Sequence record: PX880102.1
Source of the DNA: a phage
DNA: 64,000 nt
Strand: one strand, 5' to 3'
Shown: piece after piece, positions 1 to 64,000 of the stretch
Layout: every line of letters starts with the position of its first letter
Numbering within the stretch: position 1 is the first letter of the stretch
Program-made: the position numbers and the translations under genes
The notes under the pieces: generated by a model
Told to the model about the DNA's origin: nothing
Databases searched by the model: none
What the model saw: only the letters and a program-made list of their open reading frames with translations

Positions 1-196
1 TATTTCTGCGCCTGGCGCAGGGTCCGTGAACGGTATCTATAGCGGCGGTGGCGGTGGCGAAGTTGGCTCCGCAGGAGGTAGATGTAATATTCGTGGTCAA
101 GGATATGAATACGATGGCGGAGCTGCTGGTTATGCCGTCATAGGGTCTACACCGACATGGCAAAACGTTGGAGCAATATATGGTCCAAGAGTATAA
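1..196 (+). CDS. 38: 3' end of tail-fibre adhesin gene (gp38-like), partial at window edge
   Basis: Open frame in codon phase starting at nt 2 to TAA at 194-196; translation ...[51 protein letters not shown]; glycine-rich blocks as in T2-type gp38 adhesins; directly upstream of holin t as in T-even phages. Confidence 0.55.
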
Positions 197-198
197 TT

Positions 199-210
199 TG
201 AATAAATATC
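199..210 (+). promoter_or_regulatory. late-promoter-like box (AATAAATA, 7 of 8 match to T4 late consensus TATAAATA) upstream of t
   Basis: gaATAAATAtcc 18 nt upstream of the t ATG, followed by AAGGAGG Shine-Dalgarno. Confidence 0.35.
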
Positions 211-226
211 CTTAAAAGGAGGGTCT

Positions 227-883
227 ATGGCAGCACCTAGAATATCATTTTCGCCCTCTGATATTCTGTTGGGTGTTCTAGATCGCTTGTTCAAAGATAA
301 CGCTACCGGGAAAGTTCTTGCTTCCCGGGTAGCTGTCGTAATTCTTTTATTTATGATGGCGATTGTTTGGTATAGGGGAGATAGTTTCTTTGAGTACTAT
401 AAGCAATCAAAGTATGAAACATACAGTGAAATTATTGAAAAGGAAAGAAATGCACGCTTTGAATCTGTCGCCCTGGAACAACTCCAGATAGTTCATATAT
501 CATCTGAGGCAGACTTTAGTGCGGTGTATTCTTTCCGCCCTAAAAACTTAAACTATTTTGTCGATATTATAGCATACGAAGGAAGATTACCTTCGACAAT
601 AACAGAAAAATCACTTGGAGGATATCCTGTTGATAAAACTATGGATGAATATGCAGTTCATTTAAATGGACGTCATTATTATTCTGACTCAAAATTTGCT
701 TTTTTACCAACTAAAAAGCCTACTCCCGAAATAAACTACATGTACAGTTGTCCATATTTCAATTTGGATAATATCTATGCTGGAACGATAACCATGTACT
801 GGTATAGAAATGATCATATAAGTAATGACCGCCTTGAATCAATATGTGCTCAGGCGGCCAGAATATTAGGAAGGGCTAAATAA
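227..883 (+). CDS. t: holin (lysis-timing protein T), 218 aa
   Basis: Protein MAAPRISFSPSDIL...ARILGRAK is near-identical to my recollection of T4 holin T; single N-terminal TM segment; strong SD AAGGAGG. Confidence 0.95.
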   Translation: MAAPRISFSPSDILLGVLDRLFKDNATGKVLASRVAVVILLFMMAIVWYRGDSFFEYYKQSKYETYSEIIEKERNARFESVALEQLQIVHISSEADFSAVYSFRPKNLNYFVDIIAYEGRLPSTITEKSLGGYPVDKTMDEYAVHLNGRHYYSDSKFAFLPTKKPTPEINYMYSCPYFNLDNIYAGTITMYWYRNDHISNDRLESICAQAARILGRAK

Positions 884-1156
884 TTATTTGTTCGTATACA
901 TCTCTAGATATCGATATACACCCTCAAAACCCTCGTTGAATTCGTCGATGAGGGTTTTCTTATCTTCTTGAGTTAATTCAGAAACAATTTTACGGAATGA
1001 ATTCTGATTTAATTTTCTACCTTCATGCGTTACTCCAATCTCATTCAGAAATGCAATAAAATTAGCACGATTCTCAACAATATCTTCTCTGGAAAATTTA
1101 ATCAAAATAGACGCAACAGTAATAATTTCACGAACTGTATCAATATTTTTATTCAT
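884..1156 (-). CDS. asiA: anti-sigma70 factor AsiA, 90 aa
   Basis: MNKNIDTVREIITVASILIKFSREDIVENRANFIAFLNE... matches T4 AsiA. Confidence 0.93.
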   Translation of the reverse strand: MNKNIDTVREIITVASILIKFSREDIVENRANFIAFLNEIGVTHEGRKLNQNSFRKIVSELTQEDKKTLIDEFNEGFEGVYRYLEMYTNK

Positions 1157-1168
1157 TAACTATACCAC

Positions 1169-1321
1169 TCAATTAGTTGACTTTACTATAATATCATCAG
1201 ACGTTTGATTTGTAAACTGGTCTGTGGTATTTTCTTCAAAAATTTTTTCTACGAATTCCTTGAACGACTTACGTTCCTGAGCTGCATTATGCTCGATTAC
1301 TTTTTCAAGATTATGACTCAT
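1169..1321 (-). CDS. small hypothetical ORF (50 aa) between arn and asiA; contains the asiA early promoter
   Basis: ATG overlaps arn stop (ATGA); not in ORF track (<60 aa); coding status uncertain. Confidence 0.3.
   Translation of the reverse strand: MSHNLEKVIEHNAAQERKSFKEFVEKIFEENTTDQFTNQTSDDIIVKSTN
1186..1235 (-). promoter_or_regulatory. T4-type early promoter upstream of asiA
   Basis: minus-strand GTTTAC (plus 1212-1217), about 17-18 bp spacer, TATTAT-like -10. Confidence 0.45.
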
Positions 1322-1596
1322 TCGAAATAATCTTCAATTTCATAATCATGGACATAAATCATTATAGTTTTTAATACATCATCAATACTTTTTCCTGGAG
1401 CTGGAATTACGTAAAAATATCCCGCCTTTGAATTATCTTTATAAGTTCCAACCAAGAAATCATTATTCTCGAGATGTAGTTCTTCAACTAATTCATTAAC
1501 AATTGAGTGGTATAAATTTGGTAGTAACTTGTATAGCTTTTCTAGAATATCAATTTTGATTGTGTATTGAACCACAGACTGAGAATCAATAATCAT
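1318..1596 (-). CDS. arn: anti-restriction nuclease Arn, 92 aa
   Basis: MIIDSQSVVQYT.KIDILEKLYK.LPNLYHSIVNELVEELHLENNDF... matches T4 Arn. Confidence 0.9.
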   Translation of the reverse strand: MIIDSQSVVQYTIKIDILEKLYKLLPNLYHSIVNELVEELHLENNDFLVGTYKDNSKAGYFYVIPAPGKSIDDVLKTIMIYVHDYEIEDYFE

Positions 1597-1679
1597 AGAC
1601 CTTCCCCTTATGTTTCTGTTTGCGATTAGATTCTTTAAACGCTTTCTTCTTATCTTTATGGACAGAAGCTTTATTAAAA

Positions 1680-1898
1680 TTATGTTTTGCGACTAAATTG
1701 TTCATAGTGCTGAATTACCTCTCTCAAACATTTGCATGTGAATGAAAACTTTTTAGCTACACCACATTCAAATATATGTTCTCTTAAATCACATGTGTCA
1801 GTATATCCCATCTCAACAATAAAATGCCGTATTAGATTTTTATCTTTATCATTGAGAGAATTAAAATAATCGGATTTTGAATTAATTTCCCTGGCCAA
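1680..1898 (-). CDS. hypothetical protein (72 aa), Cys-rich
   Basis: ORF in early operon between arn and motA. Confidence 0.5.
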   Translation of the reverse strand: MAREINSKSDYFNSLNDKDKNLIRHFIVEMGYTDTCDLREHIFECGVAKKFSFTCKCLREVIQHYEQFSRKT

Positions 1899-2178
1899 AT
1901 TGAATCACCTTCAGTTGACGTTTTAGTTCTTTTATCATTTCTTCGTTCATCGCAATATAAAGATCTCGTAAAGCAGGTTTTAACATTCCATTTACTGGAG
2001 AACTAAATGGACATACATAATCTTTTCCTACGAGCTTTTTGGTGAATTCCATATTACAGAACTGAAATGCCGGTTCATTGGCATAAATTCCCCAATTAGT
2101 TGACATCATTTTATTGGCATATTCCAGTGCCTGGATTTGATTCATAATTCCATCAATTTGAAACTTTTTAATATTCAT
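1882..2178 (-). CDS. hypothetical protein (98 aa)
   Basis: ORF in early operon; start overlaps upstream stop. Confidence 0.5.
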   Translation of the reverse strand: MNIKKFQIDGIMNQIQALEYANKMMSTNWGIYANEPAFQFCNMEFTKKLVGKDYVCPFSSPVNGMLKPALRDLYIAMNEEMIKELKRQLKVIQFGQGN

Positions 2179-2639
2179 TAGTAAAGGTCCTCAGAGTAAA
2201 GTTCTTTTTCACTACCACCGCGTTCAATACGTACTTGACCAGCGTAAGTTGCAATAATCATTGCTTCTTCACGTGTCCAATAATTACTATATTGGTCAAT
2301 AAACCCTTGGTCATCATCACAAACTTGTTGAGTAACTAATTGAGGTTTAACTACATCTAAAACTTCTGCCATATCTTTAGAATAATGACGAGCACCCGTA
2401 ATAACAAGAGTTCGTCCATCTTTTAATTTAAAACGATTAGCTGCGCAAACAATTCGTCGTTGATATTTTTGGTTTTCGTCCCAATACGCAGTCTGCCAAC
2501 AGATTTCAGGAACTTCTGCAAGAATATCTTCTTCTGTGCATTTATAACCATGCGCTTTAAATTTTTCAACAAGACTTTCTGGAGTTTCACGAGATAAAGG
2601 CACATTCAGCATTTTTAAACGATTAATAAATGGGTTCAT
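2178..2639 (-). CDS. hypothetical protein (153 aa)
   Basis: ORF in early operon, translationally coupled to neighbours. Confidence 0.55.
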
Positions 2640-2965
2640 TTAAACCATCCTTTAATACGCTGCCACAAAGTTTTCTGTTGAGCTTTATTAACACCAATTG
2701 AACGAATAACTGGTTGAGATTCCTGGAATTCTTTATAATCGGCAAGGTAAATTTCGTAAGCTGCATCAGTAAATGAACTTATCGCTGCCATAAAATTATT
2801 GCGAATACCTACTGGAGCATCTTTACTTTCACGAATAATCATGTATTTACCAGTCTTAATCTTTACGATAGTTCCAAGATAAGCTCCGTGGTACCAAATA
2901 TCCCAACCCTCTTGAGTAGGTTCTGCGCAACGACGAAGTTCATTAACAATTTCTAACTTGTTCAT
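2636..2965 (-). CDS. hypothetical protein (109 aa), motA-proximal
   Basis: ORF in early operon; ATGA overlap with the downstream gene. Confidence 0.55.
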
Positions 2966-2975
2966 TATTTATTCC

Positions 2976-3611
2976 TCACAGTTCAGATGCTACAGTGATT
3001 ACTGCTTCAATGTTTTCTGCCGAACGTTTAATGTCAAGATACACATTACCGTTTTTAGCGATTTTACATGACATTCCGATGTCAGTAAATTTCTGAATAT
3101 GATGTTCCATCATTTTGTATCCAAAAATTCGCATATTTCCATTGTTGTTAATTTCAAAATTGCGAATTCCGTGAGTGCGTTTTTCTAAAATAGCGAGATA
3201 GTTACTGCGATAAGTTTCAACCTTTTTAAGAACAAATCCATTTTCATCTAAAAGTTTTAACATGAGGTCTTTATCTTCTTCCATATCGGAAGTAATCTCA
3301 CGAGCTTTACGAGTTGCTCGTTTTTTCAGTAGTTCCGGAGCATTTTCCTGTGCGTATAAAGTTGCTGCATTTGAAATAATATCCTGAGCTTCACCTGTAA
3401 TGATTAACCCATCACCAGATTTCTCCACTAGGCCTTTTTTGATCAATACCCCAATATTACTATTAACTACTGCGTTACCTAAATCTGGATGCACCTCACG
3501 AACTTCTGCAGCTGTAATGAAATCTTTCTTAGCAATGGTAATTAAAATCGCAGCAGTTTTTTCATTCAGAACATCGTTAGAAGCTTTGATGATGTAAGTT
3601 ACTTTAGACAT
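2976..3611 (-). CDS. motA: middle-promoter transcription activator MotA, 211 aa
   Basis: MSKVTYIIKASNDVLNEKTAAILITIAKKDFITAAEVREVHPDLGNAVVNSNIG... matches T4 MotA. Confidence 0.95.
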   Translation of the reverse strand: MSKVTYIIKASNDVLNEKTAAILITIAKKDFITAAEVREVHPDLGNAVVNSNIGVLIKKGLVEKSGDGLIITGEAQDIISNAATLYAQENAPELLKKRATRKAREITSDMEEDKDLMLKLLDENGFVLKKVETYRSNYLAILEKRTHGIRNFEINNNGNMRIFGYKMMEHHIQKFTDIGMSCKIAKNGNVYLDIKRSAENIEAVITVASEL

Positions 3612-3649
3612 TTTCTAATCTCCGTAATTCTGTATCAGTAGTTGATAGT

Positions 3650-3700
3650 TGTATAATACCACAGTATGCTTTGGTTGTAAACCGTTTTGTGAAAAAATTT
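3650..3700 (-). promoter_or_regulatory. T4-type early promoter upstream of motA
   Basis: minus-strand aaaattttttcacaaaacgGTTTAC...GTATTATAC; -35 at plus 3677-3682. Confidence 0.6.
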
Positions 3701-3732
3701 TAAAATAAAAAAGGGAGAGCCTCGGCTCTCCC
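3701..3732 (-). terminator. rho-independent terminator downstream of 52/52.1
   Basis: GGGAGAGC-loop-GCTCTCCC hairpin followed on the minus strand by TTTTTTATTTT. Confidence 0.65.
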
Positions 3733-3737
3733 TAAAA

Positions 3738-3887
3738 TTACTGCATGACTGTGATAACTGTCATGATAACACGTTGAATTCCAAACGCAAGAAGACCTCC
3801 TGCTACGGCTGGAACAACACCTAAACCCGCCAGTAAAATGCTACCGGATACTAATGCAGCGCTTGTAATACCTATGAATGGACTCAT
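3738..3887 (-). CDS. small membrane protein (49 aa), 52.1-like
   Basis: MSPFIGITSAALVSGSILLAGLGVVPAVAGGLLAFGIQRVIMTVITVMQ; ATG at 3887 overlaps the 52 terminus; not in ORF track. Confidence 0.5.
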   Translation of the reverse strand: MSPFIGITSAALVSGSILLAGLGVVPAVAGGLLAFGIQRVIMTVITVMQ

Positions 3888-5212
3888 TTGATTTCCTCTA
3901 AATCTTTGGTGTATTCTGTAACTACATCAGTAGTTTTCCAATATTCGTTTTCTTCTTTCTTAGCTTTAGCTTCTTCAGCAAGTTTCTTTGCTTCATCAGA
4001 AGTCATATGAAAAATATTCATACCAACTAGTTTATCAACATAAGAAGAATACATATCAATTTTAGAAAGTTCTTCAGTCAGTTCTTTACGAGTTTTACCC
4101 TGCACGACGATTTCACCTGAAATTACTTTCTTAATGAAATGCGCCTTGGCAAAGGCTAAACGAAAAGCTGATTCAGTTTCTTTGATTTTGTTGTCAATTC
4201 GTTTTTGGACATAAGTTTTACGAACTTCAACAAAGTCTTTAATTAAATCAACTACGTTATCGTAAACTTGTAGTTTTCCTTTCTCATTAATAACCGTAAT
4301 ATTCTGAGAACGACGCTCAATCAACCCGAAGTCTTTCATAATTTTCGCGTGACGTTCTTCTTCGTTATCGCTCAAAGCGTATTCTTTGCGGAATTTAACT
4401 TTAAAGCCAAAACCATGCTCACCACAAGCATCATCCCATGTAATGAAGCCTTTATCTTCAAGTGGGTCTAAGATTTTACTCACATAAGTTTCACGATCAT
4501 ACTTATACGGAATCTCAGTGATATGCATTTGAGTTCGTGAAGTAAACTTATATGTTCCACGAATTTCATATTGCCCATCAATTTCAACGACTTCACCACG
4601 AAATTCTGGGAATTCTACCTTTGGTTTAGTTACTTTCTTTCCTTGAAGAGCTTGCAGTACAGCTTTCTTAACAGAAGAAACGCTATGAGGAAGAATGTAA
4701 GTTGCATAACCAGTTGCAATACCGGAAACGCCATTAAGAAGAACAGTAGGAATAATAGGCAAATAGAAAGCAGGCGGAATGTGTTCTTTATCTTGATGTA
4801 CTGGAGCATATTCAGTATCTTTATATACGTTATAGAAATTTTTACTTACACGAGCAAAAATATAACGACTTGCCGCTGCCTTTTGGACAGTACGAGAACC
4901 AAAGTTTCCTTGACCATCTAACAAAGGAAAGTTATTATTCCAAGTGTTAGCCATCAAAGCCCCCGCATCTTGTGCAGAGTTTTCGCCATGGTGATATCCA
5001 AGGTCAGCTACACCACCTGCAATAGAAGCAAGTTTGTGAAACTTATCTTTATTTCCTCGTGCCAAATCAAGAGCTCGAGCAATAACAAATCGTTGGACTG
5101 GCTTAAATCCGTCAATCATATTTGGGATAGCACGATTTTCAACCGTGTACATAGCATAAGCCAATGCTTCATTATCAATGATACTTTTTAAATCGCGATT
5201 ATTCAGTTGCAT
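3884..5212 (-). CDS. 52: DNA topoisomerase II medium subunit (GyrA-like), 442 aa
   Basis: MQLNNRDLKSIIDNEALAYAMYTVENRAIPNMIDGFKPVQRFV... GyrA/ParC N-terminal motifs with catalytic Tyr region; T4 gp52-like. Confidence 0.95.
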   Translation of the reverse strand: MQLNNRDLKSIIDNEALAYAMYTVENRAIPNMIDGFKPVQRFVIARALDLARGNKDKFHKLASIAGGVADLGYHHGENSAQDAGALMANTWNNNFPLLDGQGNFGSRTVQKAAASRYIFARVSKNFYNVYKDTEYAPVHQDKEHIPPAFYLPIIPTVLLNGVSGIATGYATYILPHSVSSVKKAVLQALQGKKVTKPKVEFPEFRGEVVEIDGQYEIRGTYKFTSRTQMHITEIPYKYDRETYVSKILDPLEDKGFITWDDACGEHGFGFKVKFRKEYALSDNEEERHAKIMKDFGLIERRSQNITVINEKGKLQVYDNVVDLIKDFVEVRKTYVQKRIDNKIKETESAFRLAFAKAHFIKKVISGEIVVQGKTRKELTEELSKIDMYSSYVDKLVGMNIFHMTSDEAKKLAEEAKAKKEENEYWKTTDVVTEYTKDLEEIK

Positions 5213-5216
5213 AAAT

Positions 5217-5357
5217 TTACCATACTAGTGAATGTAGTGCCATAATAACATCAGAAATGAAAAGCACGACTTGAATTAATCCGAACATTACTCCATAATA
5301 TAGTGCTACCAATAAAGTAGCAAGGGCTAATGAATAGCCCAAGATTTTCTTAATCAT
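5217..5357 (-). CDS. small membrane protein (46 aa) at the T4 ac position
   Basis: MIKKILGYSLALATLLVALYYGVMFGLIQVVLFISDVIMALHSLVW; not in ORF track. Confidence 0.45.
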   Translation of the reverse strand: MIKKILGYSLALATLLVALYYGVMFGLIQVVLFISDVIMALHSLVW

Positions 5358-5508
5358 TAGTAGATAACAACACAAATGTTAAATATGCACACATACCCTG
5401 AGCTAAAGCTTGCGAAAACACACTGCTGGCATCAATACAGATAGTTAAAACACATGCTACTATCCAACAAATAAATGAAATAACTCCTAATAATTTTGCG
5501 ATATTCAT
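5350..5508 (-). CDS. small membrane protein (52 aa)
   Basis: MNIAKLLGVISFICWIVACVLTICIDASSVFSQALAQGMCAYLTFVLLSTND; SD GAGGAAAAT before the ATG; not in ORF track. Confidence 0.4.
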   Translation of the reverse strand: MNIAKLLGVISFICWIVACVLTICIDASSVFSQALAQGMCAYLTFVLLSTND

Positions 5509-5515
5509 ATTTTCC

Positions 5516-5596
5516 TCACTGGCGTCCGAAGACGCCTTTGATTTTAAGATTGTTACGATAAAACTGCATCACATGTTCGTTATGGAAATTACTCAT
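5516..5596 (-). CDS. stp: Stp peptide (suppressor of three-prime phosphatase), 26 aa
   Basis: [26 protein letters not shown] is near-identical to remembered T4 Stp; ATG overlaps the ndd stop (TAATG). Confidence 0.8.
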
Positions 5597-6054
5597 TAAT
5601 ATGCCTGTAAAACAAATTTAAAGTTATCAGCCAACATACGGTTCATTTCTTCAAGCGTTTGATACTCAGAATGATGGTTACGAGTAAACGCTAAAGCTAA
5701 CTGTCCTTTTCCAAATCCTGTCGTCAGAGGTTTCATCTTAGAAGCAGGCAGATAAAATACTGTGTATGGAACATTATTATTTGCAATAGTACGCGCAAGT
5801 TGAGACCGGCGTTGACGAATATGACTTAGAACTGCGCTGAATCCTTGCTTAGAACGTTGATTACCTACATAAAATCGTGCAGACACGCATGGATTACTAA
5901 ATGGACGACCATCTAATTTACTCACTAAAAAGTAAAATCCAGGTTTAGATAAAATGTCTTTATGTGGAGTTCCCAAAAACCACTCACCGCCCTTGATTGT
6001 ACCAATAACAGTAGCGCCCGCATTATTCAGATCAGTAACAGTCATATATTTCAT
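5596..6054 (-). CDS. ndd: nucleoid disruption protein Ndd, 151 aa
   Basis: [37 protein letters not shown]... matches T4 Ndd; ORF-track start trimmed to the ATG preceded by SD GAGGAAAT. Confidence 0.9.
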
Positions 6055-6114
6055 ATTAATTTCCTCTAAATTATTTTCTACTCCAAGGCCGCATGAATAC
6101 ACGCGGCCATTAAA

Positions 6115-6330
6115 TTAATCGTCGCAGTCGACGCTCAATTCCCAAAACTCTTCTACGGTATAAGTTTCAGTATCATTTTCAATACAGAAACGTTCATTAC
6201 TGTTATTTGCTAAAGTAGCGTTAACTGTCATTTTCTCGCTGGTGCTCTTAAGAGGTGAAATACGAATTAACTGATCACCGTTATCTAAACAGAAAATTTC
6301 ACCAACTTTTACATCTTTAAAGATTTTCAT
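6115..6330 (-). CDS. hypothetical protein (71 aa)
   Basis: ORF in the ndd-denB interval. Confidence 0.5.
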   Translation of the reverse strand: MKIFKDVKVGEIFCLDNGDQLIRISPLKSTSEKMTVNATLANNSNERFCIENDTETYTVEEFWELSVDCDD

Positions 6331-6445
6331 AATTCACCTCAAGGAGTATAAAATCCGAATGCAGTTGTTGACCATCCCATCCAATATGGGAAATTTGCAC
6401 CAATGTAAAACATAAGAATATAAAACCAACCGCTCAGTAAATTCA

Positions 6446-6664
6446 TCATTTTACACCATTCCAAATTGTTTCAACTACGGATTTTAAACCATTTTGATGA
6501 ATATCCATTCCGACTACCGCCATCAAATAGATTCCAACTACAACTGAACCTAAGGCAAAAATCAGCATGAAAATGAATAAAGCCGGAAAAATATTATCGA
6601 AAAACCATTCAATAAATGTAAAAGCACTGCGTTTACGCTTCATATTTTCCTCACATAAATCCAA
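6446..6664 (-). CDS. small membrane protein (72 aa)
   Basis: two predicted TM segments. Confidence 0.45.
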   Translation of the reverse strand: MDLCEENMKRKRSAFTFIEWFFDNIFPALFIFMLIFALGSVVVGIYLMAVVGMDIHQNGLKSVVETIWNGVK

Positions 6665-6764
6665 AGTAAACGTTTAATACATCAATCATTAAAACGATTG
6701 GGAATATACTCAAAACTATTAGTATTATAACTACATTCCATATAGCTTTAATAATCTTTTTCAT
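6651..6764 (-). CDS. small membrane peptide (37 aa)
   Basis: ORF-track 69-aa ORF trimmed to the ATG after the conserved leader GGAGGAACAGAAAATG; hydrophobic. Confidence 0.35.
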   Translation of the reverse strand: MKKIIKAIWNVVIILIVLSIFPIVLMIDVLNVYFGFM

Positions 6765-6789
6765 TTTCTGTTCCTCCGTAGTTGATAGA

Positions 6790-6845
6790 GTAATAATACC
6801 ACAGAGGAACAGTCTTGTAAACAACTTTTTAAAAATATTCGTAAT
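6790..6845 (-). promoter_or_regulatory. T4-type early promoter cassette
   Basis: minus-strand GTTTAC (plus 6817-6822), TATTAT -10, conserved leader ctccgtagttgatag. Confidence 0.55.
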
Positions 6846-7006
6846 AAATGTGAATACCAATCACTACTGCCGAAACTTGTGCAACCCACCACGCACAAGC
6901 AATAAGTACAGAATTAAAAATTTTCATAATAACCTCATCACAAAAGTAAATGTTAAACAAATTACTGGAATACTAATTAACCAAACAAAACACCACCATA
7001 GTGAAC

Positions 7007-7270
7007 TCATAGCTCAATCTCAGCGATTTTCATTTCATTACTATTAATAGCCGCTTTAAGACTATCTGAAAGAATTACATTCCAATGGTCATTCATATGA
7101 CCACTAACTAAGTGTGTAATTTCTTCAGGAGTTGAAAAATAAGGCGTATCAGACTCCCAATGCGATAGTCCCAAGCGAGTATAAATCATACCTTCATCAT
7201 CGCTAGAATATTCAACTGACACAAACTCATCAGTTATTTTATGTTTAGCATAATAAAATTTAAATTTCAT
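7007..7270 (-). CDS. hypothetical protein (87 aa)
   Basis: ORF-track start trimmed to ATG after leader GGAGGAACAGAAAATG. Confidence 0.5.
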   Translation of the reverse strand: MKFKFYYAKHKITDEFVSVEYSSDDEGMIYTRLGLSHWESDTPYFSTPEEITHLVSGHMNDHWNVILSDSLKAAINSNEMKIAEIEL

Positions 7271-7294
7271 TTTCTGTTCCTCCGTAGTTGATAG

Positions 7295-7350
7295 TTGTAT
7301 AGTACCACGGTCCTTGTGGTATGTAAACCGTTTTGTGAAAATTTTTAAAT
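7295..7350 (-). promoter_or_regulatory. T4-type early promoter cassette
   Basis: minus-strand aaaaattttcacaaaacgGTTTAC ataccacaaggaccgtg GTACTATAC; the spacer contains inverted repeat ACCAC...GTGGT. Confidence 0.6.
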
Positions 7351-7902
7351 GGAAAGATACCATCCGTTGTAGTTGCTTTTTCTTACAACCTTACGAAGGT
7401 CTTCTCTATCACCGATGAACTTCGGAGTGTACTGGATGACACCTGGATGAATTTCTTTAGTGTTGAATATAATTATACAGTCCGCGACTTGATGATTTAG
7501 AATGGGCCCTAGATTTATTCCAGAACCATATGGATACTCTCCGCTGCATCCCGTTGTTACCGAAATCCAACGCGAGTCAGTTTGATGTGTCTTAACTTCT
7601 ACACGGAGCCCACAGTATTTTGGATGTGCTAAAACATCCCATGCATACGTGTACGGATCATCGACATCTTCTTGGCCTTTATTGACATATCCGCTTAGCC
7701 AATCTGCCACCACATACTCGGCATACACTGCGATACGGCATCTTTCGATAACTTCTGCCTTATCCTGATTTGGGTTTTGTTTTAAAGAGTATCTCGCAGT
7801 ATCAGCAATTTTGACCTTCATTTCACTGGTCAAATCACTGTTCGATAGGGTAAATGTCGGAATCTGAAATAGTCTCTGTAACCCCGGATTCGTTTTCTGC
7901 AT
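7345..7902 (-). CDS. denB: endonuclease IV (DenB)-like, 185 aa
   Basis: position between the ndd cluster and rIIB plus length as recalled for T4 DenB; start may be the internal Met (MKVKIADTARY). Confidence 0.7.
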   Translation of the reverse strand: MQKTNPGLQRLFQIPTFTLSNSDLTSEMKVKIADTARYSLKQNPNQDKAEVIERCRIAVYAEYVVADWLSGYVNKGQEDVDDPYTYAWDVLAHPKYCGLRVEVKTHQTDSRWISVTTGCSGEYPYGSGINLGPILNHQVADCIIIFNTKEIHPGVIQYTPKFIGDREDLRKVVRKSNYNGWYLSI

Positions 7903-8164
7903 TTAGACTTTCCTTTTTACCGCTGAGATAAGCGTTATATACTTTAAGAGTACCATAATAAATTCGGTCATTTTCATCTAAAGACTCGAGGTCAAGTTCA
8001 TCGAGCTCCTTTTTATCCATGACTATAACATCATTACAGTAAAGAAACCCAAGTTTTTCGTGACCAAACTCAAATTTATTACAGTACACAATATTAGCGT
8101 GATGATTTCCGTGCAGTTTAATCTCTTTTATGTCGGAATCGCCGATATTCATACAATAAATCAT
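7835..8164 (-). CDS. hypothetical protein (109 aa)
   Basis: ORF overlapping the denB 5' end. Confidence 0.45.
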   Translation of the reverse strand: MIYCMNIGDSDIKEIKLHGNHHANIVYCNKFEFGHEKLGFLYCNDVIVMDKKELDELDLESLDENDRIYYGTLKVYNAYLSGKKESLNAENESGVTETISDSDIYPIEQ

Positions 8165-8174
8165 AATTTTTCCT

Positions 8175-8198
8175 TAAAACAAAAGGGCCGAAGCCCTT
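8175..8198 (-). terminator. GGGCCGAAGCCC hairpin terminator (UUCG loop in mRNA)
   Basis: hairpin at 8185-8196 followed on the minus strand by TTTTGTTTT. Confidence 0.6.
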
Positions 8199-8202
8199 TA
8201 TT

Positions 8203-8397
8203 TTACTTGAATTGTGCAATTCTTTTCTCTAGACATTCAGCATAAGATTTCATTGAGATGAACTGTGAAAGCAGCAGTTCTTGCTCAACTGTACTAACCG
8301 TTAGAAACTTCGTGCTTTCTAAAAATTTGCTCAGTGCATTAATTTTGAGCATTAATTGATCGTATTCTTCTTTTACTCGTGCTTGATAACCTAACAT
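8203..8397 (-). CDS. hypothetical protein (64 aa)
   Basis: ORF between rIIB and denB region, bracketed by hairpins. Confidence 0.5.
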   Translation of the reverse strand: MLGYQARVKEEYDQLMLKINALSKFLESTKFLTVSTVEQELLLSQFISMKSYAECLEKRIAQFK

Positions 8398-8413
8398 AAT
8401 TTTCCTTAGTTAA

Positions 8414-8425
8414 GGGCCGAAGCCC
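8414..8425 (-). other. GGGCCGAAGCCC hairpin immediately after the rIIB stop (RNA-stability element or weak terminator)
   Basis: identical 12-nt hairpin; no strong U tract on the minus strand. Confidence 0.4.
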
Positions 8426-9364
8426 TTATTTAAATTGTTCAGTAACGTCTTCAACTACTTCATATTGACAGGTACGCATTTTAGCATCGTTGTAATCAAT
8501 CGGAATTGATACTACATCACGCGGATGCACTTTAACTTTTACAACTCTACTGGTTGAACTACCAAAGTGACGAATATAAGATTTAGAACACACATGCAGA
8601 CCACGAGAACAAGTTTGTGTATCATCGTCATTCACACGAGTACGTGGCATTTTAACTACTTTACCAGGACTGTTATCAAAAGTATTTGAATGGCAGTCAA
8701 AGTAATTGCTGCGAACTACTTTCCAAGCATAGAAGTAGCCATCTTCTGTAATTTCAATATCGTTTGCTACCAAGAAATCAAAGAGTCGAGATACCGCTTT
8801 CTGGCTTGGGTTTTCCAGCAGATTTTCCAAGAACGGAAAATAAAATTCAAAGTTTTCGCCTTTTTCCATCGAATCAAGAATACGATCAACCAAACCAGAC
8901 CGCAATTCAATATTTTGATAGAACAAGCTTCCACCTTCAATTCGAACATCGCCGGAAATATATTTTTCAACAGCGCGACGAACATTAATTTTTTGTGCCG
9001 CTTCTTCTAACTTATCTGCTACGAGCAGATTAAGAATTTCCTGGAAGTTTGAATGAGTATTAGGTGTTGCATTATAAGTTACACCATCAACAGTAATCGA
9101 AATGAATTTTTTAGATGCATTCCAAATAATGTCAGATTTAGCAACTGGAGCAATAACTGCATCGCTATTAACTTTAACTGTAATATCACCGCTAATAGTA
9201 ATTTTAGAGTGTTTAGCTTCTTCAGCATTTTTCAAAACACGACGGATTGTATCAACCGATACACCTTGCCAATCAGCCAATTCCTGCTGAGTATAATTAC
9301 CGCTTGAATACAGTTTAACAATTTCAGCTTGTTCGTTTTTGGTCAGGCATTTAATATTGTACAT
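8426..9364 (-). CDS. rIIB: rIIB membrane-associated protein, 312 aa
   Basis: MYNIKCLTKNEQAEIVKLYSSGNYTQQELADWQGVSVDTIRRVL...; same length as T4 rIIB; adjacent to rIIA. Confidence 0.93.
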   Translation of the reverse strand: MYNIKCLTKNEQAEIVKLYSSGNYTQQELADWQGVSVDTIRRVLKNAEEAKHSKITISGDITVKVNSDAVIAPVAKSDIIWNASKKFISITVDGVTYNATPNTHSNFQEILNLLVADKLEEAAQKINVRRAVEKYISGDVRIEGGSLFYQNIELRSGLVDRILDSMEKGENFEFYFPFLENLLENPSQKAVSRLFDFLVANDIEITEDGYFYAWKVVRSNYFDCHSNTFDNSPGKVVKMPRTRVNDDDTQTCSRGLHVCSKSYIRHFGSSTSRVVKVKVHPRDVVSIPIDYNDAKMRTCQYEVVEDVTEQFK

Positions 9365-9375
9365 AATTTTCCTTA

Positions 9376-11553
9376 TTAGGCCGCAAGGGCCTTCATAGTT
9401 TTAGCGATTTGGGAGACTTCATCATCGCTTAAAGAGCTGCGATAACCGATGAAGTCGGAAACAATACGGAATTTCTTGGTAAACTCAGCAACCATTTTAT
9501 CACTGTTTTTTGAAGCATTATTTGATAATACATCAAAAAGATTAGTTACTGTCCAGATGTCATGACCGATGGTATCTTTTCCACCATTAAAATATACACC
9601 ACGCAGTGAACTAACTATATTAGCGAGTCGTGTATATTCTTCAGAAACTTCATCGGTACTGAAGTACTTCATCATAAAATCTAGTTCAGGATGCTTGATA
9701 ATTTTATCAATATATCGTTGAGCTGAACTTGAATAACCTACATACTTATCATAATCTACAGCATCAAAAGCATCTACATATAAATCACGCAAAGCTTCAA
9801 AAATACATTGGCACTGACCAAGCTCTTTTACCTTTTTCTGCAAAAGCGGACGAATAACATAAAATTCATTAATGCCAATAAGATTAGCCATACGAATCAA
9901 AATATTCATAGATGGATGACAAAGCGATGTAGTACCATCCATAGAGAAAATATCAGAACGATGCATGTACGCTACATAACCAGTAATTTCATCTGCTTCT
10001 GATGTAAGTGTAAATAGTTCCTCTTTTTCCCATCGCCCATCTTTAATTTCAAACTTAAATGCTGTAGCAGCTTTAGGACGAGGAGCTTTACTTTTAACTG
10101 CCTTCGGAATATAACTTTTAACTAAAGCTTCAATTTCTGACAAATAATGAATGTTAACTTCATCACTTTCAAACATTGCCATAATATCAGGGAGTAAATC
10201 AATCTGCGATTCTACTTCCGGATTAATAAACAAAAGACGCTCATTATGATGAATATTCAAAGTGTTATTAAATTCTTTATCATCTAACGCATGCGCTAAT
10301 CCACGGACAATATTAACGCGATTTTTAATATTATCAATAACGATATTAATTTTTGTTGTATTAATACCGAACAGACGATAACTTGATGCAACGGCTGAAG
10401 TTTCATGACTTTGCTTAATGCGTTTCAGTCGAGGGTCAAGATTTACTTCATACACAACTCCTGCATTGCATAGCTTACTATCTGGTTCAAACATGCTTTG
10501 CATCTTCTTATATGACAGATTTTTAGTCGTAAATTTGACTGAATTACTAATCATATAATCTCGAGCAGAATATCCCATCTTCATCAATTCACGGTATGTA
10601 TGACGAGGAGATGTAGATTCTTTAAATCGTTTTACATCTTCATTGAATGCCTTCTCACTAAGCTCTTTAACACGCTCAATAATATTTTTACGAGTACGAT
10701 CATCTAGTGAAAGAGCTTCGCGTGATGGAGCAATATCAAGTGAACCCATTGGAAACTTAATGTAATTCACTTCATTACGGATGCTTAACCAGTTACGGTC
10801 TCTAATAACACCATCGATAGGATAAACAATACCACCGTAGATAGCATATAATCCACCACGATCTGGCCAGTATCTTTCTGGATTTACACCGTAATAATCA
10901 TCAAAATCCGGAAAATAATCAATTTCGCGGTCAAGACCATTAATGATAGCTAAATCTTTGAATGGTCGCATGATATAAGAAACTTCATAAGCAAAGTTTC
11001 TAAAGTCTTTTTCTTCAACTGGAACTACGATTTCAATACCAGTTTTATCATCTGGACCCATTTCTTTCACGAATGTAGGTTTAATTTGTGGACCATCGCC
11101 ATCCATGTAAGCTACATAACCACGAATTTCACCTTTATGATACGAAGTAATACTAAATGTATCAGTATAACTAAACGGAGATTTAGAACCTAAACCAAAT
11201 CCGCCAATGAAATCGTTAGATTCGGCTTTAGATGAACTGAAATATGAATTATACAAACCAGAAGAATTATCATCACCTTGAATATCAAAATCACTCATAC
11301 CCGGACCAAAATCTCGGCAAACAAATCGTGGATCTAAACGTCCAGGAACTTGAATGATAAATTTTTCAGGATTTCCATTGAGAGCATGGGCATCAATCAT
11401 GTTGGTAATCAATTCACGGACTACTGCGCGAATCTTGTTTGTGTACAAATCAGATGATAGAATTTTAAATACTTTAGGAGATGCTGTGATGCTAAATGCT
11501 TTTGATTTAGAACCATTACCAAGAATTGTTTCTTTTTCAGTGGTGATAATCAT
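9376..11553 (-). CDS. rIIA: rIIA protein, 725 aa
   Basis: [56 protein letters not shown]... GHKL-type ATPase-like N-terminus; same length as T4 rIIA. Confidence 0.95.
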
Positions 11554-11563
11554 AATTTCCTCA

Positions 11564-11767
11564 TTAATTCATATTACGCTTAATAACTTCAGCAACTTCT
11601 AGTAGTTCGTCTTTAGTTGCGGTGTCGGATTGAATTTTATCTCTAATATCTTTAAAGCGGTTTTTAAATTCTTCGGCTTCTCCCATATCGAAAAAGCGTT
11701 GAATGATTCTATATTCTCGATGAACTGCTTTATCAAAAAGTTCTAAATTTACTTTATATGATTTCAT
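11564..11767 (-). CDS. rIIA.1: rIIA.1-like small protein (67 aa)
   Basis: position between 39 and rIIA; has its own early promoter. Confidence 0.65.
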
Positions 11768-11799
11768 TCCAATATCCTCATTTGCCCAATTAATTATAC

Positions 11800-11840
11800 C
11801 ACATCCTTGTGGTAAAGTAAACTACTGGCTCATCCATTCT
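11800..11840 (-). promoter_or_regulatory. T4-type early promoter upstream of rIIA.1
   Basis: minus-strand GTTTAC tttaccacaaggatgtg GTATAAT; perfect TATAAT; ACCAC...GTGG inverted repeat in the spacer. Confidence 0.6.
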
Positions 11841-13642
11841 TTACGAAGGTCAGCATTATCTCCCATGAGCATTTCAAAAAGCTCTTTCCAGTTCTCAGGA
11901 AGTTTAACAACATCATATACTGGGTTTTGAATCATCTCACGATATTCAGATTTTTCCAAAGAGCCAAGTCCCTTAATATAACGGATGCTATGTTTAGGTA
12001 GAGCATCTTTGGCACTCTCATATTCAGCGACTGTATAAAACCATTCTTGTTTTTTACCGACCTGAGCGATGATTACAGGAGTTTTGACAAAGCGAATTCT
12101 TCCTTGTTCAAACAGTTCTGGCCAATTACTAAAAAATCCGAGCAGAGAAGGATAAATGCTTCCTAAACCATCATGGTCAGCATCAGTCATAATAGCAATA
12201 TTATGATAATTCAAGTTTTCGGCTTTTTCACCGAGAACTAATCCCGTGATTGCGCAAATATCAAACAGTTCTTTGTTTTTAAGCATATCAGCATATGACA
12301 TACCCCAACTGTTGAGAACTTTACCACGCAATGGATAACCACCGTGAAGTTCTTTATCACGAACATCAATAAGATATCCGATAGCAGAATCACCCTCAGT
12401 CAAGAAAAGAGTAGTGTCAGCATCTTTACCACAAAGATTCGCTTTGATATGTTTATGAACCTTAGCTTTAGAAGCCTTTTTAGCTGCTTTAGTTTCTGCT
12501 GCTTTTTCTGCCGCTAATTTACGGGCCAAAGCAGCTTCAATAATCGGCATTAAAATTGCTTCATTATTTAGAATAGCGCGTGAAATCTTTTTAGCATCAA
12601 GCTGAATATGACTACGAATTTCACCAAAAGGAGAAGTAAGTCGTTCTTTAGTTTGAGAATCAAATCGCATGTTTTTCATATCACGAACAAACATAACGAT
12701 AGTCAAACATTCTTTGACACGTGCTTTAGTTACATCAATTTTGAACTTACGTTTGATTTGTGGAATAAGGTCTTCACAAATATCATCCATAACACAGTCA
12801 ATGTGATGGCCACCATTCTTAGTGTGAATGTTATTCACATAAGTTAATTGACGAAATCCATCCGGTGAACGACCAACAGCAATAGAACAATTTTCTTGTT
12901 CTTGAACAATAGCATGTTCATCATACTGTCGTGCATATTTCTTAAAATTGCCCTGAACCTTTTTACCATTAAAGGTAAATTGAATATCAGGATAAACAAC
13001 AGCAAGTGTCTGGAGACGATCTAGTGTAATGTCAAGATAAACTTGGGACAGCTCATTAGTTTCAAATGACATAAAATCTGGAATGAAAGTAACACGAGTT
13101 CCTTTCCATTTTCCAGGAATAGTTTCCCAGGATTTATTTTCCATGCCATTTGAACAACGAACTACAATATTATTTTGACCATCGCCAGTTTCACCGACAA
13201 ACATCACAGAAAAAATGTTAGTTAAACTAGAACCAACACCATTCATACCACCGGTGACACGTTCTTTATCATCACCGAAGTTACCACCTGCTTTTGGAAT
13301 AGTCCAGGCGGCAACAGGACCAGGAATTTCTTCACCAGTAGGTGTTTTAACCATCGCTTGTGGAATACCGCGACCGTTATCTTCAACTGTTACTTGATTG
13401 TTTTTAATAGTAACATTAATTTTATTCGCGAATTTAAACTTAGTACGAATACCTTCATCTACTGAGTTATCGATAATTTCATCAATAAGCTTAACAAGAC
13501 CAGGTACATACTGAACACTTTCCCATTTACCAAACAGAAAGCGCTCATGCATTTCATTAGCAGAAGAACCAATGTACATGCCGCTACGCTTTTTGATATG
13601 TTCAATATCGCTCAGAATTTTAATTTCATTCTTAATCATCAC
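11822..13642 (-). CDS. 39: DNA topoisomerase II large subunit (GyrB-like ATPase plus TOPRIM) as one ORF, 606 aa (39 and 60 fused)
   Basis: MMIKNEIKILSDIEHIKKRSGMYIGSSANEMHERFLFG... GHKL ATPase motifs; TOPRIM region; a single uninterrupted ORF. Confidence 0.95.
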   Translation of the reverse strand: MMIKNEIKILSDIEHIKKRSGMYIGSSANEMHERFLFGKWESVQYVPGLVKLIDEIIDNSVDEGIRTKFKFANKINVTIKNNQVTVEDNGRGIPQAMVKTPTGEEIPGPVAAWTIPKAGGNFGDDKERVTGGMNGVGSSLTNIFSVMFVGETGDGQNNIVVRCSNGMENKSWETIPGKWKGTRVTFIPDFMSFETNELSQVYLDITLDRLQTLAVVYPDIQFTFNGKKVQGNFKKYARQYDEHAIVQEQENCSIAVGRSPDGFRQLTYVNNIHTKNGGHHIDCVMDDICEDLIPQIKRKFKIDVTKARVKECLTIVMFVRDMKNMRFDSQTKERLTSPFGEIRSHIQLDAKKISRAILNNEAILMPIIEAALARKLAAEKAAETKAAKKASKAKVHKHIKANLCGKDADTTLFLTEGDSAIGYLIDVRDKELHGGYPLRGKVLNSWGMSYADMLKNKELFDICAITGLVLGEKAENLNYHNIAIMTDADHDGLGSIYPSLLGFFSNWPELFEQGRIRFVKTPVIIAQVGKKQEWFYTVAEYESAKDALPKHSIRYIKGLGSLEKSEYREMIQNPVYDVVKLPENWKELFEMLMGDNADLRKEWMSQ

Positions 13643-13691
13643 TTATCCTCGTTTGGTTTCGGGAATATTATACTCCGGCATTCATAAAGCT

Positions 13692-13709
13692 AAAGGCCCG
13701 AAGGCCTTT
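13692..13709 (-). other. AAAGGCC-CGAA-GGCCTTT hairpin
   Basis: 7-bp GC-rich stem; T-run on the plus side, weak U-run on the minus side. Confidence 0.4.
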
Positions 13710-13978
13710 TATTTAAAACGAATAGTTGAATCCTTAAAGAACAGCCCAGAACATACTGTTCCTTCTACTTTCTGCCCGGTAGGTCCAACAGCACGAAATC
13801 CAGTATGTTGGAAATCATTTTCAGAGCAACCGAACCAGTTATATCCAGTGATTTCAATATTCGTAAAACCACTTGATGATAAAATTTTAGTTGCATTATC
13901 AGCATCAGTACATCCTACTAAAGATACTGCTAATACTAATGCTGCGATAGAACGATTAACATATTTCATAATTTTCAC
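13709..13978 (-). CDS. putative lipoprotein (89 aa)
   Basis: signal peptide with lipobox-like LVGC. Confidence 0.5.
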   Translation of the reverse strand: MKIMKYVNRSIAALVLAVSLVGCTDADNATKILSSSGFTNIEITGYNWFGCSENDFQHTGFRAVGPTGQKVEGTVCSGLFFKDSTIRFK

Positions 13979-14349
13979 TTAAATTTAATGGCTTGAAGGA
14001 GACTAATAATTCTCAAACGGCTTCTTTCATCTTTAACTGTAAAAGAAAGAGGGTCGCCAGATTTCATGGTAATAGTGCATTCAAAATCAAAATCTTCAGT
14101 GACTTCTTCGAAGAAGTCAAATTCTTCATCATAAATTAGAACACTACTTTGCAGACTGTGAAGAGTTTTTCCAGCATTTCTGCTAACTGCTGTACTAATC
14201 ATTGTAACATTATGACCTTTCATATCTTCAACGATAAATTCACTAGTCAATATTACAGCATTAATAGAACTATTCCTATTACTAGCAGAAAGTAGAAATT
14301 TCTTTTCTTCGCCTTCGCGAATACGATACTTCTTACCAATTTTAAACAT
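13975..14349 (-). CDS. hypothetical protein (124 aa)
   Basis: ORF translationally coupled to neighbours. Confidence 0.5.
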   Translation of the reverse strand: MFKIGKKYRIREGEEKKFLLSASNRNSSINAVILTSEFIVEDMKGHNVTMISTAVSRNAGKTLHSLQSSVLIYDEEFDFFEEVTEDFDFECTITMKSGDPLSFTVKDERSRLRIISLLQAIKFK

Positions 14350-14351
14350 AA

Positions 14352-14528
14352 TTACCCTTTAAGTAAATCGTAAAATCCACCATTCACATGCTTAGGAGCA
14401 GAAGGCCGACGAGTAGACAAACGATGACATTTAGGACAAACATCATTTTCTCGTTCAGAAATCTTTTTAATTTTTTCATATTCATGCCCGCAATCTTCGG
14501 ATTGGCATGTATAATCATACATTGGCAT
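14352..14528 (-). CDS. zinc-ribbon protein (58 aa), FmdB-like CxxC...CxxC
   Basis: MPMYDYTCQSEDCGHEYEKIKKISERENDVCPKCHRL...; SD AAGGAATAA; not in ORF track. Confidence 0.5.
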   Translation of the reverse strand: MPMYDYTCQSEDCGHEYEKIKKISERENDVCPKCHRLSTRRPSAPKHVNGGFYDLLKG

Positions 14529-14530
14529 AA

Positions 14531-14956
14531 TTATTCCTTAAAATGGGCTTTCAGCATCTGATACAAAGACCACGCCTGTTCATTATTTTCAATAGTAACT
14601 TTCATGACCGGGAATTCTGTGAAATCTTCTATCTGTTCTTGCTCTTTCTCTTCCTGCTCTTGCTCTTCGGCTGCCTGGTATGGATTTTCCACTTCATCAA
14701 AGAACACAGCTTCGCTCGTTGAAAGCCAGATAAAATCTTCATCCAAAATATCTTTACCAGAAGATAACGCCAATTTTCCACTAGATGTCACAAGTTTAGT
14801 AGGACGACCAAGATAGTCAATATCTGTAACTCTAAAAGGTTCCATACCAAGACGACGTGCATAAATTCCGTTTTCAGTATGGTCCTTGATAAAATCTTCT
14901 TGAGCTTGTTTATTTTTAAATTGATACCATTTATTAACTTCAAATTTAATAGCCAT
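14531..14956 (-). CDS. goF: acidic protein (141 aa), GoF-like by position and size
   Basis: position after 39.x genes; [12 protein letters not shown] acidic stretch. Confidence 0.45.
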
Positions 14957-15171
14957 TAATAAGTTTCCTTCCAGTAAGTTGTGCCATCTTCAGTAATTTC
15001 ACGAAACACACCATAAATTGGTTGTTTATCACCAACCTTTTCATACACATAAACCGAAGTCAAGTGAGTAAACTTAACAGTATGTTCCTTTTGAACTACT
15101 ACCAAATCTGGATCGAATAATACATCTTCAAATTCGTCATTAGTGCAGTTCTGAACAATTTTACGTTTCAT
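14956..15171 (-). CDS. cef: hypothetical protein (71 aa), Cef-like by position and size
   Basis: position and length only. Confidence 0.4.
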
Positions 15172-15184
15172 TACAATTTCCTCA

Positions 15185-15454
15185 TTAATTGAACAGTGGA
15201 GCGATGCGTTTCAGAAGAGTAGCAGCACCTTTGGCGAATTTTACATCATGAAAAACAGTTTCTTCTTCTGTTACAACACGAGCTTTAATGTTTTCACAAT
15301 CCCAATTTTTGCGAACAATCTTCAAAAGCTGCAGTAAATCTTTACATTCAGCAATATCGATAACACATCCACGAGAATCTTCCATTATCGCACGATAACC
15401 GTAAGCCATACCATAATCGTTGAAAGATTGTTCGATGATAATTAAGTTTTCCAT
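15185..15454 (-). CDS. hypothetical protein (89 aa)
   Basis: ORF-track start (TTG) trimmed to the ATG after SD GGAGAATAAA. Confidence 0.5.
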   Translation of the reverse strand: MENLIIIEQSFNDYGMAYGYRAIMEDSRGCVIDIAECKDLLQLLKIVRKNWDCENIKARVVTEEETVFHDVKFAKGAATLLKRIAPLFN

Positions 15455-15494
15455 TTTATTCTCCAAGTTGTTTTCTGTATCAGTAGTTGATATT

Positions 15495-15550
15495 GATATA
15501 GTACCATAATCAACTACTGATGTATATAGTTTTATGAAAAAATTTTAAAC
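15495..15550 (-). promoter_or_regulatory. early-promoter-like cassette with degenerate -35
   Basis: minus-strand aaaattttttcataaaact ATATAC atcagtagttgattatg GTACTATAT, then conserved leader. Confidence 0.4.
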
Positions 15551-15551
15551 T

Positions 15552-16040
15552 TTATGCATAAAGAGCTTTGCTATAGTGTTTAATCCAGCTTTCAGGAATG
15601 ACTTTGTATGTTCCTAAAAATACCACATTATACAGCTTAACACCGTCTTCTACCCACTGATCGGTAATGTATGCGCACATAGCACGAGTATAAACAGCCA
15701 CACCATCATCTTTGATAAATTTAAATTCACAAGGAGCAATGAACTTAATAGCCTGACCGAGTTTCCACTTAAAGTCTACACCTACATGCGAAGTATCAAT
15801 CGTTTCAATTCCTTTAGCAGGAACAGCTTTCAAAAACGCAGACTCAAGAAATTTCGCACGAACATAGCCAAACTGAGGTTTAGACTTTCCATCTTTAGGA
15901 ATGATACGCACTTTTACTTCAGAATCTTCATCTTTAACGCCATGTTTAAGCTGAATGCTTACAATTTCAACCAATTTTCCTGCTGCTTTAGAGCGGGATT
16001 TATCAGATACACGAGCTAATTCACCAATATTAATAATCAT
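15552..16040 (-). CDS. motB: MotB-like protein, 162 aa
   Basis: length and position upstream of the goF/cef group; own early promoter. Confidence 0.65.
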   Translation of the reverse strand: MIINIGELARVSDKSRSKAAGKLVEIVSIQLKHGVKDEDSEVKVRIIPKDGKSKPQFGYVRAKFLESAFLKAVPAKGIETIDTSHVGVDFKWKLGQAIKFIAPCEFKFIKDDGVAVYTRAMCAYITDQWVEDGVKLYNVVFLGTYKVIPESWIKHYSKALYA

Positions 16041-16079
16041 AGTTATCTCTCACTTGTTAAAAAGATTTTATACTCCACA

Positions 16080-16135
16080 GGACCATTATACTCTGGTCCC
16101 AAGAGTTTGTAAACTATTAATTCAAAATAGCTACC
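16080..16135 (-). promoter_or_regulatory. T4-type early promoter upstream of motB
   Basis: minus-strand GTTTAC aaactcttgggaccaga GTATAATGG; -35 at plus 16107-16112. Confidence 0.6.
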
Positions 16136-16659
16136 ACTGCACTACGAGGTACTACACTAAAATCACCCGCATGAACAACGTTCAGAAGTTCAACACCATC
16201 TTCAATCCACTGGTCTGTTACCCAACCACAGACCGAAATAAATGGGGTCTTGATAGCTACAGCACGAGTTAGAAGGTCAGTAGGATCGCATTCTTGGAAG
16301 AGGATAAGCTCTGCTTCAAAGACTATAGTTTTAATTACTTCATCATTATCTAAGCGTTGTGCTCGAATCACGTAAGCTTTATTCTTATCATGCCAATTAC
16401 TTTTTGAAAAACTTTTAACCACAAACTCGCCTTCACCCAAAACACTGGTCAATGCTTTATAACCCAAACTTAGTTCAGTAGTTTTAATTTCAGTTTCAAC
16501 CAGTTTGTAGGTTTTGCCAATTTCGATGGTCCGAGCAGTCATAAAAGTTTCCTTAATTTCTAATGGTTTAACAAGAGTGCCGTACATGCTTGCTATATCC
16601 ATATCAAATATTTTATCTATAGGATTTGGGGTGTATTCAGGATTATAATTAAATTTCAT
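16117..16659 (-). CDS. hypothetical protein (180 aa) with C-terminal domain paralogous to MotB
   Basis: CGWVTDQWIEDGVELLNVVHAGDFSVVPRS aligns with MotB CAYITDQWVEDGVKLYNVVFLGTYKVIPES. Confidence 0.55.
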   Translation of the reverse strand: MKFNYNPEYTPNPIDKIFDMDIASMYGTLVKPLEIKETFMTARTIEIGKTYKLVETEIKTTELSLGYKALTSVLGEGEFVVKSFSKSNWHDKNKAYVIRAQRLDNDEVIKTIVFEAELILFQECDPTDLLTRAVAIKTPFISVCGWVTDQWIEDGVELLNVVHAGDFSVVPRSAVVAILN

Positions 16660-16661
16660 AA

Positions 16662-17165
16662 TTATCTCATTTCAATAAAATCTACAAGTTCAGCATGGGA
16701 TTTGCGGAACATTACTTGATGCCCGCCAATGATAACTTGGTCATCTGGCACTTCGTATACAGCAAGATAAAATCCTTTAGAAGATAATTCTTCACGCTCT
16801 TCTCGTGTGAACCATCTCATCATATCATATTCACTAGCGAAAGCAAAATGATACAATGCAATAAACCATCCTGGAATATGATATTCTACGCCTACATATT
16901 CTTCTTTCTCAAATTTAGTATTAATTGCTATATTAGCATTTTTAACTAATAATTTGTCTTCGCGTGGAAGAGGAATTCTTTTGTTATCATTACTATGATG
17001 CATAAAATTAGGTCTATCATAACCTACGTGTAATAACCACTCTTCGCTCCATGAATCTATTATACTCCTGTATGGCGTTATTTGAACACAAAGATTTCGA
17101 CGTATTGTTATAGCATCTTCACAATTAAGAATACTAAAAGATGATTCAACACGATAAATTTTCAT
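16662..17165 (-). CDS. hypothetical protein (167 aa)
   Basis: ORF-track start trimmed to the ATG after SD GAGGATAATAAA. Confidence 0.5.
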   Translation of the reverse strand: MKIYRVESSFSILNCEDAITIRRNLCVQITPYRSIIDSWSEEWLLHVGYDRPNFMHHSNDNKRIPLPREDKLLVKNANIAINTKFEKEEYVGVEYHIPGWFIALYHFAFASEYDMMRWFTREEREELSSKGFYLAVYEVPDDQVIIGGHQVMFRKSHAELVDFIEMR

Positions 17166-17189
17166 TTTATTATCCTCAGTAGCTATGGT

Positions 17190-17245
17190 GTTATAGTACC
17201 ACAACTAACCGAGGAAGTAAACAACTTTTTATCGTTTGGTTGGAA
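17190..17245 (-). promoter_or_regulatory. T4-type early promoter
   Basis: minus-strand GTTTAC (plus 17217-17222), -10 TACTATAA. Confidence 0.55.
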
Positions 17246-17912
17246 GAGATAGAGGATCGCACTCTTCCTCTGACGGAGCATCTTCAAGACCCATAGCATA
17301 TCGCAAAGCATACTTCATCATCAGGATGTCTTTCGCACAATCATGAATAGAATCATGCGCAACGAATCCGTCTAAAGTTCCCTTTGGAAGAGGACATGTG
17401 GTCATATCACGAACAAGCAGAAGTGCTTCAATTCTGGTACGAATATCACGCTGATTCCAGAATTTACATGGTTCTAACTTAAATGTATCAAGCTCATTCT
17501 CAGAAACGCCGTTAAAACGTTGAATATCGCGAATGAGATCAACTAAAATTGGAAAATCAAACGACATTCCACGGCACCAGCCTTGAGATTTCCAAGGATC
17601 GATGTTATGTGCATTGATGTAATCATTAAATTTTGCAATACCATCGATAGTGCTTACATCTTCATCCGATGGTGCAATATTTTTTCGAGCTTCAGGAGAT
17701 TGATTTTTCCACCATTCGATAGTGCTTTTAGTAAAAAGACGATGTCCTTTTTGGCTTTTTAAATCAAACTTGATTTTAATGCCGCGTGAAACTAATTCAT
17801 CAAATGTTTCAACTACTTCTGGATTAGGGTCAAAGGCAATAACAGCCAAATCAATAACAGCTGCCTTTTCACCGCTTCCCATTGTTTCAAAATCTATAAT
17901 AAAATCAAACAT
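17229..17912 (-). CDS. dexA: exonuclease A (DEDDh 3'-5' exonuclease), 227 aa
   Basis: MFDFIIDFETMGSGEKAAVIDLAVIAF... DEDD exonuclease motif I (DFET); same length as T4 DexA. Confidence 0.88.
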   Translation of the reverse strand: MFDFIIDFETMGSGEKAAVIDLAVIAFDPNPEVVETFDELVSRGIKIKFDLKSQKGHRLFTKSTIEWWKNQSPEARKNIAPSDEDVSTIDGIAKFNDYINAHNIDPWKSQGWCRGMSFDFPILVDLIRDIQRFNGVSENELDTFKLEPCKFWNQRDIRTRIEALLLVRDMTTCPLPKGTLDGFVAHDSIHDCAKDILMMKYALRYAMGLEDAPSEEECDPLSLPTKR

Positions 17913-18187
17913 TAAATTTTCCTCGCTAAATCGCGAATTTGACCTACAGTATAATCTTGGATATAAACTTTATTAATGGGCTCATCAATAAATTTTGCCA
18001 TAGATTCAATATCTTTTTGTATCTCTTCAAGACTGTATACTATCTTTAAAGCTTTTTCGCGAATAGTAACATTATCAGGTCCTGGATTTTCTTGAATGAC
18101 AGCTTTAACATTTGTCATAAGAGATTTAAACTGCTGCAAACTTAATTCAATCATTAATAACCGCCTTATAAAGATGGCTAATTTCAC
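17912..18187 (-). CDS. hypothetical protein (91 aa)
   Basis: ORF; paralogous to the next ORF. Confidence 0.5.
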   Translation of the reverse strand: MKLAIFIRRLLMIELSLQQFKSLMTNVKAVIQENPGPDNVTIREKALKIVYSLEEIQKDIESMAKFIDEPINKVYIQDYTVGQIRDLARKI

Positions 18188-18407
18188 CTAAAACATAATC
18201 ACTGATTGTAACAGTTTTCACTTCACCGCAAAAGAATTCTAATGCAATCAAATCTCGTTCAATTTCTTCCAATTGAAGCATTAACTTGCCTGATTCAATT
18301 TTCACGTTTTTGCGATTTTTACTATAAGCTATTTCATAAATTTCGCTCACTTTATCTTGAAGCAGATAAAACTGGTCTTTAGTTATTTCCACGAATAGCT
18401 TCCTCAA
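18147..18407 (-). CDS. hypothetical protein (86 aa)
   Basis: ORF; LEEIERDL...ISDYVLGEI resembles LEEIQKDI...IQDYTVGQI of the neighbour. Confidence 0.5.
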   Translation of the reverse strand: MRKLFVEITKDQFYLLQDKVSEIYEIAYSKNRKNVKIESGKLMLQLEEIERDLIALEFFCGEVKTVTISDYVLGEISHLYKAVIND

Positions 18408-18639
18408 ATTTAATCAGCAGCTTACAGACACTTTCATCTAGCGTAATTACCGTGTCTGTATTACTGTGATATGATTGTTTTTCAATTCGTTTAATTGCTA
18501 GTATAGTATCACTTATAAGATTAAGCTTATAAAGGAGCTCAGCTCCTGTTACCATAACACTGAGGTTATCTTGCTTATCAGTATGCTTCTTTATACCATC
18601 TATTAGACGATTTAAATATTTTGAATTGATGTTAATCAT
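18379..18639 (-). CDS. hypothetical protein (86 aa)
   Basis: ORF upstream-coupled to dda. Confidence 0.5.
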   Translation of the reverse strand: MININSKYLNRLIDGIKKHTDKQDNLSVMVTGAELLYKLNLISDTILAIKRIEKQSYHSNTDTVITLDESVCKLLIKFEEAIRGNN

Positions 18640-18645
18640 ATATCC

Positions 18646-19965
18646 TCACACATAAAACACATCATAACGACCACGAGTGACACCAACATAAAGAAGCTGC
18701 TGAGCCAATTCAGCATCTGCATAATGAATACAAGGCGTATAGATGAAAGCACGGTCTACAGACATGCCCTGAGCTTTATGGAATGTTGATGCAGGAAGTG
18801 CTTTCACTTTACTAAACTGTGATTTAGCATCCCAAAAATCACTCCACGGAGCTTTTCCACCTTTATTCCAATTTTTATACGTTTCTGCCGTTTTACCTAA
18901 AAATAAGTTAAACTTATACAGCTCTTCATCAGATGAAATTATTTTAATCTTTTCACGATAATATTCATCATCGCCGTAAGTTTCTACTGTTAAATCCCAA
19001 TGACGAATTAGATATTCTCCAGAAACACCACGAGCTTTAACAAATGTTGATGTATACTCTGCTTCTATAATACGAACTAATTGTCCATTATTAAAAATAA
19101 TTTCTGACACAGGCTTTCCATCAATTTTATATGTTTTAATTAATGGTTCCTGCATTACAATAATTTCACCAACGATAAAATCTTTATCAGTTTCAAAAAT
19201 CTTTTTGCGAATAATGCTATTTAACTTGTCGACAGATTTATTCGTAAATGCCATTACGCGATTTTCAAACAAATCATCTAATGATTTTACGATTGAAAAA
19301 TAATTTACCATAAAATCGCGTAAAGCGGTATCACCAGTAAATCCACGTACTCCGTGCCCGTCAACAACTTTATCATAAATCCACTTACCGTTGCGAACAT
19401 CAGTAGCTACATCAATAATAGGAGCATTACTGCGTTTAACTTCAGTGAGTTCACACTGATAAAAATCTTTATGCGTAAAGAATGGACTGATATAAGCAGT
19501 GTTTTCTCCTGGGTCAACAGGTCTAATTTGCTTATTATCGCCTATTCCAATTATAGTACACCACGGCGGGATAGTTGAAAGCAGAATTTTAAATAGCTTT
19601 CTATCATACATTGACACTTCGTCGCAGATTAATACTCTGCATTTAGCTAAATCCGGTACTTCTTTTTGTTCAAAAAGAACGTTTTCTTCATATGTTACCG
19701 GGTTAATTTTGAGAATACTGTGAATAGTACTCGCTTCTTTCCCTGACAGTTTAGAAAGAATCTTTTTAGCTGCATGTGTAGGAGCTGCCAAAATGATACC
19801 AGTTTCGCCCGTAGATATTAAAGCTTCAATGATGAACTTAGTAAGAGTAGTCTTACCAGTACCAGCAGGTCCATTAATAGTTACATGATGTTTCTTTTCT
19901 TTAATAGCCCTCATAACGATGTTAAAGGCATTTTTTTGACCTTCGGTCAAATCATCAAATGTCAT
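18646..19965 (-). CDS. dda: Dda DNA helicase (SF1B), 439 aa
   Basis: MTFDDLTEGQKNAFNIVM.AIKEKKHHVTINGPAGTGKTTLTKFIIEALISTGETGIILAAPTHAAKKIL... near-identical to T4 Dda. Confidence 0.96.
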   Translation of the reverse strand: MTFDDLTEGQKNAFNIVMRAIKEKKHHVTINGPAGTGKTTLTKFIIEALISTGETGIILAAPTHAAKKILSKLSGKEASTIHSILKINPVTYEENVLFEQKEVPDLAKCRVLICDEVSMYDRKLFKILLSTIPPWCTIIGIGDNKQIRPVDPGENTAYISPFFTHKDFYQCELTEVKRSNAPIIDVATDVRNGKWIYDKVVDGHGVRGFTGDTALRDFMVNYFSIVKSLDDLFENRVMAFTNKSVDKLNSIIRKKIFETDKDFIVGEIIVMQEPLIKTYKIDGKPVSEIIFNNGQLVRIIEAEYTSTFVKARGVSGEYLIRHWDLTVETYGDDEYYREKIKIISSDEELYKFNLFLGKTAETYKNWNKGGKAPWSDFWDAKSQFSKVKALPASTFHKAQGMSVDRAFIYTPCIHYADAELAQQLLYVGVTRGRYDVFYV

Positions 19966-20273
19966 CGTAAATTCCCTGCAATTGGTATACTAACAATACG
20001 CCCAGTATCTAAAATTCGCCGATATAATCTTTGTGTGTCTACATCAGGCTTAACGTGTTTAACTTCTATTTTATTAAACCAAAACTTGCGTGGAGTTTCA
20101 ACTAATCTTGGAATTCCCATACCTAAAGCTAGTCGATACTGCTCTTTAAGAGTGGTAAATACTCTATCAGCAATCTCCCTTTCAAAAAATACAGCAGGAC
20201 GATGTTCATCAAGAGGAACAGGCACCGCAAATCCATCTTTATCTCTATACACTATCGCATATACATAAACCAT
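19962..20273 (-). CDS. hypothetical protein (103 aa), dda.1-like
   Basis: ORF with ATGA coupling to dda. Confidence 0.5.
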   Translation of the reverse strand: MVYVYAIVYRDKDGFAVPVPLDEHRPAVFFEREIADRVFTTLKEQYRLALGMGIPRLVETPRKFWFNKIEVKHVKPDVDTQRLYRRILDTGRIVSIPIAGNLR

Positions 20274-20274
20274 A

Positions 20275-21030
20275 TTATCCTCGGATAAGTTTAAAAATTG
20301 AACAATTCAGCGGGTATCCTCTTTTCAGTTTAAGTTTATCAATAAAAGACAAGTTTTGATACCGCTCTACACCTTGAATAATTTTATCACACATATCATA
20401 TTGCATTTCTGCTTCTGACAACTTTTTCACAATTTTCCAATCCGAGCCTTTAAGAAGAACGTTCAATTTAACAACTTCAGCGCCTTCTGCTATGCGAGAA
20501 CCATCAATACGAGCTTTAAGTGCTATAATCGTTAGCTTAACGTCAGAAGTTTGTTTTGATTTAGAAAGCTGAGAAATGTGCTCAATTCGGTTTTCACGTT
20601 TTTTCTGTATAGCTTTAATTTGATTATAAGTCTTTTTGATTTTAGCCCATTTCTTTTCATCTAAATTTAATTTATGAACTTTTTTCGCAGATGAACGACC
20701 AATTCGCAAAGCAAATAAATCACGCTTTTCAATCAACTCTTCTAAAGTATAATCAGAACGAAATGTATTATACTTTTTCTTTACTGCAATAACGTTCCCT
20801 TTAATGTATCCAACGTTATTATCAAAACGTTCTAATGATAATTTCTCTCCTTCAATACGATTATCAAAAGGTTCTCCTGAATAGGCACAAACTTTTTGAT
20901 CTAAAATGTTCTTAATGTAATTGAAGTCTAAGTTAAAATCTTTAGAACGTCTTTTTGCAGATGCCTGAGTGTGCTCTAAACGACGTTTAATTTTACGAAT
21001 TTGATTATTAGACATATTATGCAGTTTCAT
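20275..21030 (-). CDS. srd: basic protein (251 aa), Srd-like by position and size
   Basis: position between dda.1 and modA; lysine-rich; sequence identity not verifiable from memory. Confidence 0.45.
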   Translation of the reverse strand: MKLHNMSNNQIRKIKRRLEHTQASAKRRSKDFNLDFNYIKNILDQKVCAYSGEPFDNRIEGEKLSLERFDNNVGYIKGNVIAVKKKYNTFRSDYTLEELIEKRDLFALRIGRSSAKKVHKLNLDEKKWAKIKKTYNQIKAIQKKRENRIEHISQLSKSKQTSDVKLTIIALKARIDGSRIAEGAEVVKLNVLLKGSDWKIVKKLSEAEMQYDMCDKIIQGVERYQNLSFIDKLKLKRGYPLNCSIFKLIRG

Positions 21031-21059
21031 ATTTTTCTCACATCTTACGGACGGTTGAC

Positions 21060-21115
21060 TACTATACTATAACATTTTTACCTTAGCTTGTAAACAACTT
21101 TATGCAAAAATGCTT
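21060..21115 (-). promoter_or_regulatory. T4-type early promoter upstream of the srd-like gene
   Basis: minus-strand GTTTAC aagctaaggtaaaaatg TTATAGTATAGT. Confidence 0.5.
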
Positions 21116-21152
21116 TAAAAATTTCATGGTATAATGAATCTAAGTCCTTCCA

Positions 21153-21755
21153 TTATAGATTAAATCCTTCAAAATCAAGAGTATAGATAGTGTATGTTGA
21201 ATACTTTTTATACTCATATCTATCTGCAATTCTAAATACACTTCCAGCTGGTATCATTACTTCTTGTTCATCTGAAACTAATTCCATATTACGATAACGA
21301 TGGCTATCCGGAAACTTAAAGTTTGGATTGTATTCTTTACAGCGTAGAGCTTTTATAGCATACTCCTGGAAATTGAATACCATAGGAGCTTTGAATTCAA
21401 AAATAACCTGTGTGTTATACTCTAAACCAGAAGCAAAATGTAGAGCTATATTTTTATCATATGAAGCTGATACGACTTTATCAAATGTAATAATATCAAT
21501 TCCTTGATTTAACACCTGCTTAGTCTCAGCTGGAACACCTCTCCAAAGAGGTTTATCGTTTGGAACCAAACGAGATTTGATTATTTCATTTAACCAAGTA
21601 TGGTCATCTGGTTTGTTGGTAATACAATGAATTAAAAGTTCAATTTCAGATAAATTAAACCCTTCAGAAAGTAATTCTTCACGAATAGAAGCACGCACCG
21701 ATGCATCCATTGATTTTATTTTAAAATCTTTTAGTTGCATTACTGAGTATTTCAT
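21153..21755 (-). CDS. modA: ADP-ribosyltransferase ModA, 200 aa
   Basis: R-S-ExE ADP-ribosyltransferase signature (PLWRG...SAS...EQEVMIP); length and position as T4 ModA. Confidence 0.8.
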   Translation of the reverse strand: MKYSVMQLKDFKIKSMDASVRASIREELLSEGFNLSEIELLIHCITNKPDDHTWLNEIIKSRLVPNDKPLWRGVPAETKQVLNQGIDIITFDKVVSASYDKNIALHFASGLEYNTQVIFEFKAPMVFNFQEYAIKALRCKEYNPNFKFPDSHRYRNMELVSDEQEVMIPAGSVFRIADRYEYKKYSTYTIYTLDFEGFNL

Positions 21756-22375
21756 TCAACTACCTCAATATCATAAACTTTAAATGTTCCAAATGAATCG
21801 TGTAATTTTTCTTTTGAAATAGAAGTTATTCTATACTTTCCAATTGGAATCATCCATTCTTGTTCACGCACAATCATCATTAAGTTATCAGTACGCTCTG
21901 AATCTAACCCATCAGTATCTTCATATGTATACTTAAACTCAGTATTAGGAGAAGAAAGTATAATATCGCTGATATGGTCAGAGTAATTAAAAGCTTTATC
22001 AGTTTTTAAGCGAAGTATTGTTTCAGTGAAATATTCAGCATAAGAAAAAGAACACGCTGTATGCAAACTAGTAGTAAATGAATCTACCCTGTTCGTTGAA
22101 AACACTTCTCCAACTTGTAAATCTTTAATGAGTTCTTTTGTCGATTTTGATATACCACGATATAATTGATAAGGCGATTTAGTTAAATGCTTTTTAATGA
22201 TTTTATTCAACTGTCTGTGAAGAGCTTCATTCTTTTTGGCTTCCATACATTGCCAAAGAATTGACTGTTCAAAGTCAGTAAATTTTTCACAGACCTTTTT
22301 ATACATATCATATTGAAAATCAACGCTTTCGGCTTTTATAGATAACTGTTCAACATCTGCAAGATTAATAATCAT
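21752..22375 (-). CDS. modB: ADP-ribosyltransferase ModB, 207 aa
   Basis: QLYRGIS...FSTN...EQEWMIP signature; length and position as T4 ModB. Confidence 0.8.
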   Translation of the reverse strand: MIINLADVEQLSIKAESVDFQYDMYKKVCEKFTDFEQSILWQCMEAKKNEALHRQLNKIIKKHLTKSPYQLYRGISKSTKELIKDLQVGEVFSTNRVDSFTTSLHTACSFSYAEYFTETILRLKTDKAFNYSDHISDIILSSPNTEFKYTYEDTDGLDSERTDNLMMIVREQEWMIPIGKYRITSISKEKLHDSFGTFKVYDIEVVE

Positions 22376-22399
22376 GATAGCCTCCGTATACTTCAGAAG

Positions 22400-22455
22400 C
22401 TATCATATCATCGTTAGAAAGGAAAGTAAACAACTTTTTGAATTATTTTGCCCAG
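22400..22455 (-). promoter_or_regulatory. T4-type early promoter upstream of modB
   Basis: minus-strand GTTTAC (plus 22426-22431), TATGAT -10, SD GGAGG. Confidence 0.5.
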
Positions 22456-22625
22456 GGAGCCCAAGGCGGAGGGTCAAGATGGTATGAAGCTAGTTCTTCT
22501 AGAAGAGCATCTGGGGCTTCAATTCCATAATTCTGTAATACTATACGGTACTCTTTCTTATAATCACTAGAATCATTCTGGATATTCGTAGAATGATTAT
22601 CTTCTAACATCTCAAATAAATCCAT
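22443..22625 (-). CDS. hypothetical protein (60 aa)
   Basis: ORF. Confidence 0.4.
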   Translation of the reverse strand: MDLFEMLEDNHSTNIQNDSSDYKKEYRIVLQNYGIEAPDALLEELASYHLDPPPWAPWAK

Positions 22626-22633
22626 ACTAATTC

Positions 22634-23104
22634 CTAGCGATAAAAACCAAATTGACGATTAGCTTCAATAATCTTTCTTTCTTCTTCGGACATTCTCCAG
22701 CGTAGTCCAACATCAAAATGAGCCCAGACCATCTTAACAAATGCATTTATATCCTTAATATCTTCAATAATGAATGTTTTACTTTTAGAAGATTGACTCG
22801 CTAATTTAACTTTATCGTCTTCAAACAGGTCAAAAAGACTATATTCATGAGCTCTTTTATAGCCTTTAATAGTTAAAGCTTCGGAAGAAGAAAACGGCGA
22901 ATCAGTATTCTGCAAAATATCTTCAGTATGCTTTATAATTAGAATAACATTTTCTGGATATTTTCTTTCTTTTATATCTTTAATTAAAATATCCGGATTT
23001 TCTGCTAAAGGAATAATTAATGAGCACTTTTTATCAAGTGTATTTACTGATTTACCTTCTTTAGACATAAATTCTATTGAATAATGTTTTGCTACTTCAA
23101 TCAT
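22634..23104 (-). CDS. hypothetical protein (156 aa), mrh-region
   Basis: ORF; position analogous to T4 mrh genes. Confidence 0.5.
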
Positions 23105-23257
23105 GTGATTTCCTTTTGCCTACTAATGGACCGTCAGGAATTTTATTTTCCTGAATGTATTTCTCATTTTCTTCCATCATTTTACTGCCAATTTTAAGAA
23201 GCAAATCCATTGCTTCATTTGCTTTAGCCTTGGCCTCTTCCAGCGTCATATCTTTGT

Positions 23258-23461
23258 TCATGATTTATCACCATAGATGTCTCTCATCAATTTAAGCGCT
23301 GAGCGTTCTAATTTCTTTTCTTTCTCAGCACTAATCATTGATTTCATCCATTCTTCTGATTCGTTCTGCATTTCTTTATTTGCTTGTTCAACCCAACCAT
23401 CATCAATATACATTGAGTTTGGTCTATTAAACCATTCAAGAATCTTCTTGAGAGCTTTCAT
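23258..23461 (-). CDS. hypothetical protein (67 aa)
   Basis: ORF. Confidence 0.45.
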
Positions 23462-23933
23462 TTATTTTACCTAAAACAATAGTATGGACACCGTCAAATT
23501 TATGAATTTTTAGCAAATTAGGATTTAAATTATTCCATAAAGAGGTAATAAAATATGATAGCGCACTTTCGTCCGTAATTATAAATTTATTTCCCTTATC
23601 AATTTTCCAGTCATATATTGAATCATATGAATAGAAGGATAACGGTTTATTGTTATAGTATGCTTCAGCAACATCAATATAGTTAGATTTAGTAAATGCT
23701 TGAATTGCCATAAATGGAGAATTTTGTACAGTTTCAATAATTCCGATCTTTTTAAGTTTTATTTCAACATCTTCTGGAACTGGCATTGAAATAAAATCTT
23801 CTACTAGATACATGTTATTGTCATATCTTTTATCAATCATTACTGCTACGGTAATTGGAACATCCTTGACAAACGCCATACTAATACTATTGATAGACAT
23901 TTCAAACAAAATTGCTTCCATAATTTTCCTCAA
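23436..23933 (-). CDS. hypothetical protein (165 aa)
   Basis: ORF. Confidence 0.5.
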
Positions 23934-24271
23934 TCACAAGATGTAGATGAACAACTAGAATCACAAGAACTTCCACATGAATCACCTGCCCATACATGAA
24001 CAGGAACATTAGTATCATATGAATCAGAACTAGACTGTGTATTCTGTGCATTAGATGATGTAGTAGGTGTTGACCAGCGCCAAGGATTTTTATAATATTC
24101 TTGGGCTTCTTCATAAGTCATAGTAACTGCTTCTACTGTTCCATCTCCCATATAAACATATTCAACTACAGTTAAAGGAAGATAGTCATTTGAAATAGGA
24201 ACTACACCTTCTCCGGGAGTTGTAGAGAAAAAATCTGTAAAGAAATTTTTAAACCAATTAAAGATAAACAT
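23930..24271 (-). CDS. hypothetical protein (113 aa) with Cys/Ser-rich C-terminal tail
   Basis: ends ...[20 protein letters not shown]. Confidence 0.5.
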
Positions 24272-24477
24272 TACAAAAAGCCTCTTTTGAATTCGACTTG
24301 TTTATCGCCATAATCATATCGAATCTCTGCGTTAAATTCAACAGAACCATCTGCGTACATCATAAATGAATGCACAACAACTTCTGTAGACCATGGTTGC
24401 AATTCATATTTCTTCATTACATGCCGTGAAATGATAATATCTAAATCTTCATTTGGTTTAATCCAACGATTTAACAT
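24271..24477 (-). CDS. hypothetical protein (68 aa)
   Basis: ORF behind an early promoter. Confidence 0.5.
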   Translation of the reverse strand: MLNRWIKPNEDLDIIISRHVMKKYELQPWSTEVVVHSFMMYADGSVEFNAEIRYDYGDKQVEFKRGFL

Positions 24478-24499
24478 AGTGCTCTCCTCTATAAGATAA

Positions 24500-24555
24500 T
24501 TCTATTATACCATACTCATTTTGGAAAGTAAACCGGTAAAATGAAAAAAGGACTC
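24500..24555 (-). promoter_or_regulatory. T4-type early promoter
   Basis: minus-strand GTTTAC (plus 24528-24533), spacer, GGTATAATAGA with perfect TATAAT. Confidence 0.55.
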
Positions 24556-24570
24556 CCGAAGGAGTCCTTG
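24541..24570 (-). terminator. rho-independent terminator downstream of soc
   Basis: AAGGACTCC-uucg-GGAGTCCTT hairpin followed on the minus strand by TTTTTTCATTTT. Confidence 0.7.
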
Positions 24571-24575
24571 AATTA

Positions 24576-24812
24576 TTAACCACCTATTTCTGTGGGTGTA
24601 AACATTGCAGCATTCTTAGTTTTCCAGTCAGCTGCATCAGAAACTACAGTAGAATATGCCGCCTTTTCAGAAGGAAAGGTCTGATAATGAGAATCTGCAA
24701 TACGATGCTCGTTAGAATAAATTTCAAACGGAACAGAAACTTCCATACCTTTAACTTCTTTGCCTTCACCTGCTGGATGAGTAAAGGTCTTGATGTTAAC
24801 GAAACCACCCAT
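24576..24812 (-). CDS. soc: small outer capsid protein Soc-like, 78 aa
   Basis: ...HYQTFPSEKAAYSTV... matches remembered T4 Soc core; preceded by a perfect late promoter. Confidence 0.8.
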   Translation of the reverse strand: MGGFVNIKTFTHPAGEGKEVKGMEVSVPFEIYSNEHRIADSHYQTFPSEKAAYSTVVSDAADWKTKNAAMFTPTEIGG

Positions 24813-24843
24813 AATAAACTCCTTTATTGTTTAATTACAGGTG

Positions 24844-24851
24844 TATTTATA
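24844..24851 (-). promoter_or_regulatory. T4 late promoter TATAAATA upstream of soc
   Basis: plus-strand tatttata is TATAAATA on the minus strand, about 32 nt upstream of the soc ATG. Confidence 0.7.
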
Positions 24852-24993
24852 ACTTACAATTTAGCGGCTTTCCAGAGTTGTTCAATAATCTCTTGGTCTA
24901 TTTCTTTAGTTATTTCATTACGTAATAAAGCAGTAAGGGCTTTCGCCCTTTTCTTATTCAACTTTTTGAGTTGGCGTTTATTTAAACGGGACA
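24852..24993 (-). CDS. small lysine-rich ORF (about 46 aa) between 56 and soc
   Basis: MSRLNKRQLKKLNKKRAKALTALLRNEITKEIDQEIIEQLWKAAKL; coordinates approximate; overlaps the late promoter; coding status uncertain. Confidence 0.25.
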
Positions 24994-25512
24994 TTAATAA
25001 CCTCGGTCTTGACGTGCGAAATTTTCAGCATTTTTCAGATAATAAAGTTTAAAGATTTCTTCCGCTGTAAGACCAAGACCCTGGAACATATTCAGAACGA
25101 AATGAAGAATATCAATCATTTCAAATTTAATTTCTAACTGGTCTTGTGGAGACAAATCAGTAATCAGAGTTTCACGACGTTCACCATGCTGCGACTTCCA
25201 AGGTTTCCATACAGCAGATGCGTCTTTTTCACCATTACTCATACCACCAAGAGAAGTCAGAAGTTCACGGAATTCATCGTCAATATAATCTTTCTGATTA
25301 CGCAACCAATCAACAACTTCACCGGCAGTAGCTAAGTCATCAGGATGACGATTATATTCAGGTTTATCTTTAGCTAAACGAACCTGCAAAGATTTCTGCA
25401 TATCAAGCATTACCTGCAGCGGGTCTTTTTCATCGCCGAGAATATCCCAATATTCATTTTGAGCTTTATCAGCGCCTTCAATCAGTTGTGAACATTCGTT
25501 AAAGTAAGCCAT
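24994..25512 (-). CDS. 56: dCTP pyrophosphatase (MazG-like dCTPase/dUTPase), 172 aa
   Basis: MAYFNECSQLIEGADKAQNEYWDIL... MazG-type NTP pyrophosphohydrolase helices; ORF-track start trimmed to the ATG after SD AAAGGA. Confidence 0.85.
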   Translation of the reverse strand: MAYFNECSQLIEGADKAQNEYWDILGDEKDPLQVMLDMQKSLQVRLAKDKPEYNRHPDDLATAGEVVDWLRNQKDYIDDEFRELLTSLGGMSNGEKDASAVWKPWKSQHGERRETLITDLSPQDQLEIKFEMIDILHFVLNMFQGLGLTAEEIFKLYYLKNAENFARQDRGY

Positions 25513-25552
25513 TATTTTTCCTTTCAATTCATGGGTTAGTAGATTAATTATA

Positions 25553-25568
25553 CAATAAATATATAAAG
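25553..25568 (+). promoter_or_regulatory. late-promoter-like box (AATAAATA / TATATAAA) upstream of the plus-strand ORF
   Basis: cAATAAATAtataaa 22 nt upstream of the ATG at 25584. Confidence 0.3.
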
Positions 25569-25583
25569 CAATAAGGAGGACAT

Positions 25584-25784
25584 ATGGTACAAAAATTAAT
25601 GGCACTTGTTAATGCCATCAAAGGTAATAAGAAACGTATAGCTTTTACTATTTCTGCTATGGTAGGAATTTTACTCTGGAACTTTATTTTATCACCAATT
25701 GCAATTGCGCATGGTGTTAATATTCCAGTAGTTACTCTTGATACATTCGTAGATCTAGCATTTGCTTTAGTTGGGTTGATTTAA
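25584..25784 (+). CDS. small membrane protein (66 aa) on the opposite strand to the surrounding early genes
   Basis: strong SD AAGGAGG 6 nt before the ATG; two hydrophobic segments; fills the gap between 56 and 61. Confidence 0.5.
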   Translation: MVQKLMALVNAIKGNKKRIAFTISAMVGILLWNFILSPIAIAHGVNIPVVTLDTFVDLAFALVGLI

Positions 25785-26809
25785 ATCTTAGCATATTTAG
25801 ATAGCCGCATTTTAGCCATCAACCCCTGGGCAATATTATTTTTCATATATTCCATAATTTGTTCAGGGGTTGCACCTTCCTTTCTAATCATATCATTAAC
25901 ATCTTTAGATTTCCAGGGAGATTTATCCCAAAACATAACCCTTTCTCCTGCATCAACTAATTTAGTCATTCGTTTGATAGTGTCAGGGTGACGAGGTTCA
26001 TTATCTAAAACCCACACTCGTCTATCTTTAAATGGAACAATTTCTAGGTCTAATTGACCACCCGTAATAGCTATACCATTTTCAATAAAAAGTGAATCTA
26101 TAGGTCCTTCTAGAACATATACATCGCCATCTTTAACTCGTTCGACTCCATAGATTTTTGTTGCCTCAGGATAAGCTTTAATGGTGATATATTTTTGAGG
26201 AGCATTTTTCTTTAATGCACGCCCTTGAAACGACTCGGCTTTTCCGTTAGCATTATAAATTGGAATAACAAGACGAGGCTCAGGTATTTCCTTTTTATAT
26301 GTTCCCGGTGCTATGCTATTAACCAATTTAGGCCATTCGGTTGTAAACCAAAGATATTTCCATTTATCCTTTGGAATACAACGAGCTTTTACGTATTTTA
26401 TAATTGGATGGTCTTCCGCCAGTTTATCTAATCTAACACATGACGGAAGAGATTTAATTATTTTCTTCTCAGGTTGTTTAGGAAGTTCTTTAGGTTTTTC
26501 TACTGGACGACTTTTACCTTTTTCTTTTCTTATTTCAAAGATATACTCACGATATAAATCAGGTTCAAACTCCTTTAAATATATTCCGATTGGTGCGTGA
26601 TAGTTACAGTTATAACAATGAATATTTCCTTCATTATTATCACCATAATACCATCCACGAGCTTTATTCTGGTCGGTTTTTGAATCTCCACAAACGGGGC
26701 ATCTAAACCGCAATTTAAAAGTTGAACTATTATTTACTTGTGTGAATTTAGGTAAATGAGCCAATGCACGATACGCAAACTCATTATCAATCCAAGGTAT
26801 TGATGACAT
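25781..26809 (-). CDS. 61: DNA primase (zinc ribbon plus TOPRIM), 342 aa
   Basis: MSSIPWIDNEFAYRALAHLPKFTQVNNSSTFKLRFRCPVCGDSKTDQNKARGWYY...; same length as T4 gp61. Confidence 0.95.
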   Translation of the reverse strand: MSSIPWIDNEFAYRALAHLPKFTQVNNSSTFKLRFRCPVCGDSKTDQNKARGWYYGDNNEGNIHCYNCNYHAPIGIYLKEFEPDLYREYIFEIRKEKGKSRPVEKPKELPKQPEKKIIKSLPSCVRLDKLAEDHPIIKYVKARCIPKDKWKYLWFTTEWPKLVNSIAPGTYKKEIPEPRLVIPIYNANGKAESFQGRALKKNAPQKYITIKAYPEATKIYGVERVKDGDVYVLEGPIDSLFIENGIAITGGQLDLEIVPFKDRRVWVLDNEPRHPDTIKRMTKLVDAGERVMFWDKSPWKSKDVNDMIRKEGATPEQIMEYMKNNIAQGLMAKMRLSKYAKI

Positions 26810-26811
26810 TT

Positions 26812-26976
26812 TTACTCTTCTTTTTCTTTAGATTCCTCTTTTTTCTTTTTAGGAATCTGTTCAGGACCTTTATTTACTACAGCACCTGATGTTGTTCCAG
26901 TAGAGATATTTTCAGGATTACCACCTGAATCTCCAGCAACCATATCTTCTTTAATAAATTCTTTATATGTTTTCAT
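26812..26976 (-). CDS. small acidic/lysine-rich ORF (54 aa)
   Basis: MKTYKEFIKEDMVAGDSGGNPENISTGTTSGAVVNKGPEQIPKKKKEESKEKEE; not in ORF track; low-complexity. Confidence 0.35.
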   Translation of the reverse strand: MKTYKEFIKEDMVAGDSGGNPENISTGTTSGAVVNKGPEQIPKKKKEESKEKEE

Positions 26977-26977
26977 A

Positions 26978-27334
26978 TTAACCTCTATTCATAAAAGCAT
27001 TAAAAATTTGGTCATCAATCGATGGAATAGCAACTTTTTCTGCATCATTTAGCAAATCATTAATTTCATCAGATAGCATAACACATGTACCTTTATTTCC
27101 TGTAATTGTTACTGCACAATTACGAACGTTTTCTTTATTAAATTTTAGGTTAATATTTTCGTAATGAAAATCCTTTAATGCTGAATATATTTTTAAAATA
27201 AAATTGTCTTTTACTACAATAAACCCAACCTCACTATTAAAACGTGGTTCATGGAAACTGTAATAAACCTTTTCATCTATAAAATCGTATGAAATTTTTT
27301 CCATTTTTAAATATGAAAATTCAGAACTATACAT
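26978..27334 (-). CDS. hypothetical protein (118 aa), VKDN-repeat family
   Basis: shares C-terminus IDDQIFNAFMNRG and a VKDN segment with the next gene. Confidence 0.55.
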   Translation of the reverse strand: MYSSEFSYLKMEKISYDFIDEKVYYSFHEPRFNSEVGFIVVKDNFILKIYSALKDFHYENINLKFNKENVRNCAVTITGNKGTCVMLSDEINDLLNDAEKVAIPSIDDQIFNAFMNRG

Positions 27335-27335
27335 A

Positions 27336-27977
27336 TTAACCTTTATTCATAAAAGCATTAAAAATTTGATCGTCAATAGAAACTTTTACTTTAGGATGTT
27401 CTTCAAACGGTAATTCATATCCACATATTACAATTTTGTGATCGATACCAAAATACACAGAAGCAATATGATTAATATTATTTTCAGTGAAATCTAAATC
27501 AACATCAATATCTTTTTGACTAACGCTCAAAGGATAATTAATACGAATAATTCGATTATCTTTAACAAAGATTCCACCGACATACTCTGTGTTGCGTTTA
27601 AAGTTTACACGTTTCCTAAATGAAAAATATTCAGGTTCTTTATGAGCCCGACTCATAGGACACAATGAGTAGCTAGAATAAGAGATGTCAAATCCTACAC
27701 CTTCAATATGAGCCAACGTGTCATGATTAAACCAATTATAATCATATGCCAAATCCATTATATTGTAATATGTGAAAGGCACCGGATTAACATCATATAT
27801 TGTACCTTTAAAATCTGCCCAGGCAACGATTTCATTATCTTTAACAATTACAAAAATTGTGCCAATAAGATATCCACGGTTATTTTCATCAGGCGTTATA
27901 TTATAACATTGCGCATCAGGAAATTTACCGTATTTAAACGGTGGATTTTTGTGCATATAATAAATCATATTATTCAC
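27336..27977 (-). CDS. hypothetical protein (213 aa) with two internal VKDN repeats
   Basis: IFVIVKDNEIVAW and GIFVKDNRIIRINY repeats; C-terminus IDDQIFNAFMNKG. Confidence 0.55.
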   Translation of the reverse strand: MNNMIYYMHKNPPFKYGKFPDAQCYNITPDENNRGYLIGTIFVIVKDNEIVAWADFKGTIYDVNPVPFTYYNIMDLAYDYNWFNHDTLAHIEGVGFDISYSSYSLCPMSRAHKEPEYFSFRKRVNFKRNTEYVGGIFVKDNRIIRINYPLSVSQKDIDVDLDFTENNINHIASVYFGIDHKIVICGYELPFEEHPKVKVSIDDQIFNAFMNKG

Positions 27978-28263
27978 CTGTGATTTCGGTTACGATATCT
28001 TTGTTATCAAAATTAGGGTCACAATACAAAACATAGTTATACTGCATCACACCACCTGATTTAAGCTGTTTTTGTACTTCAACTTTCATATTGGGACGAT
28101 CACGCTCAACGATATTCATAATATCCGCTTCAATTTGAGTTTCAACTTCAGTCTGATCTGCAGTCATAGACCATTCACACAAATCTTTATCATAACCTGC
28201 CATAGCAGGCTGAGCAGCACAAGAAGCTAAAGCAAAAATTGCAGCAAAGATAAATTTTTTCAT
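27970..28263 (-). CDS. secreted/periplasmic small protein (97 aa)
   Basis: signal peptide MKKFIFAAIFALASCAAQPAMA. Confidence 0.55.
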   Translation of the reverse strand: MKKFIFAAIFALASCAAQPAMAGYDKDLCEWSMTADQTEVETQIEADIMNIVERDRPNMKVEVQKQLKSGGVMQYNYVLYCDPNFDNKDIVTEITGE

Positions 28264-28289
28264 GATAATCTCCTCAGTAGTTTATGTTT

Positions 28290-28345
28290 ATATAGTATCT
28301 CAATTTCCAACAAAAGTAAACAGCTATTTTAAAACTTCTGCATAA
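28290..28345 (-). promoter_or_regulatory. T4-type early promoter
   Basis: minus-strand GTTTAC (plus 28316-28321), -10 TACTAT, SD GAGGAG. Confidence 0.5.
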
Positions 28346-28581
28346 TCACATGTTACAAACTGTTTCTCTAACTTGACGATTTTACGAAAATACCTTTTAC
28401 ACTGACGAATCTGTCGCTTCGTAGGACGTACAGCAAACTTAATAAATTCCACTCGACCAAATGGAGGACTTTCTTCTGCTGGAATATCTAGCACCAATTC
28501 CCACGTATCTGCAATAAGTGCTTTGAATTGCGTATTTTTCCTGACGTTATACGGAGTAGGTTTAAATAAAACAATATGCAT
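28324..28581 (-). CDS. hypothetical protein (85 aa)
   Basis: ORF-track start trimmed to the ATG after SD GAGGATAAT, adjacent to the dmd stop. Confidence 0.5.
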   Translation of the reverse strand: MHIVLFKPTPYNVRKNTQFKALIADTWELVLDIPAEESPPFGRVEFIKFAVRPTKRQIRQCKRYFRKIVKLEKQFVTCDYAEVLK

Positions 28582-28582
28582 A

Positions 28583-28765
28583 TTATCCTCGGCAATCCAC
28601 TTCGCACACTTTCTTGTCATCAATGAAAGCTTCAACTAATGCTTTATTAACTTCAGCATATTGAGTAGTAGCCCATTGAACGTCATCTTTCATCATTGTG
28701 GTTTCTTTAGTAAACATGCTTTCATTCTTAAACCACCCCATAAAAACTACCTTTACCAATTCCAT
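28583..28765 (-). CDS. dmd: Dmd (discriminator of mRNA degradation; antitoxin against RnlA/LsoA), 60 aa
   Basis: MELVKVVFMGWFKNESMFTKE.TMMKDDVQWATTQYAEVNKALV.AFIDDKKVCEVDCRG near-identical to remembered T4 Dmd (gene 61.5). Confidence 0.9.
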   Translation of the reverse strand: MELVKVVFMGWFKNESMFTKETTMMKDDVQWATTQYAEVNKALVEAFIDDKKVCEVDCRG

Positions 28766-28789
28766 AACAATCTCCTCATTTAACCAACA

Positions 28790-28845
28790 AGACTACTATA
28801 CCATAGTCTTGTCAGCTTGTAAACTAAAATTTTAATTCATTTGCC
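28790..28845 (-). promoter_or_regulatory. T4-type early promoter upstream of dmd
   Basis: minus-strand GTTTAC (plus 28818-28823), -10 TATAGT. Confidence 0.5.
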
Positions 28846-30251
28846 AAAGCATCTAACTGAGCTCGAGCTGATTCGTTTCTTTGATAGCGATTCTGTTCAG
28901 CCTGAATCTGCTGTGAACCTGCTACTTCACTCACTTCGGTTGGAGTAGAATCTTGTTCAATTTCTACCCATTTTTGATTTCCTTTTTGAACACCCATCAA
29001 AAACTTATTCCACTTATTCTTATCACCATATCGTGATTTGATTTGCTTAATGAGTTGTTGTTCAGCAGCTGCTAGCTCCTCGGTTTCAATGACCGCAAGC
29101 ATAAAATCAGCTGTTGCTGGAAGACCAGCAGATTCTGCAATATCGCTCATGTTAACATCGGAAGAGTCCCAAGCTTGTTTACCGACCTGTGCTGCAGTCC
29201 AAAGAACAGTTTCTGTTTCAACAGCCAGAGCACGTAATTCCTCTGCAATAGCTTTAACAGTTGTGTAACTATTTTCTGAATAAACTCTAATGCGGCAAGA
29301 TTTACAAATACCTAGATAGTCGACAATAATGATTGTTGGAACAAAATTCTTTTTGAGCTTCAATTCATTCAAGAGAGACCTGAATGTGTTAGCGTCTGCT
29401 CCACCAGTAGGATATTGCTTAACGATTAAACGACCGAGAGTAGATTTCTCACGCCATTTTTCCATTTTTCCTTTATACTCGGCATAAGAAATATGTCCAT
29501 CATCAATATCGTCAAGAGAAACATCGAGCATGTTAGCATCAATACGTTTAGCACAGACTTCTTCTGCCATTTCCATGGAGATATAAAGAACGTTATGACC
29601 AAGCTGCAAATAATCTGCTGCTAATGAACAAAGTCCTAATGATTTACCAACGTTAACGCCAGCCATTAAAACGTTCAGTGTTCCAGTCTCAGCTCCGCCT
29701 TTAGTAATTTTGTTTAGAATTCTGAGTTTAAATGGAACCTTACGAGCTTTATTCATATAAGATAGCCAACGCGCTTCATAGTCATCCATCCAATCATGAC
29801 CAACGTAGCTATCAAATGAAATTGATAATGCTTGGCGCATGATGTCAGGAATAGCACCTACATCTGGCATTTTCTTATTTCGTTTTTCCGGAGGAAGCTC
29901 AGCATTAGTTTGAATTTCGATTATTTTAGACGTAGCATTAAACATCGCCCTTTGCTGAACATATTTTTCTGTTTCTTTTACTAACCAGCTGTGGTCTTCT
30001 GGAGAATCAGTCAGTTTTGAAATAAGTGTTTTTACACCAGAATATTCTGTTTCAGTAAATGAACTATTTTCTAATGCAACATTTAACGCATTAATAGATG
30101 GAACGCTATGATACTCGTTGACATGAGATTTAATTAATTTGAATGTATTTTTAGCTGGACCACTTTCAAAATATTCTGAATCCATATATGGCCAAACTTT
30201 TGAAAAATAAGCTTGATCAAATATAAGATGAGAAAGAATAATTTCTACCAC
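28824..30251 (-). CDS. 41: replicative DNA helicase (DnaB-like), 475 aa
   Basis: Walker A GVNVGKS, DnaB-family motifs; same length as T4 gp41. Confidence 0.95.
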   Translation of the reverse strand: MVEIILSHLIFDQAYFSKVWPYMDSEYFESGPAKNTFKLIKSHVNEYHSVPSINALNVALENSSFTETEYSGVKTLISKLTDSPEDHSWLVKETEKYVQQRAMFNATSKIIEIQTNAELPPEKRNKKMPDVGAIPDIMRQALSISFDSYVGHDWMDDYEARWLSYMNKARKVPFKLRILNKITKGGAETGTLNVLMAGVNVGKSLGLCSLAADYLQLGHNVLYISMEMAEEVCAKRIDANMLDVSLDDIDDGHISYAEYKGKMEKWREKSTLGRLIVKQYPTGGADANTFRSLLNELKLKKNFVPTIIIVDYLGICKSCRIRVYSENSYTTVKAIAEELRALAVETETVLWTAAQVGKQAWDSSDVNMSDIAESAGLPATADFMLAVIETEELAAAEQQLIKQIKSRYGDKNKWNKFLMGVQKGNQKWVEIEQDSTPTEVSEVAGSQQIQAEQNRYQRNESARAQLDALANELKF

Positions 30252-30260
30252 ACTTACTCC

Positions 30261-30599
30261 TTAAAAGAATTTAAATTTTTTCTTTGACCTTTTATTAAAT
30301 GCATCTTGTAGTTGCATTGTAATACATTTTTCTACATGAGGAGCTAACTCAGCTTTTCTTTCTTGGTCAAGAACAGCAAAGTCCATTACAACCTTTCCAT
30401 TAACCCAATCTAATTTTGTTACATACACAATGTGTGTAGAACCATCTTCTAGTTTAATGACAATCTCCTGGATAACATTTTCCATGGCAGATTTAATTAT
30501 CTTAAGAGATTCATTAAAAAGACGTTCTTTTCTTTCTTCTTCCCCCTCCGAAGAGGGGGATTCATCGATAATTTCTAAATCTAAATCATCTTTACTCAT
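30261..30599 (-). CDS. 40: gene 40-like protein (112 aa) between 41 and uvsX
   Basis: position; start taken as the ATG overlapping the uvsX stop; acidic N-terminus. Confidence 0.5.
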   Translation of the reverse strand: MSKDDLDLEIIDESPSSEGEEERKERLFNESLKIIKSAMENVIQEIVIKLEDGSTHIVYVTKLDWVNGKVVMDFAVLDQERKAELAPHVEKCITMQLQDAFNKRSKKKFKFF

Positions 30600-31773
30600 T
30601 AAATTCTTCCATATCACTTAACTGCTCGAGGTCAGTTTCTAAATCAGCTGCTGATTTACTTTTACTTTCTGGGGATTTAAATTTTTCAACCTTTGAGTTA
30701 ATCAATTCATCAACTTCAGCTTCAACAATTTCATTACTATCAATAGCACCTAACTGATAAGCACGTTTAATAGCATCTCGGAATGGTTGATGCTTAAATA
30801 AAGGACCCCAGAATGTAGTGCAGTTAGTATCTTTTGCACGCCAAGATTTTTCTTCGCGAATCATCTCACCGGTTTCTTCGTCAAGAAATTCACGAGCATA
30901 CCAACCATTTTTAGGTTTTACTACAAATCCTAATTCTAGGGCCATATCTAACAATCCAGAATAAGGATCGATACCACCGTCAAATTTAACATCAATAAAG
31001 AATTTACTTTTTTCTTTAACAGTACGAGATTTTTCTACATTTAGAACAAATTGATACCCCTGAAGATCAGAACCATCTTTAATCTGACGCTTACCGATAA
31101 TGAATACAGTATCAGCCGAATACATTACGCCTGTACCACCTGTCATCACGGTTTTACTAAACATTTCAATTGTTTCAATTGTATGGTTAACCGCAACGCA
31201 TGGAATATTTTTAATGCTAAAGTAAGGAGTAACAATACGGAATAATGACTTCAGCGATTTAGCACGAGTCATATCTGCCACAGATTTTTCATTCAAGGCA
31301 TCTTCCGTTTCTTTCTTAGAAGCCATATTACCGATTGAGTCGATGAATACAATAACTTTTTCACCACGCTCAATAGCTTCAAGCTGGTTCACCATATCAA
31401 TTTTCAGCTGTTCAACTGACTGGATTGGCGTATGAATTACTCGTTCCGGGTCAACTCCCATGGATCGCAAATAAGCTGGAGTAATACCAAATTCGCTATC
31501 ATAGAATAGACAAACCGCGTCAGGATATTTGTTCAAATATGCCGCAACCATAGTCAAAGACATATTTGATTTAAAGTGTTTAGAAGGCCCTGCGAAAATA
31601 GTTAAACCAGACTGCATACCGCCATCAATCGCACCAGAAATAGCAATATTAAGCATTGGGATTTTTGTACGGATTACATCCTTTTCATTAAAGAATTTAG
31701 ATGTAGTCAGTTCAGCAGTCATTTTAGAAGTGGAAGCTTTAATCAAACGGGATTTTAAATCTGCAATAGACAT
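30592..31773 (-). CDS. uvsX: UvsX recombinase (RecA-like), 393 aa
   Basis: MSIADLKSRLIKASTSK.TAELT.SKFFNEKDV.RTKIPM.NIA.SG... near-identical to T4 UvsX. Confidence 0.96.
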   Translation of the reverse strand: MSIADLKSRLIKASTSKMTAELTTSKFFNEKDVIRTKIPMLNIAISGAIDGGMQSGLTIFAGPSKHFKSNMSLTMVAAYLNKYPDAVCLFYDSEFGITPAYLRSMGVDPERVIHTPIQSVEQLKIDMVNQLEAIERGEKVIVFIDSIGNMASKKETEDALNEKSVADMTRAKSLKSLFRIVTPYFSIKNIPCVAVNHTIETIEMFSKTVMTGGTGVMYSADTVFIIGKRQIKDGSDLQGYQFVLNVEKSRTVKEKSKFFIDVKFDGGIDPYSGLLDMALELGFVVKPKNGWYAREFLDEETGEMIREEKSWRAKDTNCTTFWGPLFKHQPFRDAIKRAYQLGAIDSNEIVEAEVDELINSKVEKFKSPESKSKSAADLETDLEQLSDMEEFNE

Positions 31774-31825
31774 TCATTTTTTCCATAGGCATCATTATAT
31801 TTTCCTCACTGGTTAAAGATAGAGT

Positions 31826-31851
31826 AATTATAACACAATAAATTTAGGCAT
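31826..31851 (-). promoter_or_regulatory. candidate MotA-dependent middle promoter upstream of uvsX
   Basis: minus-strand aaTGCCTAA (MotA-box-like, one mismatch to TGCTTNA), 12 nt, TATAAT. Confidence 0.35.
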
Positions 31852-32693
31852 TAATCAACTGCTATTGGATGAATAGCATTAAACTTATGAAATGCTTCTG
31901 ATTTTTCTTTACGCGAAACGCACATGCGAAGAACCTTTAGTGGTTCATCTTCTTCACCCAACGATTTTCGTTTTTCAATATTAGAAGTTTTCCAACGAGC
32001 TTGCTCTGGAAACTCTCTATTGATTTGTTCAAGCGCTCTATTATGTTTAGAATTACTACGAATTGAACTACATCCGCCAGGAGCTTGTGCTTTTCCAGAT
32101 ACAACTAGATATTTGAACAAGGCCAAATGCGGATAACCTTGATTAATTAAATTGAGAAATGCATACATATCTTCGCATAAATCAATTTTTCCATACCCAA
32201 TTTGTTCTGTCGTAAGTTTTCCGAGGTCATACCATGTATTCGTGAATCCATATGAATTTTCACGATAATTACCCCAAGATGAAGTAATTTTAAAAATTGG
32301 TAGACGAGCATGGCCATGATAATACCCGCAATCCATGGCATCTTCAACGTATTGAATTAATTCATAGAACTGTTCACGAGTTAATTGATTAACTTTATCT
32401 ACGCAGCGACGATCATCTCTCTTTCGCATTGAACTCATACGAATAGTAGTATCATCGTCAATCATCCAGATTCGTTGACCTGCATACATATCAGTAATTG
32501 CTTTACGAGTTCCAGCAATTCCGTTTACATCATCAGGAATAGTTATAATTTTAGCTCTAGACCCATAGGCATCATAATAAGCTTTTTCTTCATGCTCACG
32601 CACTACAATATGTGGTTCATAATCAGTCGGAAACATATCAAGGGCAGAAACTGCCCCGACACGCTGATAGCTTGGAATTACGAATTGAATCAT
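31851..32693 (-). CDS. DNA glycosyltransferase candidate (GT-A-like, DxD), 280 aa, at the beta-gt locus
   Basis: position between uvsX and 42 where T4 has beta-glucosyltransferase; WMIDDDTTIR DxD-type motif; start trimmed from the GTG of the ORF track to the ATG. Confidence 0.5.
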   Translation of the reverse strand: MIQFVIPSYQRVGAVSALDMFPTDYEPHIVVREHEEKAYYDAYGSRAKIITIPDDVNGIAGTRKAITDMYAGQRIWMIDDDTTIRMSSMRKRDDRRCVDKVNQLTREQFYELIQYVEDAMDCGYYHGHARLPIFKITSSWGNYRENSYGFTNTWYDLGKLTTEQIGYGKIDLCEDMYAFLNLINQGYPHLALFKYLVVSGKAQAPGGCSSIRSNSKHNRALEQINREFPEQARWKTSNIEKRKSLGEEDEPLKVLRMCVSRKEKSEAFHKFNAIHPIAVD

Positions 32694-33430
32694 TTCCACT
32701 CACCGTTATAATCTTTTTTCACAATATGAGTTTCGCCAGTATTCCACCAATGATCAACCAAGTAAAAATGACGAGAATATACATGAAGACTTCCAACATT
32801 CCATATAATAGAACCTGCTTTATACTGACGAGTTGAATCGCCTGCATTCAAATCAGATACTAATTTATCTAATACGTATTTTTGCCATGCATAATCATTA
32901 CGGAATCCGAAGACCACGTCATTTGAGCGCATGCTTACTACTGCATTGACTTTCTTATCACGAATCAGGTATTGTACTGTATTCGTGCACATGAAATCTG
33001 ACATGCCGTCTTTGCTGTAGTCAAACTGCATAGATGGACGAGTATAAATCATGATACCACGTCGAGAATCAGGATTTTGACCAAGTTCAGCTAAACACAT
33101 ATCATACTGAGCATAGTTATCTTCTGACCAGATAGCCCAACCATAATTCGAGTTAATTTCGCCTTTAGAAGATGCTACCTGCTGCCAAATCTTTGGTGTT
33201 TCACCTGGAATATCTTTGACAAACAGACTTTGAGACTTGTACCATTCAAGTTCACGCTGAATGTATTCATCATTAAGAGCGCCAAAAATAAACGGTTCAT
33301 CTGCTACAAATGATGCGCCAATAATTTCAATAGTTTTAACGCCGGTTTTATCAACTACGAAATCTTTTTCCTTTAATGCAAGCCCCAAATGAAGACGGAT
33401 TTCTTCAACTGTCATAGAGTCACTAATCAT
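32690..33430 (-). CDS. 42: dCMP hydroxymethylase, 246 aa
   Basis: thymidylate-synthase-like fold; same length as T4 gp42. Confidence 0.93.
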   Translation of the reverse strand: MISDSMTVEEIRLHLGLALKEKDFVVDKTGVKTIEIIGASFVADEPFIFGALNDEYIQRELEWYKSQSLFVKDIPGETPKIWQQVASSKGEINSNYGWAIWSEDNYAQYDMCLAELGQNPDSRRGIMIYTRPSMQFDYSKDGMSDFMCTNTVQYLIRDKKVNAVVSMRSNDVVFGFRNDYAWQKYVLDKLVSDLNAGDSTRQYKAGSIIWNVGSLHVYSRHFYLVDHWWNTGETHIVKKDYNGEWK

Positions 33431-33437
33431 TTAAACC

Positions 33438-33587
33438 TCAATTGATACATTCATATTTAACTTGTAACAGTAATAAACCCCAACCTAAAATAATAGTTGG
33501 AATCATAAGAGGAACCGTTACACTATAGTATATACTTATTATAATCATCAAGATTAAAAGCAACACTGCTATAATTTTGCTTTTCAT
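33438..33587 (-). CDS. small membrane protein (49 aa), imm.1-like
   Basis: MKSKIIAVLLLILMIIISIYYSVTVPLMIPTIILGWGLLLLQVKYECIN; ATGA overlap with the imm stop; not in ORF track. Confidence 0.45.
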   Translation of the reverse strand: MKSKIIAVLLLILMIIISIYYSVTVPLMIPTIILGWGLLLLQVKYECIN

Positions 33588-33835
33588 TCCTTCTCTCTGA
33601 TGATAATTACCTGATTTGGTTGTGCAGACTTTTTGGTTTCACCCGCAATTGACCAAATAAATGTAATAAACCAACCAATAATTGACCAGTTAAACAGTAA
33701 AGATGTGAAAAAGATTCCTACTGTCGATTTTGACCCACGCATCAAGGCGATGAACCATGGAAGCATGTATATAATAATAGCCAACACACCTGAAACTAAA
33801 ACCATAAAAATTGAACCTGCTACTAAAGTTTCCAT
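33584..33835 (-). CDS. imm: superinfection immunity membrane protein Imm, 83 aa
   Basis: two TM segments; same length and position as T4 Imm. Confidence 0.75.
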   Translation of the reverse strand: METLVAGSIFMVLVSGVLAIIIYMLPWFIALMRGSKSTVGIFFTSLLFNWSIIGWFITFIWSIAGETKKSAQPNQVIIIREKE

Positions 33836-33842
33836 CTTTTCC

Positions 33843-34223
33843 TCACTTAGTCAAATTTTTTACGCATGAATTATAAGAATTCACTACATACTCCATCGGA
33901 GCATTTTTACCAGTACGCCATTGGTAATTATTAGCCCAATTAGCCCAAAGTTCAGCGCAGTAGTTTTCAATTTTTTCTTCGCGTGTAATTACATCTGAAT
34001 TACGATATGCTTGGGCAGATTCATCTGGACGAATAGCTTCATCAAAATTCGCCTGCATTTGTTCTACTGTCTGTTTTGGAGCTTCTTTATAACACTTGAC
34101 GTTAGGATTATAAAATTTGCTTGAACAGTTTACAATTTTTCCTACATCAGACTGATTTACTACCGGTCCTTGAGCTACACAGCCAGTAAGACCCAATGCA
34201 ATAACCAAAATAGCGATTTTCAT
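33843..34223 (-). CDS. putative lipoprotein (126 aa)
   Basis: signal peptide with lipobox LTGC. Confidence 0.5.
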   Translation of the reverse strand: MKIAILVIALGLTGCVAQGPVVNQSDVGKIVNCSSKFYNPNVKCYKEAPKQTVEQMQANFDEAIRPDESAQAYRNSDVITREEKIENYCAELWANWANNYQWRTGKNAPMEYVVNSYNSCVKNLTK

Positions 34224-34233
34224 AACAATTTCC

Positions 34234-34470
34234 TCAAATACAAGTAGTAATTACTCCAGTGGTGCTTACACAGGTATTACCTAATTGAACACCCAGCGTT
34301 CCATTAGTATTCATATGAAGATTATCATCAATTTTTGTTGATACTTTACCATTCATGTGAATAACAGTATTAGATTCAATCACATTCTGAGTATCATTTT
34401 CAATATCAATAAATGAAACAGCTGCTAATGCAACTAAACACACTGCTAAGCAACCATAAACAATTTTCAT
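34234..34470 (-). CDS. secreted small protein (78 aa)
   Basis: signal peptide; ORF-track start (TTG) trimmed to the ATG after the conserved leader. Confidence 0.5.
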   Translation of the reverse strand: MKIVYGCLAVCLVALAAVSFIDIENDTQNVIESNTVIHMNGKVSTKIDDNLHMNTNGTLGVQLGNTCVSTTGVITTCI

Positions 34471-34509
34471 TTTATTCTCCAAATCCGTATCAGTTGATAG
34501 TTGTATAGT

Positions 34510-34570
34510 ACCACAGAGGAACAGTCTTGTAAACAGTTTTGTGAAAAATTTTTTAGGGAATTCTAAAGGT
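34510..34570 (-). promoter_or_regulatory. T4-type early promoter cassette
   Basis: minus-strand GTTTAC (plus 34538-34543), -10 TACTATAC, leader near-identical to the cassette at 60921-61000. Confidence 0.55.
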
Positions 34571-34651
34571 CCAGAATCATCTGTTTTTCATAAGTATAGA
34601 TTTATATTACTTGTATGAAAAAGGGACCCGGAGGTCCCTAGATTTATTCTA

Positions 34652-37348
34652 TCAGCCAAACAGGAAGTCTAACGAAGCTTTTTCTTCATAGTCCATACCA
34701 GCCGATTCACACATGCCCGCAAGCGGTTTAACAAACGATTTTTGGAACAAAGTTGAGTAGTCAATCCAAGACAGTACGTCAGAACGAATTTCTTTTGGAA
34801 GTTCTGTGCCTGATGGCCAAGCAATGCACTTGTCACCAAATGGATTTCCTTCACGTAATGGAAGAACCATTACCTTATTTCCATCCAAAATTGGAGCTAC
34901 ACCTAAACCGCTAACAGCTCGACGATAAGTTAGCACGCCACGAATATGGAACGGACATTTAAATCCTGGCCAACCTTTATCATCATATTTCGCTATATCG
35001 TTCGCAGTTTTTACTTCAGCAATAACTTTATAGTCAAGTTGACGATATTCTTTCTCAAAGTTCTTGTAGTATTCTTGGACAGACTCTTCGCCTTCCTGAA
35101 GAATACGACGAATACTTTCTTCGAGAGCTTCTTGCACTGCTTTTGGTGTTGAACTCTGCTGAGTTTCCATACCCATGATTTTTAGATGCGGTTCAGCAAA
35201 TCGCTTATCTTCCATATCATAAACGTTCAGAGCATAACGTTTTTTCGCTTTCCAAAATCCACCAACACCCTTTGAACCAAGCGGAGGGCAAGAAATAGCT
35301 TCACGGTCCATATGCATCAGATGCTCGCGGTTATTCATATAATCACATAACTCACGATATGCAACATCAATCATAGGTTCCATCTTTTTCTTACCAAACT
35401 GATTCATGAATTCAACTAAATCATTTTGTTCTTTAAAGCGGTCAAGACCTACTTTTTCAATTACTTTATCTACACAAACATATACCGAATCAGTATCACC
35501 TGCTGCGATGAAATCTTCACCATTAGTTCCACATACTTTATTCAGATATTCATTAATTTTGCGAGCAATCCATTGAATACCAACTTGACCGAAAATTGTG
35601 ATAGCAGTAGCATTTCGCAAATCATAGTAACGGAAATGAATATTACCAAGAGCACCATAAAGACTGTTAATAAGAATTTTACGGTTCAGCTGATTTGTGT
35701 TAGCAAGTGTAGCGGCTTTTTCACATTCTTCAATCAGACTATTGAGAACAGATTCGGTGTAATTCGATAATTCGTTTAAGAAATCATCACTGAACTTAAC
35801 ATATCGTTCAACTTCTGGTTTAGTTGAACAAGACCCTGCACCTTTCATAATAATCTTTTTAATAGCTTCGGCATTCATTTCTTCCGCGAACATTTTCTTT
35901 TTCCAATCTTTACGCTGGAAAAATACTTTAGCGATTTCCTTTGGAATGATACCTTCTTGGTGCTTATCATACATCCATCCATTCGGAGAGCAAGAATATT
36001 CATCACTTGGCTTAGGAGCTGTTCCTGCGATATATTCATGAATTGGATGAACTTTAAATTGCCCACGAATAGTCTCAGGACTAATGTTAACCTGACGAAT
36101 AATGCTAGGATACAGAGACGTCAAGTCAAAACTCATAATGTATCTACGAGCAATCGGTTTAGGTTCAAACACAAATGCACCTGGAAAACTCTGTTTAACG
36201 TGCGAACCTTGTTGAGGAATAACCTTATGTTCACCTTTCAGTGAGTTAAAAATAATAGCATCCCAAGTTTTAATAGGACTCATTACACCAGAAAAAGGCA
36301 TTTTAGCGTAATAAGACATACTTAAAACTAGATCGATAAACCCACGAATTTTATCAATTGCTTGAACTGATTCTACGTCAATGATGTTATAACTAATGTA
36401 TCGTTGATGATTAGTCTCACGAAGTTTATTAATAGGACCATCGTACGGCAATTTACCTTTTTTGGTTTCATGTTGAGCAACTGATTCCAAAGAGAATGAT
36501 GGCAAATTAGTAAATGCGAATTTCTTGTACAAATCTAAATAATCAAGAATAGATACGCCATCAATAGAATAAATTTCTTTGCTACCGTACATATTTTGAA
36601 TTAGTTTAGATTTTACTCGACCGATTGGAGAGAAGCGCTTCATACTACGTTCACCGAGAACCATTTTAACGCGATTCATAATATACGGAACGTCAAATCC
36701 CTCAATATTCCAACCAGTAAAAATAGCAGGTCGTTTCTGTTCCCAGAGATTAATATATTCCATGAGCATATCACGCTCATTATCAAATGGCATATAAATT
36801 ACTCGGTCAAGAATTTCTTGAGGAACTTCATCACCACCTTCGCAGTCGAGCTTAGCAGCTAACTTTGCATCCCATTTTGATACTGAACCGTACATCGAAT
36901 TCAACAAATCAAAGACGTAAAAACGATCGTCAATTGAATCATAATGAGTGATAGCATCAATTTCATATTCTGCTTTCATTGGGTCAGGAAATTTATCACC
37001 AGTAACCTCAATGTCACAGTTAGCTACACGAACAAATTTTCGATCATAAACAATTTCTGAACCATATGTATCACTGATATAAGCGAGTTTAAAATCGTTC
37101 ATACCGAGAGCTTCGAGACCGATGTCTTCCATTCGCTTCATCCAGTCTCGTGCATCTTTCATTGATGGAAATTTTTGAGGAGCGCAATTTTTACCATAAA
37201 TGTCTTTGTATTTTGACTCTTCCTTACAATGTCTAAACATAGTCGGAAGATATTCTACTTCACGAGTACGTTCCTTTCCGTTTTCATCAATATAACGCTC
37301 AACAATATTATTTCCGACTGTTTCGATAGAGATATAAAATTCTTTCAT
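34652..37348 (-). CDS. 43: DNA polymerase (family B) with 3'-5' exonuclease, 898 aa
   Basis: exonuclease motifs and polymerase motif YGDTDS (AAGDTDSVY); same length as T4 gp43. Confidence 0.97.
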   Translation of the reverse strand: MKEFYISIETVGNNIVERYIDENGKERTREVEYLPTMFRHCKEESKYKDIYGKNCAPQKFPSMKDARDWMKRMEDIGLEALGMNDFKLAYISDTYGSEIVYDRKFVRVANCDIEVTGDKFPDPMKAEYEIDAITHYDSIDDRFYVFDLLNSMYGSVSKWDAKLAAKLDCEGGDEVPQEILDRVIYMPFDNERDMLMEYINLWEQKRPAIFTGWNIEGFDVPYIMNRVKMVLGERSMKRFSPIGRVKSKLIQNMYGSKEIYSIDGVSILDYLDLYKKFAFTNLPSFSLESVAQHETKKGKLPYDGPINKLRETNHQRYISYNIIDVESVQAIDKIRGFIDLVLSMSYYAKMPFSGVMSPIKTWDAIIFNSLKGEHKVIPQQGSHVKQSFPGAFVFEPKPIARRYIMSFDLTSLYPSIIRQVNISPETIRGQFKVHPIHEYIAGTAPKPSDEYSCSPNGWMYDKHQEGIIPKEIAKVFFQRKDWKKKMFAEEMNAEAIKKIIMKGAGSCSTKPEVERYVKFSDDFLNELSNYTESVLNSLIEECEKAATLANTNQLNRKILINSLYGALGNIHFRYYDLRNATAITIFGQVGIQWIARKINEYLNKVCGTNGEDFIAAGDTDSVYVCVDKVIEKVGLDRFKEQNDLVEFMNQFGKKKMEPMIDVAYRELCDYMNNREHLMHMDREAISCPPLGSKGVGGFWKAKKRYALNVYDMEDKRFAEPHLKIMGMETQQSSTPKAVQEALEESIRRILQEGEESVQEYYKNFEKEYRQLDYKVIAEVKTANDIAKYDDKGWPGFKCPFHIRGVLTYRRAVSGLGVAPILDGNKVMVLPLREGNPFGDKCIAWPSGTELPKEIRSDVLSWIDYSTLFQKSFVKPLAGMCESAGMDYEEKASLDFLFG

Positions 37349-37406
37349 AGATATTCCTTAGTTTATAGCCCGAGTTATTAGGCTCTTGATATATTATACT
37401 CCAAAT

Positions 37407-37424
37407 AAGGGGCCGAAGCCCCTT
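37407..37424 (-). other. AAGGGGCCGAAGCCCCTT hairpin upstream of gene 43
   Basis: 7-bp GC stem with UUCG loop in the mRNA sense; weak U tract. Confidence 0.45.
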
Positions 37425-37426
37425 GC

Positions 37427-37648
37427 TTAAATTAATACCACTTGTCGGTGAAAAATTGTCAATCCATCTGCATTAATTGACTTAACCACTGCTGTAAAGT
37501 GTTTTTGTTCTGGGTGAACTAATTTTTGAAATTCTACCTGAAATTTTAGTTGGAGGTTTTCCGGTAAATCAAAAAGTGTTTCTGTTGCAGAAAGATTATA
37601 TTTTTCTTTAAGAGACGCCATGTATTCTTGCGAGGTTATAGCAGTCAT
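37427..37648 (-). CDS. hypothetical protein (73 aa)
   Basis: start taken as the ATG immediately after the regA stop. Confidence 0.45.
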   Translation of the reverse strand: MTAITSQEYMASLKEKYNLSATETLFDLPENLQLKFQVEFQKLVHPEQKHFTAVVKSINADGLTIFHRQVVLI

Positions 37649-37649
37649 A

Positions 37650-38018
37650 TTAATTACCAATCGTATATTTGGGAACGAGTTTCCATTCGTGTTTTTGTTT
37701 AAAAGAAATAACTCGGAAGTTATTAGTTAAATCTTTCATAAAAGTTCTTTGACCAGGAACGATTTCAATCAATCCCCAATCTTCTAATAGCCATGCAATC
37801 GAATCACGACGAACTTCATCTTCTTCTGTCATTTCAACCTGGCGACCATCCATACGAAGCATTTCTTTAAAATGAACGATATAGTATAGTCCTTTTTTCT
37901 GAAGAATGTGGCAGGACTGATACAGAACTTTATCTTTATTATTAGCAATTCCCATACGAGTCAAAGTTTCTTTTACTTTCAGAAAATCTTCAGGTTTTTT
38001 AAGAGTAATTTCAATCAT
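37650..38018 (-). CDS. regA: translational repressor RegA, 122 aa
   Basis: MIEITLKKPEDFLKVKETLTRMGIANNKDKVLYQSCHILQKKGLYYIVHFKEM... matches T4 RegA. Confidence 0.92.
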   Translation of the reverse strand: MIEITLKKPEDFLKVKETLTRMGIANNKDKVLYQSCHILQKKGLYYIVHFKEMLRMDGRQVEMTEEDEVRRDSIAWLLEDWGLIEIVPGQRTFMKDLTNNFRVISFKQKHEWKLVPKYTIGN

Positions 38019-38019
38019 T

Positions 38020-38583
38020 TTACCATTCCAATGCTAGTTTTTTGAGTTGTTTCTGTTCTTTTACATTCTTAGTCACTTCTTTCAAAAAATCATCCGTGAC
38101 TAAACCTTTTAGTTCTTTTAATACTAAAGGAAGTTTTCCATTTTTAGTAAGAATTGATTTATAGTTAATTGCATCATTTGTATTAACTTGATACCGCTTA
38201 GCAAGTAACTTAATAATCAATACTTCAGTAGAATCTTCGACCAGTTTTGCCCATTTACCATATCTTTTACCACGAGGAACAGCAGCCATCAGATAATTAA
38301 AATGGGCTTCATCGCTTAAACCTGATCCAATTAAATTCATAGCATATACAGCTGGCATGCATTCAGGAAATTGTGATAATGCATTCTCAACCATGTATTT
38401 TGAATAATCTTTTTGAGCAATAGAGCATTTAGTTTTATTATTAATAGCTCCAATTATTTCAAAAAATTCATTTTCAGCTTTTTCCTTAAAAGAATCAGCA
38501 GCAGATTGGACAGCTGTCCAATCTTTTGAATACCAAGCGACTTGATGCTCGTTTAATTGAATATCATCTTCAAATAAGCTCAT
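38020..38583 (-). CDS. 62: clamp loader small subunit, 187 aa
   Basis: same length and position as T4 gp62. Confidence 0.9.
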
Positions 38584-38584
38584 A

Positions 38585-39544
38585 TCACTTCCACTGCATT
38601 TCGCATGCTAATTGAATGAAAAGATATGCTAAATGTAATTCCGTATTAGCCGCAATTCCGTGATACTGGTTATTTTCACCAACAATTTCATACATACGAA
38701 TAATACTTTGCGGAGTTACGCGTGTATAGATTTCTTCGGCAAGTTTACCTACGAACCACGAATAATCAGCTGCATATTTTGGCGCTAAAGCTCTAAGCTG
38801 TTTAACATCTTTATTTTTGAGAGATTCAAGAACATCATCAATAGCACCACGATCGTTAGTAACCAGTGATAAAATACCAGCATCCAAAACACCTTTAGAT
38901 GAATAACTATCGAGCTCACCAATAGTTTTACGAAAATCAGGAAAATTCTTTTTAACCAAAGCTGCTACAACTTTCATATCAGCTATAGCAATTCCTTCAT
39001 GCTTGCAGATTTCAGTCAATCGACGAATCATCTGCTTCATCATTTCAATTTTATCTTCATCGGTCGGTTGACCGAATGTAATAACTCGGCAGCGTGACTG
39101 AAGCGGTTTAATAATACCATCAATATTGTTAGCAGTAATAATAATACTACAGTTTGAACTATAAGCTTCCATAAAGGAACGAAGATGTCGCTGAGACTCT
39201 GCTAACCCTGAGCGGTCAAATTCATCAATAACAATTACTTTTTGACGACCATCAAATGAAGCTGCACTAGCAAAATTAGTCAAAGGACCGCGAACGAAAT
39301 CAATTTTACAGTCTGATCCATTCACAAACATCATATCAGCATTTACATCATGACACAATGCTTTTGCTACAGTTGTTTTACCTGTTCCTGGAGAAGGAGA
39401 ATGAAGAATAATATGTGGAATTTTACCTTTACTTGTAATAGATTTAAAGGTTTCTTTATCAAAGGCGGGAAGAATACATTCATCGATAGTAGATGGACGA
39501 TATTTCTGTTCAAGAATGTGTTCTTTTTCATTTACAGTAATCAT
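38585..39544 (-). CDS. 44: clamp loader ATPase subunit (AAA+), 319 aa
   Basis: Walker [11 protein letters not shown]; start trimmed from the TTG of the ORF track to the ATG after SD GAGGAAATT. Confidence 0.95.
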
Positions 39545-39575
39545 AATTTCCTCATTCAAGTTTTAGTGTAAATTT

Positions 39576-39591
39576 AAGGGCCGAAGCCCTT
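39576..39591 (-). other. GGGCCGAAGCCC hairpin between 45 and 44
   Basis: identical 12-nt hairpin; UUCG loop in mRNA. Confidence 0.45.
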
Positions 39592-39593
39592 TA

Positions 39594-40280
39594 TTAAAAA
39601 TCGTGGGTAGAATCAGCTTCAAGAGCTACTACATAATTCGCGTGTTCACCTTCAAATTTAGCAGCACCCTGTTTACCTTTTGCCCAAAGCAGAAGTTTGT
39701 AATTTCCTGGTTGCATTTTCATATTTGCCATATTGATAATGAAATTAAATGTATTTTCACCATCATAATCACCAAGAGTCAAAGAATATTTAACGCGGGT
39801 CAAAGCAGAATCTTCTACTTTATTAAAACCGTTAATTACGATTTTACCTTCTTTTACTGTGATAGCAATTGTATCAATCTGCAGACCGCGAGATACACGC
39901 AACAGCTGCTGAAGGTCTTCAGCTTTAATTTCAGTAACAACAGATGCTACCGGGAATGGAATTGGTTTATTAGGAGCAACTACTGTGCTCGGATCGGCTG
40001 CTGGCCAAAAAATTGTTGAACGAGCATCAGCAATTTTAATATTTCCATCTTCTGACTGGGAAATTTCTGCATCGTCATTAACTAGAGACAGAATACCGAG
40101 AAAACCGTTCAAATCGTAAATTGCTACATCAAAATCAATAGTGTCAGAAATATTTGCTTCCGCATAAGTTGTACCATTAACTGCGCGAGTCATAATAAAT
40201 TGACCAGATTTAAGCATAATGCCAGAGTTAATAGTAGCGAAATTTTTAAGCAGAGCAGTAGTATCTTTAGACAGTTTCAT
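39594..40280 (-). CDS. 45: sliding clamp, 228 aa
   Basis: MKLSKDTTALLKNFATINSGIMLKSGQFIMTRAVNGTTYAEANIS... near-identical to T4 gp45. Confidence 0.96.
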   Translation of the reverse strand: MKLSKDTTALLKNFATINSGIMLKSGQFIMTRAVNGTTYAEANISDTIDFDVAIYDLNGFLGILSLVNDDAEISQSEDGNIKIADARSTIFWPAADPSTVVAPNKPIPFPVASVVTEIKAEDLQQLLRVSRGLQIDTIAITVKEGKIVINGFNKVEDSALTRVKYSLTLGDYDGENTFNFIINMANMKMQPGNYKLLLWAKGKQGAAKFEGEHANYVVALEADSTHDF

Positions 40281-40309
40281 GTAATTTCCTTCAATTCAAA
40301 TGAGATTTA

Positions 40310-40336
40310 ATTTTATAACTAATTTAATAAAGCAAT
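40310..40336 (-). promoter_or_regulatory. candidate MotA-dependent middle promoter upstream of 45
   Basis: minus-strand TTGCTTTA (MotA box), about 10-11 nt, TATAAA. Confidence 0.4.
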
Positions 40337-40725
40337 TAACGATTAAAATCGGCAGCAATTGTTTCCGCAACAATTTGAGCAGCAACAATTAGACGTTCAT
40401 CTGCATTGCCACAATAATCGTCTTCAAGGCGTTCACCACATGAAGTCATAATAAATTTAGCACCAGCATTTAAAGATTCTGTCGTATGTTTGCGCATTAG
40501 TTCAATCCATTTATTACTTACTTCACGATCGATAGCTTCATAATACGCATGACGAGCAGGTGCAGATTTAATTTTGTTCTGAATAACTTCCATCGCGTTA
40601 TCAGAAAGAGACAAAACCCATGCTCGACGAATTTTATTTTGGTTTTGTGGATTTGATTCAGAACGCACGTGTTTTGGCTGAATATCTTTTACATCAACAG
40701 TATAATTCACAGTAATTTTAGTCAT
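40336..40725 (-). CDS. rpbA: RNA polymerase binding protein RpbA-like, 129 aa
   Basis: position between 46 and 45; length as T4 RpbA. Confidence 0.7.
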
Positions 40726-40734
40726 AATACACCT

Positions 40735-40923
40735 TTAGTCATAATAATCAGTAACAGTCCAAGCTTCATTTCTGTTGGACATTATTTTCGTATATTCTGC
40801 TTTAAATGCATTCTTAAGCATAGATTCAGTAACTATATGCTCTTCATTAGAAAAATTATTTCTCAGAATATATCGTTTTATTTCAGGAATAGTTAATAGA
40901 TGCTGTCCAGTTGAATATTCCAT
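40735..40923 (-). CDS. hypothetical protein (62 aa), 45.2-like
   Basis: ORF. Confidence 0.5.
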   Translation of the reverse strand: MEYSTGQHLLTIPEIKRYILRNNFSNEEHIVTESMLKNAFKAEYTKIMSNRNEAWTVTDYYD

Positions 40924-40978
40924 GTTTTTCCTCCATAGAGATTATACTCTAATAAATTAAAGCATAATCTCTTATAAA

Positions 40979-42661
40979 TTAAACCATTACAGTAAATCGA
41001 CCAACTTTCTTCATTTGAAGATGCTGACCATATTCTTGTGGGTCATGGTCTTTATGCGAAATTATAAAAACATTAGTATTTTTCATTGAATTTATAATAT
41101 TAGCTACACCTTTAATACCTTCGGAATCAAATGACCCATCAAACACTTCATCAAGAATTAATGTACTAATACTAACACCAGATACGATAGAAGCAATATC
41201 ACGCCAAGTAAATAAAAGAGCAATATCGATTCGTGCTTTTTCACCTTCACTAAATGAAGCATAACTAAAATCTTCACGACCGCGGGATTTAATTGTCTCA
41301 TTAAATTCTTCATCTAATGTAAACACATAATCCGCTTCCATTATTTTAAGATAATGGTTAATCTGCTTATTAAATAATGGAATGTACTTTTTAATAATAG
41401 CACCTTTAATACCAGAATCTTTGAGCATATCAGTCAAAATTCCTCTGTGGTATTTTTCCATTACTAAATTAGTTTTTGTCTTAACAATTTTATCAAGTTC
41501 TTCTTGAAGCAGTGCTATTTCATCAGCATGGTCAATAAACTCAGATGATGCTTTTTCTATAGCTGCTTTAACTTTTTTAGCTTTATCTACCGTCGTGATT
41601 AGAGATTGCTTTTTATTGCGAATATCATTTGCCAACGACTGTTGGGTTTTAATATTATCTCGGTATTCATCAACAAGAACTTTTAAATTATCACGATGTG
41701 TTGAAAGCTGTTCAAACGAATGCGTACATTCAGAAACTTTATCTTTAATTTTAGAAACAACTTTATCACCGGAACTTAATTGTGACAAACAGGTTGGACA
41801 TAATCCACCTTCGTGATACATATTAATGACTTTATTATACGAGTCAATTTTTGATTTAATTAAAAATGCTTCTTGACCGATTTTATTAAATGCATCAGTC
41901 GGGTCTTCATCCAAAACAATATTAACTAATCTTTCATTAGCTTCTTCTATTTCCGATTTTAGCGTTCTAGCTTCTTTTGCCAAATCATCATACATATTCT
42001 GTAGACGAGTAAGGTTATCACCAGTTAATTTTTTCTGGCGTTCAACGTTATCATTATATATTTTAATTTGTTGGATAATACTATCTTTTTTAACATCAAG
42101 CACTTGGTTTTGTGAATTTAATTCACGTATTAGTGCTTTATTAAGCTTATCCATTTCAGCTAATGTTCCTACCTCGAGCAGGTCTTCCACAAGCTTTCTT
42201 CGTGCAGGGGTCGACAAACCCATGAAAGGGGTATACCCTGCTGTACCAAGGACAACAATCTGCTTGAAACTGGCATATGACATTCCGATAAGCTGTTCAA
42301 ATTCTGCTTGGAAATCTTTACTGCTGGCAGATTCATTAAGACGTGTACCGTTAACGGTGATTTCGAAAACGTTTGGTTTTTGTCCTCTTTTGATATAGTA
42401 CTTTTTCTCATCATATTCCATCCACAGTTCAACTAAAAGTTCTTTCTTATTTGTGCTGTTTATTAATTGACCTTTCTTTACATCACGAAATGGCTTGCCA
42501 AAAAGCCCAAATGTGATGGCTTCTAACATAGTAGACTTACCACCGCCATTTCGTCCAGTAATAAGAGTTTTTTGAACCTTATCTAATTGAATGTCAATAG
42601 GATTTCCACCTACTGACATTATATTTTGATACCTAACTCGGTTTAATTTAAAATTCTTCAC
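40979..42661 (-). CDS. 46: recombination endonuclease subunit (Rad50/SbcC-like ATPase), 560 aa
   Basis: Walker A GRNGGGKST, central coiled coil with CPTC zinc hook, C-terminal Walker B; same length as T4 gp46. Confidence 0.95.
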   Translation of the reverse strand: MKNFKLNRVRYQNIMSVGGNPIDIQLDKVQKTLITGRNGGGKSTMLEAITFGLFGKPFRDVKKGQLINSTNKKELLVELWMEYDEKKYYIKRGQKPNVFEITVNGTRLNESASSKDFQAEFEQLIGMSYASFKQIVVLGTAGYTPFMGLSTPARRKLVEDLLEVGTLAEMDKLNKALIRELNSQNQVLDVKKDSIIQQIKIYNDNVERQKKLTGDNLTRLQNMYDDLAKEARTLKSEIEEANERLVNIVLDEDPTDAFNKIGQEAFLIKSKIDSYNKVINMYHEGGLCPTCLSQLSSGDKVVSKIKDKVSECTHSFEQLSTHRDNLKVLVDEYRDNIKTQQSLANDIRNKKQSLITTVDKAKKVKAAIEKASSEFIDHADEIALLQEELDKIVKTKTNLVMEKYHRGILTDMLKDSGIKGAIIKKYIPLFNKQINHYLKIMEADYVFTLDEEFNETIKSRGREDFSYASFSEGEKARIDIALLFTWRDIASIVSGVSISTLILDEVFDGSFDSEGIKGVANIINSMKNTNVFIISHKDHDPQEYGQHLQMKKVGRFTVMV

Positions 42662-42873
42662 AAAAGATTCCTTTTAATGTATCTTTTAGACCATTCTATC
42701 ATATCATCATAATCTAAAAAGTATTCATCAAATTCAGCCATGCAAACAACGCCTTGTGCTGTTTTTGATGTAATATAAATTATTCCAACATATCTAGAAT
42801 CTTCTTCGGTGTAATCAATATTTGCTATGAATTCATCGTTAATGTCAAATGTCGAAAACTTCACAGTATGCAT
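42658..42873 (-). CDS. hypothetical protein (about 71 aa), 46.1-like; start uncertain
   Basis: ORF-track ORF trimmed to the internal Met. Confidence 0.35.
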   Translation of the reverse strand: MHTVKFSTFDINDEFIANIDYTEEDSRYVGIIYITSKTAQGVVCMAEFDEYFLDYDDMIEWSKRYIKRNLL

Positions 42874-43108
42874 CCTTAATACAAGATACAGCCATATCTT
42901 GTAATGATTTAGGTGTATCATTATCTAAAATGTTGAAGTTAAAAGATACAGCCCAGTCAGTGCAGACCGTAACCTTTTTAATACAATTATCTTCAACCTC
43001 TAGCGGTTCAAACCAATATTCAATAATTTCTTTATGCCCAATATCATCTTTTACTTCGCATTCAAAATGCTGACTCATCATAACATTTTTAAATTCATCA
43101 AAAGTCAT
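42845..43108 (-). CDS. hypothetical protein (87 aa), 46.2-like
   Basis: ORF coupled to 47. Confidence 0.5.
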   Translation of the reverse strand: MTFDEFKNVMMSQHFECEVKDDIGHKEIIEYWFEPLEVEDNCIKKVTVCTDWAVSFNFNILDNDTPKSLQDMAVSCIKDAYCEVFDI

Positions 43109-44124
43109 TGTGTTGCCTCTACATATAACTGATTTGCATATTGAATAAGTGCTTCACGGTCAGAATCAGTGATGTCTGGAATTGCATTAATGTATTCTTC
43201 CATCAACGTCTGAAGCGATTGAACTTCAACTTCTTCACTGTCATCTGACTCGACAGAGTTATCAATCTTTGACACAACTCGTAATGAATGCACAACTTTT
43301 TCTAGTTCAGATTCGAACTTCGTCAGATTTTTGTCTACTTCAGTTACTATAACACGTACTGATAGATTTGTAAAATCTTTATAGTCAATTTTTCCTTTAA
43401 ATGGATAATGAATTCTACGATGCCAGGTAGTATTATTTGGAATAAATTCCATTCGTTCTGTTTCTGTATCAAACATCCAGAACCCACGAGGGTCATTCTC
43501 GTCACCTGCAGTTAGTGTCCATGGTGTCCCAATATATCTGACGTTTGCAGCCTCAGAAATAGTATGGAAGTGACCAGACCACACTTCTTTATAAGTCTTA
43601 AGGAAATCAGGTTCAAGACCGTGAGATTTCATTCCTTTATAAAAATAAAATCCATTCAGTTCCCAGTGACCAACACAAAAAGAAGCAGATGAAGTTTTGA
43701 TGTGCTCAAGAATTTCACCAGTATTTTCTTCGCACATCCAAGGAATTAAATCAATTAAACATCCGTCAAAATCTACTGTAGTAGGCTTATCATATACTTT
43801 AACATTAGGATATTTAGCCAAAAGCTCAGTAGAGGCATTTGGAGTTAAAGTATTTTTAAAATGCATATCATGGTTTCCTACAACAGTATGTAGGGTAATA
43901 CCAGCATCATCAAGCATTTGAACTATTTCACGAGCAAACTCCATAGTTTTATGCGTAATTGCTTTTCGCACATCAAAAATATCGCCGTATTGAATCCAGG
44001 TAGTAATTCCATTTTTCTTAGAATATTCTATCGCTTGCTTAATTCCATCCAACTGAATGGATTGAACCCATTCATCATCGGCTTTAACGCCTAAATGCCA
44101 ATCACCTAAATTTAAAATTTTCAT
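43105..44124 (-). CDS. 47: recombination nuclease subunit (Mre11/SbcD-like phosphoesterase), 339 aa
   Basis: calcineurin-like phosphoesterase motifs (GDWH, GNHD, GHxH); same length as T4 gp47. Confidence 0.95.
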   Translation of the reverse strand: MKILNLGDWHLGVKADDEWVQSIQLDGIKQAIEYSKKNGITTWIQYGDIFDVRKAITHKTMEFAREIVQMLDDAGITLHTVVGNHDMHFKNTLTPNASTELLAKYPNVKVYDKPTTVDFDGCLIDLIPWMCEENTGEILEHIKTSSASFCVGHWELNGFYFYKGMKSHGLEPDFLKTYKEVWSGHFHTISEAANVRYIGTPWTLTAGDENDPRGFWMFDTETERMEFIPNNTTWHRRIHYPFKGKIDYKDFTNLSVRVIVTEVDKNLTKFESELEKVVHSLRVVSKIDNSVESDDSEEVEVQSLQTLMEEYINAIPDITDSDREALIQYANQLYVEATQ

Positions 44125-44261
44125 ATATCAAAAACCGTCATTGAAATGCAAAATAAAATTATTGAAATAAATCCATCTGGAGTGCTAAAGAACCCAATCC
44201 AACATGCTCTAGTGAATAGATAAAATGCGAGAAAAAGTATCACATATCCAAGAAATATCAT
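44121..44261 (-). CDS. small membrane protein (46 aa)
   Basis: MIFLGYVILFLAFYLFTRACWIGFFSTPDGFISIILFCISMTVFDI; ATGA overlap with 47; not in ORF track. Confidence 0.4.
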   Translation of the reverse strand: MIFLGYVILFLAFYLFTRACWIGFFSTPDGFISIILFCISMTVFDI

Positions 44262-44284
44262 TATATCAAACTCCGTATAAAGCT

Positions 44285-44302
44285 AAAGGGCCGAAGCCCT
44301 TT
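44285..44302 (-). other. AAAGGGCCGAAGCCCTTT hairpin downstream of agt
   Basis: GC stem with UUCG loop; stronger T-run on the plus side. Confidence 0.45.
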
Positions 44303-45503
44303 ATTTTGTAATAATGTCAAACTGTTCTTTAAAGCAGAAGCTTGAATCTTGATGCTGATACAAAAATTCATATGCTTTTTCTCGCTCACGGTCATAAAGA
44401 GCTCGGTCAGATGACAGTTCTTTAATACGTTCAAATGTTGATTCCATGTCATTTTCATCAAACCAAATGATACCGCTATCATGCGAGGTCAAAGGAGTAT
44501 TATCAACACGGAATTTTAAATTTTCGCCAGTAGATTTCCAAAATACCGGAATTGTTCCACATGCACCAAGCTCGAGATGAGTATATTCTAAAGAGCGCTG
44601 TAGATATTTTTTATCCAACTTACTCAGCTGATAACCAAAACCGGATTTACTCATACGTTCAAGCATTTCGCTATTTACATAACGGTCAAGAATTTGCGTT
44701 GGCAAATTAGGAGCAATTTTAATTTGGTCTACTTGATGAAGACGATAATACTCGTATGGAATTCCTTTTTCATTAATAGGAATGAACGCTGGAGAACGTT
44801 CCAGACCTTCCATAATAGTACTTAGCCCAACAGGTTTAAGATGTTTTTCGTGAAAATCAAACATCTGATAAAAACCTTTCCATGTAGTCGTACGACCAAT
44901 CCAACGGTTGACATTCATGTTAATTTCAGAAACATCTTTCCAGTAGGTTGATCGAACCTTCGCAATATCCATAGGAGGCTGAAAGTTGTATACAGTCGGT
45001 GCTTCTTCAATATCATCAAACAGAGAAACTGTTTCTGGATACCATTCTTTCATCAGAACTTTATTAAAATCGCCATTATCAGAATGACTAAAAATAACAT
45101 CAGCTCGACGAACAGTTTCTTCTAATCCCAAATTTCGGCGCAAAGAAAGAGAAGAATGGTCATGTTGATAAACTACAACACGAACCGAAGGTTTAATGTT
45201 ATCAATAATTTTTTTATAGTTATTAATAGTGTCTTCTTCAACTGAAGTAGCAGGAACTGAATTGATAATTAGAATATCACAATCATTTACCAGCTTAAGT
45301 GTTTTATCGTATTCTTTTGCCAATAAAACCGGAATTGAAAATGATTTATAATCATGCGCACAGTTACGAGTAAATGATTTATCTTTAGCATAAACCAAAG
45401 TTACTTCATGACCATTTTTAATAAACCAATCACGTTGCTCAAGAGAAAATTTAGTTACACCACAACCTTCAAGACCTCGAGCCATAAAAATACATACTTT
45501 CAT
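44301..45503 (-). CDS. agt: DNA alpha-glucosyltransferase, 400 aa
   Basis: M.ICIFMARGLEGCGVTKFSLEQRDWFIKNGHEVTLVYAKDKSF... near-identical to T4 alpha-gt. Confidence 0.95.
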   Translation of the reverse strand: MKVCIFMARGLEGCGVTKFSLEQRDWFIKNGHEVTLVYAKDKSFTRNCAHDYKSFSIPVLLAKEYDKTLKLVNDCDILIINSVPATSVEEDTINNYKKIIDNIKPSVRVVVYQHDHSSLSLRRNLGLEETVRRADVIFSHSDNGDFNKVLMKEWYPETVSLFDDIEEAPTVYNFQPPMDIAKVRSTYWKDVSEINMNVNRWIGRTTTWKGFYQMFDFHEKHLKPVGLSTIMEGLERSPAFIPINEKGIPYEYYRLHQVDQIKIAPNLPTQILDRYVNSEMLERMSKSGFGYQLSKLDKKYLQRSLEYTHLELGACGTIPVFWKSTGENLKFRVDNTPLTSHDSGIIWFDENDMESTFERIKELSSDRALYDREREKAYEFLYQHQDSSFCFKEQFDIITK

Positions 45504-45552
45504 TTAATATCCTCATTGTTTTGGTTTATTTTACCAAAAATTTATAAAGCAA

Positions 45553-45572
45553 TATAGGAGCCGAAGCTCCTA
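45553..45572 (-). other. ATAGGAGC-CGAA-GCTCCTAT hairpin upstream of agt
   Basis: 8-bp stem overlapping the stop of the upstream small ORF. Confidence 0.4.
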
Positions 45573-45743
45573 TCCGCATAATACGCCATACAGAGGCTCA
45601 TTAGAACTTTTAAATTTTATGCGCTTATATTTTATAGTTCCTTCTGCTTTAGCTTTATCATGAGACTCTTTAAAGAGTCTCATCATTTCCTCTTTAGAGG
45701 AACGAATTTTATTATAATCTATTTCAGAAGTCTGGGTGTTCAT
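45570..45743 (-). CDS. hypothetical protein (57 aa) containing a 24-bp perfect palindrome
   Basis: MNTQTSEIDYNKIRSSKEEMMRLFKESHDKAKAEGTIKYKRIKFKSSNEPLYGVLCG; not in ORF track. Confidence 0.4.
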   Translation of the reverse strand: MNTQTSEIDYNKIRSSKEEMMRLFKESHDKAKAEGTIKYKRIKFKSSNEPLYGVLCG

Positions 45744-45746
45744 CTT

Positions 45747-45953
45747 TCATAACTGCCACCATTTTTTAACTTGATAAGAATCAACCCACACTTTCATATT
45801 AGGGTCTGCTCTTACAATAGGAGGATTAACTTCTTTAATTGAACTATCATGGTATTCTTTTTCAGAAATTTTCACACAAAGATGACCATTCAAAGATTCA
45901 GTAAATCCTGCATTAATTTTAAGACGCTTGAATTTTACGTGTGTAAGCATCAA
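45747..45953 (-). CDS. hypothetical protein (68 aa)
   Basis: ORF. Confidence 0.5.
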   Translation of the reverse strand: MMLTHVKFKRLKINAGFTESLNGHLCVKISEKEYHDSSIKEVNPPIVRADPNMKVWVDSYQVKKWWQL

Positions 45954-46236
45954 TCATATCCTCAATCTGCGATCTAGTAGTCTTCCAAAGAATACTGATG
46001 AGTTCATCGTTATATGGCTGTTTTAGAATATCCCGACTTTTCTTGATAGCATATTCGTATTGAGCAAAATTATTATTTTCAGCTGCAATCTGAGCGTGCT
46101 TATAAAGACGATTCAGTTCGCGTTTGTTTTTAGACAATAACTTATTTGCTTTTCTTTCTGCTTCAAGACGGTTCTTTTCTTCAATAGAAGAAATAAGCTT
46201 TTCCACTTCATCATTAATTTCGGGTTTATCAGTCAT
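45919..46236 (-). CDS. hypothetical protein (105 aa)
   Basis: ORF. Confidence 0.5.
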   Translation of the reverse strand: MTDKPEINDEVEKLISSIEEKNRLEAERKANKLLSKNKRELNRLYKHAQIAAENNNFAQYEYAIKKSRDILKQPYNDELISILWKTTRSQIEDMIDAYTRKIQAS

Positions 46237-46237
46237 A

Positions 46238-46456
46238 TTATTTCTCTAATATAAAATAAAAATCATCATCTGTTAAATGATACCGATAGTTTAATTCTAC
46301 ACCATTAGATTTAAAAGCGGTATCATACGGATTTTCTGGATCAATATCAATGTCAAGAGCTAAAACTTCCCTGAGATACATTTTAAGTAAATAGGGAATA
46401 GCTTCAACTTCAGGTATTTCTTCCAAGAATCCGGAGAGGTTAATCGTTAGCCTCAT
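46238..46456 (-). CDS. hypothetical protein (72 aa)
   Basis: ORF. Confidence 0.5.
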
Positions 46457-46997
46457 ATAAAAAATCCAAACTAGGAGAATCGTCTACAACACTTTTCTTT
46501 TCAGCCCCCGGTGTTCTATAGGTTGATTCTTCGTAATGCGTCATTTTATCGTAGATGTCTTGAATAAAAGTTTCATCTACTAACGCAACCATATCGTCGT
46601 CACGACTGTCATAGACATTGTGAACGAAGTAACTATATTTCTTTGCAACTTCCTTACGTTCTTTTTTAATACGTTGGACGAATGCATTAAAACAAGCTTG
46701 AGTTATATACGCATGTGGGTTTTTATATTTCGTTTCATCAAAATTATGAAGCCCCTTAATAGAAGCTTCTATACCATCTGCAATCATTTCTTGTTTCCAA
46801 GACTGGGTGTATCCTGAAAAGTTGAAACGTTTAGATAAGCCTTCTGCAATAAGCATAATGGCTAATCCGATAGTATCATTTTGACGAACTACTTTATTTG
46901 GGTCTTTATTATTTGCTAATTCTGTTTTCCAATCAATAATAGCTTGTAAAAGCTCTTTATTGTTTACGTAATTATATTTAGGCTTAGTTTCTGACAT
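46440..46997 (-). CDS. 55: late-transcription sigma factor gp55, 185 aa
   Basis: [24 protein letters not shown]...; ORF-track GTG start lies inside SD AAGAGGTG, so the ATG two codons later was used. Confidence 0.9.
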
Positions 46998-47075
46998 TTT
47001 CACCTCTTAGCTCAATTCATAGATCTATTATATCATAATATTTGAAGATCTATCTTAAAGCATAGAGGATATCAG

Positions 47076-47345
47076 TTATCTAAGTAAGCAGTATGCTTGG
47101 AACACTTTCTCCATCATCTTTTTAAATTCATGAATATCTATATAATGACTAGTTAAATCAGCATGATATAAAAAGTCTAAAAACTTTTCATGTGTGCTAA
47201 CATATTCACTTTCATTTAATTCAGAAACATGACTTTCCCAATATCCAACACCAGTCTTATTTGGGAAAAATGAAATTTTCATGTATTGGTCAACATAGAA
47301 AATGCCATAATTTTCAATAGTAATAGAAATATTAATAAATTTCAT
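47076..47345 (-). CDS. hypothetical protein (89 aa)
   Basis: ORF. Confidence 0.5.
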   Translation of the reverse strand: MKFINISITIENYGIFYVDQYMKISFFPNKTGVGYWESHVSELNESEYVSTHEKFLDFLYHADLTSHYIDIHEFKKMMEKVFQAYCLLR

Positions 47346-47563
47346 ACATTCATCAACTTAGCCGCTTCAAGAGCTGCATCTAGTGAATCAAATTGATCAA
47401 CATATTCAATCAATTCGCCATAATTGGCATATAACCACCATTGGCTAAATTCATACTCAAGGATGAATCCGTTTCCTTCAATTTGAGTTAAACCAATGCC
47501 ATTTGTATTTACTTCATATCCGGCAAGACGCAAATCGTTAATAAGAGCTTCGTTCATATTCAT
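47342..47563 (-). CDS. hypothetical protein (73 aa)
   Basis: ORF. Confidence 0.5.
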   Translation of the reverse strand: MNMNEALINDLRLAGYEVNTNGIGLTQIEGNGFILEYEFSQWWLYANYGELIEYVDQFDSLDAALEAAKLMNV

Positions 47564-47886
47564 ACCTTAGCAATTTTCAGGTCTGCAAATTTTTTCTTGC
47601 GTTGATTTTTCATGCGACGAATAGTTTTATCGGAAATTTCATGCTTTTGATAAGCTTTAGATTCTACACCAAAAACTTTAACATCAAATTCTGACAAGAT
47701 ATATTGAACCAACAATTCACGGACAGTATTGCGTCCAATCTTCTGATCATTCTGTTTCATCGTCTGATGAAGCTCTTTTTCCCATTTATCCAAAATTTGA
47801 GGAGTTACAATATCGTCTTTTTCTAGCAAAGAAACTACTTTATCATATGCATAAGAATTGATGGCGTTTTTAATTTGAATAGTCAT
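47560..47886 (-). CDS. hypothetical protein (108 aa)
   Basis: ORF. Confidence 0.5.
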   Translation of the reverse strand: MTIQIKNAINSYAYDKVVSLLEKDDIVTPQILDKWEKELHQTMKQNDQKIGRNTVRELLVQYILSEFDVKVFGVESKAYQKHEISDKTIRRMKNQRKKKFADLKIAKV

Positions 47887-47917
47887 ACATTATCCTCAAT
47901 TACATTAAAATTTTATT

Positions 47918-47939
47918 ATCCAAAAAAGGGCCGAAGCCC
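47918..47939 (-). terminator. rho-independent terminator
   Basis: GGGCCGAAGCCC hairpin at 47928-47939 followed on the minus strand by TTTTTT. Confidence 0.65.
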
Positions 47940-48140
47940 TTAGCTAAACTTTTTGGCACCCTTCCAGCCTTCGTACATCATTGCGGCTGATATTAATATT
48001 GCTCCTGAGCAACTTGAATATTTGTGATTCCAAAACCAGTTTAGAAAAACTTCGTCATCAATACCTTGGGCTATCATATTTTCAAAGAACTGACGACGAG
48101 CTTCAGCAATTCGTTGCGATAATTTAGATTCAGGATTCAT
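47940..48140 (-). CDS. hypothetical protein (66 aa)
   Basis: ORF. Confidence 0.45.
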   Translation of the reverse strand: MNPESKLSQRIAEARRQFFENMIAQGIDDEVFLNWFWNHKYSSCSGAILISAAMMYEGWKGAKKFS

Positions 48141-48272
48141 TTAAATTTTCCAGTTACCATTTTCATCAATAAATTTAATCCAGTCATTTACTGACCACTT
48201 AGTCGTATCGCCTTTTGGAGCAACATTTAAAGTGTATAATCCTTGTTTAAAAAGCATGCGTTTGATATTCAT
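48141..48272 (-). CDS. hypothetical protein (43 aa)
   Basis: ORF-track ORF trimmed to the ATG after SD GAGGAAAAT. Confidence 0.4.
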   Translation of the reverse strand: MNIKRMLFKQGLYTLNVAPKGDTTKWSVNDWIKFIDENGNWKI

Positions 48273-48279
48273 ATTTTCC

Positions 48280-48573
48280 TCAGCTATAACGATAACACTC
48301 GTTTGATTTACGCTTAGCAACTCGTTGAGAAGTATTGTAATCAAAATCATCGTCAATGTAAACTGATTTTTTCAACTTTCTTACTTCACCGCGTAATTGA
48401 CGATTTAACTCATCTTTAACTTCTGAATCAATGCCTTTCATTCTACGCCATTTATCTGAGCGAAAAATGTTTTCAACCATATCTTTATGACTTACACCAT
48501 CAGGAGCTTTACGCTTTCCAAAATAGTCATAATCACGCACTTTTAAGTCTTTACGACGATACGTTTTACCCAT
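48280..48573 (-). CDS. basic protein (97 aa)
   Basis: trimmed to MGKTYRRKD after SD AAGGAAA. Confidence 0.45.
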   Translation of the reverse strand: MGKTYRRKDLKVRDYDYFGKRKAPDGVSHKDMVENIFRSDKWRRMKGIDSEVKDELNRQLRGEVRKLKKSVYIDDDFDYNTSQRVAKRKSNECYRYS

Positions 48574-48748
48574 GGAGTTTAATTTCCTTAGCAACTGAAC
48601 TAAATACAGCACGATCACAAATCATCTGTTTATGTAACTTGAGTATAAGATAATAAACTTCAAAACCGTTTACATAAGTAACACGAACAACATTACCATT
48701 AATGAGATAATACTGTCCCTTTTTAATTTCTTTATCAACCACAACCAT
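48566..48748 (-). CDS. hypothetical protein (60 aa)
   Basis: ORF behind an early promoter. Confidence 0.5.
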   Translation of the reverse strand: MVVVDKEIKKGQYYLINGNVVRVTYVNGFEVYYLILKLHKQMICDRAVFSSVAKEIKLHG

Positions 48749-48779
48749 ATCAATTCCTCAAAGGCAATTCATGTGTTAA

Positions 48780-48835
48780 TAATACCACAGTTTGAGCTCG
48801 TTGTAAACAACTTTGTGAAAATTATTTTAGGGAAT
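48780..48835 (-). promoter_or_regulatory. T4-type early promoter
   Basis: minus-strand GTTTAC (plus 48803-48808), -10 TATTAT. Confidence 0.5.
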
Positions 48836-48906
48836 GATAAGAAGGGAACGATAGCTTAGAATGGTAATATACAGAATGTAAGAAAGAAAGGCCCAGAGGG
48901 CCCGTC

Positions 48907-49230
48907 TTAGTCTTCTATGATATCTCTATCATATCCAAGTGAAATGAGAGTTTCTTTGAATTGTTTAATGTTCTTTTGTCTAGAATCATTAATGAAAATG
49001 ACAGGATACCGAATATTAAGAGATGTGAATCCGGCGCGTTTGGCAAGAGATACAATCAATGGGCGATCGTACTCAATCTTACCATTATTAGTAAGAACTT
49101 TATAGAAAGTAAAAGGAGCATTGAGCTCCTTTAGAAGTTTTGTAACTGATTGACATCCAGGACAACGACCTACTTCATCTGGAATTCCATAGACTTCAAT
49201 CTTATTCTTTAAGTTCGAGTTTTGTTCCAC
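48907..49230 (-). CDS. nrdH: glutaredoxin-like protein (CPGC), NrdH-like; start uncertain (GTG proposed)
   Basis: ...KIEVYGIPDEVGRCPGCQSVTKLLKELN... thioredoxin-fold signature; no in-frame ATG near the N-terminus; SD AAGGAA 9 nt before a GTG. Confidence 0.5.
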   Translation of the reverse strand: MEQNSNLKNKIEVYGIPDEVGRCPGCQSVTKLLKELNAPFTFYKVLTNNGKIEYDRPLIVSLAKRAGFTSLNIRYPVIFINDSRQKNIKQFKETLISLGYDRDIIED

Positions 49231-49513
49231 GAGAAATAATTCCTTGATAAGCCCAGTATGGCGGGTTAACAGAATCCTCACCAGAGTTTTCTTCAGGAAA
49301 ATAAACCTGGATAACGAAGCCGGATTCATCAAAGGTGAAATAAGTAGTAGGCAATTCACCTAACAAATCGGCACGAGCATTAATTTCTTCGAGGTCTTGT
49401 TCACGTCCAGCCCAGAAGCTTGGGTTCAGACTACATTCATAGAAATAATAGTCATTACCGAACATATCAAAACCATTCCAACTCTCTACTACATACCGCT
49501 CAAAACTAATCAT
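49202..49513 (-). CDS. hypothetical protein (103 aa)
   Basis: ORF; overlaps the proposed nrdH start. Confidence 0.5.
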   Translation of the reverse strand: MISFERYVVESWNGFDMFGNDYYFYECSLNPSFWAGREQDLEEINARADLLGELPTTYFTFDESGFVIQVYFPEENSGEDSVNPPYWAYQGIISRGTKLELKE

Positions 49514-49515
49514 AA

Positions 49516-49731
49516 TTAAGCCTTTTTATCAAGAACAGCATTCAGCTTGTTAGTAATTTTATCCAGACGCTCATTGAACTCACTAGAAGATAAGCCCTTT
49601 TCTGGAGAAATTAAACTAATAACGAAAAATACAACAATAAAAGGAATAAGGAAAATAGCTCCAACTGCCATAAACAGAAAGAATGTTACAGTTGTAAGAA
49701 AATCAGCTAAACCTTTACGAAATTTATACAT
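49516..49731 (-). CDS. small membrane protein (71 aa)
   Basis: one or two TM segments. Confidence 0.5.
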   Translation of the reverse strand: MYKFRKGLADFLTTVTFFLFMAVGAIFLIPFIVVFFVISLISPEKGLSSSEFNERLDKITNKLNAVLDKKA

Positions 49732-49846
49732 ATTTTACCCTTAATTGATTAACCAAGCATTGATAAGCACTAAACTATATTGCGAATAAAATTCTGGACC
49801 AAAATGAAAAATCATATCATTTATAGTATCAATAATGTAATTCAAT

Positions 49847-50317
49847 TTAATCATGTGTCCACACCCCATCGGTATTTGACCAAAGTCGCTGATTATCTGA
49901 TCCTCGCCACAGCTTTTTAGTCGGAAGATTTTTTTCATACTTCCCATCAATAATAACATCAACATATTTAAGCATTTCTAGTTGTTTAATATCTTCAAAC
50001 TTATATCCTGTCCACAACCAAATGCTTTTATTGGGATAAAGATTTTTTACTGTTTGAACCACAGAGTGAATCACGTCTCTGTTATCAGGATAAAGAGGGT
50101 CACCCCCAGTTATAGTTAATCCTTCTATATAATCATTATTCAAACATTCAATTAATTGTTCTAGTGTTTCACCAGTGAATGGAACACCATTTCTGGCATT
50201 CCATGTTGATTTATTATAACACCCTTCACATTTATGCAAACAACCTGTAACGAAAAGAACGACCCTGCAACCAGGGCCATTCACAAAATCGCAAGGATAA
50301 AATCTATCATAATTCAT
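49847..50317 (-). CDS. nrdG: anaerobic ribonucleotide reductase activating protein (radical SAM), 156 aa
   Basis: CxxxCxxC radical-SAM motif (GCLHKCEGCYN); same length as T4 NrdG. Confidence 0.9.
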   Translation of the reverse strand: MNYDRFYPCDFVNGPGCRVVLFVTGCLHKCEGCYNKSTWNARNGVPFTGETLEQLIECLNNDYIEGLTITGGDPLYPDNRDVIHSVVQTVKNLYPNKSIWLWTGYKFEDIKQLEMLKYVDVIIDGKYEKNLPTKKLWRGSDNQRLWSNTDGVWTHD

Positions 50318-52131
50318 TGGTGTTTAACCCTATGCATGATTTCTTTATTTTTACCGAGATTAAATCCGCGTTCGTTCGGATTTCCCAAATAACCGCATGT
50401 TCTTCTTATGGTATTCATCTTTTTAGGATCAGTTTCTCCACAAATAGAACAAACAAATCCGTTTTCAGTAGGAGTCATTTCATGGGTACTTCCGCATGTA
50501 AAACATTTATCTACTGGCATATTAACACCAAAATAATCTAAATGTTGTGCAGCATAATCCCACACGGCCTCAAGACCTTTTAAGTTATTTTTCATATCAG
50601 GAAGTTCAACATAAGAAATGTGACCACCTGTCGCAATGAAATGATATGGTGCTTCGCGAGAAATCTTTTCAAACGGAGTAATATTTTCTTCTACTGAAAC
50701 ATGGAAACTGTTAGTGTACCAACCTTTATCGGTAACATCCTTTACACTTCCATATTTTTCGGTATCAAGTTTACAGAAGCGATAACAAAGGTTTTCAGCA
50801 GGAGTAGAATACAAGCTAAAAGCAAACCCAGTTCTTTCAGTCCACTGCTTAAGACGAGCATTCATTTTAGTTAAAATTTCCTGTCCAATATCACGACCGA
50901 CAAGAATATTCAATTCGTGAATACCAATGTATCCTAGAGACACTGAACTTCTGCCATTTTTAAATAACTCAATTATGTCGTCATCAGGTTTAAGACGAAC
51001 CCCGAATGCGCCTTCTTGGTAAAGAATAGGAGCAACAGTCGCTTTAACTCCTTTTAAGGAACTAATTCTACACATCAAAGCTTCAAAACACAAATCCATT
51101 CGTTCATTGAATAATTCAACAAATTTCTGTTCATTGAATTGTGTTCCAATATAAGAATCTAACGCGATGCGAGGAAGATTCAGTGTTACAACGCCAAGAT
51201 TATTACGTCCATCAAGAATTTCATTACCAGTCGAATCTTTCCATACGCTCAAGAAACTACGGCAACCCATTGGAGAAACAGGAATAGATGAGCCGGTGAT
51301 AACTTTATTGTTCTTAGCTGAAATAATATCAGGATACATTCTTTTGCTTGCACACTCTAAAGCAAGCTGCTTAATATCATAGTTCGGATCGTCTTTATAA
51401 AGATTAACACCTTCTTCAACGAACATAACAAGCTTAGGGAAAATAGGAGTTATCCCATCACGACCAAGACCTTTAATACGATTTTTCAGAATTGCTTTCT
51501 GAATCATTCGTTCAGTCCAGTCAGTTCCTGTACCAAATGTAATTGTTACAAAAGGTGTTTGTCCGTTTGAGCTAAAGAGAGTATTTACTTCATATTCATA
51601 AGCTTGGAATGCATCGTATACATCTTTTTCTGTTTTAGATTGAGCATAATTCAACGCATCAGCGATTTGCCATTTTTCTGCATCCTCAATATGTTTTGCA
51701 TAGGTGCGTTTAACATAAGGAGAAAGTACTTTATCTACATTAGCAAAAGTCGTTCCGCCGTATTGATGGGAAGCAACCTGTGCAGTAATTTGTGCCATAA
51801 TTGCAGTAGCAACACCGATTGATTTAGGAGTTTCAATCTGTGCATTACCAAGCTTAAATCCGTTCTCAAGCATTCCTTTTAAATCTACTAAACAACAATT
51901 AGTAAATGGAAGAGCAGGGGAATAATCAATATCGTGGAAATGAATAATTCCGCTTTCATGCGCTTTCATAATAAAAGACGGGACCATATTTTTGGCAATG
52001 TGTTTAGACACAATACCAGCCATAAGGTCCCGTTGAGTTGGAAAAACACGAGAATCTTTATTAGCATTCTCGTTTAAAAGGTCTTTATTAGTTTTATGAA
52101 TCAATCCTTCAATTTCTTTTTCAATTGTCAT
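50314..52131 (-). CDS. nrdD: anaerobic ribonucleoside-triphosphate reductase, 605 aa, uninterrupted
   Basis: glycyl-radical C-terminus (...RTCGYLGNP...), C-terminal Cys cluster; a single 605-aa ORF. Confidence 0.95.
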   Translation of the reverse strand: MTIEKEIEGLIHKTNKDLLNENANKDSRVFPTQRDLMAGIVSKHIAKNMVPSFIMKAHESGIIHFHDIDYSPALPFTNCCLVDLKGMLENGFKLGNAQIETPKSIGVATAIMAQITAQVASHQYGGTTFANVDKVLSPYVKRTYAKHIEDAEKWQIADALNYAQSKTEKDVYDAFQAYEYEVNTLFSSNGQTPFVTITFGTGTDWTERMIQKAILKNRIKGLGRDGITPIFPKLVMFVEEGVNLYKDDPNYDIKQLALECASKRMYPDIISAKNNKVITGSSIPVSPMGCRSFLSVWKDSTGNEILDGRNNLGVVTLNLPRIALDSYIGTQFNEQKFVELFNERMDLCFEALMCRISSLKGVKATVAPILYQEGAFGVRLKPDDDIIELFKNGRSSVSLGYIGIHELNILVGRDIGQEILTKMNARLKQWTERTGFAFSLYSTPAENLCYRFCKLDTEKYGSVKDVTDKGWYTNSFHVSVEENITPFEKISREAPYHFIATGGHISYVELPDMKNNLKGLEAVWDYAAQHLDYFGVNMPVDKCFTCGSTHEMTPTENGFVCSICGETDPKKMNTIRRTCGYLGNPNERGFNLGKNKEIMHRVKHQ

Positions 52132-52601
52132 TTTAAACTCTTTCTAAGCTGCTTCTTAAATGAAGCTATTAGTTGTGTTTTAGTGTCAGATTCATTATAT
52201 TCAAATCCTCTTTGAAGCATCTCGGCCATCATTTCCTCTTTTCCTAAACGAGAAAATTCCTTTGATTTATCTCCAACAAAGTTAGGGTGAATATTATTTT
52301 GGGTGTAATCGGATTTTAAATAAGTAAGTAAATTTTCTAACCATTCAAGATAATCAACACCTTGTCCCTTTAAGCCAGAACGATTAAATTTATGCTTCAT
52401 TTGACCTTCTGCGGCATTGCAGAGATTACAAAGCAATCCACGTACCTTTCCTGCTTTTGGTCCATTTAATTCATGGTCATGGTCAAGGTGATTAGCTTGA
52501 ACATCAGGATTTAGTTCTCGTTGGCAAATTAAGCATTTACCGTTTTGTGCATCATAAAATTTCTGTTTTTCTTCTTTATATAATTTGCCAGTCAATAACA
52601 T
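52128..52601 (-). CDS. 49: endonuclease VII (Holliday junction resolvase), 157 aa
   Basis: CLICQREL...HLDHDH...LLCNLCN zinc and catalytic motifs; same length as T4 gp49. Confidence 0.92.
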   Translation of the reverse strand: MLLTGKLYKEEKQKFYDAQNGKCLICQRELNPDVQANHLDHDHELNGPKAGKVRGLLCNLCNAAEGQMKHKFNRSGLKGQGVDYLEWLENLLTYLKSDYTQNNIHPNFVGDKSKEFSRLGKEEMMAEMLQRGFEYNESDTKTQLIASFKKQLRKSLK

Positions 52602-52642
52602 AATAAACCCTTACCTTAAATAGATAAGGGTATTTATTATTT

Positions 52643-53128
52643 TCAAGTATTGTAAAACATTTGATGCAATCGCTTATATTGCCGAATCTTTTGGTCAGAA
52701 AAAGAAATTTGAGTTTCAAGCCATTCAATGTACTCTGCGGCAGCTTGCATCAGGTTACCTTCATAGCCATCGTTATTTTCTTGTGCAGCTAATTTAGCTA
52801 ATGCGTATGAAATACGTTCACCTTGAAAATCAGCTTTAGGCTTCTGAACAGCTTGATTAGTTCTCTCTACAACTTCTTCAATTTCGCCATTTTCTACTGA
52901 TTCAGTATTCCATAAGCACCAATACGTAATTGGCTTATCGTAGATGTTAATAATCTTTCCATCAGAAAGTTCAATTTCAATAATTCCAGTATCAGGTTCT
53001 ATATCATCTTCACATTCTTTTGCAAGTTCACGAACTTTAAAGACAGCACCTGCACTAAGTTCCGGCCAGTAATTACATAGCCCTGTATCAGCACGATTAA
53101 TTCTAAACCACTTATCTACTGTAATCAT
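52643..53128 (-). CDS. pin: PinA-like protein (Lon protease inhibitor), 161 aa
   Basis: position after 49 and length; ORF-track start trimmed to the ATG after SD GGAG. Confidence 0.55.
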   Translation of the reverse strand: MITVDKWFRINRADTGLCNYWPELSAGAVFKVRELAKECEDDIEPDTGIIEIELSDGKIINIYDKPITYWCLWNTESVENGEIEEVVERTNQAVQKPKADFQGERISYALAKLAAQENNDGYEGNLMQAAAEYIEWLETQISFSDQKIRQYKRLHQMFYNT

Positions 53129-53250
53129 GTCCCATCTCCATATCAATTAAGTCATTTATCGTTGGTTCATTATATACTGTTTCTTCATCAGTGTAAACCG
53201 GTTCTTCCGGCTCTGGCTCTACAGTTTCCCATCTAGCCGCCCACCAGGGT

Positions 53251-53640
53251 TTAACCCCGAAGCTTATTAAGTTCTTCATAATCAATCCAGGATTCTAATC
53301 CTGATGGCAAATCAGATTCAATTTCCCAAAGAAGCTCTTCAATTTTCTGAAGACGATCTAGTTCTTCAGCTGGAATAGTAACCATTGATGGAGTTCTTGA
53401 TACACTAATATCGTAAATCATATTTACCCCCAGTTTGACCATGCAATCACCGTATTTCCACTTAGAAATAGACTTTTCACCATTAGAATAATAAACTTCG
53501 AGTTTAGCACGATTATTTTTAATTTGAATAACCTTGGCTGTCATCAAAGTTCCATACCCATAATAAACTGCAACTTCATCACCTACATATACCGCGCTTC
53601 CGCGGTAATCATGGATATAATCAGTTCCTTCGAGCATCAT
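53251..53640 (-). CDS. hypothetical protein (129 aa)
   Basis: ORF. Confidence 0.5.
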   Translation of the reverse strand: MMLEGTDYIHDYRGSAVYVGDEVAVYYGYGTLMTAKVIQIKNNRAKLEVYYSNGEKSISKWKYGDCMVKLGVNMIYDISVSRTPSMVTIPAEELDRLQKIEELLWEIESDLPSGLESWIDYEELNKLRG

Positions 53641-53900
53641 TTAAAGTATTCCCGCAATTGGTCAAATCCACCAATATGACTTCCATCAGGAGCAAATACT
53701 TGAGGCATCGTCAAGCCAATTTGAGTATCACGACCCAGTTTAGTCAGAAGCTCAGCGATTTTCTCATCATCAAAAACACCTTTTTCCGGCATAATGTTGA
53801 TAAATTCAAACGGCTGTTTCTTCACAGTCAAAAGACGTTTTGCATTATCGCAGTACACACATTTGTGGATGTTGCTATCATAACCATATACTTTAAACAT
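53637..53900 (-). CDS. nrdC: glutaredoxin (thioredoxin-fold, CVYC), 87 aa
   Basis: MFKVYGYDSNIHKCVYCDNAKRLLTVKKQPFEFINIMPEKGVFDDEKIAELL... matches T4 NrdC. Confidence 0.92.
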   Translation of the reverse strand: MFKVYGYDSNIHKCVYCDNAKRLLTVKKQPFEFINIMPEKGVFDDEKIAELLTKLGRDTQIGLTMPQVFAPDGSHIGGFDQLREYFK

Positions 53901-53901
53901 A

Positions 53902-54144
53902 TTATTCCTTAATTCCTAGTACTTGTTTAAAAGTCTCGTCGTAATCAAGACTTTGGCCCGTTTGTTCTTTATGTTTGTACATAATATCACTTACTTCTGA
54001 TAGCATATTTTTATATGAACGAGTTAAAGCAGATTTAAGCACGCTGTATCTATCAGGAAATTTACCATGTTCATTATAATAAGCTATTGCTAATTCACGG
54101 ACTGCCTTTTCAGCAGTCTCCATATATTCTTTACGCTTGGTCAT
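53902..54144 (-). CDS. hypothetical protein (80 aa)
   Basis: ORF-track ORF trimmed to [15 protein letters not shown], adjacent to the upstream stop. Confidence 0.45.
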
Positions 54145-54145
54145 T

Positions 54146-54535
54146 TTAATCCAAAATATTATTAGGCATTGGTTGAACACTCGCAAGTTCTTTAAAGAAC
54201 TCAGTAGAGTCAGGTAATTTAACCATTTCCGGAGCATGCTTGCTAAATTTGTGTTTACAATGACGGCATTTATATTCAAGTTCCGGTTTACGCCAATTAA
54301 TTAATTGAACCTGTTCAGTACCGCATTCAGGACAATTAGGAACGTTTTTAGAAGCCCTTTCGCGACGTTCAACCATAGCCATAATAGCATCCCAGGCTGG
54401 AGGTTTAAAGTCTAAATCATCACAACCATGAATCTTTCCACGCATTTCCAGATCGTCTTCTTCACCAGCCATAATAATTTTAATTAGACTGGAATTACTT
54501 GAAGCTGCAATATCTTCTAATAGACGCTTTTTCAT
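54146..54535 (-). CDS. zinc-ribbon protein (129 aa)
   Basis: CPECGTEQ...CRHCKHKF four-Cys ribbon. Confidence 0.5.
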
Positions 54536-55461
54536 TTCAATACCTCAATAGCATTACGTAAACCATTTGCTTTCGCATTAAGAGCTTTTAACAATTTGGT
54601 GTGTTCGGCAATCTGGGCTTCAACTTCAATCAAACGAGCATTGAGATATTCACGTTCTTCGCTCAAGTTATCAATCTTTTCTACTTTAGGCTCTTTTACA
54701 ACTGTCTTATATGTATTAGGGTTCTTCAGTTTAATTAGAATACGTGAACTGTATAACATTGAACCATTATCTTCGATTTCATCATACATTTCTACTACGT
54801 CCATGATTTTTAACATCATGCGGAGTTTATAAGACAACGAACGAATAGTTTTGTTGTGCTTATTAATTTCTTTAGAGTTCATGGTGCCAAGATTACGTGA
54901 GTAATAATAAGGAACCTGGATATTAATTAACACTGATGAACCACCTGGCTTGTGTGTTACTTCATCAGCAATAACCCAATCCTTAACATGAACTGTATTT
55001 GTACGGTCATCACCAGCAGTAAATAGTTTGCGAGCATGCTTAAAAAGCATATTCACTTGGTCATTGAATTGACAAGCAAATTTATCAGCAAATTTAGTTT
55101 CAGGAATGGTAGATAACCAATCAGCCAAGTGGGTCTTTTTAACATCGTTAACAATAGTAAATTCAACCAAATCGGTTATAGATGTTGCAGATTTAATGAA
55201 GCTCGGCTTCATTAAGTTTTTAATGTTATCGCGAGCTACAGTAGAAGATAACATACGAGAACGTTTAAACCATTCAAGCAAATTGCCTAACGAATGAGAA
55301 TAAGCGTTTTGAGTATCTTTACAGATATGATTTTCCTGACCAACATATTGAAGGAAATCACGAAGAATATTATTGATTACTGCTCTGTGTCCGATTTGAT
55401 AATTACGGTGTTTAGTAATAAGACTGTCAAAATAATCAATATAATGTTTACGAGTTTTCAT
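54532..55461 (-). CDS. hypothetical protein (309 aa) with C-terminal coiled coil
   Basis: N-terminal MKTR motif; C-terminal heptad-rich segment ...[40 protein letters not shown]. Confidence 0.55.
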   Translation of the reverse strand: MKTRKHYIDYFDSLITKHRNYQIGHRAVINNILRDFLQYVGQENHICKDTQNAYSHSLGNLLEWFKRSRMLSSTVARDNIKNLMKPSFIKSATSITDLVEFTIVNDVKKTHLADWLSTIPETKFADKFACQFNDQVNMLFKHARKLFTAGDDRTNTVHVKDWVIADEVTHKPGGSSVLINIQVPYYYSRNLGTMNSKEINKHNKTIRSLSYKLRMMLKIMDVVEMYDEIEDNGSMLYSSRILIKLKNPNTYKTVVKEPKVEKIDNLSEEREYLNARLIEVEAQIAEHTKLLKALNAKANGLRNAIEVLK

Positions 55462-55513
55462 GTTCTTCTCACTTGGTTAATGATTTATACTCCGAGCCAT
55501 CCTTGGCTTTAAA

Positions 55514-56515
55514 TTACTTAATTAACTGTAAAGCTTGTTCAAGACGATCCAGGCGATTAACAGATTCTTCCCAAATCCTTTTAGCCTGCTCATATTCTTT
55601 CTGCGCTTTATTAGAAATTTCTAGAGCTTCTTTATAAGCTTTTTCTAGTGCAATAACTTCTGGACGAATTTCTATCGGTTCAGGTGAATCGTCAAGACAT
55701 TCCATTAGTTCCTCAAGGGTAGTTTCTTCTTTAAGAGTATTCACAATTTCATCACATTTTTGCTGGTAAATTTCTTTATCAGTCGGTGAGTACGCACACT
55801 TTACTTCACGAAGACTAATTATAATTTTATATCCTTCCCATTCACACATATTTTTGAAAGGATATGTATGAATACTTTTTACAGTTTCCATACAGCCCAA
55901 AGCCGTCTCTAATTGATGAGTTATAGTGCTAGCAATTGAGAAAAATTTATTAATGTTCTTTTGATTAGCTGCTGGTGTAAAAAATCCATAATTCACAAAA
56001 ATAGCTACTTTATTTTTATCAAGCTCATATTCTTTTACGATAATCATATCAGAAGCCAAAGGATGAATTTGACGATAATCGCCATAACATAATTTAGAAG
56101 CTGATTTTAGAATTTGTCCTTTGAAAAGTCTGAAATTACTAATCCAACGACGAGTAAAAATATTCTCAGGGTCTTCTTTAATATTAAGATGATAAGAATT
56201 AACATCACCGAACCAATTATATCCTACTACATCTTTAGTTCGTTTAATTTCTTTCCCAAATTTACCAAGAATATCCCTATTAACCAAATATGAAAGAAGA
56301 CGAGACCCTTTAAAGGTTTTCTTAATGGCATCTTTATCTGTACGACTAGAAATTTCACGAACTTCATGAATAAATTTGCCGGAAGAAACAATACTTGCAT
56401 CAGTATTATTGAGCCATTGATTGATAATAGAAAGAACGCTATTTTGGCCAAACATCGGTATAGCTTTATCATCAATAACGCTATTGAATGATTTGATATA
56501 TTCGTTACGAGTCAT
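55514..56515 (-). CDS. hypothetical protein (333 aa) with C-terminal coiled coil
   Basis: trimmed to MTRNEYIKSF after SD GAGGAG; C-terminal ...EKAYKEALEISNKAQKEYEQAKRIWEESVNRLDRLEQALQLIK. Confidence 0.55.
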   Translation of the reverse strand: MTRNEYIKSFNSVIDDKAIPMFGQNSVLSIINQWLNNTDASIVSSGKFIHEVREISSRTDKDAIKKTFKGSRLLSYLVNRDILGKFGKEIKRTKDVVGYNWFGDVNSYHLNIKEDPENIFTRRWISNFRLFKGQILKSASKLCYGDYRQIHPLASDMIIVKEYELDKNKVAIFVNYGFFTPAANQKNINKFFSIASTITHQLETALGCMETVKSIHTYPFKNMCEWEGYKIIISLREVKCAYSPTDKEIYQQKCDEIVNTLKEETTLEELMECLDDSPEPIEIRPEVIALEKAYKEALEISNKAQKEYEQAKRIWEESVNRLDRLEQALQLIK

Positions 56516-56539
56516 AATAATCTCCTCAGTAGAAAGTAA

Positions 56540-56595
56540 AAACATTATACCACATCCTTGTGGCAAAGTAAACTAGTTCAGTGCATTTAGTGCAT
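56540..56595 (-). promoter_or_regulatory. T4-type early promoter
   Basis: minus-strand GTTTAC tttgccacaaggatgtg GTATAAT; ACCAC...GTGG inverted repeat in the spacer. Confidence 0.6.
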
Positions 56596-57592
56596 TGTTC
56601 AGTTTAGAACGTTGCTTCGTGAGATTTTTGACTTTTTCTTGAGCTTTTTCTAGCATCTTTTCAGCTTCTAGCACTTCATTGGTCGCTTTAACGAGTTCAT
56701 CATCTACTGCCTTGATAGACTTCTCAATCGCATCCGCGTGCCATTTTTCAACAGGTTTAAGACTCGGATTTTCAATAGGAAGAAAATTCACTTTATTGAA
56801 TTTCCATGCATCTTTATTGCCTGAACTATACATCCAAAATTTAGGATCGTTTGATGAGTAATTAGATAAATTTAAGTTATCTTGCACTTCCTGCTTTTTC
56901 TCTTGCGGGACTTCGTCCTTTCTCAAAAAATCGTATTTAAATGAAACGATCATATCAAGTTCATATGTTGTTGTATGTTCCCAATTTCGCTCAAAACGAG
57001 GTAAAATCTTAGAATGAACAGCGGCAACAACATCCATATACTTAAATGCTTCTGTCAACTGCGATTTAAGGCATTCGCAAATTGAAAGAGAATTTTTTGT
57101 ATTAGGTTTAAAGCTAATTCGTGCAGTTCTGTTATTTTCTTTTAATGGTCTTACTTCCATCTGAAGAGTATAACCATCAAATTTCAGGTTCTTTAAGTTA
57201 ATGTCAGAACCTTTTAATCGACTAGCCGTTGACAAAATTTGCTTTAATTGTTTACGGAATAGAGCAATAAATCTCCATTCAATACGATAATGATTTGGAT
57301 TAAAAAATCCAGATGATAAATCGACCTTACTCTGACCAACGCCCTGAACAAATAGAGGATTTTTATAATCAATAGTTTTACAGAAATCGGTGAGCTGCTC
57401 ACGAGCCGTCATTTGTGTAATATACCCCGCTTTACTAAAATGACGTAACCATTCACTGCTATTCATATATTTAAAGTGAATATCACGATTAACTTTATCA
57501 GGATCTAAATTATTTTGGCACAAAAATGTCATAACATCACGAGTATAGCTGGCATTACGAACCATATCTTCAATTTGAGAACGAGTTTTCAT
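56573..57592 (-). CDS. hypothetical protein (339 aa) with C-terminal coiled coil
   Basis: N-terminal MKTR motif; C-terminal ...AIEKSIKAVDDELVKATNEVLEAEKMLEKAQEKVKNLTKQRSKLNNALNALN. Confidence 0.55.
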   Translation of the reverse strand: MKTRSQIEDMVRNASYTRDVMTFLCQNNLDPDKVNRDIHFKYMNSSEWLRHFSKAGYITQMTAREQLTDFCKTIDYKNPLFVQGVGQSKVDLSSGFFNPNHYRIEWRFIALFRKQLKQILSTASRLKGSDINLKNLKFDGYTLQMEVRPLKENNRTARISFKPNTKNSLSICECLKSQLTEAFKYMDVVAAVHSKILPRFERNWEHTTTYELDMIVSFKYDFLRKDEVPQEKKQEVQDNLNLSNYSSNDPKFWMYSSGNKDAWKFNKVNFLPIENPSLKPVEKWHADAIEKSIKAVDDELVKATNEVLEAEKMLEKAQEKVKNLTKQRSKLNNALNALN

Positions 57593-57600
57593 GGTGTTCC

Positions 57601-58488
57601 TTAAGATTTAAGTAAATCAACAATTTTAATTAATTTTTCACGTTCAGATTTAGCTTTACTACTCAATCCAGATAGTCTGAAAATTTCATCGTCATATTGT
57701 TGAATAGAAATATTCAGCTCTTCAATTTGCTTATTAAAATAATCAATTTGCTCAGAATGTTTTTCATTACTGCGAACTGGTACAGGTTTTGTAGGCAATT
57801 TAGTTAAACTGGATTCATCCGGGCGATAAATTAAAATACAACTTGAACCAATCGGGCATTTAACACCAGACACATATTCTAATGTTCCGGCTTCTTTTAA
57901 AACTTCAAAAGCTAAACAGAGATGATGCCCCATATTAACATAATCTGTAGAGCGAGCTCTGACATAATAATCATCTCCGCGAATACTAAATTTAAAGCAT
58001 TTAAGGTCTTCTGTATTATTGGTCTTAAAAATCATTTGTTTATCTAGACCTTTAGCTAATCGAGCGCCTAATGCTAATAATCGTCGTTGATTTTCCCACA
58101 AATCTGCGATCATTTGGTCAAATGATAATTTCGGCATTAGTCGACCATAAAGATCATAGCCTTTATTATAATTGCGAAGAATTTCACTCGCGTTAATACG
58201 AGACAATGCTCCAATTTTATTAAGGGCTTTCATAATGCGATTAGATAAACCCATTCCAGACCCGTTTGTTCGCTGCAAATGTTTTTCTAATCCAAATCCA
58301 ATATCAACTTTAAACTTATCTAAAATTTCTGCATGAACATCTCTGTCAATAACATTCAAATCCAAAGTTGGGTTAAATCTATGAAAAAATTTATCTGGCT
58401 CTCCACGACGAAGTACAGTCCATTCATTCATTTTTTTATTAACTAAAGATTTAATTACTGTATTGACATTATTAATTACTACTGACAT
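57601..58488 (-). CDS. hypothetical protein (295 aa) with C-terminal coiled coil
   Basis: trimmed to MSVVINNV after SD GAGGAAAAT; C-terminal ...QIDYFNKQIEELNISIQQYDDEIFRLSGLSSKAKSEREKLIKIVDLLKS. Confidence 0.55.
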   Translation of the reverse strand: MSVVINNVNTVIKSLVNKKMNEWTVLRRGEPDKFFHRFNPTLDLNVIDRDVHAEILDKFKVDIGFGLEKHLQRTNGSGMGLSNRIMKALNKIGALSRINASEILRNYNKGYDLYGRLMPKLSFDQMIADLWENQRRLLALGARLAKGLDKQMIFKTNNTEDLKCFKFSIRGDDYYVRARSTDYVNMGHHLCLAFEVLKEAGTLEYVSGVKCPIGSSCILIYRPDESSLTKLPTKPVPVRSNEKHSEQIDYFNKQIEELNISIQQYDDEIFRLSGLSSKAKSEREKLIKIVDLLKS

Positions 58489-58495
58489 ATTTTCC

Positions 58496-58903
58496 TCACT
58501 CAATTTCAATTTTACTAAATACACAGAATATGATGGAAAAGACTATATAAGCACCGCATACAGATTGAACTAATACCATTCCAAAGAACCAAACAATATT
58601 ATCAAACAATGTCTGTTTTACGTCGAAAGGACGTAAACTTACAGTAATATTATCGCCTTTTTCTATTGATGAATAGATCTCTGGTGAAATATATTCGCTA
58701 AATCTATAACCGTCATTTAGTTCATATACGGCAATAAACGATAAACTAGACCCCTTTCCTTGTGTTCCTGTAATGGTATTAACTACAGTAACATCATAAT
58801 CTTTATAATGCATATAATCATTAATTGCGTAATAACCATATGCAACTACTACACATAAACAACATATCAATAAATTCAATCTTTTAATTATCAACCGTTT
58901 CAT
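58496..58903 (-). CDS. membrane protein (135 aa)
   Basis: N- and C-terminal TM segments. Confidence 0.5.
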   Translation of the reverse strand: MKRLIIKRLNLLICCLCVVVAYGYYAINDYMHYKDYDVTVVNTITGTQGKGSSLSFIAVYELNDGYRFSEYISPEIYSSIEKGDNITVSLRPFDVKQTLFDNIVWFFGMVLVQSVCGAYIVFSIIFCVFSKIEIE

Positions 58904-58958
58904 AATAATCTCAATTAAAAGGGCTTAAAACCATTATACCATCCTTGGTATAAAGCGG

Positions 58959-59486
58959 TTATGCGAGTACCGTCTTTAACCGTTCTTCAAACTTCCGAAG
59001 AGTATTTTGGCGTTCAGCTCTTTGCTTTTTGTAAGTTTCAATACGCTCTGAAATGAGAGTGTATCGTTCATTTACTGATTCTTTCATAAAATCAGGAATT
59101 TCACGAGAAGCTTTAATCTCGTCAAATTTATCAATAACAGCTTGCTCTTCAGCAATTAAGTTATCATACATCAAAATATCTTTCTTGATGAACTCAATAT
59201 CTTCTTGAGTTACACGAGATAACTTAGATGCTTTATCCTTTTTGTACTGTTCGTTAGTATCACGAGACCAGTGTAATGTACGATTTTTATTCGTATTCTT
59301 GTAAATTTCTACAATACCAATCTCATCAATAATAACGATCCAATTCCAACGGGATTTGTAAATTTGTCCTCCATCAACCGTGATTTCACCTCCGATTGAG
59401 ATGTCATTAAAGAACTTGCTTTGTGCTTCAGATTTAAATTTACCATCGTTGTAATTTACCAGGTTGAAAATATCTTTAGCGTTCAT
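58959..59486 (-). CDS. hypothetical protein (175 aa) with coiled-coil C-terminus
   Basis: ORF behind an early promoter. Confidence 0.5.
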   Translation of the reverse strand: MNAKDIFNLVNYNDGKFKSEAQSKFFNDISIGGEITVDGGQIYKSRWNWIVIIDEIGIVEIYKNTNKNRTLHWSRDTNEQYKKDKASKLSRVTQEDIEFIKKDILMYDNLIAEEQAVIDKFDEIKASREIPDFMKESVNERYTLISERIETYKKQRAERQNTLRKFEERLKTVLA

Positions 59487-59509
59487 TTTGTGTTCCTCCG
59501 TAGTTGATA

Positions 59510-59570
59510 GTTGTATAGTACCACAGAGGAACAGTCTTGTAAACCACTAAAAGAAACTTCTTTCACAATT
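59510..59570 (-). promoter_or_regulatory. T4-type early promoter cassette
   Basis: minus-strand GTTTAC (plus 59538-59543), -10 TACTATAC, conserved leader ctccgtagttgatag. Confidence 0.55.
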
Positions 59571-59861
59571 TTTTCCACTGAACCAGGCGCTCACTGCTTT
59601 CTTAGTCTCAGGAGCGGTGTTATCCATAAACCATTCAAAGGCAGCCTTTTTATGATTCTGGAGGGCTTCTCGGGCTTTAATCTGCTCACGGTCTATTAAC
59701 ACTAACATATGAGCCTTTCTTGTCACCATGGGCTTCTTATGATTTTTTGAATACTCCCAATCATTTGTCCATCGCATCGTTGTTGCGAATTGAAGTACAG
59801 CTTCTTTAATCTTAGTTTCGTAAATTTCACGAGCCTTTGAGTATAACATCACTACCTCCAT
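59547..59861 (-). CDS. hypothetical protein (104 aa)
   Basis: ORF. Confidence 0.5.
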   Translation of the reverse strand: MEVVMLYSKAREIYETKIKEAVLQFATTMRWTNDWEYSKNHKKPMVTRKAHMLVLIDREQIKAREALQNHKKAAFEWFMDNTAPETKKAVSAWFSGKNCERSFF

Positions 59862-59951
59862 TTACCAGTTTAATTCTAGTCATCTTTTTAATGGCAGTCC
59901 ATATAATCTATTTCTGAACTGCCTTTTTTGTCTTAGAAGGCCTCTTATGAA

Positions 59952-60920
59952 TTATTTCAGAAGAGTAACCTCAGCGATTTCTTCCCAACCGTTTTTGTCG
60001 GTCATAATAAAGTCAGCAAGATAAAGAGCAGTACGCAGTGAAACATTGCGTAAACGATTAACATTGACTTTCATCCATGATAGTGCTTTATAAGTTTCTT
60101 CATCAGAAAGACCGCGCTTTTGCATCATGTCAGTTGAAAGAATAACATCTTCAACCCTGACCATAATTTCTTCATTAGTGTGAACACCCAAATCCAAATA
60201 AACTGAGCGGGACACTAATGCTTGTAAATGTGGAGCAAGTTTAGTACCACGGTCTAATTCGCGGTCAATGTCAACGTTTGTGATAAAAACAATCGTTCCT
60301 TTAAATTCAAACTCACGCTCAATGCCTTTTTCTTCTAAGTAAGAAGACGCAGTGCTCCAGCAGACTTTACGGGTCTCTCCGGTGTCCAGAGCAGCTTTTA
60401 GAAGATTAAGAATGTCCATATCAGAGAAAACATCCACATCATCAATCAAAAGGACAGAATTCTCTTCACGATTATTCCAAAGCTGCTCATAAAGACCAAT
60501 ACCAGAGATTTTACCATTAATGCTTTTATATTCAATGTATCCAATATCATTTGCTTTATTCAAAGCTTTATCTAAAGAATACGTTTTACCAATACCTGCT
60601 GCGCCAGAGATAATTAATGAACGAATATTTCCATTAATAATACCATTCGTCATCATTCCCATAACATTAAATCTTTTATTAATGCGGGTTTTCATATCTT
60701 CATATGATTCTTTAACTTCTTCAACTTTTACACCATCATATGAAATATCTGATTTGTAAACCCAAACACCGCGACGCTTACCGTCAATTTCAACAAAAAC
60801 TTTACCATCTCCTTGTGCATCTACCGGAGCATTATCTGGGAACCATTCGCCTAAGAGCTCAAAAGTTCCAGAGATTTCTTTACCGAAGTAGATACCCTTA
60901 TTGATAGTTACAGTTTTCAT
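59952..60920 (-). CDS. P-loop ATPase (Walker A GAAGIGKT, Walker B LLIDDVD), 322 aa
   Basis: motifs read directly; ORF-track start (TTG) trimmed to the ATG after the conserved leader. Confidence 0.55.
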   Translation of the reverse strand: MKTVTINKGIYFGKEISGTFELLGEWFPDNAPVDAQGDGKVFVEIDGKRRGVWVYKSDISYDGVKVEEVKESYEDMKTRINKRFNVMGMMTNGIINGNIRSLIISGAAGIGKTYSLDKALNKANDIGYIEYKSINGKISGIGLYEQLWNNREENSVLLIDDVDVFSDMDILNLLKAALDTGETRKVCWSTASSYLEEKGIEREFEFKGTIVFITNVDIDRELDRGTKLAPHLQALVSRSVYLDLGVHTNEEIMVRVEDVILSTDMMQKRGLSDEETYKALSWMKVNVNRLRNVSLRTALYLADFIMTDKNGWEEIAEVTLLK

Positions 60921-60949
60921 TTTATTCTCCAAATCCGTATCAGTTGATA

Positions 60950-61010
60950 GTTGTATAGTACCATAAAGCTTTATGCTTGTAAACCGTTTTGTGAAAAAAT
61001 TTTGAAATAA
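60950..61010 (-). promoter_or_regulatory. T4-type early promoter cassette
   Basis: minus-strand aaaattttttcacaaaacgGTTTAC (plus 60978-60983), -10 TACTATAC. Confidence 0.6.
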
Positions 61011-61032
61011 AAAAGGGAGCCCGAAGGCTCCC
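61005..61032 (-). terminator. rho-independent terminator downstream of the nucleotidyltransferase-like gene
   Basis: GGGAGCC-uucg-GGCTCCC hairpin followed on the minus strand by TTTTTTATTT. Confidence 0.7.
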
Positions 61033-61034
61033 TA

Positions 61035-62048
61035 TCATTTATAATAACTTCGGTGGTTTTCAAGATAAACCCTCTCAAGGAAGTCATCCCAGAAACCCAT
61101 ATCTACTTTTTGCTGCATACCGTTCTTAGAAGCTTCAATGGATGCTGCTTCTACTTGATCGACCACATCTTCCAAAAACTCTTGAACTGTTTTAAACGGA
61201 TGTTTACCCAACTTCACGTCGAGAATAAATGGAGCATCTTGAAGTGGATAAATCAAGTCGCCAGTTTTATAAATTTCCAATAGTTGAAGTCCACCACGAC
61301 AAGCATGACTCAAAGCTTTCCAGTCAATGCCCTCATTCGCTTCAGCCTTACGAGCACGTTCGCCGTATTCAGCATCAAGTTTATTCAAAGATTGCTTAAG
61401 CTCAATAAGAGAAAGCGTTGTCTGATATTTACGACCCAACACTGTGTAAAACGTCTGTGGGCCTGTTTTCTCATGATTATGAAATACCCATTCACAGAAT
61501 TCGTTCTCTGGAAGACGATGCTTAATATCTTCAATCTTAGTTCGACGTTGCTTAATGGAACCGTCTTCTTGATAATCAACCCACTGATCAGGGATTTGAT
61601 TAACTACTTTCAATACATCACGTAATGCGGCCAAACGAGAACCCTTGACGCCGTATTTAGAAGCTTGCTTGCGAACATATCCTAAATAGGATTTCATGTT
61701 AGTCGTATAAAAACGAGAACGGTTGTCTTGAATAAACTTCCATACATCAGGCAAATCAGATTTAACTACTAGTTCCGGTGGAGTGTGGAGCATATCCAAT
61801 GCTACAGTTTCACCATCTGCTGCTAATTTAAAGAAATACTTAAGACTGTATAGTTCATGGTCAATATCATCTTTAGTGTTTTTAGATGATGTGTTGTTAG
61901 TGTTTTTACTCATATGCTCTTTAACATTTCCGATAAGAATATCACGAGCAGGAGGAACAAAGATTTCTTTAAAATCTACATCAGATTCTGGAGTAGAAGT
62001 TCCATAAAGATGACTACCAAAATAGCTTTTCATTACTGTTTTCATCAT
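61035..62048 (-). CDS. nucleotidyltransferase-fold protein (Pol-beta superfamily motif GS-x10-DVD), 337 aa
   Basis: N-terminal YFGSHLYGTSTPESDVDFKEIF matches hG[GS]-x9-13-Dh[DE]h; candidate third acidic residue in VALDML. Confidence 0.55.
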   Translation of the reverse strand: MMKTVMKSYFGSHLYGTSTPESDVDFKEIFVPPARDILIGNVKEHMSKNTNNTSSKNTKDDIDHELYSLKYFFKLAADGETVALDMLHTPPELVVKSDLPDVWKFIQDNRSRFYTTNMKSYLGYVRKQASKYGVKGSRLAALRDVLKVVNQIPDQWVDYQEDGSIKQRRTKIEDIKHRLPENEFCEWVFHNHEKTGPQTFYTVLGRKYQTTLSLIELKQSLNKLDAEYGERARKAEANEGIDWKALSHACRGGLQLLEIYKTGDLIYPLQDAPFILDVKLGKHPFKTVQEFLEDVVDQVEAASIEASKNGMQQKVDMGFWDDFLERVYLENHRSYYK

Positions 62049-62506
62049 TCAGCCTTATATTCAATAACAGGACATACTTTAGCTTTACGAGCTTTTAAAA
62101 ATTCGACGATAATCGATTTCTTGGGTTGAATAGGAGGTAAACCTTTATACGCTCTATCAATATTTTCTACGTGTAAAGCATAATCCTTTTTCCATTTATA
62201 ATCTTTATATTTTTCATGCAAATGTGCAGGAATAACAAATGAACCGATAATAAGTAAAACAACCAAAAGCGCAAGTATAAATGCCGATGGAAGAAGAGTC
62301 CATAAACTACCGAAAATAAGCCAACGTTGTAGGCTTTCTGCACAAATAATTGTTAGCCCTACAAGTATAGCACATCCAAAAATAGAAACGAAAAATGTAG
62401 GAATGGCAATAGACCAAAAATATGCGCATAGTGTCTTAGGTCGTTGCCATTCATCGTTAAACAATTTGAATAATTTATAATGCCAAGAGTTTTCATTAAT
62501 AATCAT
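62045..62506 (-). CDS. membrane protein (153 aa, about 3 TM)
   Basis: hydrophobic segments; ATGA coupling to the downstream nucleotidyltransferase-like gene. Confidence 0.5.
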   Translation of the reverse strand: MIINENSWHYKLFKLFNDEWQRPKTLCAYFWSIAIPTFFVSIFGCAILVGLTIICAESLQRWLIFGSLWTLLPSAFILALLVVLLIIGSFVIPAHLHEKYKDYKWKKDYALHVENIDRAYKGLPPIQPKKSIIVEFLKARKAKVCPVIEYKAE

Positions 62507-62508
62507 AA

Positions 62509-63030
62509 TTATCCTTTCATTGAAGGCGTAACAGTTGTTAAATACTTAATCATAGCTTCAGCTTCTGATTTTGATAATGAAATTTCTCCATTGTTTTGAC
62601 GAATAGAAATAAAATCCGGATGACGGTCACCACCAGCTTTTAAAACACACATATAAGTATCAACTTCATCTTCAATATTTGAAATGATTGAAGCAGTTCC
62701 ACATGAATGCGGTTTTTGATAAATCAATGCAGCTTTTCTTCCGCCATTTGACTGTTCATAAACTTTTAATACATCAAACAAATCACTTCTTTTATCAATA
62801 GCTAAAATGTTATTTTCATCTTCAATGTTAAATCCTTCGGATACTTCATAAAGTGTCACCCATAAATCGCCAATATCAATAACAGCGTTCACTTTTCCAT
62901 GACTTTCAAGAGCATGACAAATTTTCTTGATTTCGTCATAACTCATTTTAATAATATCATCTCCTTGACTAAGAAAGATGTCATTTTTAAATTCAACACG
63001 AATTAAACCACTTCCACTTGAAATAAACAT
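62509..63030 (-). CDS. hypothetical protein (173 aa)
   Basis: ORF; paralogous C-terminus to the next gene. Confidence 0.5.
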   Translation of the reverse strand: MFISSGSGLIRVEFKNDIFLSQGDDIIKMSYDEIKKICHALESHGKVNAVIDIGDLWVTLYEVSEGFNIEDENNILAIDKRSDLFDVLKVYEQSNGGRKAALIYQKPHSCGTASIISNIEDEVDTYMCVLKAGGDRHPDFISIRQNNGEISLSKSEAEAMIKYLTTVTPSMKG

Positions 63031-63036
63031 ATTTCC

Positions 63037-63594
63037 TCACTTTGAAATCATAGTTGGAATGACAGAATCAAGATAAGTCTTTAGCGCAATAGCTTCGTCT
63101 TTGGTAAATGTGACAATATGCGATCGAAAATCATCAATTTGACGAATAGTTAAGACATCACCATCTTCATAGCATTTTGATACGTTTAAAACAGTTTCAT
63201 CATTCTGATTGCAAGCGTTAGTAATAATAGCATTGCAATTTTTAAGCCATTTTAAACTATGTTTTCTTTCATTAGAATAATAAAAATATTTAATCTTAGC
63301 TATAAAACTATCCCAATGGATAACTGATAAACACATTGACTCACTGTTAATATTAAATCCTGGGCATGAAGAATAAAAATGAATTTTGTGCTCATCATTG
63401 ATGCTTACTATTTTATCAGTATAAGGATATTCAATTTGGGTTAAATGAATGATTTCACTAGGCGTAAAATATAGCATATCGTCTTCTTGCGTCAAACGAT
63501 ACATGTTATTTACTTTTTCTATAGCCAATTCGCCAAAAAGCGGACTAACTTCTAATACTAATCGTTTCATATTGATTCTCTTCGACTCACTCAC
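63037..63594 (-). CDS. hypothetical protein (185 aa); GTG start with SD AAAGGAG
   Basis: ORF; C-terminus VTFTKDEAIALKTYLDSVIPTMISK resembles ISLSKSEAEAMIKYLTTVTPSMKG of the neighbour. Confidence 0.5.
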   Translation of the reverse strand: MSESKRINMKRLVLEVSPLFGELAIEKVNNMYRLTQEDDMLYFTPSEIIHLTQIEYPYTDKIVSINDEHKIHFYSSCPGFNINSESMCLSVIHWDSFIAKIKYFYYSNERKHSLKWLKNCNAIITNACNQNDETVLNVSKCYEDGDVLTIRQIDDFRSHIVTFTKDEAIALKTYLDSVIPTMISK

Positions 63595-63729
63595 AATTAC
63601 ATACTCCTTTGAATAATATCAATAATGTTGTTCACCAGATTATAAGTAAACATTGGGTAATTATATTGAATCATCACATACACAACAAACAAAACTTTCA
63701 TTCTCTTCTCCTTGGCAGTTGACAAGATT

Positions 63730-63785
63730 ACTATACCATAACCTTGCCAACTTGTAAACTATTAAATGACGTTTTCAATAAAATT
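63730..63785 (-). promoter_or_regulatory. T4-type early promoter
   Basis: minus-strand GTTTAC aagttggcaaggttatg GTATAGT. Confidence 0.5.
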
Positions 63786-63935
63786 CTGAAGCTTTGTGTG
63801 AGCATCAACCATGATTTTCATTTCTTCCTTTGCGAAAGCTGTACCTCTTTCTCGAGCAGAATATTCATAGTCAGAAACTGCATTAGCATATTCTTCAATT
63901 AGCTTCATTAAAAACATCTGCTTTTCAGTTTTCAT
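63765..63935 (-). CDS. hypothetical protein (57 aa)
   Basis: MKTEKQMFLMKLIEEYANAVSDYEYSAREGTAFAKEEMKIMVDAHTKLQNFIENVI-like ORF with SD GGTGGA; not in ORF track. Confidence 0.4.
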
Positions 63936-64000
63936 TATTCCACCTAATCATTTCAAGGTATTGAACTAACTTAGCTTTGGATTTATCCAAATCCTTTTTA

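Follow-up and report, generated by a model that had tools for sequence, protein, structure and literature searches.

T4 is the reference lytic phage, and about half of its genes are without known function. One of its early genes, nrdC.5, restores infection of E. coli carrying Dsr1, a SIR2 defence protein of E. coli ECOR17 that T4 NrdC.5 counteracts (Srikant, Guegler and Laub 2022, PMC9391042). Counter-defence activity has also been reported for two flanking genes, gp49.2, which inhibits OLD (PMC13096335), and nrdC.1, the product of which inhibits Septu (bioRxiv 10.1101/2025.11.20.689424). Like gp49.2 and nrdC.1, which encode small proteins lacking known domains, the genes nrdC.3-nrdC.6 considered here are T4-like-specific and lie in the early-transcribed, dispensable pin-nrdC-mobD accessory region; unlike nrdC.3-nrdC.6, gp49.2 and NrdC.1 have no coiled coil, and they are unrelated in sequence and size and outside the paralogue family described below.

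Published work on NrdC.5 describes neither a mechanism nor a binding partner or oligomeric state. In 2022, Garb et al. reportedly found that DSAD1 of an SPbeta-group phage inhibits DSR2 by binding, and since DSAD1 and NrdC.5 are both phage proteins and both neutralise a sirtuin of a defence system, DSAD1 is the nearest functional analogy for NrdC.5. The two differ in that DSAD1 belongs to another phage group and targets DSR2, not DSR1, and in that direct binding is established for DSAD1, whereas NrdC.5 is only presumed to bind its target. At the level of whole loci, T-even phages have polymorphic regions such as the internal protein (ipI/ipII/ipIII) locus and the dmd-tifA-adfA 'anti-TA island' (PMC9391042). 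The nrdC.3-nrdC.6 array resembles these dispensable gene clusters, which differ between close relatives and determine the hosts that can be infected; however, the ip and dmd-tifA-adfA clusters consist of unrelated genes, whereas nrdC.3-nrdC.6 represent one family amplified in place and carrying an oligomerisation-type tail. We found no description of this paralogy or of the shared coiled coil in the literature searched.

Four consecutive early genes in a Tequatrovirus

The window (the whole stretch of phage DNA analysed, 64,000 nucleotides of record PX880102.1) comes from a Tequatrovirus, that is, a T4-like phage. The initial annotation had described four consecutive genes encoding proteins of 309, 333, 339 and 295 amino acids (aa), and the open reading frames (ORFs) agree with annotated relatives, in which the gene calls are identical. 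All four are minus-strand ORFs and are orthologues of the T4 early genes nrdC.3, nrdC.4, nrdC.5 and nrdC.6:

54532..55461, minus strand: nrdC.3 orthologue, 309 aa; ORF annotated as nrdC.3 in KMB39 and T4; closest paralogue nrdC.4
55514..56515, minus strand: nrdC.4 orthologue, 333 aa; ORF with GAGGAG preceding the ATG at 56515
56573..57592, minus strand: nrdC.5 orthologue, 339 aa; ORF, Pfam DUF7235
57601..58488, minus strand: nrdC.6 orthologue, 295 aa; ORF, phrog_2257
56544..56573, minus strand: predicted T4 early-type promoter sequence directly upstream of nrdC.4, GTTTACTTTGCCACAAGGATGTGGTATAATG, with a -35/extended -10 match

The proteins begin with MKTRKHY (nrdC.3), MTRNEY (nrdC.4), MKTRSQI (nrdC.5) and MSVVIN (nrdC.6). 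The nrdC.5 product is 92.9% identical to T4 NrdC.5 (NP_049703) over its full length, occupies the same position in conserved synteny and matches Pfam DUF7235 (PF23882) with residues 1-339 on the complete profile (1-307/307; E=1.8e-126, 422.2 bits against a cut-off of 30), whereas nrdC.3, nrdC.4 and nrdC.6 gave no match to the DUF7235 model. On these sequence grounds, the window's nrdC.5 is the orthologue of the anti-Dsr1 protein, the activity itself having been demonstrated for the T4 allele. The nrdC.3 product shares only 60.5% identity with that of T4. Both nrdC.3 (E=1.3e-115) and nrdC.4 (E=2.4e-164) match phrog_1435 end to end, and PF26897 is the precomputed annotation in 65/65 nrdC.4 homologues and also in the chimera P0056, the C-terminal half of which is nrdC.3. 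Residues 1-295 of nrdC.6 match phrog_2257 (E=1e-151), and PF26899 is carried by 105/105 nrdC.6 homologues.

An early promoter had been placed at 56540-56595, and a predicted early-type promoter was indeed recovered there. It reads GTTTACT-17-TATAAT with a TG extension (10/12 matches), its first base is also the one that completes the nrdC.5 stop codon, and it extends into the nrdC.5-nrdC.4 spacer; phage Lutter has an annotated promoter at this position. A promoter-like site also precedes nrdC.7, and expression of the array would be from T4 early-type promoter sequences.

A common coiled-coil tail on homologous cores

The C-terminal tails of the four proteins are the same coiled coil of about seven heptads:

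54535..54681, minus strand: nrdC.3 coiled-coil tail, residues 261-309; period 3.5, a/d positions 74% hydrophobic
55517..55663, minus strand: nrdC.4 coiled-coil tail, residues 285-333; period 3.5
56576..56755, minus strand: nrdC.5 coiled-coil tail, residues 280-339; AlphaFold2 (AF2) helix 280-338, period 3.5 (permutation p < 0.0005)
57604..57765, minus strand: nrdC.6 coiled-coil tail, residues 242-295; AF2 helices 242-271 and 276-294, period 3.5

In the last 49 residues of the family alignments the hydrophobic profile peaks at a period of exactly 3.5 in each family (permutation p <= 0.01), and the a/d register, counted from the C-terminus, is identical in all four (in nrdC.3, a = IRLILAI and d = LLVHLLL). 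Hydrophobic residues occupy 66-76% of a/d positions compared to 11-21% of other positions, and charged residues make up 35-39% of the tails compared to 27-29% of the whole proteins, which bears out the heptad-rich, charged C-terminal segment proposed in the initial annotation. By our own heuristic heptad-window score (not COILS), the best 28-residue window was the C-terminal end in 4/4 proteins (z = 2.2-4.0 versus shuffles), and the same score revealed this behaviour in 0/7 neighbouring control proteins. The AF2 model of nrdC.5 contains a 59-residue helix (280-338, pLDDT 71-90); in nrdC.6 the tail is broken at SGLS, about 20 residues before its end. Overall, the tails comprise at least four heptads with hydrophobic a/d positions and a period of 3.5, and the AF2 models of nrdC.5 and nrdC.6 place them in a predicted helix, continuous in nrdC.5 and with a short break in nrdC.6. 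The motif (R/K)x(K/R)LxxA(L/I)xxL(K/N) ends the coiled coil across the paralogues.

The relationship extends to the globular cores. BLASTP aligned nrdC.3 with nrdC.4 (24% identity over 225 aa, E=2.6e-7), and direct pairwise BLAST of nrdC.5 or nrdC.6 against the other members was not significant. Profile comparison by hhalign, in which several cross-family E-values, like those of the tail-less and full-length HMMs, refer to very small search spaces, linked the nrdC.3 and nrdC.4 families over residues 3-227 (97.7%, E=1.5e-12) and the nrdC.4 and nrdC.5 families in the core region (78%, E=1.8e-5). The single-copy gene found beside nrdC.2 in other T4-like genera (the S family) was linked to nrdC.4 in the core region (95.5%, E=1.6e-8), to nrdC.5 by a tail match (95.4%, E=1.7e-8) and to nrdC.6 across 200 columns of core and tail (89.6%, E=1.9e-6); this gene connects all four of nrdC.3-nrdC.6. 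Core HMMs lacking the tail cross-matched only one another among 269 locus ORFs. The bridge protein P0234 aligns over its full length with nrdC.4 (E=1e-9), and its tail aligns end to end with that of nrdC.5 (32% identity, E=1.7e-5), which also aligns end to end with the S-family tails.

Predicted structures lead to the same view. The AF2 models of nrdC.6 (pLDDT 78) and nrdC.5 (low confidence, pLDDT 54) have an identical order of elements, and both matched the Merlin protein A0A0K1LMI4. Foldseek matched the nrdC.6 model over its full length to 304-335 aa proteins from many T4-like genera, including single-copy proteins of IME523 (E=9e-8) and PM2 (E=8e-7). By hhalign, tail-less HMMs and the Foldseek matches of the nrdC.6 model, the four proteins are related in structure and evolution, and nrdC.3-nrdC.6 are tandem paralogues, homologous over their full length with the globular cores included. 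Their architecture, which nrdC.3, nrdC.4 and nrdC.6 share with T4 NrdC.5, consists of a helical N-domain (with motifs FKxSRxLSxxxARxxLxxFG and hLxxA(S/A)(R/K)LxxG), a beta-beta-alpha-beta-beta unit, a low-confidence linker and the C-terminal coiled coil. The earlier picture of conserved termini around diversified cores is accurate in that the core sequences have diverged, but it understated the relationship: since the cores are homologous too, the array reflects paralogue expansion and not shared end-modules on unrelated cores.

We considered whether the shared tail could be convergent low-complexity coiled-coil sequence on four unrelated genes, as coiled coils draw spurious similarity and pairwise BLAST does not connect nrdC.5 or nrdC.6 with the others. 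This is highly improbable, given that core profiles without the tail still cross-match specifically, that the S family acts as a hub for cores and tails, that the structural matches of the nrdC.6 model are full-length, and that nrdC.8, also with a charged amphipathic tail, was never matched.

58959..59486, minus strand: nrdC.8, 175 aa, not a family member; amphipathic C-terminal helix

This 175-aa neighbour had been credited with a similar coiled-coil tail, which proved to be an amphipathic helix of hydrophobic period 3.6, in a register unlike that of the nrdC.3-nrdC.6 tails. By hhalign, nrdC.8 showed no relation to any of the five families (E=0.039-0.27), and no family HMM matched nrdC.8 at E < 0.01; hhalign, HMMs, period and register together rule it out as a member.

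Copy number, alleles and selection

The family is confined to T4-like phages (Straboviridae and Marfavirus). No relatives were found in PDB, PADLOC or NCBIfam, and the nrdC.3/4 core profile matched just 10 proteins among 1.84 billion. Among 385 ORFs, full-length HMMs found exactly 4, 3 or 1 members per locus and nothing else: four in Tequatrovirus, three in Dhakavirus-type loci and one in Kanagawa-, Marfa- and Mosugukvirus. The ancestral state was probably a single copy immediately upstream of nrdC.2, which expanded first to three copies (of the nrdC.4, nrdC.5 and nrdC.6 types); a fourth, nrdC.3, the closest to nrdC.4, was added in Tequatrovirus. Closely related phages differ in copy number and in alleles, and natural variants include L007, in which nrdC.4 is split, and P0056, a fusion of nrdC.5 with nrdC.3. 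Among 654 phage records, nrdC.3 falls into at least three deep allele classes with conserved ends.

The four genes evolve faster than their neighbours. Nei-Gojobori pairwise estimates from 8 Tequatrovirus sequences gave gene-wide dN/dS values of 0.28, 0.20, 0.19 and 0.10, with a sub-region maximum of 0.39, and detected no positive selection (dN/dS above 1) in any gene or domain. The diversifying selection initially postulated is not upheld by values of 0.10-0.28 gene-wide and below 0.4 in sub-regions; with dN/dS well under 1 everywhere, these data do not demonstrate an arms-race signature.

One alternative is that the paralogues are subunits of a single hetero-oligomeric early complex, assembled via the shared coiled coil and directed at one joint target rather than inhibiting four targets independently. 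The identical C-terminus-anchored register and the conserved terminal motif are consistent with this, as are the almost invariant tails of nrdC.4 and nrdC.6 (dN/dS 0.04 and 0.01) on cores that drift, the nrdC.3 alleles in which the core is replaced and the tail kept, and the adjacent genes in a co-transcription arrangement (nrdC.7-6-5 and nrdC.4-3-2). However, nrdC.5 alone on a plasmid restored infection of the Dsr1 host, even if the deletion phage possibly still carried other paralogues; where there is only one copy, as in several genera, it has to work by itself or as a homo-oligomer; and variants such as L007 and P0056 lack or split a member. On balance, we regard a joint complex as improbable.

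Proposed counter-defence by the array

Two parts of the initial proposal of a host-takeover or anti-defence block hold, namely the early-transcribed, dispensable accessory region and the counter-defence activity of T4 nrdC.5 (against Dsr1) and of flanking gp49.2 and nrdC.1; for nrdC.3, nrdC.4 and nrdC.6 we infer an anti-defence role. In T4, nrdC.1-6 can be deleted, and transposon mapping found nrdC.3-nrdC.6 all non-essential, that is, dispensable on laboratory hosts.

Alternatively, the paralogues other than nrdC.5 could be early proteins that bind host machinery, for host takeover or modulation of host physiology, and not immune inhibitors. Many dispensable T4 early genes modulate host functions, purifying selection dominates in the array, and PADLOC, Pfam and NCBIfam contain no anti-defence-related signature for the family; moreover, in one HIDEN-SEQ host comparison, nrdC.3, nrdC.4 and nrdC.6 were without significant effect (q = 1.0) and so displayed no conditional phenotype. 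Yet the array homologue nrdC.5 and the flanking genes are proven counter-defence genes, and the variation in copy number and alleles is more in keeping with host-range factors than with a fixed takeover function, which makes host takeover a rather unlikely role.

Overall, the results are best explained if nrdC.3-nrdC.6 are T4-like tandem paralogues that act early, as oligomers, to counter host defences, each with a target of its own, and we consider this explanation, taken whole, probable. Each paralogue would oligomerise via its own coiled coil and would use its diverged globular part to bind an immunity protein of the host, a different one for each paralogue, and neutralise it; for NrdC.5 the target would be the SIR2 NADase Dsr1, on which its action may be indirect. 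More tentatively, the array could be a modular 'inhibitor cassette', in which a conserved coiled-coil stalk, with subunits possibly mixed between paralogues, carries recognition domains that can be interchanged and that each neutralise a separate immune sensor or effector of the host (for nrdC.5, Dsr1), and in which host range is widened by duplication (1 to 3 to 4 copies) and by swaps of core alleles between conserved ends, as in nrdC.3.

The array is not a new kind of system. Its genes are catalogued and one function is published, and the rest is what we infer. Since three uncharacterised 300-aa early genes are paralogous to the anti-Dsr1 gene, a counter-defence role against other targets becomes testable for them. 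For mechanistic work, truncation points in the proteins are suggested by the shared coiled coil and by the ancestral form with its single copy. The copy-number series, together with the replacement of alleles in nrdC.3, is a natural experiment on how host-range determinants diversify in phages. If the cassette reading is true, three more counter-defence proteins, and the bacterial targets that they neutralise, await in the best-studied phage.

Gene content and annotation of the locus

The window is a segment of a Tequatrovirus genome in which the 5.6 kb around the four genes is 96–97% identical to many T4-like coliphages, and the gene order of the locus (nrdD, 49, pin, nrdC, nrdC.1 to nrdC.11) is the same as in T4. 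The four genes are orthologues of T4 nrdC.3 to nrdC.6, and our ORF calls agree with the initial annotation in coordinates, lengths and N-termini.

Genes of the array
54532-55461, minus strand: nrdC.3, 309 aa, 60.5% identity to T4
55514-56515, minus strand: nrdC.4, 333 aa, 91.9% identity to T4
56573-57592, minus strand: nrdC.5, 339 aa, 92.9% identity to T4
57601-58488, minus strand: nrdC.6, 295 aa, 86.1% identity to T4

The lower T4 identity of nrdC.6 is due to a shifted C-terminus in the T4 reference copy: NrdC.6 of NC_000866 (12067-12894 in our T4 locus, L002) is 275 aa long and reads out of frame over its last ~37 residues, which removes the second half of its coiled coil. Since nrdC.6 is full-length (891 nt) in the T4 annotation of the HIDEN-SEQ supplement, the shift in the reference copy is either a frameshift peculiar to that strain or a sequencing error. 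Many GenBank records of relatives label nrdC.1 to nrdC.11 ‘thioredoxin’; nrdC.3, nrdC.4, nrdC.5 and nrdC.6 match no thioredoxin family in Pfam, and the label is an artefact of a name propagated from the nrdC.x locus label.

Searches for relatives outside the family were negative. Pfam returned DUF7235 for nrdC.5 alone and otherwise sub-threshold noise, PADLOC gave no match and NCBIfam no meaningful one, and the PDB gave no relative by fold, nor by sequence with single proteins or profiles. A search of 1.84 billion cluster representatives with an nrdC.3/nrdC.4 core profile, stripped of the C-terminal coiled coil (henceforth the tail), retrieved 10 proteins, one of them a spurious repeat protein; as judged by this profile, the family is thus narrow. 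Nearly all homologues of nrdC.5 share at least 82% identity; a single one stands at 40%.

Paralogy of the four proteins and their shared tail

Paralogy of the four proteins extends over their full length. The initial annotation had described shared tails on divergent central regions; the tails stand, and the cores proved to be related as well, being linked by profiles and tail-less HMMs. The sole pair matched by direct BLASTP was nrdC.3 and nrdC.4 (24% identity over 225 residues, E=2.6e-7), which PHROGs places in one family and which homologue-built profiles join at 97% probability. With the same profiles, the core match between nrdC.4 and nrdC.5 was suggestive, and the weak nrdC.6 matches agreed with one another in register. 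The decisive link among the four is a hub family (S), a single-copy gene of 309-337 aa that lies directly upstream of nrdC.2 and is found in Kanagawavirus (IME523, PEi20), Marfavirus (Marfa; database protein P0234) and Mosugukvirus (PM2).

Profile-profile matches (hhalign)
nrdC.4 and S: 95.5% probability, E=1.6e-8, 163 core columns
nrdC.5 and S: 95.4% probability, E=1.7e-8, tail, end to end
nrdC.6 and S: 89.6% probability, E=1.9e-6, 200 columns, core plus tail
nrdC.4 and nrdC.5: 78% probability, E=1.8e-5, core

P0234 aligned with nrdC.4 over its full length (E=1e-9), and its last 72 residues showed 32% identity to the nrdC.5 tail in an end-to-end alignment. When run against 269 ORFs of the compared loci, the tail-less HMMs cross-matched family members only. 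The cross-family E-values come from small search spaces; it is the specificity, reciprocity and consistent register of the matches that carry the case, and no single number does.

The C-terminal coiled coils that the initial annotation had assigned to all four proteins were borne out by heptad score and 3.5-residue period, and in nrdC.5 and nrdC.6 by AlphaFold2 helices. By our own heuristic score (28-residue window, z relative to shuffled sequences), the best heptad window lay at the extreme C-terminus in all four proteins and in nrdC.8, the 175-aa neighbour (58959-59486), with z = 2.2-4.0; the same score placed no best window there in seven of seven neighbouring proteins. In family alignments, the spectral maximum of hydrophobicity over the last 49 residues was at exactly 3.5 residues in the four paralogues and in S (permutation p ≤ 0.01), and the best a/d register, counted from the C-terminus, was identical in nrdC.3, nrdC.4, nrdC.5 and nrdC.6. 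The a/d positions of the tails, mainly I, L, V and A, were 66-76% hydrophobic compared to 11-21% at other positions, and nrdC.5 and nrdC.6 both have an Arg at one ‘a’ position close to the end of the tail. That the tails resemble one another by chance is effectively excluded. The conserved coiled coil would provide oligomerisation; a main rival to our preferred reading of a family expanded within an anti-defence island is that the four paralogues form a single hetero-oligomeric complex.

Two further candidates were rejected as family members. The initial annotation had likened nrdC.8 to the four, a likeness that holds for its C-terminal heptad window but not for membership, which both hhalign and the full-length HMMs rejected. 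The single-member genera (Kanagawa-, Marfa- and Mosugukvirus) also carry a conserved ORF of 256-261 aa, 2-3 genes upstream and between nrdC.9 and the family member (L017 5247-6017, L018 5269-6042, L019 4458-5243 and L020 4916-5686 in the compared loci), for which hhalign found no relation to the family or to nrdC.8.

The AlphaFold2 model of nrdC.6 was usable (pLDDT 78, pTM 0.66), and shows a helical N-domain (3-150), two strands (165-170, 173-178), a helix (186-199) and two further strands (204-210, 216-221), followed by a low-confidence linker and a tail of two helices (242-271 and 276-294). The nrdC.5 model was poor (pLDDT 54), yet its elements follow one another as in nrdC.6: a helix (99-125), a pair of strands, a second helix (168-184), another pair of strands, a linker and a long helix, this tail being a single 59-residue helix (280-338) and the sole confident part of the model. 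In a Foldseek search of BFVD, the nrdC.6 model gave full-length alignments at 10-14% identity to proteins of 304-335 aa from many T4-like genera, including IME523 (E=9e-8), PM2 (8e-7), Acinetobacter phages, Merlin, Mineola and the Yersinia phages fHe-Yen9-01 (313 aa) and fPS-65 (308 aa). The sequence match of P0234 in the IME523 locus is the one CDS of 335 aa there, and we therefore equate it with the 335-aa Foldseek match. The best matches of the nrdC.5 model were again T4-like phage proteins of ~330-370 aa, Merlin A0A0K1LMI4 being common to both searches.

The central beta-beta-alpha-beta-beta part of the nrdC.5 model (m16f799a68547) also had many BFVD matches to tail-completion, tail-terminator and neck proteins (probability 0.9-1.0, TM ~0.4 on target). 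These matches were not reproduced with the better nrdC.6 model. Given this disagreement and the low pLDDT of the nrdC.5 model, we do not rely on the virion-protein likeness, which may be an artefact of the model; if real, it would hint at virion-protein mimicry.

Copy number, divergence and promoters of the array

Full-length HMMs, searched against 385 ORFs of the compared loci, found four members per locus in Tequatrovirus, three in Dhakavirus-type loci (genus confirmed for JS10 only; the VR phages among them we take to be Gaprivervirus) and one in Kanagawa-, Marfa- and Mosugukvirus, and matched no other ORF. At the DNA level, the paralogues share no similarity: repeats between them are 19-28 nt long and at chance level, the only meaningful ones being the MKTR start regions of nrdC.3 and nrdC.5 and two promoter -10 regions. 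The duplications are therefore old and not homogenised by conversion, and recent gene conversion between the tails was rejected on the same grounds.

The initial annotation had proposed diversifying selection, which we did not detect. Across eight Tequatrovirus genomes, a sample set by the few Tequatrovirus loci that IMG/VR gave, dN/dS was 0.28 for nrdC.3, 0.20 for nrdC.4, 0.19 for nrdC.5 and 0.10 for nrdC.6, that of neighbouring genes was mostly 0.01-0.15 (nrdC.7, 0.25), and no sub-region exceeded 0.39. The tails of nrdC.4 (0.04) and nrdC.6 (0.01) are nearly invariant. Among 654 phage records, nrdC.3 falls into at least three discrete Tequatrovirus allele classes by identity to the window copy (≥ 90%, 358 records; ~74-79%; and ~60%, the T4 type), in which ~70 residues at the N-terminus and ~45 at the C-terminus are kept and the middle is replaced, while the genes neighbouring nrdC.3 stay > 90% identical. 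Rearrangements were also found: nrdC.4 is split into ORFs of 193 aa and 158 aa in one locus (L007 9950-10982); the database protein P0056 (299 aa, on a 167-kb contig) is an in-frame fusion of the nrdC.5 middle to the C-terminal half of nrdC.3, joined at the microhomology FNKVN / FNDQVN, with nrdC.4 deleted; and ACG-C40 (NC_019399 47512-47727) has lost all of nrdC.3 but its last 72 residues.

As the initial annotation had proposed, a T4 early-type promoter sequence lies within the array, and the Lutter genome has a promoter annotated at the same spot ahead of nrdC.4.

Predicted promoter elements
56544-56573, minus strand: T4 early-type promoter GTTTACTTTGCCACAAGGATGTGGTATAATG, predicted from sequence, directly ahead of nrdC.4
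58926-58955, minus strand: second TGGTATAAT promoter-like element, just downstream of nrdC.8 and ahead of nrdC.7

An extended -10 block, AAGGATG(T)GGTATAATG, is common to both elements. The spacer of the nrdC.4 promoter holds an inverted repeat, CCACAAGGATGTGG, which a terminator scan also flagged.

Counter-defence and the surrounding island

T4 clones missing a genome segment lose infection of E. coli ECOR17; deletion of host dsr1 gave back infection, cloned dsr1 protected MG1655, and plasmid-borne nrdC.5 alone sufficed to restore plating (PMC9391042). NrdC.5/Dsr1 is the one documented case of counter-defence in the family. In the same region, gp49.2 inhibits OLD (PMC13096335) and nrdC.1 inhibits Septu (bioRxiv 10.1101/2025.11.20.689424). 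T4 tolerates deletion of nrdC.1-6, and transposon mapping scores all four genes non-essential.

The locus has further features. Its nrdD is an uninterrupted ORF of 605 aa (50314-52131), T4 nrdD being split by the I-TevII intron with mobC adjoining. Between pin and nrdC lies a 129-aa ORF (53251-53640, minus strand) whose residues 1-102 match phrog_2112 and whose residues 74-129 match a second PHROG, phrog_3402 (‘antitoxin from a toxin-antitoxin system’). This pin-nrdC spot, beside the anti-OLD gene 49.2, varies between phages, with two small ORFs (71 and 56 aa) in KMB39 and 49.2 plus 49.3 in T4. Sub-threshold Pfam matches of nrdC.10 are to AAA/STAND-type NTPase families, and nrdC.11 has a Pfam match to an RlaP-type nucleotidyltransferase.

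The searchable literature had nothing functional on nrdC.3, nrdC.4 or nrdC.6, nor on the paralogy of the four genes. The other main rival reading is that these three have non-immune host-takeover roles. The genes themselves and one function, that of nrdC.5, were known already, whereas the relationship within the family, its copy-number series and its shared register-conserved tail appear to be new relative to the literature that could be searched. Overall, the pattern seen in the initial annotation is real and its interpretation in part right: the best reading is that the four genes are a lineage-specific family, formed by tandem expansion inside an anti-defence island, in which the diverged globular part would provide target specificity.

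Follow-up and report, generated by a model that had tools for sequence, protein, structure and literature searches.

Gene organization and transcription signals

The DNA analysed is a window of 64,000 nt from sequence record PX880102.1, belonging to a T4-like phage (Tequatrovirus) with ~97% identity to known isolates. Three minus-strand ORFs, encoding in order of transcription a membrane protein (62045–62506), a nucleotidyltransferase (NTase; 61035–62048) and an ATPase (59952–60920), lie in the ORF listing where an earlier note on this DNA had placed them, and chance ORFs were ruled out by homologues in phage records (1518 for the NTase, 1312 for the ATPase and 852 for the membrane protein). 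The genes and signals, in the direction of transcription, are as follows:

63730–63758, minus strand: promoter-like site, TTTACA-17-TATAGT (10/12 match) with a TG extension, from the promoter scan and the sequence
62509–63594, minus strand: two tandem y05I/MobD.1-like paralogues of 173 aa and 185 aa (Pfam PF24449 and PF24448)
62045–62506, minus strand: membrane protein of 153 aa (PHROG 944), its two hydrophobic helices followed by a C-terminal tail of basic character
61035–62048, minus strand: NrdC.11 orthologue of 337 aa, a Pol-beta nucleotidyltransferase of the RlaP family (PF10127) in its long form (ORF list)
61014–61033, minus strand: intrinsic terminator hairpin, AGGGAGCC-TTCG-GGCTCCCT followed by a T run (terminator scan)
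60955–60983, minus strand: promoter-like site upstream of nrdC.10, TTTACA-17-TACTAT with a TG extension (promoter scan)
59952–60920, minus strand: NrdC.10 orthologue of 322 aa, an AAA+ ATPase, with an ATG start (alternative TTG at 60932)

The terminator hairpin and early promoter proposed earlier were both recovered by scan, at 61033–61014 and 60983–60955, respectively. The hairpin, with an 8-bp stem containing 6 GC pairs and a tetraloop, closes the NTase transcription unit and was the sole terminator-like site found between 59400 and 64000. The intergenic region holding the hairpin and the promoter is identical in T4, and in Mosigvirus-type relatives the pairing is retained despite changes in both arms. 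By consensus match the promoter-like site at 60955–60983 resembles the sigma-70/T4-early type, and its −35 element (GTTTAC) was invariant in six phages. In phage Shfl2, the nrdC.10 promoter region is present in duplicate.

The NTase unit probably runs from the promoter-like site at 63758–63730 to the terminator at 61033–61014, no terminator-like site having been detected by scan between that promoter-like site and 61033. The NTase gene is the last of this longer unit, which also contains the membrane gene, a small ORF and the two y05I/MobD.1-like paralogues; these lie upstream of the membrane gene with spacers of 2–6 nt between ORFs, and each matched both PF24449 and PF24448 (E=1e-22 to 1e-38). 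The stop of the membrane gene overlaps the start of the NTase gene (ATGA, 62045–62048). This was the only overlap among the three genes, which the earlier note had read as a single translationally coupled unit before half-correcting itself by setting the ATPase after the terminator and a fresh promoter, and the ATPase gene follows 114 nt further on, past the terminator, with a promoter-like site and a GGAG Shine–Dalgarno sequence of its own. Judged from these signals, nrdC.10 belongs to a transcription unit apart from nrdC.11.

The membrane protein matched phrog_944 (E=1.5e-50) and showed two hydrophobic segments at residues ~27–56 and 63–94. It has no counterpart in T4 because mobD, a homing endonuclease gene, occupies that site there; the suggested correspondence to the distal nrdC.x genes of T4 thus holds for nrdC.11 and nrdC.10 and fails for the membrane gene, which is a variable neighbour of NrdC.11 outside the NTase system.

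Family assignment and architecture of NrdC.11

The 337-aa protein shares 98% identity with NrdC.11 of T2 and T4, which is annotated as a nucleotidyltransferase in T4. It matched the Pfam RlaP family (PF10127) with 43.9 bits against a gathering cut-off of 23 (E=3e-11, profile positions 23–142), as did all 62 of the diverse homologues examined (best E 2e-19), and a long-form protein from Deferribacter covered positions 2–246 of the 249 in the profile. In a profile comparison using hhalign, NrdC.11 was matched to 27 short canonical RlaP sequences with 98.3% probability (E=1.9e-14), in an alignment that took in the C-terminal domain as well as the NTase core and showed only ~16% identity across the aligned columns. 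The AF2 model had a pLDDT of 94.4. The Pol-beta fold suspected in the earlier note is therefore borne out by the PF10127 match, the RlaP alignment and an invariant acidic triad. The relevant features within the gene are:

61974–62018, minus strand: Pol-beta signature G11-S12-x10-D23-V-D25, nucleotide-binding loop and first two catalytic carboxylates
61860–61862, minus strand: D63, third catalytic carboxylate, in a predicted beta strand (62–68)
61323–61622, minus strand: insertion of ~100 residues (~143–242) relative to the canonical 250-aa RlaP (hhalign, MAFFT)
61296–61319, minus strand: C-terminal helical-domain motif K244-x3-H248-x2-R251, with R231 and D242 upstream

The GS-x10-DVD motif is present as had been claimed, with G11, S12, S22, D23 and D25 invariant among 62 homologues sharing 34–55% identity with the query. 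D63 was likewise invariant in 62/62 and aligned to D88, itself invariant in short canonical RlaP. The third carboxylate is D63 on strand 62–68 and not, as first thought, D85 of the VALDML stretch, which is 94% conserved but falls within a predicted helix (81–87). The catalytic triad predicted from the alignments is thus D23, D25 and D63.

Within the C-terminal domain, R231, K244, H248 and R251 were invariant in the same 62 homologues. Residues 243–287 aligned in hhalign to the C-terminal domain of short RlaP, placing K244 and R251 on its invariant K166 and R173; searched alone, the C-terminal half gave no Pfam match. NrdC.11 and short RlaP are alike in PF10127 membership, in the GS...DxD motif with a third Asp, in the C-terminal K...R motif and in the two-domain plan of an NTase core followed by a helical domain. 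NrdC.11 differs in being ~90 residues longer, owing to a beta-rich, poorly conserved insertion that separates the core from the C-terminal helices. The insertion (~143–242) was left unaligned to short RlaP by hhalign, with the same gap in the MAFFT alignment, and no position between residues 139 and 227 reached 80% conservation; in the model it comprises the end of a long helix, a predicted beta-rich subdomain (strands 155–209) and the start of a return helix. On these alignments the RlaP long form that NrdC.11 represents is distinct and bears a large insertion, a point added by the present analysis.

Similarity to other minimal NTases was confined to the fold. Kanamycin NTase (KNTase), LinB, MNT-HEPN proteins and Hailong HalB shared 8–17% identity with NrdC.11, and none of these families gave a Pfam or NCBIfam match above cut-off; their substrates are antibiotics, proteins or, in polymerisation, free dNTPs, and their gene contexts differ from that of NrdC.11. 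It is very unlikely that NrdC.11 nucleotidylylates a small molecule or a protein, in the manner of kanamycin and lincosamide NTases or of MntA-type AMPylating antitoxins. The structural matches that could suggest such a substrate are distant (8–14% identity, Foldseek E≥3e-3) and reflect a common architecture of minimal NTase plus helical domain. The NCBIfam MntA model scored 13.3 bits against a cut-off of 60, and the genes beside NrdC.11 encode the membrane protein and the y05I-like proteins, with no neighbouring HEPN toxin. The homologues in bacteria occur in an RNA-repair gene context (see below), and Pseudomonas RlaP left E. coli proteins and DNA unlabelled (10.64898/2025.12.29.696909).

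That NrdC.11 makes a signal or decoy, be it a free oligonucleotide or a cyclic nucleotide, for example an oligo-dA mimic of the HalB type that keeps a defence effector off, is barely credible. With HalB, neither homology beyond the common NTase core nor a HalA-type effector partner was found, and by sequence the family is RlaP rather than HalB. No PADLOC match and no CD-NTase/cGAS structural match were obtained, and the bacterial homologues lie in RNA-repair operons, not in defence islands with HalA-like effectors. The signalling-synthase, anti-defence and toxin–antitoxin roles floated earlier drew no PADLOC match and no significant MntA match, and of the folds put forward for comparison neither CD-NTases nor CCA-adding enzymes appeared among the structural matches of NrdC.11. 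The head-neck-body architecture of CCA-adding enzymes and poly(A) polymerases was absent from the top structural matches, and the Cid1 poly(U) polymerase occurred among the matches with a probability of merely 0.07–0.09. Taken together, the analyses best support RNA-end repair, over signalling, as the probable function of NrdC.11.

NrdC.10, gene neighbourhoods and distribution

The 322-aa protein is annotated as NrdC.10 in T4 and NR1 and matched phrog_1250 (E=1e-166). Its AF2 model (pLDDT 89.6) predicts an N-terminal beta-rich domain (1–61) followed by an AAA+ module with a lid domain. The two ATPase motifs reported earlier, GAAGIGKT (106–113) and LLIDDVD (157–163), were confirmed:

60582–60605, minus strand: Walker A, G106-AAGIGK-T113 (conservation among homologues)
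60432–60452, minus strand: Walker B, LLIDDVD (157–163), with D160, D161 and D163 invariant

Among 31 sequences with 55–89% identity to NrdC.10, the Walker A residues G106, A107, G109, G111 and K112 were invariant, as were N215, R238 and R291/R296, for which the putative roles are sensor 1, an arginine-finger-like residue in an SRS motif and the lid domain, respectively. The features that define AAA+ proteins (Walker A and B, sensor 1, arginine finger, alpha-beta-alpha core and helical lid) were all found. NrdC.10 resembles clamp-loader, initiator and RuvB AAA+ proteins in the Walker motifs, the sensor-1 Asn, the SRS motif (compare SRC in clamp loaders) and the lid Arg, and differs from them by its unique N-terminal beta domain of 60 residues. 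Foldseek returned ORC/Cdc6, RuvB, RFC, Hda and NtrC1 with probability 1.0, at E-values of ~1e-5 evenly spread across several AAA+ clades and TM-scores of just 0.35–0.46. Every match to the Pfam AAA models fell under the gathering score, the best NCBIfam match (Hda) reached 14.7 bits against a cut-off of 194.8, and matches to clamp-loader PHROGs were weak. No partner gene was conserved across 43 NrdC.10 loci. NrdC.10 is a generic AAA+ protein, widely conserved in phages.

The earlier note had read the membrane protein, NTase and ATPase as one functional cluster, and a three-component module, such as an anti-defence or signalling device, would account for several features of the locus: many T4-like genera share the membrane–NTase–ATPase order on a single strand, the membrane gene lies upstream of the NTase at ~45 of 78 loci and overlaps it by ATGA in the window, and the ATPase is found within 8 kb downstream at 37 of the 78. 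The distribution of the genes nevertheless largely refutes such a module, which is highly improbable. No ATPase occurs within 8 kb of the NTase at the other 41 loci, and no NTase within 8 kb at ATPase loci L092–L125; NrdC.10 is also found without NrdC.11 in more distant phages, and on one contig (loci L063 and L093) the two lie roughly 30 kb apart. Where they are close, they are separated by 0.1–3.3 kb with differing genes inserted and, in the window, by a terminator and a separate promoter-like site. T4 lacks the membrane gene, having mobD in its place, and neither the membrane gene nor the ATPase is a recurrent neighbour of long-form RlaP in bacteria. Counts within host genera are also unequal, Klebsiella phage records containing 286 NTase, 149 ATPase and 132 membrane protein entries. 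The observations of the earlier note were mostly right and its cluster reading wrong; that the AAA+ ATPase and the membrane protein stand outside the NrdC.11 system is added here.

NrdC.11 genus counts follow those of the RNA ligase Rnl1 and of Pnk, but not those of NrdC.10. The records for NrdC.11/Rnl1/Pnk numbered 286/287/286 in Klebsiella, 83/83/83 in Shigella, 75/77/77 in Aeromonas, 69/69/70 in Acinetobacter and 56/56/56 in Enterobacter phages, the corresponding NrdC.10 counts being 149, 76, 48, 72 and 36. The three proteins are thus distributed near-equally in enterobacterial, Aeromonas and Acinetobacter T4-like phages; this co-occurrence discriminates poorly because all three are near-universal in these phages, as seen by comparison with gp32 counts. 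The nrdC.11, pnk and rnl1 genes are dispersed across the genome, with rnlA and pseT of T4 ~80 kb from nrdC.11. No Rnl1, Pnk, Pnkp, Hen1 or RtcB homologue was found in the 64-kb window, nor any RNA-repair gene in the 8 kb around nrdC.11 at T-even-type loci, and Rnl1 or RtcB occurred within 8 kb at 3 of the 78 phage loci, all divergent.

In bacteria, long-form relatives, like characterised RlaP, are embedded in RNA-ligase repair operons. Pnkp/Hen1 or RtcB was present within 8 kb at 17 of 80 bacterial long-form loci, many of them on short contigs; Ro60/TROVE was present at six, and RtcA was recurrent too. Examples include a plasmid operon of Asticcacaulis with the order Hen1-Pnkp-long RlaP-short RlaP, a Deferribacter long form with RtcB upstream on the same strand, and a Nitrosospira island with the order Ro60-RtcB-RtcA-long-short-Hen1-...-Pnkp. 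A short RlaP directly follows the long form at 36 of the 80 loci, T4-like phages carry the long form only and jumbo phages the short form only. The presence of the long form, besides the short canonical one, in bacterial Pnkp/Hen1 and RtcB/Ro60 islands is a further point added here.

A proposed role in tRNA repair

In T4, tRNA repair by Pnk (pseT) and Rnl1 (rnlA) counters the anticodon nuclease PrrC, with Pnk removing 2',3'-cyclic phosphates and phosphorylating 5' ends and Rnl1 acting as a 5'-P/3'-OH ligase. These enzymes heal and seal and cannot replace a missing nucleotide, the step that NrdC.11 would supply. Such a loss is caused by RloC. Its excision of the wobble nucleotide was proposed to frustrate the Pnk/Rnl1 pathway of T4 (PMC2610378) and apparently serves to defeat heal-and-seal repair. 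The characterised RlaP enzymes are those of Pseudomonas fluorescens and P. aeruginosa, encoded in rtcB-rlaP-rtcA operons. They add one or two NMPs to the 3'-OH of RNA with a preference for Mn2+ and cleaved-tRNA mimics, and improve the aminoacylation of tRNA repaired after the loss of one nucleotide (10.64898/2025.12.29.696909). The same preprint, from 2025, names T4 NrdC.11 as a member of the family. An already characterised, unrelated function of the T4 orthologue had been listed beforehand as counting against the original reading, and this applies in part, at family level only: RlaP has characterised members, and T4 NrdC.11 is counted in the family.

On this basis NrdC.11 is proposed, with a probability of about 0.6, to be an RlaP-family NTase that adds NMPs to broken RNA 3'-OH ends and works with Pnk and Rnl1 against RloC-type lesions. 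D23, D25 and D63 would coordinate two divalent metal ions, probably Mn2+, and one or two untemplated NMPs would be transferred from NTPs to the 3'-OH of the broken RNA. During infection NrdC.11 would act after healing by Pnk and ahead of sealing by Rnl1, for which the 3'-OH product of RlaP is a direct substrate. Restoring the nucleotide lost to an RloC-type host anticodon nuclease would allow ligation to yield at least some functional tRNA; untemplated addition would mostly yield wrong products, according to the preprint (10.64898/2025.12.29.696909). The protein would be made early, from the last gene of a unit with two MobD.1-like proteins and the small membrane protein, and both the latter and NrdC.10 would be dispensable for NTase function. 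Like the Pnk/Rnl1 pathway, NrdC.11 would let the phage counter tRNA cleavage by the host with an enzyme of its own. The viability of a T4 deletion from nrdC.11 to mobD.3 on laboratory hosts (PMC9825161) fits an accessory role, though it supplies no phenotype.

Addition of NMPs to RNA 3'-OH ends is established for two short-form Pseudomonas enzymes, and the assayed proteins belong to cluster 1a of the family and NrdC.11 to cluster 5 (10.64898/2025.12.29.696909); that NrdC.11 shares this chemistry, cooperates with Pnk and Rnl1 and targets RloC-type damage is inferred. The link to Pnk and Rnl1 in T-even phages is drawn from genome-wide co-presence. No ligase gene adjoins nrdC.11 in T4-like phages, where Rnl1, a 5'-P ligase, would serve as partner in place of RtcB. 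In jumbo phages, the distribution of RlaP mirrors that of RNA ligases, and the enzyme was predicted to replace the nucleotides that RloC removes (PMC7824862).

NrdC.11 might instead tail RNA 3' ends for a purpose unrelated to the anticodon, such as repair of trimmed tRNA 3'-CCA ends or the marking or stabilising of phage or host transcripts. The family chemistry, with 1–2 NMPs added to any RNA 3'-OH and little NTP specificity, would permit this, RlaP given total E. coli RNA also labels species of full-length tRNA size and of rRNA size (10.64898/2025.12.29.696909), the insertion of ~100 residues could give a different RNA specificity, and nrdC.11 of T-even phages is not adjacent to repair genes. 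It is rather unlikely, given that the bacterial long forms adjoin break-repair systems (Pnkp/Hen1, RtcB/RtcA, Ro60) and not CCA or polyadenylation ones, that the top structural matches included neither CCA-adding enzymes nor poly(A) polymerases, and that characterised RlaP, offered a cleaved-tRNA mimic, favours its 5' half (10.64898/2025.12.29.696909).

A stronger version of the repair proposal, in which NrdC.11 is the missing third enzyme of T4 tRNA repair, its insertion positioning the cleaved anticodon loop so that the wobble nucleotide is re-inserted before sealing by Rnl1, is put forward tentatively and is more doubtful than the general role. If true, T4-like phages would withstand anticodon nucleases that excise a nucleotide, RloC among them, and the pairs of long and short RlaP in bacteria (36/80 loci) would mean that two distinct end-rebuilding activities divide the work.

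RlaP-type RNA repair is already known biology, to which the role of T4 NrdC.11 would be an inferred extension. The general idea of end rebuilding by RlaP is credited to Burroughs and Aravind and appears in Iyer et al. 2021 and in Carruthers et al. 2025, with T4 NrdC.11 named, and the locus is therefore less a discovery than a convenient place to test the idea genetically. Should NrdC.11 indeed rebuild tRNA ends that have been trimmed, this would answer the question raised in 2008 of whether phages competent in tRNA repair overcome RloC, and rebuilding would join the textbook Pnk/Rnl1 pathway of T4 as a third step.

Gene content and transcription signals of the nrdC.10–nrdC.11 region

The region 59800–62700 matched many Tequatrovirus genomes over its full length at 97–98% identity (ECO4, teqskov, Shfl2 and NR1 among them), and its two large genes correspond to nrdC.10 and nrdC.11 of T4 and annotated relatives. 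The three ORFs reported in an earlier note were confirmed by the ORF listing, and the features discussed below are as follows:

63037–63594 and 62509–63030, minus strand, tandem y05I/MobD.1-like paralogues with PF24449 N-terminal and PF24448 C-terminal domains
62045–62506, minus strand, membrane protein gene (153 aa ORF)
61035–62048, minus strand, nucleotidyltransferase (NTase) gene nrdC.11 (337 aa ORF)
61033–61014, minus strand, intrinsic terminator (8-bp stem with 6 GC pairs, TTCG loop, T run)
60983–60955, minus strand, promoter-like site before nrdC.10 (TTTACA-17-TACTAT with TG)
59952–60920, minus strand, ATPase gene nrdC.10 (322 aa counted from an ATG preceded by GGAG)

T4 NrdC.10 is annotated as 325 aa, which suggests a TTG four codons upstream as the start. 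The proposed correspondence to the distal nrdC.x genes of T4 held for nrdC.10 and nrdC.11 but not for the membrane protein, which has no orthologue in T4, where the HNH homing endonuclease mobD lies between nrdC.11 and mobD.1. The RefSeq entry for T4 NrdC.11 already reads “nucleotidyltransferase”. In many GenBank/RefSeq records of T4-like phages both orthologues are labelled “thioredoxin”, and a few carry “prohead core protein” or “HNH homing endonuclease”. The thioredoxin label seems to have been carried over from nrdC, an unrelated gene, and no thioredoxin signal was found by Pfam in either protein.

The predicted terminator hairpin and promoter between the NTase and ATPase genes were both recovered by scanning, in an intergenic region identical to that of T4, and no other terminator-like site was found in the terminator scan of 59400–64000. 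In Mosigvirus-type genomes the pairing of the hairpin is kept though both arms differ (GGGAGCC/GGCTCCC being replaced by AGGAACC/GGTTCCT, or by GGCC/GGCC), and the −35 element GTTTAC of the nrdC.10 promoter is invariant in the relatives aligned. Of the three-gene coupled unit claimed previously, the overlap of the membrane and NTase genes (ATGA) stands, but the ATPase gene lies past the terminator under its own promoter. The NTase gene is the final gene of a longer unit, which probably starts at a promoter-like site at 63758–63730 and comprises a small ORF, the two y05I/MobD.1-like paralogues, the membrane gene and nrdC.11. These paralogues, whose PF24449 and PF24448 domains are putative transcription factors by their Pfam descriptions, immediately precede the membrane gene within one apparent early transcription unit, whereas T4 has a single mobD.1 plus the homing endonuclease mobD. 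A further promoter-like site upstream of nrdC.8 (59515–59543, minus strand; TTTACA-17-TACTAT) shares the hexamers, spacing and TG of the nrdC.10 promoter, suggesting a row of similar early promoters across the nrdC.x block. Between nrdC.11 and nrdC.10, Shfl2 (homologue locus L001, about 5170–5270) has ~33 bp of the nrdC.10 promoter region, its −10/leader part, in duplicate, and this accounts for its longer annotated nrdC.10 ORF.

NrdC.11 as a long-form RlaP

NrdC.11 matched PF10127, RlaP (“RNA repair pathway DNA polymerase beta family”), with 43.9 bits against a cut-off of 23, as did 62/62 diverse homologues, and matched phrog_388 (nucleotidyltransferase) in PHROGs. The NTase fold guessed from sequence was right, but the locus is an ordinary one, holding orthologues of catalogued T4 genes. 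In an exhaustive HMMER search 3410 representative clusters reached E<=1e-3, of which 826 reached E<=1e-30; the top clusters listed were mostly full-length matches of ~320 aa. Searches of the NTase and ATPase against PDB chains gave nothing useful, and PADLOC and NCBIfam scans were without informative matches. The AF2 model of NrdC.11 is confident (pLDDT 94.4) and is organized as follows:

residues 1–115, minimal NTase core
residues 119–150, long helix
strands between residues 155 and 209, beta-rich subdomain
residues 214–336, helical C-terminal domain

The NTase and ATPase motifs quoted in the earlier note are present and conserved (62 NTase and 31 NrdC.10 homologues), with G11, S12, S22, D23 and D25 of NrdC.11 invariant in the 62 homologues sharing 34–55% identity with the query. 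The candidate third acidic strand, VALDML, was misplaced, as its D85 is 94% conserved but falls in a predicted helix (81–87); the invariant third carboxylate in these homologues is D63, in a strand predicted at 62–68 in the AF2 model.

NrdC.11 covers only positions 23–142 of the 249 in the PF10127 profile and its isolated C-terminal half had no Pfam match; a profile–profile comparison was therefore made with a profile of the short, canonical RlaP built from bacterial-locus sequences (~250–270 aa). Using hhalign, NrdC.11 4–287 aligned with short RlaP 42–248 at 98.3% probability (E=1.9e-14), pairing D63 with the invariant third Asp D88, and K244 and R251 with the invariant K166 and R173. The single large gap left residues ~143–242 of NrdC.11 without a short-RlaP counterpart, and NrdC.11 is thus an RlaP carrying an insertion of ~100 residues. 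No position in residues 139–227 reached 80% conservation in the homologue alignment. The two forms are bridged by a 338-aa Deferribacter homologue matching PF10127 positions 2–246 of 249. Taken together, NrdC.11 almost certainly belongs to the RlaP family.

Short canonical RlaP was found in 80 phage records, the genomes of those listed being about 260–360 kb except for a Fusobacterium phage of 131 kb with a weak match. The organism name begins with Pseudomonas in 55/80 records, and Escherichia, Shigella, Acinetobacter and Aeromonas phages were absent from the organism names of the 80 records.

Neighbouring genes of NrdC.11 in phages

In the AF2 model of NrdC.10 (pLDDT 89.6), a beta domain formed by the N-terminal 60 residues precedes an AAA+ core with its helical lid. 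Among 31 homologues the residues of both Walker motifs do not vary, nor do N215, R238 and R291/R296; of these, N215 may serve as sensor-1, R238 lies in an SRS motif resembling the SRC arginine finger of clamp loaders, and R291/R296 would belong to the lid. Foldseek matches to ORC1/Cdc6, RuvB, RFC subunits, Hda, NtrC1/PspF and NSF were of similar strength (E ~1e-5, TM 0.35–0.46), and Foldseek, Pfam, PHROG and NCBIfam gave no family-level AAA+ assignment.

The ATPase gene lies downstream of the NTase gene on the same strand in 37/78 NrdC.11 loci, across a gap of 0.1–3.3 kb holding varied small genes or homing endonucleases, and is absent within 8 kb in the remaining loci. In one contig the two are ~30 kb apart, and in more distant phages no NTase was found within 8 kb of the ATPase. 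Neighbour clustering of 43 loci gave no conserved partner of NrdC.10. This distribution argues against a functional link between ATPase and NTase. The membrane protein (phrog_944; two hydrophobic helices and a basic tail) is encoded upstream of the NTase in about 45/78 loci, adjoining it directly only in Tequatrovirus and Mosigvirus-type genomes.

Neighbour clustering of the 78 phage loci likewise gave no recurrent functional partner of NrdC.11, its neighbours reflecting T4-type synteny (tk, rI, mobD.x) or being lineage-specific (Dcm, NadV, Prs, NatV, UvrD-like helicase). In Aeromonas/Vibrio-type T4-like loci (L048–L070, L078, L081) the homologue lies near a putative Dcm-like cytosine methyltransferase and putative NAD-salvage-type genes (NadV/NAMPT-like, Prs-like, NMNAT-Nudix-like), with NrdC.10 absent locally. 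In metagenomic phage loci (L039–L043), whose gene order is unlike T4 synteny, it is flanked by a ~630-aa protein without obvious motif and by a ~530-aa Walker A protein resembling UvrD/PcrA-type helicases.

RNA-repair context and proposed role

The top plasmid match to NrdC.11, from Asticcacaulis (35% identity over 96% of the query), lies in an operon ordered Hen1 – Pnkp – long RlaP – short RlaP, and RtcB precedes the Deferribacter long form on the strand they share. A bacterial scan of one genome per species, with a query alignment headed by the Asticcacaulis homologue, yielded 80 long-form loci from many phyla. Short RlaP is immediately downstream in 36 of these, a conserved pairing that suggests separate tasks or joint action for the two forms; their ORFs often overlap (loci among L134–L207, e.g. 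L175:8001–9787; also L128:6001–7790). Pnkp/Hen1 (10 and 9 loci) or RtcB (8 loci) occurred within 8 kb in 17/80 loci, many contigs being short, and a Ro60/TROVE protein in 6/80. An uncultured Nitrosospira contig (L207, about 3555–16623) carries on one strand a compact island ordered Ro60/TROVE – RtcB – RtcA – long RlaP – short RlaP – Hen1 – ... – Pnkp, with Pnkp a few kb past Hen1, joining repair systems of both the 3'-P ligase and the 5'-P ligase type. In contrast to these bacterial loci, T4 rnlA and pseT (encoding Rnl1 and Pnk) lie ~80 kb from nrdC.11; RNA-repair genes were found neither in the window nor, in T-even-type genomes, within 8 kb of nrdC.11, and Rnl1 or RtcB was nearby in three phage loci only, all divergent.

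Co-occurrence was compared as record counts per host genus (Table).

Table. Records per host genus of phages (NrdC.11/Rnl1/Pnk; gene 32)
Klebsiella: 286/287/286; 323
Shigella: 83/83/83; 89
Aeromonas: 75/77/77; 80
Acinetobacter: 69/69/70; 70
Enterobacter: 56/56/56; 59

Relative to the core gene 32, each of the three is near-universal in phages of these genera; Synechococcus is outside the ten most frequent names for all three, and gene 32 has 378 Synechococcus-phage records. The counts are consistent with a shared pathway, weakly so because few independent events lie behind them.

RlaP from P. fluorescens and P. aeruginosa adds one or two NMPs (or dNMPs) to RNA 3'-OH ends, is inactive on DNA and proteins, prefers Mn2+ and the 5' half of a cleaved-tRNA mimic, and raises aminoacylation of tRNA repaired after one-nucleotide loss; the PfRlaP structure shows an NTase domain, a C-terminal helical domain and three conserved Asp (Carruthers, Fatma and Huang, bioRxiv 10.64898/2025.12.29.696909). 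The same study names T4 NrdC.11 as an RlaP of unknown function in a separate sequence-similarity-network cluster and proposes RlaP as an antidote to “smart” ribotoxins such as RloC. The same prediction was made in a study of jumbo phages, in which RlaP follows the distribution of RNA ligases (Iyer et al. 2021, PMC7824862). RloC was shown to remove the wobble nucleotide by excision, a loss proposed to frustrate T4 Pnk/Rnl1 repair (Davidov and Kaufmann 2008, PMC2610378). For nrdC.11 a COG3541 NTase match, and for nrdC.10 a weak AAA match, had been noted already (Nolan et al. 2006, PMC1524935), and a T4 deletion from nrdC.11 to mobD.3 is viable (PMC9825161).

By analogy with the short form, NrdC.11 would add NMPs to RNA 3'-OH ends, and RNA 3'-end nucleotidyl transfer is its probable activity. 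It could act between Pnk and Rnl1, since a 3'-OH product suits a 5'-P/3'-OH ligase, and RloC-type lesions may be its natural target, although a specific anti-RloC role has somewhat less than an even chance. The family was already described, recently characterized and tied by name to T4. Shown here are the assignment of NrdC.11 to it, the catalytic residues, the architecture of the insertion, the signals for transcription and, for bacterial long forms, a setting among RNA-repair genes. The insertion of the long form, and its pairing with short RlaP in bacteria, add modestly to a known family, in which NrdC.11, at a probability of about 0.6 for the reading as a whole, would be an RlaP performing RNA 3'-end nucleotidyl transfer in the repair of RloC damage.
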